Shown here: one piece after another, positions 1 to 32,000 of the stretch
Layout: the number at the start of each line of letters is the position of its first letter
Numbering within the stretch: the stretch's first letter is position 1
Assembly (NCBI GenBank): GCA_030059665.1
Contig: JANVYR010000001.1
Span: 407,164-439,163 of the forward strand
Direction: 5' to 3'
Length of the DNA stretch: 32,000 bases
Source: Candidatus Calditenuis fumarioli
Lineage (GTDB): Archaea; Thermoproteota; Nitrososphaeria_A; Caldarchaeales; Calditenuaceae
Translations under genes and position numbers: made by a program
The notes under the pieces: generated by a model
Database searches by the model: none
What the model was told of the DNA's origin: nothing
The model's input: the letters and a program-made list of their open reading frames with translations, nothing else

Positions 1-12
1 CCTCCCACCGCC

Positions 13-540
13 TCACGATCCCTTCACGAGCTCCGGCAGCCTCACCCCCCTCTGACCCTGGTACCTGCCCTGATAGGGGCGCTCGACCTCCGAGGTCAGC
101 TTCGCGAAGACCACGTGGAGGAAACGCTGTCCGGCGTAGAGCCTCACCGGGAACTCTCCCCCCACCATCTCGATCGTGAGCTGCCCCTCGAAGTTGGCGT
201 CGATTATCGTGGGCGGTATCGAGAGGCCCAGCCTCGCGAAGGTGCTCCTGAGGTTGACGAACCCCATCAGGTCCCTCGGCATCGAGATGTACTCGATGGT
301 GTGGAGGAGGACGTGCTCCCTCGGCCCCACGACGAAGGAATCGCCTCTCTCTATCCGGTAGAAGCCCGAGACGTCGCCGTCCCTCGTGTCGAGGACGGCA
401 TCGGTGCTCTTCAGTCGGGCGATCTCGCCGCCTATCCTCAGGTCCAGGCCGTTCTCCCTGACCGTGTCCTCGAATATCGGCTCGACCCTGAGCCTCCCGC
501 TCCTGATGTAGTTCCACAGGTCGAAGTCCGACAGTATCAT
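13..540 (-). CDS. dcd: dCTP deaminase (dUTPase-fold Dcd family)
   Basis: 175-aa ORF. The N-terminal MILSD..L..YI..G.L.V.P and the central [14 protein letters not shown] and [12 protein letters not shown] blocks are typical of dCTP deaminases. A TATA-like box (ATTTTTTAC on the minus strand, plus coords 568-576) lies about 30 nt upstream of the ATG. Confidence 0.88.
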
Positions 541-593
541 CCTTTCAGGTGAAATGAAGGGCAGAACGTAAAAAATCGGCTGGCAGAGCTGGT

Positions 594-1082
594 TTAGCCC
601 CGTTTCCCGGTGATACCTCGTCCTTTATCGGCGTATTCTTCCCCCGGGCGCCAAGCAGCGGTCGTCACCGAGGACCTGTCGGCGTAGTGCTGAACCACCC
701 ACTCCGGCTTAAGAGATCTGACTATGTGCTCGAATGCGGCTTTGGGGTCGCTGTGGTCGCCGCATGTGAAGACGTCGACTGTGGCGTACCTGTACTCCGG
801 CCAGGTGTGGATGGCGATGTGGCTCTCGGTGATCAGCGCCAGCACCGACACCCCTCCCTTCACCCCCTCTACCTTCCAGGTCTTGACCTCCATCAGCGTG
901 GCCCTCGCGATGCCAACCGCCTCCCTCACCAGCCTCTCGATTAGCCGCTCGTCCGCAAGCGCCTTCGGGTCGCAGCCGTACAGGTTACCGTAGACGTGTT
1001 TTCCTATGATGGGTTGCATATCGGCTTTGAGGACCTGCTGCCGTCCGACCGAACCAGTCCCGTCCAACTTCTTCCTTGTCAT
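594..1082 (-). CDS. speH: Pyruvoyl-dependent S-adenosylmethionine decarboxylase proenzyme (SpeH/SpeD class; could be the crenarchaeal arginine decarboxylase paralog)
   Basis: GNLYGCD, the self-cleavage motif [13 protein letters not shown] and VDVFTCG are diagnostic of small AdoMetDC proenzymes. The start at 1082 is supported by the TATA-like box at 1102-1110. An internal Met at 1019 is an alternative start. Confidence 0.85.
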
Positions 1083-1101
1083 CGGACGTCGTTTGCGTTT
1101 T

Positions 1102-1110
1102 CTAATAAAT
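1102..1110 (-). promoter_or_regulatory. TATA-like box (ATTTATTAG on minus strand) for speH
   Basis: An AT-rich octamer is centred about 24 nt upstream of the ATG at 1082. The spacing fits a leaderless archaeal transcript. Confidence 0.4.
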
Positions 1111-1240
1111 CGTGCGTCCAGGGCTTTCGCCTGAAGGTCGAATCGTCTCCAATTCGGTCAGCCCAGCCCCACCTACCCCAGCCATCCACCAGCCTGCTGG
1201 ACTCAGATCCTCGCAGACAGGCGAGTGGGGCTTTGAAGTT

Positions 1241-1636
1241 GTTTACCATAAACCGTTGATCGTTTATGTTCAAAGTTTTACCTTAACCGAGAGATTGGGA
1301 GACCAGCGTTGCAGATCGTGTTCAGGCAGGAGATCCGGAGAGATTACAGCTAATTCCATCTAACTTGAATTAGGATGAAAATGTTCGCAGCTTTTAAGGA
1401 TGCTTTTGGGATTTGTTCCTAATGGACTGCGCAAACCATCTTCATAGGCAGGGGGCACGGAACTTGACACCTTCCAATTGATAAGGGTGACCCGAAACAC
1501 AACGTCCTCCGTCGGGCCAGCCAAACGGATCGGTTGGGGGAATGTAGTCTGGATCACCATTTCAATCTCATTTGAATTATCAAGATCGTGTGGCTGATCG
1601 GTTTTACCTTACACGTAAAACGTTTAACCTTAAAAC
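1241..1636 (+). repeat. Four same-orientation copies of a 15-nt motif, GTTT(T)ACC(T/A)TAA(A)CNCG-like, in two pairs
   Basis: Read directly: 1241-1255 GTTTACCATAAACCG, 1275-1289 GTTTTACCTTAACCG, 1601-1615 GTTTTACCTTACACG and 1622-1636 GTTTAACCTTAAAAC. The two pairs bracket about 310 bp of roughly 40-45% GC sequence. The last copy doubles as the TATA-like box for the gene starting at 1658. Confidence 0.6.
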
Positions 1637-1657
1637 TCAACAACGATCACTACCACC

Positions 1658-1996
1658 ATGCCCGAGAGGGGCGGGAAGGGGGGCAAGCTGAGCAACAAGG
1701 GAAGGCAGGAGCGGAGGTCGGGCGAGGTGACTAAACCCCAGATCGACAAGAAGGTGTTGCAGGTGAGCGTCTCGCAGGCGGTTTCCCAGCCGAGATTGGC
1801 CTTCTATTCGCCGGTGGCTGCGGCGGTGCTGAACTACCTGAAGAACACCCAGCCGAGGTTCAGCATCAGCAGCGAGCTGGCGAGGCTCGTCGAGGCGGAC
1901 CTCGCAAGGAGGTACCCATTGCTGGTCTCACACGTTAAAAGGGCGTTGGAGGCGAAGGGGCTCAGGAGGAGGGCGAAGGGCAGTGGAGCCGGGTGA
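1658..1996 (+). CDS. Hypothetical small basic protein (112 aa)
   Basis: ORF with GC-rich third positions, a Lys/Arg-rich N-terminus and a helical C-terminal half (SSELARLVEADLARRYP). A TATA-like CCTTAAAAC box is centred about 26 nt upstream of the ATG. It overlaps the next gene by 14 nt. I recognise no family. Confidence 0.55.
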   Translation: MPERGGKGGKLSNKGRQERRSGEVTKPQIDKKVLQVSVSQAVSQPRLAFYSPVAAAVLNYLKNTQPRFSISSELARLVEADLARRYPLLVSHVKRALEAKGLRRRAKGSGAG

Positions 1997-2792
1997 CCTG
2001 ATCAGGTCGGCGCTGACCAGAGCGATGGAGGTTTACCGGGACCTGGCGAGGAAGGGCACCGCCAGCCAGCGGGTCAGGAGGGGGAGCTTCGGAGACATGG
2101 CGATGGTGGCAGACCTGATGTGCGAGGAGGCGATAATGAGGGAGCTGGCCAGGTCACTCGACCTGAGGAGGTGCACGGTCGTCGCAGAGGAGTCGGGGAT
2201 CATCAACGCCGAGTCCGAGCAGGAGCTGGTTGTTTTGATAGACCCGGTGGACGGCAGCACCAACATGCGTCGGGGCATGAGGCACTTCGGAGCTGGTATA
2301 GCCATCGCGTCATCGTCCAAGTTCAGGGACGTCTTCGCCGCCGGCGTGCTGGACTTCGTCAGCGGGGAGCTGGTGCTGGCCACAGAGGACAACGTCGTTC
2401 TGCCCGAGGGTTCGAAGGGACCATCGAACGTTGAGGACCTGCGCGAGTCCGTAGTGACGCTCGACTTCAGGGCTGCCAAGAGGGGACCGAGGGACGTGGA
2501 GAGGTACCTGAGGCTCGTGCGGGCGCTGAAGCACGTGAGGAACCTCGGGTCGTCGCTGGTGGAGCTGGAGCAGATAGCGCTGGGCGTCCTGGACGCCTAC
2601 GTCTGCATCACCCCGGAGATGAGGGTGTTCGACATCGTACCAGGGATGTACGTCCTCAAGAAACTCGGGTGTCCCCTCTGGACGGGCGACGGTGACCCCG
2701 AGGAGCTCGAGCTGGTGACTCGCAACCGCTATCCGCTGATCGCCGCAAGCAACAGAATTCTGCTGCAGCGGATCCTCGAGGAGATCAGTTGA
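1983..2792 (+). CDS. Inositol monophosphatase / fructose-1,6-bisphosphatase family phosphatase
   Basis: Metal-binding motifs VAEESG and LIDPVDGSTN, plus a C-terminal FDIVPG (WD-x-AAG-like) block of the IMPase fold. GTG start. Confidence 0.82.
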   Translation: MEPGDLIRSALTRAMEVYRDLARKGTASQRVRRGSFGDMAMVADLMCEEAIMRELARSLDLRRCTVVAEESGIINAESEQELVVLIDPVDGSTNMRRGMRHFGAGIAIASSSKFRDVFAAGVLDFVSGELVLATEDNVVLPEGSKGPSNVEDLRESVVTLDFRAAKRGPRDVERYLRLVRALKHVRNLGSSLVELEQIALGVLDAYVCITPEMRVFDIVPGMYVLKKLGCPLWTGDGDPEELELVTRNRYPLIAASNRILLQRILEEIS

Positions 2793-2869
2793 GCGCTGAT
2801 AGCCGGTTTTCAGCGTTGGCGGAGTCAAAAACGCTTAATACAAATCGTGAGGGTTGAAGCGTTAAGGAA

Positions 2870-4579
2870 ATGTCCACAGTAGACGAGCTCATCATCAACA
2901 GGTTCTGGGTGAAATCGTATCCGCCCGATATCAGGCCGGACATCGAGATCCCGGCGAAGACCTACCACGAGCTCTTCCTCGAGTCGGCTGAGCGGAGGTC
3001 CAACAAGGTCGCGGTGATCTTCGCGGGCTCGGAGTTCACGTACGGCCAGGTCCTCGACGCTGCCCTCAGGGTCGCAGGTTACCTGAGGTCGATCGGCGTG
3101 AGAGAGGGCGACAGGGTCTCACTCGTCCTTCCCAACTCGCCCCAGTTCATCGCATCGTACTTCGGGACCCTCATGACGGGCGCAGCTGTCGTCCCCATCA
3201 ACCCGCTGTACAAGGCTGGGGAGATAGGGTACATGCTCGCGAAGAGCAGGGCTAAGGCGGTCTTCACGCTCGACCTGTTCCACGATGAGGTCCTGAAGGC
3301 CGTTGAGGGTACCTCCGTGGAGAAGGTGATCGTCTCGAACATCGCCGACCATCTGCCACCGGTCAAGCGGGTCCTCGGAAAGCTGCTGAGGAAGGTGCCA
3401 TCGAAGCCGGTGAAGAGGGACGCCATGGTCGTCGGCTACAACAGGGTCCTCTCGAGCAGACCTCTCCCGACGGACGAGATCGCACGACCTGACCCGGCAT
3501 CGACCCCTGCGGCGATATGCTTCACCAGCGGCACCACGGGCCTCCCGAAGGCGGCTGTCCTCACCCACAGGAACCTCGTCTCGAACATACACCAGAGCTA
3601 CGAGGTGGCAAAGACCGCGCTCAGCGAGGACGAGACTGTGCTGGCGGTCCTCCCGTTCTTCCACATTTACGGCCAGACGGCGATCATGGGCTTTGGTCTC
3701 ACCTTCGGCTTCAGGCTCGTGGTGGTTCCGAGGCCGAACGTCGACGAGATTCTAGAGCTGATCGAGCGGTACCGGGTAACCATCGTCTTCGGGGTTCCGG
3801 CCCTCTACAACGCGATGATCTCTTCCCCCAAGTTCAGGAGGGAGATCTTCTCCCACGTCAAGCTCTGCGTCTCGGGTGCCGACAAGCTGCACGAGGAGAT
3901 AGCGAAGAGGTTCGAGCAGGCGACGGGCGTCCGCATAGTGGAGGGATACGGCCTCACCGAGACCAGCCCCATAACCCACCTGAACCCGCCTGCGAGGACG
4001 AAGATCGGTTCGATCGGTCTGCCGGTCCCGAACACGCTCGCATGGGTCTTCAAGCTGGAATCGAACGTGCCTTTGGGGGTTGGACAGGAGGGCGAGCTGG
4101 CGATCTCGGGGCCGCAGGTCATGGAAGGTTACCTCGAGGACCCTGAGGCGAACAGAACGGCCTTCTTCACCCTCTTCGGGAGGAAGTGGTTCAGGACCGG
4201 AGACATCGCCAAGGTCGACGAGGAGGGATACTTCTACATCATCGAGCGGAAGAAGGACCTGATCAAGTACAAGGGATGGTCGATCTACCCGGCCCAGGTG
4301 GAGAACCTGGTGCTGAAGCACGAGGCGGTCCAGGCGGTGGGCGTGGTTGGCGTGCCGGACGTTGAGGTCGGTGAGAGGGTCGTGATGTTCGTGGTGTTGA
4401 AGCCCGAGTACAGGGGGAAGGTCAAGGAGGAGGACCTGATGGAGTGGTGCAGGAAGAACTTGGCTCCGTTCCAGGTGCCCTACAGGATCTTCTTCAAGGA
4501 GGAGCTGCCGGTGAGCATGACCGGCAAGGTGCTGAGGAGGGTGCTGAGGGAGGAGGCGGCGACGCTGCTGAAGTCCTGA
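2870..4579 (+). CDS. AMP-forming acyl-CoA synthetase (medium/long-chain fatty acid-CoA ligase family)
   Basis: 569 aa. AMP-binding signature FTSGTTGLPKAAVLTHRNL, plus EGYGLTETSP, TGDIA and the C-terminal GKVLRR lysine motif of ANL-superfamily adenylating enzymes. Confidence 0.9.
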   Translation: MSTVDELIINRFWVKSYPPDIRPDIEIPAKTYHELFLESAERRSNKVAVIFAGSEFTYGQVLDAALRVAGYLRSIGVREGDRVSLVLPNSPQFIASYFGTLMTGAAVVPINPLYKAGEIGYMLAKSRAKAVFTLDLFHDEVLKAVEGTSVEKVIVSNIADHLPPVKRVLGKLLRKVPSKPVKRDAMVVGYNRVLSSRPLPTDEIARPDPASTPAAICFTSGTTGLPKAAVLTHRNLVSNIHQSYEVAKTALSEDETVLAVLPFFHIYGQTAIMGFGLTFGFRLVVVPRPNVDEILELIERYRVTIVFGVPALYNAMISSPKFRREIFSHVKLCVSGADKLHEEIAKRFEQATGVRIVEGYGLTETSPITHLNPPARTKIGSIGLPVPNTLAWVFKLESNVPLGVGQEGELAISGPQVMEGYLEDPEANRTAFFTLFGRKWFRTGDIAKVDEEGYFYIIERKKDLIKYKGWSIYPAQVENLVLKHEAVQAVGVVGVPDVEVGERVVMFVVLKPEYRGKVKEEDLMEWCRKNLAPFQVPYRIFFKEELPVSMTGKVLRRVLREEAATLLKS

Positions 4580-4595
4580 TCGGTCCCGTCCTCTT

Positions 4596-4620
4596 CGGAT
4601 CCCGACGTCATTTGGATCCG
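4596..4620. terminator. Intergenic hairpin between convergent genes
   Basis: A perfect 7-bp inverted repeat, CGGATCC (4596-4602) / GGATCCG (4614-4620), with an 11-nt loop. It lies in the 63-bp gap between two convergent stop codons. A function as a terminator or processing site is inferred only. Confidence 0.3.
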
Positions 4621-4642
4621 GTCTGCCTCAGATTCCAAAACC

Positions 4643-6595
4643 TCACTCTCCCTTGAACTCCGGTTTCCTCTTCGAGAAGAAAGCGGATATGCCCTCCATC
4701 AGGTCCTTCGTCGCGAACAGGTGGGCGAACAGGCTCGACTCGTGCCGGAGCCCCTCGTCGATCGGGACCTCGAGGGCCGCGTTGATGGCGTCCTTCGCAG
4801 CGGCGAGGGCGATTGGAGGCATCTCCGCCAGCCTCATCGCGAACTCCCTCACCTCACGCTCGAAGCCCTCCGGGGGGACCACCTTGTCGATGATTCCCAA
4901 CCTGAGGGCCTCCTCCGCTTTGATCCGGTCGCCGAGGAAGATCACGAGCTTCGCCTTGGACGGCCCTATCAAGCGGGTCAACCGCTGGGTAGCACCCCCT
5001 CCCGGAATGAGACCAAGCCTGATCTCGGGCTGACCGACCTCCGACCTCTCGGTGGCGATCCTGAAGTCGCACGCGAGTGCCAGCTCCAGACCTCCGCCGA
5101 GGGCGAAACCGTCGATCGCGGCTATCACCGGCTTGGGAGACCTCTCTATCTTACGGAGGAGCTCGTTGAACCTCAGCGAGAAGCGGTGGGCCATGGGCAC
5201 CTTGCTCTCGGTGGCGAGGATCTCGGAGAAGGCCGTTATGTCCGCACCTGCGGAGAAGGCCCTACCTCCGGCACCAGTCAGAACTATCACCCTCACCGAG
5301 CGGTCCTCGGAGAGGTCCTTGAGGGCCACCTCCAGCTCCTCAATCATCTTGGGCGAAATGGCGTTGAGCCTGTGAGGACGGTTCAGCACGATCCAGCCTA
5401 TCGGCGGCTCCCTCCTTACCTCGATCTCCTCGAACGACGCAGCAGCTGGTCTCGGCTGGGATACGAGCGAAAGGAGGTACGACGACGGAGCGTAGCCCTC
5501 ACCCAGCTCCGCCCTGAGCTCGCTCAACACGGAGTTCACCTTCTCCGGTGTCAGCTCCGAAGCGTAGCCGAAAACGCCTCGGGGCAGATTGAGGCCGAGC
5601 TTCATGGCGGTCTCCACGTCCTCGTGACTGGCGACTCCCTGCTCAACAAGCCTCGCTGCCTCGTTCATCCCAGGCACGATCATGTACCAGATGTCCACGT
5701 CCCTGCCAGCGTCCTGGGGTATGCTCGGCCTCGCGCCTGCAGGCCACTCGTAGAAACCCCTCCCGGTCTTCGCACCCAGCTCCCCCCTCTCCACGTACCT
5801 CCTCAGGAGCTCGATTGGCCTGAAGGTCCTGTCGCGCTCGGCGATCACCTTCGAGACGTTGTAAGCGACGTCGATGCCCACGTAGTCCGCGAGCTCGAAG
5901 GCGCCCATCGGGAAGCCCGCCCTGTACTTCAAAGCCGAGTCGATCTGGACCGGTGTGTACCTCCCCTTCTCCACGAGGTGGCATGCGACCTCGAAGAACC
6001 GCGTGAGCACCCTGTTGACGATGAACCCCGGAACGTCCCTGTTAACCGTCACGACGGTCTTGCCGAGCGACCTAGCGAACTCGGTCGCGAGCCTCTTCGT
6101 CTCCTCGCTCGTCCTGCTCCCGATGATGACCTCCACCAGCTGCATCAGTTGTGGAGGGTTGAAAAAGTGGATGCCGAGGAACCTCTCCGGTCTCTCCACC
6201 GCGGCCTGCAGCTCATCGATCGGGATGGAGCTGGTGTTGGTACCGAGGAGCCTGGCCCTCCTTGCGGCCCTGCTGGCCCTCCGCCATGTGTCGAGCTTCA
6301 CCTGGAGGTCCTCGAAGACCGCCTCGATCACCACGTCCGCATCCGCACATGCGGACTCGAGCGAGGTGGTGGTCCTGATCCTGCCCATAACCTTCTCGAC
6401 TTCCTCGGGCCTGATCCTCCCGCGCTCCGCGAACTTCCCAAGGCTCCACCTGATCTTCTCTAGTGCCCTTCCCAGGATCTCCTCAGAGACGTCGACCACG
6501 GTGACGCTGTACCCCGACATCGCAGCGACCTGCGCGATCCCGTGCCCCATCGTTCCCGCTCCGATGACGACGACCCTCTCCAGACCCGATGACAT
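4643..6595 (-). CDS. Bifunctional 3-hydroxyacyl-CoA dehydrogenase (N-terminal) / enoyl-CoA hydratase (C-terminal)
   Basis: 650 aa. The N-terminal Rossmann motif VVVIGAGTMGHGIA and the HFFNPP block belong to HCDH. The C-terminal crotonase-fold blocks are LTGAGGRAFSAGADI and GFALGGGLELALACD. This domain order (dehydrogenase first) is the archaeal arrangement. Confidence 0.92.
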   Translation of the reverse strand: MSSGLERVVVIGAGTMGHGIAQVAAMSGYSVTVVDVSEEILGRALEKIRWSLGKFAERGRIRPEEVEKVMGRIRTTTSLESACADADVVIEAVFEDLQVKLDTWRRASRAARRARLLGTNTSSIPIDELQAAVERPERFLGIHFFNPPQLMQLVEVIIGSRTSEETKRLATEFARSLGKTVVTVNRDVPGFIVNRVLTRFFEVACHLVEKGRYTPVQIDSALKYRAGFPMGAFELADYVGIDVAYNVSKVIAERDRTFRPIELLRRYVERGELGAKTGRGFYEWPAGARPSIPQDAGRDVDIWYMIVPGMNEAARLVEQGVASHEDVETAMKLGLNLPRGVFGYASELTPEKVNSVLSELRAELGEGYAPSSYLLSLVSQPRPAAASFEEIEVRREPPIGWIVLNRPHRLNAISPKMIEELEVALKDLSEDRSVRVIVLTGAGGRAFSAGADITAFSEILATESKVPMAHRFSLRFNELLRKIERSPKPVIAAIDGFALGGGLELALACDFRIATERSEVGQPEIRLGLIPGGGATQRLTRLIGPSKAKLVIFLGDRIKAEEALRLGIIDKVVPPEGFEREVREFAMRLAEMPPIALAAAKDAINAALEVPIDEGLRHESSLFAHLFATKDLMEGISAFFSKRKPEFKGE

Positions 6596-6677
6596 GCCCC
6601 TCGCTCAGAGAGGCCTCTAGTTGCATTTAAGTGGGTGGGGTTGTGGGGGCTGGCCGAAAACTGAGGGTCGGTCCGGC

Positions 6678-7343
6678 TCAGGGACGATGTTGAATCACCT
6701 CCGCCAGCTCTTTCAGGTCCCTCACCTCGATCCTTGCCTCTACGCCCAACTCCTCCATTGGCAGGTTGTACCTGTTGAGGTAGACGGTGAAGAGGCCCGC
6801 AGCGCCTGCACCGGCCAGGTCCCAGGGATTCGAGGAGACGAAGCCCACCTCGCTTCTCGCCACACCGAACCTGTCCACGAGGCCGTAAACCCTCGGGCTG
6901 GGCTTGTAGACGCGCACCATCTCCGCCGATAGCAGCTCAGTGAAGTGCTTCCTCAGACCCGTGTTCCTGAGCAACTCGTCGACCATACCCCTGTCGCCGT
7001 TGGTCAGCGCGACAAGCCTGAAACGCCTTGCCAGCTCCGGAAGCGCCTCCACCGCGTCCTCGTGCGGCCTGAGGTTGAGCCACGCCTCCATCAGCCTCCT
7101 CTCCTGTTGCCTGTCGAGTGAGACGCCGAACCTACGTGCGGTGTATCGCAATGCCCACTCGGTGACGACCCAGAAGTTCTCGTACCGCTCCATCAGCGAC
7201 AGCAGGTGGGTGTACTCCAGCTGCTTGGCCCTCCAGACCCTCAGGAACTCTTGCGGCTCTGGGACCACTCCCCTTAGGGCAGAGGCGAGGCTGTTGAGGT
7301 CGTAGAGCGTGCCGTAAACGTCGAACGCGAGGAGCTCGATCAC
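6678..7343 (-). CDS. HAD-superfamily hydrolase, type II L-2-haloacid dehalogenase-like
   Basis: Nucleophile motif FDVYGTLYD, LTNGD and the C-terminal SSNPWDLAGA block are characteristic of haloacid dehalogenase type II. Confidence 0.8.
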   Translation of the reverse strand: MIELLAFDVYGTLYDLNSLASALRGVVPEPQEFLRVWRAKQLEYTHLLSLMERYENFWVVTEWALRYTARRFGVSLDRQQERRLMEAWLNLRPHEDAVEALPELARRFRLVALTNGDRGMVDELLRNTGLRKHFTELLSAEMVRVYKPSPRVYGLVDRFGVARSEVGFVSSNPWDLAGAGAAGLFTVYLNRYNLPMEELGVEARIEVRDLKELAEVIQHRP

Positions 7344-7419
7344 GCCGCAGCCCCTTCCGCAGCTGGATAAATCTCCTCCGGGAGCACCAGGCCTTCGATC
7401 GCCGCCACCGGTTTCTTCC

Positions 7420-8232
7420 TTGCGATTTTATAGCTCGATGAACGGCCAGCCCTGCGGAGGGAGACGGTTGGTGGCGCAGGGAGAACGGCTTGTAGGTCTG
7501 TTGAAGAGGTTCGGGCTCTCGGGATACGAGGTCAGGGCGTACCTCGCGCTGCTGGAGTTGGGCGAGGGAACCGCACAGGCGGTCTCCGAGGCCGCCAACG
7601 TTCCCAGATCGAGGGTCTACGAGGTGATGAACTCGCTGATAGAGAAGGGCTGGGCGATCGCGGTCAAGTCCAGGCCGACGAAATACAGGCCTCAGGACCC
7701 GGAGGTTGCCCTGAGGAGGAGCCTGATGAGGGTGGAGCGCGAGATGGAGGAGCTGGCGAAGGCCCTCGCGGACGAGCTGATGCCCCTTTACCGCGGCGGC
7801 GTGGGCGAGGAGGTGCCGGAGCTGGTGATCGTCAGGGGCGAGCAGGACCTCTGGAAACGGGTCAAGTCGACCATCGCCAAGGCCAGAAGGAGCCTCGCGG
7901 TCGCGCTGCCGCTGATACCCGAGGAGGTCGAGGAGACCCTGATTCCCGTCGCATCAATAATGAGGGAGCGGGGTGGATCGGTGAGGGTCCTGTTGGGGAA
8001 CGAGGTCGACGACAGGGACGCGAGGAAGTTAGCGGAGCACGCGGAGGTCCGAAGGAGGGAGCTGAGCTTCGGAGGGGGAGTGATAGCCGACGCCTCGGAG
8101 GTGGTCTTGGTCCTGATGGAGCCGGAGCGGCAGGTGCCCAGGTTGGGCATCCACTCTGCCCACTCGATGCTCACCATGTTAGCCCAGACTTACTTCGACA
8201 TGCTCTGGTCGACTTCCCAGCCGGCCTCCTGA
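7420..8232 (+). CDS. trmB: TrmB-family transcriptional regulator
   Basis: N-terminal wHTH SGYEVRAYLALLELGEGTAQAVSEAANVPRSRVYEVMNSLIEKGW. The TTTTATAG box at about 7425-7432 overlaps the annotated start. The true start is therefore probably downstream: ATG 7438 or GTG 7471. Confidence 0.82.
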   Translation: MRFYSSMNGQPCGGRRLVAQGERLVGLLKRFGLSGYEVRAYLALLELGEGTAQAVSEAANVPRSRVYEVMNSLIEKGWAIAVKSRPTKYRPQDPEVALRRSLMRVEREMEELAKALADELMPLYRGGVGEEVPELVIVRGEQDLWKRVKSTIAKARRSLAVALPLIPEEVEETLIPVASIMRERGGSVRVLLGNEVDDRDARKLAEHAEVRRRELSFGGGVIADASEVVLVLMEPERQVPRLGIHSAHSMLTMLAQTYFDMLWSTSQPAS

Positions 8233-8951
8233 AGGAGGTGCAGGAACCGGTAGGCGTCGTCGAACATGGTGACATTGTTGAACATCACGTATGCCCTCCT
8301 GAACTCGATCCTCCGCAGGTATCGCTCCAGTTTCCGTAGGTCCTCGTCGGTGTAGGTGTAGCTGTACATTTTCTTTCCCGGCGGAGAACCGTGCAGCCTG
8401 AGATAGAGCACCCTCTTGCTGGAGAGGTGAACGGGCTCCGAGGCGAATGGGTCAACAACGTGCACCACATCTGCCTCCTCGCAGACCTTCTTGACCCACG
8501 GCTCGCTCCAACCCCGCGGCTCGAACCCGATGGTCAACCCGTCCCGATCGATCTCCCTGAAGAAGCGGAGGGCGTTCTCGACGTTCGAGGGCGTATCCGT
8601 GAAGGAGGCGGGGGTCTGGACGACGCAGAACTCGGCACGGAGCGCCCTGCAGGCCTCCAGCGTGACCTCCCAGCTCTCCATCACCTCCCTGCTCATGCGG
8701 AGGAACCCGTGACCAGGCTTAGGTCTGACGTTCGACCTCTTCCAAGTGGGGCTGTTGCTCGGGTGCGTCACTCCCTGGAAAGCCTTGACCGCGAAAACGA
8801 AACCCTCCGGAACCGATTTCCTCCACCGCTCGAGGGTTTTGCGCTCGTGGACCCTGTAGAAGGTCGACTGGACCTCGACCGCGTTGAAGCGCTGGACGTA
8901 CCTCCTCATCGAGACCGGAAAGCCGCAGCAACCCACCAGGACGCCGCCCAT
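8190..8951 (-). CDS. DUF72 family protein
   Basis: 253 aa. The N-terminal GCCGFP....Y...FNAVEVQSTFY block and overall length match DUF72 (UPF0759). It lies 3 nt downstream of the HTH gene on the same strand. Confidence 0.8.
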   Translation of the reverse strand: MGGVLVGCCGFPVSMRRYVQRFNAVEVQSTFYRVHERKTLERWRKSVPEGFVFAVKAFQGVTHPSNSPTWKRSNVRPKPGHGFLRMSREVMESWEVTLEACRALRAEFCVVQTPASFTDTPSNVENALRFFREIDRDGLTIGFEPRGWSEPWVKKVCEEADVVHVVDPFASEPVHLSSKRVLYLRLHGSPPGKKMYSYTYTDEDLRKLERYLRRIEFRRAYVMFNNVTMFDDAYRFLHLLQEAGWEVDQSMSK

Positions 8952-8954
8952 GGC

Positions 8955-9689
8955 TCACCGCACCAGCGACCTGAGCGACTTGATCATGGACTCCACCGAG
9001 TCGGCCGTCGAGAGGATTAGCGGGATCCGCTCGATCTCGCTGAGCCTCTTCGCCAGCTCGTCGACCGAGTCGGGCGTCTTGGGCCCGTGAAGCACCACAA
9101 CCTTAGGCTTGAGGGGGAAGACGCGTATCGCGACCATGGGTGACCTGCCGGTGGAGACGTTGGTGAAGACCATCGCCCTCATCGAGTTCCGCCCGAAGAG
9201 GTTGACGAAGTCGTACGGCCCCAGCTCCGTTATCGCGGAGAGGCTGTCGATCACCGTGTAACCGTAGACGTGCCCCGATATCTCCTCCGGGACCGTGAGC
9301 GGGATCCCGAGGACCGCGGAGACAACCTTCTCTGTCTCTACCGGCGCGGGGAACTCCACCATGTCGATGACCGAGTGCTGGAGCCTCAGCGTCCCCTCGA
9401 ACATCTTGTGGACCACTTTCCCACCGCGTTTGATGTCCAGCTCGATCAGGCTCCTGACGTATCGCCCGACGAAGTTGATCCCCGGAGACCTCCTCTTCCC
9501 CTTCTCGTAGTCGCTCAGGACCGGTGAGGATATGCCCATCGCTGCAGCCACGTCCTTCTGCGTCAGCCCGAAGATCAGCCTCCACTTCCTCATGGTCTTG
9601 CCAGGATCGGTCGAGAAGACGATCTCGGCCGCTATCTTGTAGGCGACCTGGTTCACCAGCCAGTCGTCCGCCACCCTCCGCATAGCCAC
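8955..9689 (-). CDS. XRE-type HTH transcriptional regulator with a conserved archaeal C-terminal domain
   Basis: HTH block GLTQKDVAAAMGISSPVLSDYEKGKRRSP, followed by an alpha/beta domain of about 150 aa. Confidence 0.72.
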   Translation of the reverse strand: MAMRRVADDWLVNQVAYKIAAEIVFSTDPGKTMRKWRLIFGLTQKDVAAAMGISSPVLSDYEKGKRRSPGINFVGRYVRSLIELDIKRGGKVVHKMFEGTLRLQHSVIDMVEFPAPVETEKVVSAVLGIPLTVPEEISGHVYGYTVIDSLSAITELGPYDFVNLFGRNSMRAMVFTNVSTGRSPMVAIRVFPLKPKVVVLHGPKTPDSVDELAKRLSEIERIPLILSTADSVESMIKSLRSLVR

Positions 9690-9707
9690 GCCCCCGAATT
9701 TAGCCCA

Positions 9708-10763
9708 ATGGTTAATAAGGGATGCGCTGAAGATAGCCGGATGAATTACGGGAATGGTCTAGGGATGGCTGTTTTCGCGAGCCACAGCGCGCTCCAGCTC
9801 GTCCTCGGCGGCGAGGCGCAGGGCGTTCGGGTAGCTCTCTTCGGCCCCCAGCAGAGCCTGAGGCTGTACCGGCGCTTTCCGGGGATCGGGTGCGAGCTGA
9901 TCGAGTACTCCGGGCCCGAAACGCTGGAGCGTCTCGCCGAGCGCGGCTACGTCCTGGTCCCTAACGGGTCGGTGGTGGAGTACGTCGGGCCGGAAACGCT
10001 TGCCAGGTCGAGCGTCAGGGTCTTCGGGTCGAGGGAGCTGCTGAGGGCCGAGGCGAGCCAGAGCCGGAAGATGGAGCTCCTGAGAAGCGCGGGCATCCCG
10101 ACTCCGAGGACTTACTCTTCTCCGGACGAGATCGATGGTCCGGTCATCGTCAAGTTCCCCGGAGCCAAGGGCGGCAAGGGATACGAGGTCACCGAGGACC
10201 CCGAGAAGGTGAGGGAGCTGCTCCATTGGGCCGTCGAGAAAAGGCTCGCAGGGAGTCCGGATGAGGTGATGGTTCAGGAGTACCTGATCGGCACCACCCT
10301 CTACGCGCACTACTTCCACTCGCCGATCCACGACAGGACCGAGATCACCGGCTTCGACATCAGGTACGAGTCCGACGTCGACGGGCTGAGGCGTGCGCCT
10401 GTTGACGTGGCCTCGCGTTACTCGCCGACCTTCACCGTCGTCGGTAACCTTCCGGTCTTCCCGAGGGAGAGGCTGCTGGAGACGTTCCTCGAATACGGGG
10501 AGCGCTTCGTCAGCGCGGTGAAGCGAGAGCTCGGAGGGAAGTTCGCGGGGCCCTTCTGCCTCGAGTGCGTCGTGGACAGGGACCTGAACGTCCTCGCGTT
10601 CGAGTTCTCCGGCCGGATCGTCGCGGGCACCAACGTCTACCTCGTCCACGGAAGCCCGTACCTCGCCCTTTACTTCGGGAGGCCCATGACCGTCGGCGAG
10701 AGGGTTGCGCTCGAGCTGAGGGAGGCCCAGGAACGGGGGGCCCTCGAGGAGGTGCTGACCTGA
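9708..10763 (+). CDS. purP: FAICAR synthetase PurP (5-formaminoimidazole-4-carboxamide ribonucleotide synthetase, ATP-grasp), paralog 1
   Basis: ASHSALQ, VKFPGAKGGKGY (glycine-rich ATP-grasp loop), IRYESDVDGL, GPFCLE, SGRIVAGTN and the C-terminal LEEVLT closely match the archaeal PurP pattern as I recall it from M. jannaschii. The true start is probably Met at 9765 (MAVFASHSAL). Confidence 0.85.
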   Translation: MVNKGCAEDSRMNYGNGLGMAVFASHSALQLVLGGEAQGVRVALFGPQQSLRLYRRFPGIGCELIEYSGPETLERLAERGYVLVPNGSVVEYVGPETLARSSVRVFGSRELLRAEASQSRKMELLRSAGIPTPRTYSSPDEIDGPVIVKFPGAKGGKGYEVTEDPEKVRELLHWAVEKRLAGSPDEVMVQEYLIGTTLYAHYFHSPIHDRTEITGFDIRYESDVDGLRRAPVDVASRYSPTFTVVGNLPVFPRERLLETFLEYGERFVSAVKRELGGKFAGPFCLECVVDRDLNVLAFEFSGRIVAGTNVYLVHGSPYLALYFGRPMTVGERVALELREAQERGALEEVLT

Positions 10764-10793
10764 GGTTACCGCTTTACCCCAGCGCTGCCGCAC

Positions 10794-11861
10794 TTGACTG
10801 CGATGAGGGCGGACTCGGTGGCGTGCGTCGCATCCCATTCGGCCCTTGACGTCTTCGACGGGGCGAAGGACGAGGGCTTCGCGACCGTCGCTCTATGCAG
10901 GCTGGGCAGGGACGCGATCTACAGGGCTCTGCCCGAACTCATAGACCACTACATCGACCTGAAGGATTACCGCGAGATGCTCGACCAACGGGTTCAGGGG
11001 AGGCTCCGAGAGCTGGGGAGCGTGGTGGTCCCCAACAGGAGCATGGCCGTATACGTGGGGTACGAGGGGATAGAGAGGCACCTATCGGTTCCGGTCTTCG
11101 GGAACAGGATGATGCTCAGGTGGGAGGAGAGGACCGGCGAGAAGAACTACTACAGGCTCCTCGATGAGGCGGGCGTCAGGAGGCCCAGGACCTTCCGGGA
11201 CGTGGACGAGGTCGACAGGCCAGTTATGCTTAAGGTGCAGGAGGCCGAGCGGACCCAGGAGCGTGCCTTCATCATAGCGACCGATGCGGAGGACCTGAAG
11301 CGCAAGGTCCGGAGGGCCCTCGAAACGGGCACCATCAGCGAGGGGACGCTGAAAGCTGCGGTGATCGAGGAGCTGCTCCTCGGAGCGCACTTCAACGTCA
11401 ACTTCTTCGCGAGCAGGGTACGGAGGAGGCTCGAGATCGTCAGCGTCGACAGGAGGATACAGAGCGACCTCGACGGTTTCCTGAGGCTCACCGCCAGGGA
11501 GCAGCTCGAGATCGCAAGGACGCCCTCGATGATCGAGGTAGGTCACGAGCCCGCAACGCTGAGGGAGAGCCTGCTGAACCAGATCTACGAGATGGGTCAG
11601 AGGGTCGTCGAGGCTGCCTCGAGGTTAGAACCGCCGGGGCTGATCGGGCCCTTCACGCTCCAGCTGATGGTGATGCCGGACCTCTCCGCGGTCGTCTACG
11701 ACTTCGCACCGAGGATAGGTGGAGGAACCAACGCCCACATGGGAACCGGCGGGAACTACTCGAAGCTGTTCCTGAGAAGGGCCGTCTCGATGGGGAGGAG
11801 GATCTGCATCGAGCTGAGGGAGGCGAGGGAGCAGGGGATGCTCGACGAGGTATTGACGTAG
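10794..11861 (+). CDS. purP: PurP-family ATP-grasp protein, paralog 2 (divergent nucleotide loop)
   Basis: ASHSALDVFDGAKDEGF, VPVFGNRMMLRWEER, DRRIQSDLDG, GLIGPFTLQ, APRIGGGTN and the C-terminal LDEVLT match PurP. The loop aligned to KFPGAKGGKGY reads KVQEAERTQERAF. Confidence 0.82.
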   Translation: MTAMRADSVACVASHSALDVFDGAKDEGFATVALCRLGRDAIYRALPELIDHYIDLKDYREMLDQRVQGRLRELGSVVVPNRSMAVYVGYEGIERHLSVPVFGNRMMLRWEERTGEKNYYRLLDEAGVRRPRTFRDVDEVDRPVMLKVQEAERTQERAFIIATDAEDLKRKVRRALETGTISEGTLKAAVIEELLLGAHFNVNFFASRVRRRLEIVSVDRRIQSDLDGFLRLTAREQLEIARTPSMIEVGHEPATLRESLLNQIYEMGQRVVEAASRLEPPGLIGPFTLQLMVMPDLSAVVYDFAPRIGGGTNAHMGTGGNYSKLFLRRAVSMGRRICIELREAREQGMLDEVLT

Positions 11862-11867
11862 CGGCCC

Positions 11868-12233
11868 TCAGAGGAGGGGAAGGGAACCGGTAACCCTGTC
11901 AACCATCTCGGACGGCGCTGGTCCTATCCCGAGGGCGGTCACCGTCCCGGGTTCGAGCTCCGTCAGGCCGGCGTCGGAGACCAGCTCGCACGGGAGCCCG
12001 AGGGCCTCGGCCTTTTTCCGCAGTTCCTCAAGCTCCTCCAGGGACCTCGCCTTCACCACCACCTTCTTCTGGCCCTCGCTGAGCCATCTCTCGACCCAGG
12101 CCTGGTGGTAGCGCATGGCCCTGAGCAGCGCCGAGACGGAGGCGTGGGCCACCTGGACCGCGGTCTTACCGACGCTCATGCGGAGGTCAACCCTGACAAC
12201 TATCACCTGCTTGAACCCACGCTCGCCCGTCAA
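11868..12233 (-). CDS. pth2: Peptidyl-tRNA hydrolase, archaeal type (Pth2)
   Basis: 121 aa. [26 protein letters not shown] and [22 protein letters not shown] are hallmark Pth2 blocks. The TTG start overlaps the upstream stop codon (TTGA). Confidence 0.9.
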
Positions 12234-13102
12234 AGGGAAACCCTCCTGCTGCCGAACGTCGCTGGCTGGTTGTTGACCTTCACCACCCTGGTTTCACCGT
12301 AGGATCCCAGCGCCTCCCTCACCTCATCGACATTCTCCTCGTAGCAGAGCGCCGCGATCGCAGGTCCGGTCCCCGAGATGGAGCATGCCAGGGCCCCCTT
12401 CCTCAGAGCAGCGACGGTGACGTCCGTTCCGTAACCCAGCGCCGCCGAGTGAACGAGGCCGTTGAGCGTCATAGCCCTGATGTAATCTCCCCTCATCGCC
12501 AGCTCGAAGGCCACCTCGACGAGACCCCTGATGGGGAGCAGGTCCTCGCGCCTGAAGGAGGAGGTGAAGGTCCTCCTGCCCTCGGGGACCGAGATCACCG
12601 CCATGAGCCTCTCCTCCAGCTCTGACCTCATCAGGAGGGCCCTCCTCCGGTTGTCGGTCACCACGAAACCCCCGAGCATGCACGCGGAGGCGTCATCGGC
12701 AGCTCCCGTGATTGACGTGCCAGAGCGTATCGAGACCTCCGAGACCAGGTCGAGCAGCTCCCAGTATCGCGGGACCTCGCCGATGGCGTCGAAGAGGGCC
12801 AGCGTGACCGCTGAGGCCGCAGCGCTGGAGCTTTTCAGCCCCACCGCCACCGGTATCTCCGACTCAACCTCGACCCTGCACCCCTTCCCGGAGAGGGCCT
12901 TCCTCTCGGCCACCAACTTGAACGCGGTCCTAGCAACGGAGTCGTCCGCCTCCTGACCCCTGCACCTGAACGAGAAGACGCCGTCGTCGGTGAGCTCCAC
13001 GGTCGCCGCCATCCTCAGATCGATCCCTATGGCCGCGCCCTTCCCGATCGAGATCGCGTTAACCACCGTCACCGCCCCTTTGACCTCCGCCCTTCCTCTC
13101 AT
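12230..13102 (-). CDS. aroK: Shikimate kinase, archaeal GHMP-kinase type
   Basis: [36 protein letters not shown] (GHMP motif II), [14 protein letters not shown] and [11 protein letters not shown] align along the whole length with the M. jannaschii-type shikimate kinase pattern. Confidence 0.85.
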
Positions 13103-13241
13103 CCGCGGGTACCGCTGCGGGGCAAGATAGGAGCTTTATCCCGATGGGCCTATTCGACGTGAAAGCGGGAGTTTGAGGGCTGACGCGTCGTCTCCTCATA
13201 GCACTAGGCGAGCCGCCGTCGTGAGCCATCGAGAGGAACAG

Positions 13242-13251
13242 GAAAAAATAG
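13242..13251 (+). promoter_or_regulatory. TATA-like box (GAAAAAATAG) for the tRNA-Ser gene
   Basis: The only AT-rich element in the GC-rich spacer. It is centred about 29 nt upstream of tRNA position 1. Confidence 0.4.
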
Positions 13252-13275
13252 GGCGTTCGCCGGAACCCGAACCGG

Positions 13276-13373
13276 GCCGGGGTCCCATAGCGGCCATTGG
13301 GGCGGCCTGGAGAGCTTGCCTGAAAGCCGCTGCCCCGTTGAGGGGCGCGCGGGTTCGAGTCCCGCCCCCGGCG
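13276..13373 (+). tRNA. tRNA-Ser (anticodon GGA) with a 12-nt intron at the canonical 37/38 position; no encoded CCA
   Basis: Hand-folded cloverleaf:
- Acceptor stem GCCGGGG (13276-82) pairs with CCCCGGC (13366-72); the discriminator is G.
- U8 is present. The D arm is CCAT / AGCGGCCA / TTGG, with A14, G18G19 and A21.
- Anticodon stem GCGGC (13302-06) pairs with GCCGC (13326-30) and encloses 19 nt. After removing 13313-13324 the loop is CTGGAGA.
- The long variable arm is CCCC-GTTGA-GGGG (type II).
- T arm GCGGG-TTCGAGT-CCCGC. Confidence 0.85.
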
Positions 13374-13447
13374 CTTAAACGGTTTCTGACCTCGAGACGC
13401 GGTTTCAGTTACAATCATAAATTGAGAGGGAGGAGTCCGGAACGCGG

Positions 13448-14344
13448 TTGAGCGGCTCAGCGCAGGCCCCATCCACATCGCTGGTCACCGCGGTTAGGAC
13501 CTACTTCGTCCTCACGAAGCCCAACGTCTGGTGGCTCCTCGTCTTCACGGGTATCGGCGGTTACTTCGCCGGATCCTCGGGCACCTTCGACCCGATTACG
13601 TTCGCCCTGACCGCTGCATCCCTCAGCGCGGCCTGCGCAGGTGCCGAGACGGTCGCGAACTACCTCGAGCGGGACATCGACGCGGTCATGACCAGAACCA
13701 GGAGGAGGCCCCTGCCCTCGGGGAAGATCACTCCACCGGAGAGGGCCCTGTACTTCGGCCTCCTGCTCACGGCTACGGGCATCGCCCTCTCGTCCCTGAT
13801 CAACCTCTACGCCCTGGCATTCACGGTCTTCGGGGTTCTCGACTACGTGGTGGTCTACGTCATGTTGACAAAGAGGAGGACGCCGCTCAACGTGATCCTC
13901 GGCAGCTTCTCGGGCGGCGCGCCTGCGCTGATCGGCTACACCGCCGCCACCGGCTTCCCGGACGTCTACGGCTGGCTTCTGGCAGCGCTGGTCGTGCTCT
14001 GGATACCCTCACACGTCTGGAGCCTGGCGATGAAGTACCGCGAGGACTACAGGAGGGCTGGCGTTCCCATGTTGCCCGTCGTGATCGAGGAGCGGAAGGC
14101 CATACGGTGCATCGTCTCGACCGTCGTCCTGCTCGTCGCCTTCTCCCTCGCCCTGCCCATCGCAAAGCCCTCCCTCGGGCCGCTGTACCTCTCCGTTGCC
14201 GCACTGCTGGGAGGGGCTCTGCTCTTCCTCAGCATCAGGACGGCTCTCAGGCCGACCTTCGAGAACTTCTGGAGGCTCTTCAAGTTCACGAGCCCGTACC
14301 TTGCGGTGCTGTTCGCGGCGATAGTCCTGGAGGCCCTTCTGTGA
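13448..14344 (+). CDS. ctaB: Protoheme IX farnesyltransferase (heme O synthase, UbiA family)
   Basis: Polytopic membrane protein with NYLERDIDAVMTRTRRRPLPSG and a second Asp-rich region. TTG start, preceded by CATAAATT (TATA-like) and a GGAGG. Confidence 0.88.
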   Translation: MSGSAQAPSTSLVTAVRTYFVLTKPNVWWLLVFTGIGGYFAGSSGTFDPITFALTAASLSAACAGAETVANYLERDIDAVMTRTRRRPLPSGKITPPERALYFGLLLTATGIALSSLINLYALAFTVFGVLDYVVVYVMLTKRRTPLNVILGSFSGGAPALIGYTAATGFPDVYGWLLAALVVLWIPSHVWSLAMKYREDYRRAGVPMLPVVIEERKAIRCIVSTVVLLVAFSLALPIAKPSLGPLYLSVAALLGGALLFLSIRTALRPTFENFWRLFKFTSPYLAVLFAAIVLEALL

Positions 14345-14355
14345 CGTAGTCCGGT

Positions 14356-14973
14356 GTGCATAGGGTTTTGAGTTTGGAGGAACCCCATGAGGCGGGCGAG
14401 GTGCTCCTGCTGAAGCCGGAGGCTCTGGACGCGCTGGTCGAGGCAGGTCTCCTGAGGAGGGAGGACGCGGTGAGGAGCATCGGTCTGAGCGTGAACGGCG
14501 ACGGCTCGGTCGATGCCCAGGTCCTCGAGGCCGATGGTGAGACATTCCGTGTTGCCGACAGGGTCAGGTCGGGTCTCGAGCTGCCCTTCAGGCCCTCATC
14601 GTTCAGGCTCCTATCGGTGACCTACGACGGACGCGAGGTCAAGAAGCTGAGATCGCTCATGCTCGAGTCCAACCGCATCCTCGTCGAGGGAGGGCTGCTG
14701 CTCCTGAAAGCCGGGCTTCAGAGGGACGAGGTTCCCCGCTTGCTGCTGACCACCGGTTTCGCGTCCACCGATCCGCAGACCGTCGCGGGGTACCACGTGG
14801 GCGTCAAGGTCTGGAAGAGCTACGTGAGGAACCGGTGCCCGAGGTGCGGCAGCGAGCTCACGATCCCCCTGATCCCGGAGGACAGCACCTCCATCAGGAT
14901 ATGGTCCTTTTACTGCAGCAGCTGCGGTTACGTCTGGAACTCGGAGGAACCGGTGCTCAGGTACTCGTTCTGA
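14356..14973 (+). CDS. Hypothetical protein with C-terminal CPxCG-type zinc ribbon
   Basis: 205 aa. The C-terminus has CPRCGSEL...(21 aa)...YCSSCGY (four Cys). The middle segment NRILVEGGLLLLKAG resembles the post-motif region of class I methyltransferases, but no GxGxG is present. The start is uncertain: GTG 14356, with in-frame TTG/GTG alternatives. Confidence 0.55.
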   Translation: MHRVLSLEEPHEAGEVLLLKPEALDALVEAGLLRREDAVRSIGLSVNGDGSVDAQVLEADGETFRVADRVRSGLELPFRPSSFRLLSVTYDGREVKKLRSLMLESNRILVEGGLLLLKAGLQRDEVPRLLLTTGFASTDPQTVAGYHVGVKVWKSYVRNRCPRCGSELTIPLIPEDSTSIRIWSFYCSSCGYVWNSEEPVLRYSF

Positions 14974-15571
14974 AGCTCGGCTTACCCACTCCAGACGCGA
15001 ACGCCTCGGTCGAGGGCATCACTATCGTCCCCTCCTCGGGATTCCCCAGCTCGACGGTCAGCCCGATGTCGTGGAGGTAGGCGATGAGCGCGCAGGTCAT
15101 CGCGTCGACCTCGTCAACGGTCAGACTACGCTCCACGCGGAGCCCCAGCCGGGACGCAACGAGATCCGCGACTTTCTTGTCGGGCCTCCGGCCTCTTCCG
15201 ACCAGACCCATCGTCCTCTGCGCCCCACGAGGGTAGACCTCGATGACCCTCAGGCCCTTCTCCCTGAGGGCTGACGCGATCCGGGACCCCCTCTCGGTCA
15301 GCAGCCTCATCGGCCCCATCGTCGGCGGCAATATTGGGACGCCGAGCCTCCTCACCTCCAGGTCGCACCGCCTCAGGCCCCTCCCGGACCTCGGTGACGT
15401 CAGCGGCGCGTCGATCGCAACAGCTTCCGGAGCAGATCGAAGTACCAGATCCACGAGCTCTTCGTCTGTCAGCACGCTGTGGAACTCGAGGGAGACACCT
15501 ACCCTCGCAACGCACACCGCGGTGGGCCGCCTCTCGGTGCCGCTGAGGTCGATGCCGACGTAGACTCTCAC
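14957..15571 (-). CDS. DUF429 family protein (predicted RNase H-fold nuclease)
   Basis: The N-terminal VYVGIDLSG...RPTAV block and AIDAPLT are typical of DUF429. The GTG start overlaps the upstream stop codon (GTGA). Confidence 0.72.
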   Translation of the reverse strand: MRVYVGIDLSGTERRPTAVCVARVGVSLEFHSVLTDEELVDLVLRSAPEAVAIDAPLTSPRSGRGLRRCDLEVRRLGVPILPPTMGPMRLLTERGSRIASALREKGLRVIEVYPRGAQRTMGLVGRGRRPDKKVADLVASRLGLRVERSLTVDEVDAMTCALIAYLHDIGLTVELGNPEEGTIVMPSTEAFASGVGKPSFRTST

Positions 15572-16656
15572 CTGCGCTCCCCGGTTCCAGCTTCTCCCGG
15601 AGGTCTCCTCGAGAGCTGGATCAGCTCCTCGACGTGCTCGGGCCTCTTCGCGCCGACCAGCGTGCAGTCCGAGGCCGACCTGGCGAACTGGATCAGGTGC
15701 TGCGCGAGCGTCATGCCGGGCGGTGGCTTGAGGTTGACGCGCCTGAGCAGACGGCCCTCCAGCAGGGGGGCGCTGGTAACCACGACGAGCGAGAGCTTCC
15801 TCGCGGCCTCGACGGGTGTGAGGAGCTCGCCTTCGACCTCCTGGTTCCTCAGGGTCACTGCCTCCGGCATCGCGACGTTCAGCGGCAGCTGGACGAACCT
15901 CAGCCCGTGATTCTTACCGCCGACCGAGAGGGCGCACTCGACGGCCCTCTGCAGGTCGAGGTGCTCCTCCGCGTCCCTCTCAACCCTGAGGGAGCTCCAG
16001 GTCGCGAGCCCGTACCACCCGATCAACCCCTCGGACCTCAAATCCTCCAGCTTCGCGAAGGCCTCGGTCAATCTGGCGTACGTCGCCTCCCTCCCGAAGA
16101 CCGGGACCTGATGCTCCATGACGTTGTGGAGGTAAACCACGTCCAGCACCTCGAGGTCTGTGTTGGCCCTGCTCTTCCGGACGCTCCACTCCACGTACCT
16201 CGGAGAGATGGAGTGGATGCCGCCCGCGACTTCTGAGGGGCTGACGACGCCGGCCCTGAAGAGCCTCTCCTCGACGTAGTCGATGAAGGACCTCCTCTCC
16301 CGCGAGTCGTGCGTCAGGTAACCGGCTTTGGTGCAGACCAGAATTGCTCTCCTCTCTGCGATATTGGATTCCACGAGCCTTCGGATAGCCCTCCCGACCG
16401 CTGCCTCCGCCCGCATGAACCTGTAGTTGATCGCTGTGTCGATCACGTTCACCGCACCCGACGAGACGAGCCTGAAGACCGCCTCCTCCACGAGCGAGTC
16501 CGTCGCGTCGTCCGGCTCCCCGAGGTAAGTGCCGATTCCGAGGCTGCTGATAGACCCGATAGGCGTCTCCCTGTAGTGCCCCTCAGCGACACCCATCCCC
16601 CTCGCGAGCTCCGCGAAGGCCCTGGAGGACGAGGCCGTGAAAGCGCCAGGGATCAT
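15568..16656 (-). CDS. Aldo/keto reductase family oxidoreductase
   Basis: 362 aa. LGIGTYLG, NVIDTAINYR, LYLHN and the YGLATW blocks fit the AKR (TIM-barrel) family. Confidence 0.82.
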   Translation of the reverse strand: MIPGAFTASSSRAFAELARGMGVAEGHYRETPIGSISSLGIGTYLGEPDDATDSLVEEAVFRLVSSGAVNVIDTAINYRFMRAEAAVGRAIRRLVESNIAERRAILVCTKAGYLTHDSRERRSFIDYVEERLFRAGVVSPSEVAGGIHSISPRYVEWSVRKSRANTDLEVLDVVYLHNVMEHQVPVFGREATYARLTEAFAKLEDLRSEGLIGWYGLATWSSLRVERDAEEHLDLQRAVECALSVGGKNHGLRFVQLPLNVAMPEAVTLRNQEVEGELLTPVEAARKLSLVVVTSAPLLEGRLLRRVNLKPPPGMTLAQHLIQFARSASDCTLVGAKRPEHVEELIQLSRRPPGEAGTGERR

Positions 16657-16741
16657 GCAGGTCGGCTGCGCCTCGATCTCTTTGGGTTTTCGGCCATGAA
16701 CCCGAGGCTCCTCCGCGAGCCCTCACGGACCACGTGATTCC

Positions 16742-17038
16742 TCATAGTAGGGCGTACTCCTCCCTCGTCCAGGGGTCGAGGATCCGGAGCCTGCCGTACT
16801 TGGGCCTCACCGCGAGCAGCACCTTGGCGCCGGAGACGCGGGATACCTCGCTGAGCTTCTCGAGCTCCTCGTGCGAGGGCCTGTCGTTGTACTTGCACTC
16901 GACCAGAACAGCCTGACCGCCCTTGATGCAGACCAGGTCAACCGGCTTGCTCCCCGCGGCCCTCACCACCAGCCAACCCCTCGAGGCGAAGAGGTCCCTC
17001 ACCTCGTACTCTAACCTCCTACCCCTTTTGTAGCTCAT
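16742..17038 (-). CDS. hjc: Hjc-like Holliday junction resolvase family nuclease (PD-(D/E)XK), unusually short
   Basis: 98 aa. The spacing KRGRRLEYEVRDLFASRGWLVVRAAGSKPVDLVCIKGGQAVLVECK reproduces the Hjc catalytic pattern E...D...E-x-K. Confidence 0.68.
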   Translation of the reverse strand: MSYKRGRRLEYEVRDLFASRGWLVVRAAGSKPVDLVCIKGGQAVLVECKYNDRPSHEELEKLSEVSRVSGAKVLLAVRPKYGRLRILDPWTREEYALL

Positions 17039-17069
17039 CCGAGGACCGTTTTCGCCCGGCGGATATCAC

Positions 17070-17083
17070 GTTTTCCCGAAAAC
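17070..17083. promoter_or_regulatory. Perfect palindrome GTTTTC-CC-GAAAAC in a divergent promoter region
   Basis: A 6-bp inverted repeat with a 2-bp spacer, read directly. It lies between GATATC (a TATA-like box for hjc, 17062-17067) and GTAAATT (a TATA-like box for the + gene, 17125-17131). A related half-site, CCGTTTTCG, occurs at 17046-17054. Confidence 0.3.
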
Positions 17084-17129
17084 CGTTACAGCTGGATCGG
17101 CAGGATGCGGTGATCGCGCGGAACGTAAA

Positions 17130-18731
17130 TTGATCGGAGGCTCCGAACGCTCTGGGATGCGGTTCGAGGACCTCGTCCTGAGGGCAATCGTCTTCATCGC
17201 TGGTGCGGTGGTCATGGTCGTGGAGCTGGCGGGTGGCAGGGCGATAACCGCGCTCTACGGGAGCTCCGCGGTCGTCTGGGGCGGGGTGATCGGCGTTGTT
17301 TTGACCGCGCTCTCCTCGGGCTACTGGATCGGCGGCCGCCTCTCGGACAGGTTCGACCCGAGGAAGGTGGTGATCGCGATGGCCCTGGTTGGTGGGATCT
17401 ACGTGACGGCCCTCCCGACCGTGACCGCGCTCGCCTCATCCGTATTCAGGTTCGAGCTGCTGGAGGAAAGGATCGGATCGGTCCTGAGCGCTTCGATCGT
17501 GACCGGAGTTCCGTCGCTGCTGTTGGGAGCTGTCGTCCCGGCGGCGGTCAAGCAGATCGGTCAGGGAAGGCAGGAGCTCGGAACGGTCTCTGGTAACGTC
17601 TACGCCCTCTCGACGCTCGGCAGCATCGCGGGCACCTTCGGGACCACATTCTTCCTGTTGCAGTACCTCGAGGTGAACTCGATCTTCCTGCTCTCGGGCC
17701 TGACCCTCTCCGCGATCGGTCTTGTGGGAGCCGTCCGCCACCCGGGGATGCTGAAGGCCGGGGCAATCGCGGTGGTTCTCTCGGTGCTGGTCACCTCCCC
17801 TTCCTTCCTGGTCTGCACCTCCGCGTACATCGGTGACGTGAAGTACGTCGGCGACTCGGCCTACTCCAGGATCGTCGTGGTCGAGAGGGCTGGCACGAGG
17901 CTGCTCTACATCAACGGCCTCCTCCACAGCGGCATGGTCATCGGCGTCCCCGATTCGCTGCCCTTCGCGTACACCAGGTTGTTCGTTCTGGGTCCCCTCA
18001 TCAACGGGAAGACCAGGAACGCCACGGCGCTCTTCATCGGCGGCGGGGGCTTCTCGGGCCCCAAGTTCTTCGCGAGCCATTACCCAGGAATGAGGATAGT
18101 GGCGGTTGAGGTCGACGAGAAGGTGGTGGAGGTGGCCCGCAGGTTCTTCCACCTCGACGAGTTCAGCGACAGGATAGAGGTCGTCGTCATGGACGGGAGG
18201 AGGTATCTGATGGTGACCGATGCGGTTTTCGACGTGGTGGTGCTCGACGCCTACTCCAAGAACTACATACCGTTCCACCTCGCGACGTCCGAGTTCTTCG
18301 GCCTGCTCAGATCGCGGGTCAGGGAGGGTGGCGTGGTCGTCTCGAACGTAATCGCCTCGCTCGCAGGGCCCACATCGGCCATCCTCTGGGCCTACGTCAG
18401 GACCCTCACCCAGCACTTCCCCCACGTCCTGATCGTTCCCGTCTCGAGCGGTGACCCGTATGACGTTCAGAACGTGATCGTGGTCGCGAGCGATGCCCCA
18501 CTTCCGGACACCAGGACCCTGCTCGACCGCGCATCGACCGATCCCGTTGCGTCCCAGCTGGGGCTCGAGGGGCCCATCTCCAGGGCCTTCGTCCCCTCAC
18601 ACGACCTATCTCAGTTTCCGCTGCTCACCGACGGCTACTCGCCCATCGAGAACCTGATGAACCCGGTGACGATGTCCCGCTTCGGGGAGCGTTACACGAC
18701 CGGCCTCGGATCGCCCTCCCTCTGCGCCTGA
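17130..18731 (+). CDS. Membrane-anchored spermidine synthase-like protein (polytopic N-terminal domain fused to an aminopropyl/methyltransferase fold)
   Basis: About 220 aa of hydrophobic helices are followed by LFIGGGGFSG, AVEVDEKVVEVARRFF and VVVLDAYS, which are spermidine synthase family blocks. The likely true start is ATG 17157, about 26 nt downstream of the GTAAATT box. Confidence 0.78.
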   Translation: MIGGSERSGMRFEDLVLRAIVFIAGAVVMVVELAGGRAITALYGSSAVVWGGVIGVVLTALSSGYWIGGRLSDRFDPRKVVIAMALVGGIYVTALPTVTALASSVFRFELLEERIGSVLSASIVTGVPSLLLGAVVPAAVKQIGQGRQELGTVSGNVYALSTLGSIAGTFGTTFFLLQYLEVNSIFLLSGLTLSAIGLVGAVRHPGMLKAGAIAVVLSVLVTSPSFLVCTSAYIGDVKYVGDSAYSRIVVVERAGTRLLYINGLLHSGMVIGVPDSLPFAYTRLFVLGPLINGKTRNATALFIGGGGFSGPKFFASHYPGMRIVAVEVDEKVVEVARRFFHLDEFSDRIEVVVMDGRRYLMVTDAVFDVVVLDAYSKNYIPFHLATSEFFGLLRSRVREGGVVVSNVIASLAGPTSAILWAYVRTLTQHFPHVLIVPVSSGDPYDVQNVIVVASDAPLPDTRTLLDRASTDPVASQLGLEGPISRAFVPSHDLSQFPLLTDGYSPIENLMNPVTMSRFGERYTTGLGSPSLCA

Positions 18732-18764
18732 ACCCACTTCCCGTTACCGACAGGAGAGCCTATA

Positions 18765-19460
18765 TTGACCTCGACAGTTCCGGTTTTGAGGGCCGGTCTG
18801 TTGTCCGCCTTAGGATCGCTGGTCGAGCGCCTCCTCGCGGCCCACGGCATAGTTTACGAGGTCACCAGGAAGGATGGTCTCACCGAGATCAGGTCAGAGA
18901 GGGTAGTCGCCAGGTTCTCGGCCGACGGAGGGTTCTCGGTCTCGTTCCGTGACGGCACCGAGCTGCGCGGAGCCGGCCTTGTGGTGGAGGAGGGTGTGGC
19001 GACGGTGAAGGTCTCCGAGGGCGGCCTGAGCTTCGACTATGCCCACTTCCTGCCGCACATAGAGAAGTGCTCGACGCTGCACGGCCACACGGCCACGGTC
19101 TCCGTCGACGTCACAGGTCCCAAGAGGACCGAGGGGTACGTGATGGACTTCGGCGTCCTGAAGCGATTGGTGAAGTCGGTGATAGACGAGCTGGACCACA
19201 GGATTGTCATCTCGCCGAAGTACGTCAGGGACGTCCGGGACGGCAGGTACCTGATCTCCTTCGATGGACTGGGCGGGAGCTACGACCTCTGGGTCCCCCA
19301 GTCGAGGGTGGCCCTGATCGAGGGCGACTCGACGGTCGAGAACATATCGGCCCACATAGCCCGCAGGCTGATCGAGTCGATCCCTGTAAGGCCCGTGCTG
19401 GTCAGGGTGACCGTGAGCGAGGGCGTGGGGAAGTACGCGGTAGCGGAGCTTCTGCGATGA
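18765..19460 (+). CDS. queD: 6-carboxytetrahydropterin synthase QueD / PTPS-family protein with an N-terminal extension of about 80 aa
   Basis: The PTPS core begins at LSFDYAHFLPHIEKCSTLHGHTATVSVDVTG and continues with GYVMDFGVLK and DHR. The upstream 80 codons are in frame with GC-rich third positions. The annotated TTG start sits in a CTATATT box, so TTG 18786 is an alternative. Confidence 0.78.
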   Translation: MTSTVPVLRAGLLSALGSLVERLLAAHGIVYEVTRKDGLTEIRSERVVARFSADGGFSVSFRDGTELRGAGLVVEEGVATVKVSEGGLSFDYAHFLPHIEKCSTLHGHTATVSVDVTGPKRTEGYVMDFGVLKRLVKSVIDELDHRIVISPKYVRDVRDGRYLISFDGLGGSYDLWVPQSRVALIEGDSTVENISAHIARRLIESIPVRPVLVRVTVSEGVGKYAVAELLR

Positions 19461-20116
19461 GCTCCGTCAGCAGGCTCGGATACCTAGTGCTGCTATCGGG
19501 TGGGATCGACTCGGCTACGGCTCTCTACCTCGTCAGAAGGAACGCCGCGAGGTGCTCGACCCTCTCGATCCTCTACCACCGGAGGAACAGGCGCGAGGCT
19601 GAGGCTGCGAGGGCGATCGCCGAGGCGGCGGGCGTCGAGGAGCACGTAGAGCTCGACCTGGGATTCCTTCGCGAGGCGGTGGACTTGGGCGCCCAGATCA
19701 GGGCAGAGGTCGAGAGCCACGGTGCACCGCTCACCCTCATCCCCTTCAGGAACCTCGTCTTCTACTCCGTCGGCTGCTACTGCGCCTGGATAAGGGGTCT
19801 TGACAGGGTCGTTGCGGGCCACAACGCCGAGGACTCGCAGCTCTTCCCCGACGTCGGCCGGAACCTTCTGAGCAGCTTCAACGAACTGGTCGGGTCGATG
19901 CTGCCGTGGCGCAGGGTTGAGGTCGAGGCCCCTCTGATGGGCTTGAGCAAGCTGGAGGTCGTTAGGCTGGCTCTGGAGCTCGGGGTGCCGCTCGAACTCA
20001 CCTGGAGCTGCTGGAAGGAGGGCGAAGTCCACTGCGGCGTCTGCGAGGGATGCAGGAAGAGGAAGGAGGTCTTCAGGGAGCTGGGCATCAGGGACAGGAC
20101 AGAGTACGCCGAGTGA
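19457..20116 (+). CDS. queC: 7-cyano-7-deazaguanine synthase QueC
   Basis: PP-loop LLSGGIDSATA and the C-terminal zinc cluster CWKEGEVHCGVCEGCRKR. The ATG overlaps the queD stop codon (ATGA). The longer ORF from 19067 is an upstream read-through artefact that overlaps queD in another frame. Confidence 0.9.
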   Translation: MSSVSRLGYLVLLSGGIDSATALYLVRRNAARCSTLSILYHRRNRREAEAARAIAEAAGVEEHVELDLGFLREAVDLGAQIRAEVESHGAPLTLIPFRNLVFYSVGCYCAWIRGLDRVVAGHNAEDSQLFPDVGRNLLSSFNELVGSMLPWRRVEVEAPLMGLSKLEVVRLALELGVPLELTWSCWKEGEVHCGVCEGCRKRKEVFRELGIRDRTEYAE

Positions 20117-20126
20117 GGTCGAGTCG

Positions 20127-21596
20127 TCAGGTGGGCCTCAGCAACCTCACCTTCCTGACCCTCACGGAGGGGCCTCCGAACCACACGGGTATCGCCTGCA
20201 TGGGCTCACCCTTGCCGCAGTAGCCCGCGGTCATCTCCAGGTCCTTGCCTACTGCGTCGATGGAGGAGTAGAGGCCCTTCGTCGTTATCTCGAGGATCGG
20301 TTTGTAAACTGGCTCAGCGAGACGGCCGTTCCTGATCAGGTACGCCTCGACGCCCGTGTAGCGCTGGTTCCACCTCTTGTCGTCGATGTTCCACTCGGAG
20401 TAGGTCTTGATGTAGACGCCGAAGGAGATGCCCTCGATCAGCTCCTCAAGCGAGTGGTCGCCTGGCTTCATGTAGGTGTTCGCCATCCTCACGATGGGCT
20501 CCCGGTCGTAGGCGCTCGCCCTAGATGCGCCGTTGCTCTTGGTTCCGAGGACGGCCGCGGTCTCCCGGTTCTGGAGGAGCTCCCTCAGCACGCCCCGCTC
20601 GATCAGAACCCTCTCCCTCGCCTTGACGCCCTCCTCGTCGTAGAGGTAGAAGCCGTAGGAGCCCGGAAGCGTGGGGTCGTCGACGACCGTGACCGCATCG
20701 GATCCTATCCTGGTACCCAGGAGGTCCGGCTTGATGTAGGTCTCGCCGGCCTGAGCCGCCTCCCTTCCGAGCATCCTATCGGCCTCTCCGGGATGGCCCG
20801 CCGATTCGTGGCAGATCAACCCGACCACCTCTGGTCCGAGGACGACGTCCATCTCACCCTCAGGAGGCGCAATGCCCTTCCGGAGAACCAGGCCAACGGC
20901 CTCCGCGTCCTCCCTCAGGTAGTCGTCGAGCCTCCACCTCTCGAACCCCTCCCACCCCCTGGACTCCCCTAGGTCCTTGTGCCTGAAGATCGACCTGCCG
21001 TCGGAGGCGAGCTGGTAGAAGAAGCTGATTGCGACCCTAGGGATCCAGGAGTAGACGTCGGCACCGTCAGAATTGATGACGTGCTTCTCCGTGTGGCCGC
21101 AGGTGAGGCCGATGAACCTAGATGGCGCCTCCACCCCCGAACTCCGGGCCCCCTCAAGCAGCCCCTGATCAGCGGCCCTCAGCGCCTCCACCCTGTCCTG
21201 GACGTCGACGTGCTCGAACCTCACCCTCGGCCTGACCAGCACTTTGTCTTTCCCGAGGTTTTCCTCGCTCATCTCAATGGGCCTCTTCACGAGCCTCGCC
21301 GATGCCCTTGCCAGCGCCACAGCCCTCTCGACGGCGTTCCTCACCGAGTTCTGCTTCAGCCTGTTGGTGGACGCGAACCCCATCGCGCCGTTGACGATGA
21401 CCCTGACGGCGATGCCCGAGTTGACCGAGCTTCCTCCAGCGACGGGGAAACCGTTCCTGAGGCTCACCTCCTCGTGGTAGTCGAGCTGATACCTCGCCTC
21501 AGCGTAGCTCGCGCCGAGCGAAAGGGCCTTCTCGACCGCCGACCTCAGTAGGTCCTCCGGAGTCCCTCCGCGCTCCTCCTCTCCACGTCTCGCCAC
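20127..21596 (-). CDS. tldD: TldD/PmbA-family metallopeptidase (TldD-like)
   Basis: 489 aa. The HESAGHPGEADR metal-binding motif and the C-terminal GYCGKGEPMQ...VRV block are typical of TldD. Confidence 0.88.
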   Translation of the reverse strand: MARRGEEERGGTPEDLLRSAVEKALSLGASYAEARYQLDYHEEVSLRNGFPVAGGSSVNSGIAVRVIVNGAMGFASTNRLKQNSVRNAVERAVALARASARLVKRPIEMSEENLGKDKVLVRPRVRFEHVDVQDRVEALRAADQGLLEGARSSGVEAPSRFIGLTCGHTEKHVINSDGADVYSWIPRVAISFFYQLASDGRSIFRHKDLGESRGWEGFERWRLDDYLREDAEAVGLVLRKGIAPPEGEMDVVLGPEVVGLICHESAGHPGEADRMLGREAAQAGETYIKPDLLGTRIGSDAVTVVDDPTLPGSYGFYLYDEEGVKARERVLIERGVLRELLQNRETAAVLGTKSNGASRASAYDREPIVRMANTYMKPGDHSLEELIEGISFGVYIKTYSEWNIDDKRWNQRYTGVEAYLIRNGRLAEPVYKPILEITTKGLYSSIDAVGKDLEMTAGYCGKGEPMQAIPVWFGGPSVRVRKVRLLRPT

Positions 21597-21856
21597 CCCG
21601 AGCTCACCTCTTCCGCCATCCTCCTCGCGGTCTCAGTTATGGACTTTGCCCTCTCCAGCATCTCGGAGAGCTCTGGCCTGAGGTCGTCGGGAAGCTCGGG
21701 GTCCTTGAGGGCGTCCAATAGCGCGGCCGTCAGCTCCTCCGCCTTCGATTGGACGAAGTCGAGCCTCGATCCCGACCTGAGGAAAGACTCCAGGAGCTTG
21801 ATCGTCTCGCGCGCCTCCTCGACGAGCCCCGTTAAACTCTTCGCCCGTTCCGGCAT
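21545..21856 (-). CDS. Hypothetical helical protein (103 aa)
   Basis: The ORF has coiled-coil-like composition (ETIKLLESFL, AEELTAALLDAL). It overlaps the tldD start by 52 nt. I recognise no family. Confidence 0.42.
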   Translation of the reverse strand: MPERAKSLTGLVEEARETIKLLESFLRSGSRLDFVQSKAEELTAALLDALKDPELPDDLRPELSEMLERAKSITETARRMAEEVSSGWRDVERRSAEGLRRTY

Positions 21857-21962
21857 CCTCGTCCATCAACTGGAGAGATCACCGTGTAATATGGATTCCC
21901 GGACCAACCGGCCCTTGCAGCAGGACGCACCTACATATCGGCTGAAGCGGTGTTGTCTCAGG

Positions 21963-22712
21963 ATGCGGGAAGGATTCCCGATGGGCCTGGGGAGGGAGGA
22001 GCTCTACGCGATGCTGTACGAGTGCGTGGCGAGGTCGCCCGGTTTCCCCTCCCTCAAGGCGAAGGTCCTCGAGGTGGTGATGAGGAGGCCCTACGTCACG
22101 CAGCAGGAGCTCGCAGCAGCCCTGAACCTCACTCCGGGTCAGGCGCTGATCGCCCTCAGGTCCGTCAGGTTGTGGTGCCATGAGGTCGAGACTGAGGTGA
22201 GGCTCTCCCGCAGGATAACGCCGATCTACCGGAGGGGTGCCATAGGAGGGACCTTCGACAACCTTCACTTGGGCCACTTGGCGCTCCTGAACGCGGCCTT
22301 CAGGTCGGCGGAGCGCGTCTTCATCGGCCTAACCACCGACGACTTCGTCTCCTCAGTTGGGAAGCGCGGCGTCGCGCCCTACCAGGAGAGGAGGGAGGAG
22401 CTCGAGAGGGTGCTGGAGCGGTGGGGTTGGCTGAGCAGGGCCGAGATAGGAGCGCTCTCCGATGAGCTCGGGCCGCCAGCGGAGGATCCGTCGTTCGACG
22501 TCATCATCGGAAGCCCCTTCACGCTCGCCAACTGCCTCAAAGTCAACGCCGTCAGGATCGAGCGCGGCCTGCCGCCGATCGCTGTGGAGTTATCGCCGAT
22601 GGTCCTGGCCGAGGACGGGTTGCCCCTCTCGAGCACGAGGATAAGGGCCGGGGAGGTGGACAGGTATGGGAGGCTCACAGGATCCCGAGCACGAGGAGGA
22701 CCAACAGCGTGA
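21963..22712 (+). CDS. coaD: Phosphopantetheine adenylyltransferase (archaeal/eukaryotic type) with an N-terminal wHTH-like extension of about 85 aa
   Basis: GGTFDNLHLGH ((T/H)xGH nucleotidyltransferase motif), IGLTTDDF, DVIIGSP, AEDGLPLSSTRIRAGEVD. The N-terminal RRPYVTQQELAAALNLTPGQALIALRSV looks like an HTH. The start is taken at Met 21963, with Met 21981 as an alternative. The ORF-track extension back to 21639 is antisense to another ORF. Confidence 0.8.
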   Translation: MREGFPMGLGREELYAMLYECVARSPGFPSLKAKVLEVVMRRPYVTQQELAAALNLTPGQALIALRSVRLWCHEVETEVRLSRRITPIYRRGAIGGTFDNLHLGHLALLNAAFRSAERVFIGLTTDDFVSSVGKRGVAPYQERREELERVLERWGWLSRAEIGALSDELGPPAEDPSFDVIIGSPFTLANCLKVNAVRIERGLPPIAVELSPMVLAEDGLPLSSTRIRAGEVDRYGRLTGSRARGGPTA

Positions 22713-23613
22713 CCGAGGCCGCCGAGAAGGCCCAGAGTCCGCTCGAGCCCGTCAGCCTCTTCATCGCCCAGACCGAGTAAACGACGAGCCAGAGCCAGGA
22801 CGCGACCGACGCCGCGATCGAGACGGGATCCCGGCTGATCGGAGGATAGAACCTGTAGGAGACAAGGGAGTCGTACGTTATCAGGTCGTATTTCGCCATC
22901 ACGAGCTCCGCGTCGCCGATCGTTGTTATCTCGAGCCCTTTCCTGACGCTGACGTCGGACAGCCTCACGACCGGTCTGATAGAGCCCGGTTCTCCCGATC
23001 CGTTTCGAAGGGCTTCATCCCCTCCCTCGACGAACGCTGTGACGCGTTCGGCCCTCAGGATCAGGGCCTCTCCCTCGACGGTCACGTTTCCCTGCTGGAC
23101 CAGCACGTAGGTCACGTTCTCGAGCTTAAGTCCCGTGAGCTCGAACCCTACCACATAGACGTCCCTCTCCGGGAGGGCTACGTTGTACGCGAGCAGGAAT
23201 GCGGATGCGATGCCGACCGCGACGGTTGCATGGAGGACGGCGCTCACCAGCTGCGCCGAGAAGCCCCGGGTGGGTTTGCTGACGTAAACGATCGTCGCCA
23301 AAACGAACATGGTGACGACCGTGCCGATGACGACGTATCCCAGCCCGGAGAACGCAACGTCCCTCGGAGACGTGAACGGGAAGTAGACGCCGCTCAAGAC
23401 CCCGTTGAAGGGGTTGATCCACCTGGTCTTCACGGTCAGGGAGTAGACGTAGGAAAGGGTCGCGACCGCCGATGTTAGCCCGAAGACGAGGAAGGCCCTC
23501 CTCATCCTGACCCCGACCTCGAGCTCCGACGCGAGCCTCCTGGGGTCGAGCACCCCGATGATCTCCGTCCATCGCATCAACTGCCGCCAGCCGCCCGACG
23601 ATAATAACCGCAC
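22675..23613 (-). CDS. Hypothetical polytopic membrane protein
   Basis: Several hydrophobic helices flank a beta-rich segment of about 90 aa. An alternative start, ATG 23577, overlaps the nth stop codon (TGATG). I recognise no family. Confidence 0.6.
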   Translation of the reverse strand: MRLLSSGGWRQLMRWTEIIGVLDPRRLASELEVGVRMRRAFLVFGLTSAVATLSYVYSLTVKTRWINPFNGVLSGVYFPFTSPRDVAFSGLGYVVIGTVVTMFVLATIVYVSKPTRGFSAQLVSAVLHATVAVGIASAFLLAYNVALPERDVYVVGFELTGLKLENVTYVLVQQGNVTVEGEALILRAERVTAFVEGGDEALRNGSGEPGSIRPVVRLSDVSVRKGLEITTIGDAELVMAKYDLITYDSLVSYRFYPPISRDPVSIAASVASWLWLVVYSVWAMKRLTGSSGLWAFSAASVTLLVLLVLGIL

Positions 23614-24344
23614 AGGTCAGAGAGGACGCAACGGTCGCAGAGGGGCCTCCTGCTCCTGCAGACGGAGCGGCCGTGGGCTATCAGGAGGAGGTGGGCCTCG
23701 TACCTCGTCCCGGGTGGGAAGACCTCCTCGAGCCTGCTTTTGATGCGCTCGTAACTCTCCCGCTCACCGACGAGACCGAGCCTCTGGGCTACTCTCCTGA
23801 CGTGGGTGTCGACCGGTATAGTGTCGAGAGTTCCGGTGCTCGAGAGGAGGACGTCGACCGTCTTCGGGCCTATGCCCTTGACCCTCAGAAGCGCTTCCCT
23901 CGCCGCGTCCGGTCCGCTCTCCAGGAGGCCTTTGAGGTCGGGATCTCCAAGCCTCAGCGCCAGCGCAGCGAGCTCCCTTATGGCCCGGGCCTTGGCATCC
24001 GCGAGGCCCGCAACCCTGATCGCACGGGCTATCCTCCTGAGGCCTGCCCTCACGAGGGCCTCGGGGGTCAAACCGACCGACCGCTCCAGCTCGGAGTAGG
24101 CCCTCATCGCTGCCTTATCGGTCGAGTTCTGAGAGAGGATCGTCGCCACGAGGACCCTGAAGGGGGAGCCGGTGGTCAGGTTGACGTAGCTCGAGACGAA
24201 GTCCTCCATTTTCAGCCTGTGAGCGCGCCTGAGCCTCTCGAGGACCTCCTTTCCCAGATCGCCCCCACCCTTGATGGCCCCGCCTATCCCCTCCCCGCTC
24301 ACCCGCCTAGGGCCGCTCGCTCCCCAGATGAACCCTACCGTCAC
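23577..24344 (-). CDS. nth: Endonuclease III (HhH-GPD DNA glycosylase/AP lyase with 4Fe-4S cluster)
   Basis: ILSQNSTDKAA, the HhH GIGPKTVDVLL, VDTHVRRV and the C-x6-C-x2-C-x5-C cluster CRSRRPLCDRCVLSDLC. GTG start. Confidence 0.9.
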   Translation of the reverse strand: MTVGFIWGASGPRRVSGEGIGGAIKGGGDLGKEVLERLRRAHRLKMEDFVSSYVNLTTGSPFRVLVATILSQNSTDKAAMRAYSELERSVGLTPEALVRAGLRRIARAIRVAGLADAKARAIRELAALALRLGDPDLKGLLESGPDAAREALLRVKGIGPKTVDVLLSSTGTLDTIPVDTHVRRVAQRLGLVGERESYERIKSRLEEVFPPGTRYEAHLLLIAHGRSVCRSRRPLCDRCVLSDLCGYYRRAAGGS

Positions 24345-24380
24345 AACGGTTTATGACCGGAGGGTTTCACGGTTTACTAG

Positions 24381-24809
24381 ATGTCGTCCTCGCCCAAGAG
24401 GCTCGAGAGGTCAGATCGGAACAGGGTCATAGCTGGCCTCTTCGGCGGCCTCGGCGAGTACCTGAACGTCGACCCCAACATCCTGCGGCTTGCGGGGGTC
24501 GCCCTCCTGATCGTCGCGCCAGCGGTGACGGTCCTGCTCTACACCATAGGCGTCCTCCTCGTTCCCAAGTCTGGCGGGAAGCCCTACATCGGACCCGAGA
24601 TCGAGATGTCAGCTGTAGGACCAGCGATAGTGGGCGTCGTGCTGGTGTTCCTGGGGACAGCGTTGATGTCGCCGTTCCTCGCAGCGGCCGGAATCTGGTT
24701 CTCCCCCATAACGATCAGGACCACGCTCCTCACCGTCTCGTTCGCTGCCGGTGCGCTCCTCTTCCTCATCGGAGCCGTGATCCTACTCACGCACCTCAGG
24801 AGGCTCTGA
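24381..24809 (+). CDS. PspC domain-containing membrane protein
   Basis: RLERSDRNRVIAGLFGGLGEYLNVDPNILRLAGVALLIV is the PspC-domain signature. It is followed by additional transmembrane helices. Confidence 0.8.
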   Translation: MSSSPKRLERSDRNRVIAGLFGGLGEYLNVDPNILRLAGVALLIVAPAVTVLLYTIGVLLVPKSGGKPYIGPEIEMSAVGPAIVGVVLVFLGTALMSPFLAAAGIWFSPITIRTTLLTVSFAAGALLFLIGAVILLTHLRRL

Positions 24810-24821
24810 GGCCCGAGCGGC

Positions 24822-25283
24822 TCACTCCACTGGCGTCCTCCTCTCCTTCGGTATCTGCGGGTGGACCTTCCCGTCCCTCGAGACCTTCCCGCTCCCCGCG
24901 AAGAGCGGTCCGTGTCGGGCCACCACGAAGCTCGCCTCGGGATCCGCTCCGAGCTCCGAGATGTCTATCGGTTGACCGGACGCCCACCTCTCGAGCTGCG
25001 CGGCGTTGAGCTCGACCACGTTCCTCCTCAACCTCGGACCGAACAGCTGGGATCCCTCGACGGAGAGGTAGAGGCCGAACTTGGTCCGCTTGAGGACGTA
25101 GAGACCCAGAGCCTCCACCTTCCCGATCCGCTGCGCCGTCTCGTACGCCTCCCTGGTGACAGCCCTTACCTTGCCCTCGGAGGCCTCGACGAGGACGAGG
25201 TCCTGCGGAATCTCGTCAATCCCGAACTCCCTCTCCAGCAGCTCCAGCAGGGCCTTCCGGTCAGACCGATCGAGGACCTTCAC
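24822..25283 (-). CDS. Nip7-like pre-PUA/PUA RNA-binding protein
   Basis: 153 aa. The N-terminal alpha/beta half is followed by a C-terminal PUA-like beta segment (ASFVVARHGPLFAGSGKVSRDG). It is GTGA-coupled to the upstream Nop2-like methyltransferase. The assignment rests on pattern resemblance only. Confidence 0.5.
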   Translation of the reverse strand: MKVLDRSDRKALLELLEREFGIDEIPQDLVLVEASEGKVRAVTREAYETAQRIGKVEALGLYVLKRTKFGLYLSVEGSQLFGPRLRRNVVELNAAQLERWASGQPIDISELGADPEASFVVARHGPLFAGSGKVSRDGKVHPQIPKERRTPVE

Positions 25284-26227
25284 CGCGTCTCACCCTTCTC
25301 GATCAGCGCGACGAAGAAGCCCTCGCCGCCGTTGTCGTAGGGATAGCACTTGAAGCACTTGGCTACCTCGGGGTCGAACCGGATTCCGCTCCACTCCTCC
25401 AGGGGCCGCCTGACCTTGAGGCCCTCTGGTCTGAACTCGAGCACCCTCGCACCAGACCTCCTGCTCAGGAGCTCTGACACAACCCACTCGTTCTCGAGAG
25501 GGTGTATGGTGCACGTAGAGTACACGACCCTGCCCCCTGGGGACGTCGCGTCGTAGGCGGAGAGCAGAAGGGAGAGCTGGAGGACCCTGACGCGCTCCGT
25601 TATCCCGTGGGAGTAATTCTTTGCGGCCGCCCAGTCCTTCATCACGATCCCCAGCGAGCTGCAGGGGACGTCGCAGAGCACCCTGTCGAAGCTCTCCCTC
25701 ATCCTCTTCCCGAAGTACCGGCCGTCCTTCAGCGTGACCACGCAGTTCATCACGCCCCAGCGCTGAAGGTTCGAGATCAAGGGTCTGATCCGCTCGGTCG
25801 AGGCGTCGTTGGCGACTAGGACACCCGAGTTCTCCATCAGCTGGGCGATCTGGGTCGACTTGCTCCCGGGCGCAGCGCATAGGTCGAGCACCCTCTCTCC
25901 CGGCCTCGGGTCAAGGGCCTCAACCGGGACCATCGATATCGGCCCCTGGATGTAGATCAGGCCGAAGAGGTGGGGGACCGTAGCTCCGAGCTCCTCACGC
26001 TCGGCCCTGTTCGCCCTGTACGCGTGCCTCGCCCAGGATATCCGTTCCACCTCCCAACCCCTCTCCCTTAGGAACGAGACTATCACCTCCTCTGGGAGCT
26101 TCAGCGTGTTGACCCTGAACGTCTCCGGCAGCGGTCTCGTCATCGCATCGAGGTACAGGTCGACGTCCACGTCCGGGAGGCTCTGGAGGAGGGCCAACAG
26201 ATCCTCCGATACCGGAATCCTGCTCAC
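25280..26227 (-). CDS. RNA cytosine-C5 methyltransferase, NOL1/NOP2/Sun (RsmB/Trm4) family
   Basis: SAM motif VLDLCAAPGSKS, motif IV DRVLCDVPCSSLG and motif VI GRVVYSTCTIHPLENE (both catalytic Cys present). The GTG start overlaps the ogg stop codon. Confidence 0.9.
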   Translation of the reverse strand: MSRIPVSEDLLALLQSLPDVDVDLYLDAMTRPLPETFRVNTLKLPEEVIVSFLRERGWEVERISWARHAYRANRAEREELGATVPHLFGLIYIQGPISMVPVEALDPRPGERVLDLCAAPGSKSTQIAQLMENSGVLVANDASTERIRPLISNLQRWGVMNCVVTLKDGRYFGKRMRESFDRVLCDVPCSSLGIVMKDWAAAKNYSHGITERVRVLQLSLLLSAYDATSPGGRVVYSTCTIHPLENEWVVSELLSRRSGARVLEFRPEGLKVRRPLEEWSGIRFDPEVAKCFKCYPYDNGGEGFFVALIEKGETR

Positions 26228-26856
26228 TTCAGAACCTCACCCGTCGAGGCGTACCAGAGGAGGAGGTCCAGTTCCTCAGGACTCATCCCTAGCTCTCCGG
26301 AGAGCGCCAGGAACCTCTGCTCCAGCTCGAGGTAGGTCCGGCGGGTCAGTGACCTCGGAACCCTCTCGATGGCTCCCAGCACCTCCATCCAGCGGAGAAC
26401 GTGTCTGTCGAGGACCGCGATTCCGGTGAAGCCGACGTTCCTCATGAAGTGAGAGGCCTCCTTCAGCCCGAAGCCCCAGACCCTCTCCACCAGCGCGTCC
26501 CTCACCGATCCCGTCTCCCCCTGCAGGAGGGCGACCAGCACCGCTGGTTCTCCTCTGAGAAGACGTCTGTTCAGGACGAGGTAACGAGCCTTCCGGACGT
26601 GGAACCTTATGCCGTTCCTCCTCATCACCTCCGCGACCTCCGAGGCCCGACCCGAGAGGAGGAGGCCTGAGGCTTTCAGCTCGTCGATCGCCCTGAGCGC
26701 CGCCTTAGCTTTGGACTGGGGCGTCATGACGCAGAAGGCCAGCTCCTCGAAGAGCCTGAAGGGGTCGCTCCTGTCGACGGACCGGAACTCCGCGATCCTC
26801 CGCTCGATCAGCCCCCGCACCTCCTCGTACGCCCTCAGCAATCGCTCCAGGGCCAT
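26224..26856 (-). CDS. ogg: 8-oxoguanine DNA glycosylase/AP lyase, archaeal Ogg2 type
   Basis: End-to-end pattern match to M. jannaschii-type Ogg: RIAEFRS, ELAFCVMTPQS, RFHVRKARYLV, GLKEASHFMRNVG, AVLDRHVLR, and the C-terminal LLLWYASTGEVLK. Confidence 0.88.
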   Translation of the reverse strand: MALERLLRAYEEVRGLIERRIAEFRSVDRSDPFRLFEELAFCVMTPQSKAKAALRAIDELKASGLLLSGRASEVAEVMRRNGIRFHVRKARYLVLNRRLLRGEPAVLVALLQGETGSVRDALVERVWGFGLKEASHFMRNVGFTGIAVLDRHVLRWMEVLGAIERVPRSLTRRTYLELEQRFLALSGELGMSPEELDLLLWYASTGEVLK

Positions 26857-26903
26857 CCGGAGCTAAGTGATGCGCTTGACTTTTAGCACTGACACCGGGC
26901 CGG

Positions 26904-28343
26904 TCAGGACTGCCTCAGCAGCCTCCCCAGCTTCGTCCTGGTCGTGCCGAGCGTCATCGTGCCGGGGTCTATCACCCTGAAGGTGATCGGCAGCCTCCCA
27001 ACCGCCTTCCCCCACGCGAGGACGTTCCCGGGAGGAAGGTTAGGCAAAATGGACCTGAGTGTCTCCGGGTCGATCTCCAGGTTTCGGGCCAGGTGCTCTA
27101 TGTCGGACCCGTTCCTGATGTTGAACATGAAGACGTTGTCGGCCTGACGGTAGATCAGCGCCGGGATCGAGTCGGGCTGGTTGGTTATCAGGACGGTCGA
27201 TATCCCTATGTGCCTCATCCTCGTGATGACGTCCTCCCAGTAGGTCTCCCTCAGGTAAAGGTGGGCCTCCTCCGCGAACAGGACGATCGGGTCGATCTCG
27301 TCGTTGAACAGGAGCTCCTTCATCCTGCTCAGCAGGAACTCGACGAAGACCCGCCTCTGGATCGATCCGAGCCTGCTCATGTCGAAGACCACCAGCGCAC
27401 CTCTGTCAGGCGGGAAGAGGGAGGTGAGGTCGACCTCCAGTTCCTCCTGATCGGAGTCCGTGAAGATGCCCGTGGACTCGAGCGTCAGCAGCCTGTTGGC
27501 GACCGCATCGCGGACCGACTCGTTCATCGGTACCGACTGGACGGCCCTCATCAGATTCGGGAAGGTGAGGGCCCTCCTCCTGCGGAGGTCCCTGACCAGC
27601 CTCAGCAGCTCCCTCAAACTCGTCTGTGGGAGGCCCAAAGCGTACGTCATGACGTCGGCCAGGACCTCGTCCGACATGGAGGCCAGCGGGACCTGGAAGT
27701 TCACGCCGGGAGCGAGCACGGTCATCAGATCCGAGACGTGGCTGGGTTCGCCGTCCCTCCGCCTGCCGAGCGAAACGTACTCTCCGTTCACGTCGAGCAC
27801 CACCACGTTGCACCCGGCCCTCGCGAGCTCAGACGACAGGACCTTCGCCAGGTGGGACTTCCCCGATTCCTTCCTTCCGACTATGAGGGTGACGCTTCCC
27901 TCAACGCTCGTGGCGTCGATCACCACGCCCTCGCCCACCCTAACAGGCACCTTCGGTGGTGGAATCACCGTCCTGAGCAGGTCGCTCACCTCGACCCTCC
28001 TCACCCGGGACGCGTACCTGGAGGGAAGCCAGAGCCTGTTGGGGTCGACGCCGTTGACCCTCCTGACCTTCGCCACCACGACCCTTGAGTCCCTGATCGA
28101 CCTGACGACCGATTCGATCTCGATCGGGTCCAGCCGCTCGGTCACCTCAACGGATCCACTCGAAAGGTCCCTCAGGATGTCCTCCATCAGCCCCGGAACG
28201 TCGGCGTACTCCACGTCTATCACCTGGAGCAGGATCTTCCGGTCGCTCTCCTCCACGACCAGGTAGTCCCCGAGCGAGAGGTCTGAGTCCCACGAGAGCG
28301 CGAGCAGCTCCACCTTGTCGCCCGACTTCCTGAAGAGCCTCAT
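26904..28343 (-). CDS. herA: HerA-family (FtsK/HerA superfamily, DUF87) ATPase
   Basis: 479 aa. The N-terminal beta-rich, HAS-barrel-like segment (LGDYLVVEESDRKILLQVIDVEY) is followed by Walker A IVGRKESGKSHLA, Walker B PIVLFAEEAH and VLITNQPDSI. The ATG overlaps the stop codon of the upstream NurA-like gene (ATGA). Confidence 0.85.
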   Translation of the reverse strand: MRLFRKSGDKVELLALSWDSDLSLGDYLVVEESDRKILLQVIDVEYADVPGLMEDILRDLSSGSVEVTERLDPIEIESVVRSIRDSRVVVAKVRRVNGVDPNRLWLPSRYASRVRRVEVSDLLRTVIPPPKVPVRVGEGVVIDATSVEGSVTLIVGRKESGKSHLAKVLSSELARAGCNVVVLDVNGEYVSLGRRRDGEPSHVSDLMTVLAPGVNFQVPLASMSDEVLADVMTYALGLPQTSLRELLRLVRDLRRRRALTFPNLMRAVQSVPMNESVRDAVANRLLTLESTGIFTDSDQEELEVDLTSLFPPDRGALVVFDMSRLGSIQRRVFVEFLLSRMKELLFNDEIDPIVLFAEEAHLYLRETYWEDVITRMRHIGISTVLITNQPDSIPALIYRQADNVFMFNIRNGSDIEHLARNLEIDPETLRSILPNLPPGNVLAWGKAVGRLPITFRVIDPGTMTLGTTRTKLGRLLRQS

Positions 28344-29302
28344 CTCCCATCGAACGGTGAGAGGACCGCGGCCCTCACGTCGACCTCCTCGTGCACCCTC
28401 AGCCCGTACCTCCTCTCGAGGACCGATTTGATCGCGGCGATCTCGGCCCAGCTGTGCCTCGAGAAGGCGTGGGCGACCGTGAGCGTCTCAGGGTAACCGG
28501 AGATCAGCGCGTCGCTCGCCACGACGTCCGAGAGCGCATCGATCCACCGGTCCGCCGGGAAGACGTCCGCCCTGAAGGCGATGCCGCCTTTCTCGAGGCG
28601 GGCAACTGTCACTCCGACCTCTCCACCTGGGTACGGAAGGAGCTGGGCCCTCCTCGCCAGGAGCGCCACCCTCTCCGCCTTTCCGAGCAAGTGCCCGAGG
28701 TGGGCGGCGAGGACGCTGTTCTTCGCTATTCCGATCACGGACGTGCCGTCCGTTGAAAGCGGGAGCTCTGGCACCCTCGTTAGCGGCATGTCGAGGAGGA
28801 GAACGGATTCGGGAGCCTCCCTTGAGACCAGCTTCTGGACGAGCGACTCGAACCTCCTCAGCTCGACGAGCGCCACGGAATCCGTGGAGGAGGGCTGCAC
28901 GACGCTCGCCAGCTTCGGCAGCGGCCCCACCACCCTGACCCGCATCGAGCTGCCCGATCTGATTACCACCGCAGCCTTCAGCGAGAGGAGCGGCCTCCCT
29001 CCCGCGAACCCGAGCTGGACGACGGAGCCGTCGACCGCGACCAACCTCCTCCGCGTCCCGGGAGCTATCGCGGCCGGCTCTAGGTCACCATCCTGCACAA
29101 CTTGCCCAAGGATCGCCGCCTCGTCATCCAGATCCTGATCGGCTTCCTGACCGTTCAGGAAGAGAACGCCCGTCGGGTCTCTCGAGGCCCTTTTGAGCTC
29201 GTCCACCCACAACTCCGCGATACTTTTAAATAAGTGCCATGAGACATCGAAGGTGTTGAGGCGAAGCAACTCGGTAGCCATGCTCACTCCGCCCACCATC
29301 AA
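28340..29302 (-). CDS. nurA: NurA-like nuclease (divergent)
   Basis: 320 aa. It has the NurA-type motif order: LVAVDGS (Asp91), an acidic ELRRFES block, LLLDMPL, and the C-terminal GYPETLTVAHAFSRHS. The likely true start is ATG 29281, preceded by GGAG 5 nt upstream. TTG 29302 and ATG 29299 are alternatives. Confidence 0.62.
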   Translation of the reverse strand: MMVGGVSMATELLRLNTFDVSWHLFKSIAELWVDELKRASRDPTGVLFLNGQEADQDLDDEAAILGQVVQDGDLEPAAIAPGTRRRLVAVDGSVVQLGFAGGRPLLSLKAAVVIRSGSSMRVRVVGPLPKLASVVQPSSTDSVALVELRRFESLVQKLVSREAPESVLLLDMPLTRVPELPLSTDGTSVIGIAKNSVLAAHLGHLLGKAERVALLARRAQLLPYPGGEVGVTVARLEKGGIAFRADVFPADRWIDALSDVVASDALISGYPETLTVAHAFSRHSWAEIAAIKSVLERRYGLRVHEEVDVRAAVLSPFDGR

Positions 29303-29316
29303 AGGAAATTGCTGGC

Positions 29317-29324
29317 TATTTAAT
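29317..29324. promoter_or_regulatory. Shared AT-rich TATA-like box (TATTTAAT) between divergent genes
   Basis: This is the only AT-rich element between the NurA-like gene and the + strand small gene. It is centred about 24 nt upstream of ATG 29344 and about 39 nt upstream of ATG 29281 on the other strand. Confidence 0.4.
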
Positions 29325-29829
29325 GTTGCGCAGGTTGGTCAACATGAATCAGGATAATTCAACAAACAGGGTGAAGGTGAGGCTCAACGTCCGGGGCGTC
29401 GAGGTCGAGATAGAGGCGCCCGTGGATCAGCTCGAGGAGAGCGTGAGGAGGGTCATGGCAGCGCTCGGCGAGGCGGAGGCCAGACAGGAGAGGCCGGCGC
29501 AGGAGGTCAGGAGGCAGCTCACGTGCAGGCAGGTGGTCGAGCGCCTCGTCTCCGAGGGTTACTTCCGGGAGCCGCGGACCCTCTCGGACGTCTACCAGGA
29601 GGTCAAGAGGCGGGGGTACGGCTTCGACGCTACCGCAGTGGCGCACGTTCTCCTCGAGCTGGTGAGGGAGGAGGTGCTCGACAGAGACGGATCGCCGAGG
29701 AGGTACCTTTACAGGGAGAAGAGGCGCATCGAGGCGAAGGGGTTTCCCGAGACAGGAAGCGACCAGCTCACCCTGCCTGCTGCCGAGGAGAGAAGCGCTC
29801 GATCAGATACCGCATCCCCATCGGGGTGA
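29323..29829 (+). CDS. Hypothetical small protein P1: N-terminal KVxLxxxGVE motif plus winged-helix-like domain
   Basis: 168 aa. The N-terminus is NRVKVRLNVRGVEVEIEAPVDQLEESVRRVMAAL. The central wHTH-like region is LTCRQVVERLVSEGYFREPRTLSDVYQEVKRRGYGFDATAVAHVLLELVREEVL. The tail looks disordered. The annotated ATG lies inside the TATA-like box, so ATG 29344 is the more likely start. Confidence 0.55.
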   Translation: MLRRLVNMNQDNSTNRVKVRLNVRGVEVEIEAPVDQLEESVRRVMAALGEAEARQERPAQEVRRQLTCRQVVERLVSEGYFREPRTLSDVYQEVKRRGYGFDATAVAHVLLELVREEVLDRDGSPRRYLYREKRRIEAKGFPETGSDQLTLPAAEERSARSDTASPSG

Positions 29830-30271
29830 CCTCGTAGTCTCCCCTCTCGAGCCTCCTCACGAAACCGCTCTTCCGCAACTCGCTCAGAGCTCCCGTCAGA
29901 GTCCCCCTCTTCAGCCCGAGGCCCTCCGAGAGCTCGCGGAGGTTGGTGGAGCTCGACTGCCTCCTGCCGAGCAGGTGCTCGACCCTTCTCAGCGCTAGGT
30001 AAAGGAGGACCTGGTCGGGAGCGGGCAGTCCGTGCGCCGTGGGTCTGAACGCGAACCCGATGGACTCGTCGAAGACGACGTGCTCCTTCACCGACTCGAG
30101 GAACTCGGGCACGCTCACGTCCACGCTCAGCGCCCTCGCCAGGGAGTAGGCCGGAACCACCTTCTCCACGAACTCGTGGACCGCCCTGATGACCGACGTG
30201 ACGTCGCCCTCCACCGAGAACTCAACGCCCTCATGCCTAAGGGTGACCTTGAGCGTGTCCTTCGAGGACAA
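29768..30271 (-). CDS. Hypothetical small protein P2, paralog of P1, with a C-terminal winged helix
   Basis: 167 aa. The N-terminus DTLKVTLRHEGVEFSVEGDVTSVIRAVHEFVEKV aligns with P1. The C-terminal wHTH is NLRELSEGLGLKRGTLTGALSELRKSGFVRRLERGDYEVTPMG. TTG start. Its 3' end overlaps the 3' end of P1 by 62 nt. Confidence 0.58.
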   Translation of the reverse strand: MSSKDTLKVTLRHEGVEFSVEGDVTSVIRAVHEFVEKVVPAYSLARALSVDVSVPEFLESVKEHVVFDESIGFAFRPTAHGLPAPDQVLLYLALRRVEHLLGRRQSSSTNLRELSEGLGLKRGTLTGALSELRKSGFVRRLERGDYEVTPMGMRYLIERFSPRQQAG

Positions 30272-30368
30272 ACCGAACTGAAGGGTGACAAGACGTATTT
30301 GAGGGTACGCAGCTCAGCCGACGCTCCCGGGTGACGCTTATCATCGAGAGCTGGTAGACGACCGCAGG

Positions 30369-31748
30369 ATGAGCTCACCGGCGATCTACGAACATCTGCT
30401 CCTGCTGGCGGTGGCCGCTGTCGTCGTCTTCCCGAACCAGCTTCCATATCCTCCACTGGATACGACGCCCTCCGCGGTCTCTTCACCGGCCGTCAACGTC
30501 CTCGTCATGGCGCTTCCGACGGAGCGGGCCGTTGTGGTCTACGAGATCGATTCAGGATCCCTCTGGAGAATAGGACTGGGCTTCGTTCCGGAGGGGGTCG
30601 TCTCGTCGGGCGACAGGGCGCTTGCCTACTCGAGGATCCAGCAGAAGGCGGCGCTCCTCGACCTCCGGGCTAGGGCCGTCCTAAGGGAGATCGACGTCCG
30701 GGTGGAGGCTGCCTGGCCTGCAGCGAACGGCTTCCTCGTCCACGACGGCCTCAAGCTGATCGTCCTCAGCCCCGACGGAGAGATCGTCAGGGACTTCAAA
30801 ACCGGTTATGCCGGATCGCCCTGGTCCGGTAGTGCTAAGGGGAACGCTTTCTGGTTCGTTGAGGAGGACCTCGTGACGCTGAACCTCCTCGACCTGAGTA
30901 CTGGTCAGATCAGGCAGGTCTACAAACACAACGATAAGATAACAGCGGTTCTCGCGCTCACCGAAAACAGTGCAGCCATCTCCTCGAAGGGCTACATGGG
31001 TATCATTAGGTCCGACGGGACGCGGAGGGACCTCAAGATCCCATATCAGGTCTCAGAGGCGACGTTTCTGTTCCCCGCGAAAGCAGGGAGGGTCGTCTTC
31101 GTCGACTTGATCCATCGCGTCGTGGGGATCATCGGTGAGGACCTCGCGGAACATAGGGTGGTCGAGAGGTTGACGTTCGCCCTCGCCTCACCTGCGCCGT
31201 CAAAGCTCTACGTCCTCGACCCATCGGCGAAGACGCTGGACCTATTCGACCTCACGTTCGAGCCCGAGATCAGGGAGGCGCGCTTCCTCGTCACCGGGAA
31301 GTCCACGGTCAGGGTCGAGGCCGTCGTGGTGGACCTGGACAAGGACGCGGAACCGGGGTTCCCGCAGGTAGTCGTCGAGGACAGTAAGGGCACGAGGACG
31401 ATAGTTCCGATGAGGGCCCTCCCCGACAGCAGGTACTCGGCGGACGTGGACCTGAGCGACCTGCGGGGAACGGCGACCGTCAGGGTCGTCGTGAGGGACG
31501 AGGAGGGGCACGTCGCCCAGAGCAAAGAGTACAGGGTAGAGGTGGAGGCAGGCGAGATCAAGACGACGACTGGACTCACCGTCACAAACACAGTCACTAG
31601 CCCTGCCCAAACCGGTAGGGAGACCCAGCAGCTGCTGTTGTCCTCGGTCGAGCTGACCTTCTTCCTCGTCCTGGTGGGCGCCCTCGTCCTCGTGGCACTC
31701 AGGGCCCGCAGAACCGGAAGGTCACGCGCCAGGAAGAGAAAGGCTTAA
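30369..31748 (+). CDS. Predicted surface-anchored protein (N-terminal hydrophobic signal/anchor, beta-rich ectodomain, C-terminal TM helix plus polybasic tail)
   Basis: 459 aa. The N-terminus has HLLLLAVAAVVVF. A long beta-strand-rich region follows, resembling a beta-propeller plus an Ig-like module. A Thr-rich linker (TTTGLTVTNTVTSP) precedes the C-terminal LTFFLVLVGALVLVAL helix and then RARRTGRSRARKRKA. Confidence 0.68.
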   Translation: MSSPAIYEHLLLLAVAAVVVFPNQLPYPPLDTTPSAVSSPAVNVLVMALPTERAVVVYEIDSGSLWRIGLGFVPEGVVSSGDRALAYSRIQQKAALLDLRARAVLREIDVRVEAAWPAANGFLVHDGLKLIVLSPDGEIVRDFKTGYAGSPWSGSAKGNAFWFVEEDLVTLNLLDLSTGQIRQVYKHNDKITAVLALTENSAAISSKGYMGIIRSDGTRRDLKIPYQVSEATFLFPAKAGRVVFVDLIHRVVGIIGEDLAEHRVVERLTFALASPAPSKLYVLDPSAKTLDLFDLTFEPEIREARFLVTGKSTVRVEAVVVDLDKDAEPGFPQVVVEDSKGTRTIVPMRALPDSRYSADVDLSDLRGTATVRVVVRDEEGHVAQSKEYRVEVEAGEIKTTTGLTVTNTVTSPAQTGRETQQLLLSSVELTFFLVLVGALVLVALRARRTGRSRARKRKA

Positions 31749-31775
31749 CGGGGTATTGACTTCCCAACGTATGGA

Positions 31776-32000
31776 ATGCCAGCTCACAGGCTGCTCTGGT
31801 CCCCCAGCGAGGATGACGTTGAGGACGCCAACATCACCAAATTCATCGAGTTCGTGGTCAGGCGAAGGGGCATAGAGCTGGGAGGCTACTTCGACCTTTA
31901 CGACTGGTCGGTCTCGGAGATACCAGAGTTCTGGAGGGAGGTCTGGGACTTCGTCGGCGTCATCTCCTCCGAGGGTTACACCGCGGTCGTCGACGACCTG
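31776..32000 (+). CDS. Acetoacetyl-CoA synthetase-like acyl-CoA ligase, N-terminal fragment (runs off the window end)
   Basis: Not in the supplied ORF track because no stop codon is reached. My translation from ATG 31776 is MPAHRLLWSPSEDDVEDANITKFIEFVVRRRGIELGGYFDLYDWSVSEIPEFWREVWDFVGVIS. The LW.P....NI..F.....G....Y..L..WS......FW..VW.F pattern is the acetoacetate-CoA ligase N-terminus. Confidence 0.68.
   Translation, partial: MPAHRLLWSPSEDDVEDANITKFIEFVVRRRGIELGGYFDLYDWSVSEIPEFWREVWDFVGVISSEGYTAVVDDL

Follow-up and report, generated by a model that had tools for sequence, protein, structure and literature searches.

The window analysed here, a 32,000-nt stretch of the Calditenuis genome, carries a NurA-like and a HerA-like gene next to two genes for small winged-helix proteins (P1 and P2), raising the question whether these genes form a stand-alone module distinct from the herA-mre11-rad50-nurA system, as the initial annotation had proposed, or belong to the end-resection machinery of the lineage. 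All four ORFs of the proposed layout are present, and together they constitute a real conserved four-gene block. The reading preferred here, to which we assign a probability of about 60%, is that the block represents the HerA-NurA end-resection machine of Bathyarchaeia and Nitrososphaeria (including Aigarchaeota), vertically inherited and far diverged from that of Sulfolobus and Pyrococcus, with P1 as its regulator. What is new are the small winged-helix companions and the conserved promoter element of HerA-NurA, neither companion genes nor operator having been found in the HerA-NurA literature searched.

Identity of the two enzymes

The HerA-like gene (26904..28343, minus strand) encodes a 479-aa protein, predicted to be a hexameric P-loop translocase of the FtsK-HerA superfamily, whose HerA family membership is solid as judged from its sequence. 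It contains Walker A (GRKESGKSH) and Walker B (FAEEAH) motifs and scores 49.4 bits with Pfam DUF87 (cut-off 23.2), and the top PDB match of its family profile is S. solfataricus HerA (Sso HerA, 4d2i; E 2.6e-19). Unlike canonical archaeal HerA, it reaches 23.7 bits with the NCBIfam model HerA_Thermprot, i.e. 3% of the cut-off of 800. CedD gives the best NCBIfam match, 52 bits across residues 154-428 where the cut-off is 600, and the FtsK-HerA ATPase core is shared with the CedD/CedB DNA-import ATPases of Sulfolobales. However, CedD, which carries a transmembrane segment in addition to a VirB4-like N-domain, acts together with membrane Ced proteins (PMC11868833), and the neighbourhoods compared contain no conserved partner of this membrane type near the HerA-like gene.

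The NurA-like gene (28340..29302, minus strand) encodes 320 aa if read from the TTG at 29302, although the ATG at 29281 is the probable start (313 aa). With 19.6 bits this protein falls just short of the Pfam NurA cut-off of 21, and 15 of 20 members of its family match the same model independently (best E 2.6e-6). Invariant in the family are D91, S93, D171, K194, R244, D246, Y270-P-E272 and H278, with E152 near-invariant. Among these, D91, E152, D171 and H278 reproduce the Asp-Glu-Asp-His site known from NurA of P. furiosus (PMC3300031), and the protein is predicted to be an RNase-H-fold nuclease with such a site. The description of both enzymes as short or divergent is half right, since they are divergent but not short: 479 aa vs 500 aa in the 4d2i HerA chain, and 313-320 aa vs 339 aa in the 2ygk NurA chain. 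The reported coupling of the 320-aa and 479-aa ORFs is confirmed in coordinates and overlap, the NurA-like stop and HerA-like start sharing an ATGA at 28340-28343. An NTGA overlap recurs at 37/80 related nurA/herA junctions, nearly all others being separated by at most about 20 nt. Translational coupling of this kind would allow the NurA-like protein to be made in fixed proportion to the HerA-like ring translocase.

Conservation and gene neighbourhood

Full-length orthologues of the HerA-like ATPase (38-81% identity) occur in at least 587 species genomes, with the best matches in Caldarchaeales, other Nitrososphaeria and Bathyarchaeia. The NurA-like gene adjoins the HerA-like gene in 77/78 loci and a P1-type gene adjoins the NurA-like gene in all 76, while P2, in one or two copies, lies within 5.5 kb in 48/63 loci and is absent there from 15/63. 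A reverse search from P1 recovered NurA-like genes in 64/64 loci and HerA-like genes in 40/40, and the three P2 relatives sampled all stand beside the module, so that the outcome named beforehand as refuting the proposal, no conserved linkage of P1 and P2 to HerA/NurA in other genomes, is clearly contradicted. The set conserved throughout the neighbourhoods consists of HerA, NurA, P1 and P2 alone, with identities of 40-59% for HerA, 21-40% for NurA and 37-53% for P1; the ATPases of the compared classes are only ~40% identical, yet the linkage is near-obligate in both directions.

Downstream of the HerA-like gene and on the same minus strand (24822..26856) follow ogg (26224-26856; Ogg-HhH, 165.7 bits), rsmB/F (25280-26227; RsmB-F, 161.5 bits) and a PUA-like gene (24822-25283; TruB-C_2, 23 bits). 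The same order with 4-nt overlaps is found in two further loci (L001 and L182), and the ogg-rsmF extension in 18-19 loci. This lengthening of the transcription unit is specific to Caldarchaeales and lies outside the conserved core. Both repair genes noted as neighbours, ogg and nth, indeed lie near the block, and the window as a whole is uniform in GC and contains housekeeping genes. The vertical, core-like reading follows from this synteny, composition and housekeeping context, together with the conservation of the four genes and their spread through sister classes, the ATPase being present in at least 587 species genomes.

Association with mre11 and rad50

No Mre11 or Rad50 was found among the ORFs scanned in the 32-kb window, as initially reported. 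However, in 10/69 related loci, all of them from Bathyarchaeia and never from Caldarchaeales, mre11 and rad50 lie downstream of the HerA-like gene and share its strand, and in four lineages (L025, L038, L045, L069) a contiguous operon P2a-P2b-P3-nurA-herA-mre11-rad50 is present. The proteins so linked have archaeal Mre11 and Rad50 as their best NCBIfam matches, the Rad50 with a CPLC hook. This arrangement in relatives identifies the pair as the HerA/NurA of end resection in this lineage, contrary to the proposal of a separate stand-alone module, and lends weight to the repair role that had been considered equally possible. The window has a split arrangement of HerA/NurA relative to mre11-rad50. 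A split operon had been named beforehand as speaking against a distinct module, and essentially this is what the relatives with mre11-rad50 beside the pair present.

The block thus resembles the canonical archaeal system (4d2i, 2ygk, P. furiosus NurA) in its HerA-clade ATPase nearest to 4d2i, its tightly coupled NurA-domain partner with the Asp-Glu-Asp-His pattern, and the inclusion of mre11-rad50 in the operon of some relatives. It differs in the scores of both enzymes, in the order nurA-herA(-mre11-rad50) with mre11-rad50 non-adjacent in most genomes including this one, and in its obligate winged-helix companion genes and conserved putative operator. Acting together with Mre11-Rad50, whose genes would be located elsewhere in the Calditenuis genome, the NurA-like and HerA-like proteins would process DNA ends in homologous recombination.

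Winged-helix companions

P1 (29323..29829, plus strand; 168-aa ORF) is transcribed divergently from nurA-herA and likely starts at the ATG at 29344, giving 161 aa. P2 (29768..30271, minus strand; 167 aa) is convergent with P1, their 3' ends overlapping by 62 nt. The AF2 model of P1 has strands at residues 16-23 and 26-33, a helix at 34-53, a linker and a C-terminal wHTH at 68-132 with pLDDT >90, for which Foldseek returned generic winged-helix matches only; 19 residues of P1 are invariant across classes and its wHTH is nearly invariant. The P2 model (mean pLDDT 83) comprises an N-terminal hairpin-helix, a small beta-hairpin insert, a MarR-like wHTH and a C-terminal helix, with Pfam MarR matching under its cut-off (E 1e-4). 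P3 of other lineages has the architecture of P1. In Pfam and NCBIfam no family matches P1 or P2 above cut-off, and for the N-terminal hairpin-helix no PDB structure was matched over the whole chain at E <= 0.001. The claim that P1 and P2 are paralogs stands in part: pairwise BLASTP does not detect it (E 0.57), but comparison of their profiles with hhalign aligns the N-terminal ~38 residues (94%, E 1.4e-7), and a C-terminal winged helix is common to both models. P1, P2 and P3 are winged-helix proteins with a common N-terminal beta-hairpin–helix module.

A double heptamer in the divergent promoter

With the ATG starts at 29281 and 29344, the nurA/P1 spacer (29282..29343) is 62 nt rather than 20 nt long. 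Its sole AT-rich TATA-like box, ctatttaat at 29317-29325, is indeed the one box shared by P1 and nurA, and on the P1 side it is abutted by a double heptamer, TTGCGCAggTTGGTCA, at 29326-29341 of the plus strand (reverse-strand counterpart 29327-29342). In different lineages this double TTGnnCA element comes into register when the spacers are aligned on the TATA box. Scanned as [TC]TGNNCA-NN-[TC]TGNNCA, it is present in 58/73 P1/nurA spacers, against 12 matches in the other 1.11 Mb (0.011 per kb) and 4 in 7300 shuffles (about 0.1%), and it is kept in loci without a nearby P2, the P1-type gene being always present. The element is a probable operator and, beside the shared TATA box, probably marks P1 as a regulator, in keeping with the regulatory role first suggested for P1 and P2. 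Alternatively, part of it could be read as the opening codons of an extended P1 (ATG TTG CGC).

Located between the TATA box and the P1 start, and at the expected BRE of the nurA-herA promoter, the site is most likely bound by P1, which would repress its own gene and gate the expression of nurA-herA, e.g. in response to DNA damage, although the direction of this regulation is inferred. P2, and the P2b and P3 paralogues of other lineages, probably use the N-terminal hairpin-helix to pair with P1 or among themselves and would act as co-regulators. In the divergent gene and the palindromic element beside a TATA box, P1 and P2 resemble winged-helix autoregulators of the MarR/ArsR type, but they pass no Pfam or NCBIfam cut-off and carry the N-terminal module described above.

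P1, P2 and P3 may instead be structural DNA-binding subunits and not regulators only, assembled into a multi-winged-helix complex through their hairpin-helix modules and recognising DNA ends or lesions, or loading or targeting the HerA ring, by analogy with the FtsK gamma winged helix that guides FtsK. The invariable adjacency of a P1-type gene over deep divergence, with P1 identity comparable to that of HerA and above that of NurA, and the co-directional small genes opening the seven-gene operon of four lineages fit this role as well as that of a regulator. Consistent with it are also the N-terminal module, on its own an incomplete fold and modelled with lower confidence, as expected of an interaction module, and the C-terminal fusion of P1-type winged helices to FtsK/HerA-type P-loop ATPases (P0360, with DUF87 at 39 bits and the P1 domain at E 7e-27; P0310 and P0351 similar). 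However, the ATPases in these fusions belong to another, smaller subfamily and stand in a mobile-element-like context, P2 is missing from the vicinity in 15 loci, and a conserved palindromic promoter element suits a classical dimeric transcription factor; a structural role is regarded as possible but unlikely.

Paralogy, defence and related systems

The low scores of HerA and NurA leave room for the pair being an ancient paralogue with a separate housekeeping role, e.g. at stalled forks or oxidative lesions, and with a canonical pair elsewhere in the genome. In Caldarchaeales the HerA-like gene is followed, with 4-nt overlaps, by the 8-oxoguanine glycosylase gene ogg, 30 Bathyarchaeia loci have a NUDIX/NUDIX_4 gene directly downstream, and the Bathyarchaeota contig L040 carries, besides the module, a nurA-herA pair of more canonical type that immediately precedes mre11. 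However, L040 is the only one among about 165 loci with a second pair, and in 13 other loci mre11-rad50 adjoins the pair with flanks free of other HerA/NurA. Mre11 and Rad50 of these lineages are also far under their curated cut-offs, so the divergence is a lineage trait and not a proof of paralogy, which we consider rather doubtful. In favour of paralogy, Sulfolobales also hold an uncharacterised NurA-like/HerA-like pair besides the canonical operon (SiL_0094-0095, Saci_0148; PMC9976892), a second pair of this kind in a TACK archaeon, but it is described as being under control of the RHH-type aCcr1 and not of a winged-helix neighbour.

Defence against viruses or plasmids, with a HerA ring and nuclease effector in the manner of SIR2-HerA, DUF4297-HerA or MADS mad8 and P1/P2 as sensors, is very improbable: HerA does have a variety of effector partners in known defence systems (PMC11472057), and PADLOC HerA and mad8 match the HerA-like protein (E down to 2.8e-17), but only over its ATPase core or C-terminal part, no PADLOC model matches the NurA-like protein or P1, no defence effector was found near the module, none of 2.9 million viral contigs carries a member of the family, and a module with NurA as effector that is lineage-wide, syntenic and vertical, set among housekeeping genes in a window of uniform GC and tied to mre11-rad50 in relatives, is neither patchy nor island-borne. 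Bacterial NurA-HerA was acquired from archaea, and to our knowledge no winged-helix partners accompany it. The pair of Deinococcus radiodurans and that of Thermus (HepA) are reported to stand alone without adjacent mre11-rad50 and to function in end resection (PMC9960219, PMC5448004), and in this they resemble the arrangement in the window.

A second double heptamer, the sole other match to the pattern in the window, lies at 29093..29109 within the NurA-like coding region, ~175 nt from its start; comparable in-gene copies occur in three related loci (L060, L061, L070), and it is possibly an auxiliary operator, or a chance match.

Organization of the gene block

The module consists of genes for a HerA-like ATPase (26904-28343, minus strand, 479 aa), a NurA-like nuclease (28340-29302, minus strand, 320 aa counted from TTG) and two small winged-helix proteins, the divergent P1 (29323-29829, plus strand, 168 aa) and P2 (29768-30271, minus strand, 167 aa). 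All four ORFs were recovered by ORF listing where the initial annotation had placed them, and two of its further observations were confirmed, namely that the HerA-like start and the NurA-like stop share an ATGA at 28340-28343 and that a single AT-rich box, ctatttaat (29317-29325), lies in the spacer between the NurA-like gene and P1. Both the alignment of homologues and the placement of this box point to shorter ORFs, with the ATG codons at 29281 for the NurA-like gene and at 29344 for P1 as putative starts, which would set the spacer at 62 nt.

The GC content is 0.62-0.65 throughout the window, with a sole dip to 0.54 at 1001-2000, distant from the block. The other window ORFs scanned correspond to metabolic or housekeeping genes, such as those for an acyl-CoA synthetase, a fused hydroxyacyl-CoA dehydrogenase/enoyl-CoA hydratase, two PurP-like proteins, a GHMP kinase and UbiA, with TldD/PmbA, nth, pspC, rsmB/F and ogg as further neighbours. 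No defence or mobile-element genes were found among them, and the reported lack of Mre11- and Rad50-like genes holds for the ORFs scanned in these 32 kb.

Family assignment of the HerA-like and NurA-like proteins

The HerA-like protein contains a P-loop ATPase core (Pfam DUF87, 49.4 bits against a cut-off of 23.2), and its translation reveals a Walker A motif GRKESGKSH and a Walker B motif FAEEAH. Using a profile built from 14 orthologues, its best solved relative in the PDB was found to be S. solfataricus HerA (4d2i, E 2.6e-19), with the anti-phage HerAs ranking below. The HAS-barrel match amounts to 17.2 bits against a cut-off of 25.2 and covers residues 20-55 only. The curated HerA equivalog models NF040937 and NF040819 are failed, HerA_Thermprot gives 23.7 bits against a cut-off of 800, and the protein remains far under all curated NCBIfam models, the highest of which is CedD with 52.4 bits against a cut-off of 600. 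An exact look-up of this protein returned no record.

The NurA-like protein of the window scores 19.6 bits with Pfam NurA, slightly under the cut-off of 21, and 15 of 20 orthologues match this family independently, with a best E of 2.6e-6. Comparison of its profile with PDB sequences was essentially uninformative, since spurious designed PPR proteins ranked on top and 2ygk was obtained at E 0.16. D91, D171 and H278 are the same in all 20 orthologues and E152 is nearly always kept, and on our tentative residue mapping these four resemble, in order and approximate spacing, the catalytic site Asp51/Glu105/Asp126/His411 of PfNurA (PMC3300031). An NTGA overlap between the NurA-like and HerA-like genes is observed in 37 of 80 loci, and the remaining junctions are close.

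Distribution and conserved linkage of the module

The nearest proteins, with 81-99% identity, are encoded in MAGs of Candidatus Calditenuis (Aigarchaeota/Caldarchaeales) and in hot-spring metagenomes, and full-length orthologues of the ATPase with 38-45% identity are present in other Caldarchaeales, Nitrososphaeria, Wolframiiraptor, Hecatellales and many Bathyarchaeia. When one genome per species was scanned, relatives were found in at least 587 species genomes. Existing annotation lists the ATPase as "ATP-binding protein" or "DUF87", and P1 and P2 as "hypothetical".

Linkage was surveyed with HMMs of the four proteins against six-frame ORFs of 82 non-redundant loci fetched via the ATPase. The NurA-like gene lies directly upstream of the HerA-like gene in 77 of 78 loci and is adjoined by a P1-type gene in 76 of 76, 72 of these being strong and divergent and four weak and co-directional. 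P2 is found within 5.5 kb in 48 of 63 loci, with two copies in 31 and one in 17. Unsupervised clustering of neighbour ORFs returned as conserved across lineages HerA (83 loci), NurA (81), P1 (74) and P2 (52 plus 24), and all remaining clusters were lineage-specific. In a reverse survey of 80 metagenome loci fetched via P1, NurA-like genes were adjacent in 64/64 loci with enough sequence, two apparent misses being threshold artefacts with the gene present in both, and HerA-like genes in 40/40. Three P2 relatives chosen from long contigs all lie 1-5 kb from the module. Thus, the linkage of P1/P2 homologues to HerA/NurA in other genomes, proposed as a check in the initial annotation, is conserved, for P1 in both directions (76/76 and 64/64).

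Many Bathyarchaeia carry an upstream three-gene operon P3-P2a-P2b, in which P2a and P2b are P2 genes and P3 is a further small winged-helix gene. At one bathyarchaeal locus (L181, 11692-13473) inserted genes for an MS channel, a ParE toxin with a small partner and DUF2283 separate this operon from P1, and the small-gene operon and the P1-NurA-HerA core are therefore separable without loss.

Connection to mre11-rad50

All fetched loci were searched for Mre11 using as query the Mre11-like ORF of contig L040 (Guaymas Bathyarchaeota QMYG01000017). In 10 of the 69 genome loci that extend far enough downstream, and also in further metagenome loci, the HerA-like gene of the module is closely followed by Mre11-like and Rad50-like genes in the same orientation. 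Within NCBIfam this downstream pair is matched best by the models for archaeal Mre11 (up to 123 bits) and Rad50 (up to 204 bits), and Rad50 of these loci carries the Walker A, LSGGE and Walker B motifs together with a CPLC zinc hook in its central part. In four Bathyarchaeia loci (L025, L038, L045 of the Hecatellales, and L069) a contiguous seven-gene operon P2a-P2b-P3-NurA-like-HerA-like-Mre11-Rad50 is formed, with most junction gaps of 0-4 nt, the L045 copy spanning 5538-12727; Rad50 of these operons is short (649-695 aa) and retains the CPLC hook.

The pair had been described as stand-alone; in relatives, the same pair therefore belongs to the classical four-gene resection set, and the window would represent a split arrangement. 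Most probably, the module belongs to the archaeal HerA-NurA end-resection system, as a strongly diverged member that would work in a similar way. It is not counted as a plain HerA-NurA member, because it misses the curated sequence cut-offs and there is no adjacent mre11-rad50 in this genome. The most exciting readings of the initial annotation are unsupported.

A second, more canonical NurA-HerA pair can coexist with the module in one genome, as shown by L040, where the module is followed first by a NUDIX gene and a small ORF and then by a second NurA-HerA pair with an mre11-like gene behind it (5978-10177). This second nurA encodes 484 aa (Pfam NurA, 55 bits) and the second herA 543 aa, with 231 bits for NF040819 and a further match of 195 bits, both below the curated cut-off. 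L040 is the sole locus with such a pair among about 165 loci.

Folds and mutual relation of P1 and P2

Neither P1 nor P2 passes any curated Pfam or NCBIfam family cut-off. P2 comes below the cut-offs of MarR (22.5 against 24.6) and HVO_A0261_N (25.2 against 35), and P1 has no Pfam or NCBIfam match under E 0.02. In the AF2 model of P1 a β-hairpin (residues 16-33) and a helix (34-53) are followed by a disordered linker and a winged helix (68-132). The P2 model, with a mean pLDDT of 83, has a hairpin-helix at 7-49 as in P1 with a small β-hairpin insert, and then a MarR-like winged helix extended by one more helix at the C-terminus; pLDDT exceeds 90 in the wHTH of both proteins. With Foldseek the top matches of both are all generic winged-helix proteins (probability ~1.0, E ~7e-3), without a whole-chain analogue and with nothing at E <= 0.001. 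The top P1 match, the Hop2 winged helix 2mh2, was dismissed as not meaningful at E 7e-3.

The two proteins had been called paralogues. Their pairwise comparison is not significant (E 0.57), and in profile-profile comparison the alignment is limited to the N-terminal 38 residues (94%, E 1.4e-7). The paralogy therefore holds for the N-terminal module and the overall architecture, and is not demonstrable for the winged helix. The putative recognition region of P1, D-x-T-A-V-A/S-H-x-L-L-D-L-V, is almost invariant, and P3 has the P1 architecture with related motifs.

A conserved element in the P1/NurA spacer

Alignment of P1/NurA spacers on the TATA box revealed a short element that, in nearly all lineages, directly adjoins this box on the side facing P1. 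It reads CCTGCGCAAC in the window and close relatives, CTTGCGCAAC in other Caldarchaeales, within which TTGCGCAA is a perfect palindrome, TTGTGCAtcTTGTTCATGCACAAC in Bathyarchaeia and TTGCTCAAgTTGAGCAAC in Nitrososphaeria and Wolframiiraptor. A pattern of two TTGnnCA-type heptamers set in a 9-bp register describes it and is found in the spacer of 58 of 73 loci (85 matches), as compared to 12 matches in the other 1.11 Mb; among 7300 shuffled spacers, 4 contain it. Because the element separates the TATA box from the start of P1, a leaderless P1 mRNA is probable; with respect to the nurA-herA promoter on the other strand, the same element occupies the expected BRE position. It is kept in loci without a nearby P2, a P1-type gene being present in every case. 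This pattern is typical of a dimeric winged-helix factor that regulates its own gene, and we infer P1 to be the binder.

A second double heptamer (CTGCACAACTTGCCCA / TTGGGCAAGTTGTGCA) at 29093-29109, the only other such match in the 32 kb, lies within the NurA-like coding region, ~175 nt from its start, and copies at a similar in-gene position occur in three further loci (L060, L061 and L070). This copy may represent an auxiliary operator acting by looping, or chance.

The heptamer motif was not found upstream of P2 genes, whose promoters have no cross-lineage operator. Promoters of bathyarchaeal P3-P2-P2 operons have a different conserved motif, ACGTAAATTCTAAAAGG or ACGTAA repeats. The ACGTAAATTCTAAAAGG box is preceded by conserved AT-rich blocks (L181 at ~9380-9500, L183, L036, L041, L047, L051, L053, L062 and others), and three or four ACGTAA(A) repeats are present in the seven-gene operons (L045 at ~5420-5535, L038 and L069). 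This motif is a second, different candidate operator.

Regulator or subunit

Of the two roles considered for the small winged-helix proteins, which are not exclusive, that of a regulator is given more weight than that of a subunit, the divergent gene and the operator-like element being counted for it. As a structural alternative, P1, P2 and P3 could use the N-terminal hairpin-helix modules that they have in common to assemble a multi-winged-helix complex that binds DNA and is integral to a five- to seven-component HerA-NurA-Mre11-Rad50 machine of Bathyarchaeia, Aigarchaeota and thermophilic Thaumarchaeota. This we consider rather unlikely, with several observations in its favour: the linkage is deep and obligate, P1 is conserved about as well as the ATPase and better than the nuclease, the seven-gene operons are co-directional and led by winged-helix genes, and a P1-type winged helix is fused to the C-terminus of FtsK/HerA-type P-loop ATPases. 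If true, such a complex would act as an accessory or targeting factor specific to these lineages, and we know of no example of this kind for archaeal Mre11-Rad50/HerA-NurA.

The ATPase-P1 fusions (the fetched proteins P0360, P0310 and P0351; locus L184, 8001-9500) are 480-550 aa long with a coiled-coil linker, and in P0360 a DUF87 match of 39 bits is combined with a P1 domain at E 7e-27, P0310 and P0351 being similar. Small ORFs without annotation crowd the P0310 locus, which may thus belong to a mobile element or virus of archaea, and a scan of viral contigs with P0360 found nothing. Another fetched protein, P0357 (811 aa), contains at least four tandem P1-like repeats.

Defence and CedD readings

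A defence role of the module, as entertained in the initial annotation, is unlikely because PADLOC matches are partial, the distribution is lineage-wide and syntenic, the GC content is native, viral contigs lack the module and mre11-rad50 is linked in relatives. The PADLOC matches concern the ATPase only, and the NurA-like protein and P1 match nothing. The module is flanked by housekeeping genes, single-copy per locus and uniform in GC, and neither patchy nor island-like. It was absent from 2.9 million viral contigs, in which only unrelated partial matches of 22-29% were obtained. In SIR2-HerA and DUF4297-HerA systems the ATPase has an adjacent SIR2 or DUF4297 effector, whereas its partner in the module is NurA-like.

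The assignment of the HerA-like protein to CedD (NF053655) was dropped because only the ATPase core matches, CedD being a membrane-anchored VirB4-like ATPase with a transmembrane segment and a VirB4-like N-domain (PMC11868833).

Repair context and implications

In 18-19 Caldarchaeales loci, ogg, an rsmB/F-type methyltransferase gene and a small PUA-like gene follow the HerA-like gene on the same strand (24822-26856 in the window, 9464-11481 in L001 and 13884-15870 in L182). The junction with the HerA-like gene is a 4-nt overlap in L001 and L182 and a 47-nt gap in the window. This series is a conserved, Caldarchaeales-specific extension of the transcription unit; ogg encodes the archaeal 8-oxoguanine glycosylase. 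In 30 Bathyarchaeia loci a convergent NUDIX/NUDIX_4 gene lies immediately downstream. These lineage-specific ogg and NUDIX neighbours are only suggestive, pointing to DNA maintenance.

In thermophilic archaea, double-strand breaks are resected by a central and essential machine composed of HerA-NurA and Mre11-Rad50, which has been studied almost solely in Sulfolobales and Thermococcales. We know of no dedicated regulator or accessory subunit of HerA-NurA/Mre11-Rad50, and no description of winged-helix partners or an operator of a HerA-NurA module was found in the searchable literature. The conserved accessory winged-helix family with its candidate operator adds a real and testable component to a repair system that is well studied, and the family and the promoter element together provide a testable handle on the switching or targeting of archaeal end resection. 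A large part of the archaeal tree, comprising at least 587 species genomes of Bathyarchaeia, Aigarchaeota and thermophilic Nitrososphaeria, probably uses a version that has diverged so far as to escape genome annotation, and comparative-genomic tallies of the lineages possessing HerA and NurA would be corrected by the module. No description of Mre11/Rad50/HerA inventories was found in the literature for Aigarchaeota, Bathyarchaeota or Calditenuis; for Nitrosocaldus, genome papers list Mre11, Rad50 and a HerA-NurA pair (PMC5797428).

Other observations in the window

P2 is adjoined by a 459-aa ORF (30369-31748) without a Pfam match, which is not conserved beside the module in other loci. Its product has hydrophobic segments at the N- and C-terminus, with a strongly basic tail RARRTGRSRARKRKA after the C-terminal one, and is probably a surface-anchored protein. 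Elsewhere in the window, tandem paralogous genes at 9708-10763 and 10794-11861 each encode DUF1246 plus DUF1297, listed by Pfam as domains of unknown function and presumably those of PurP-type formate-dependent FAICAR synthetases.
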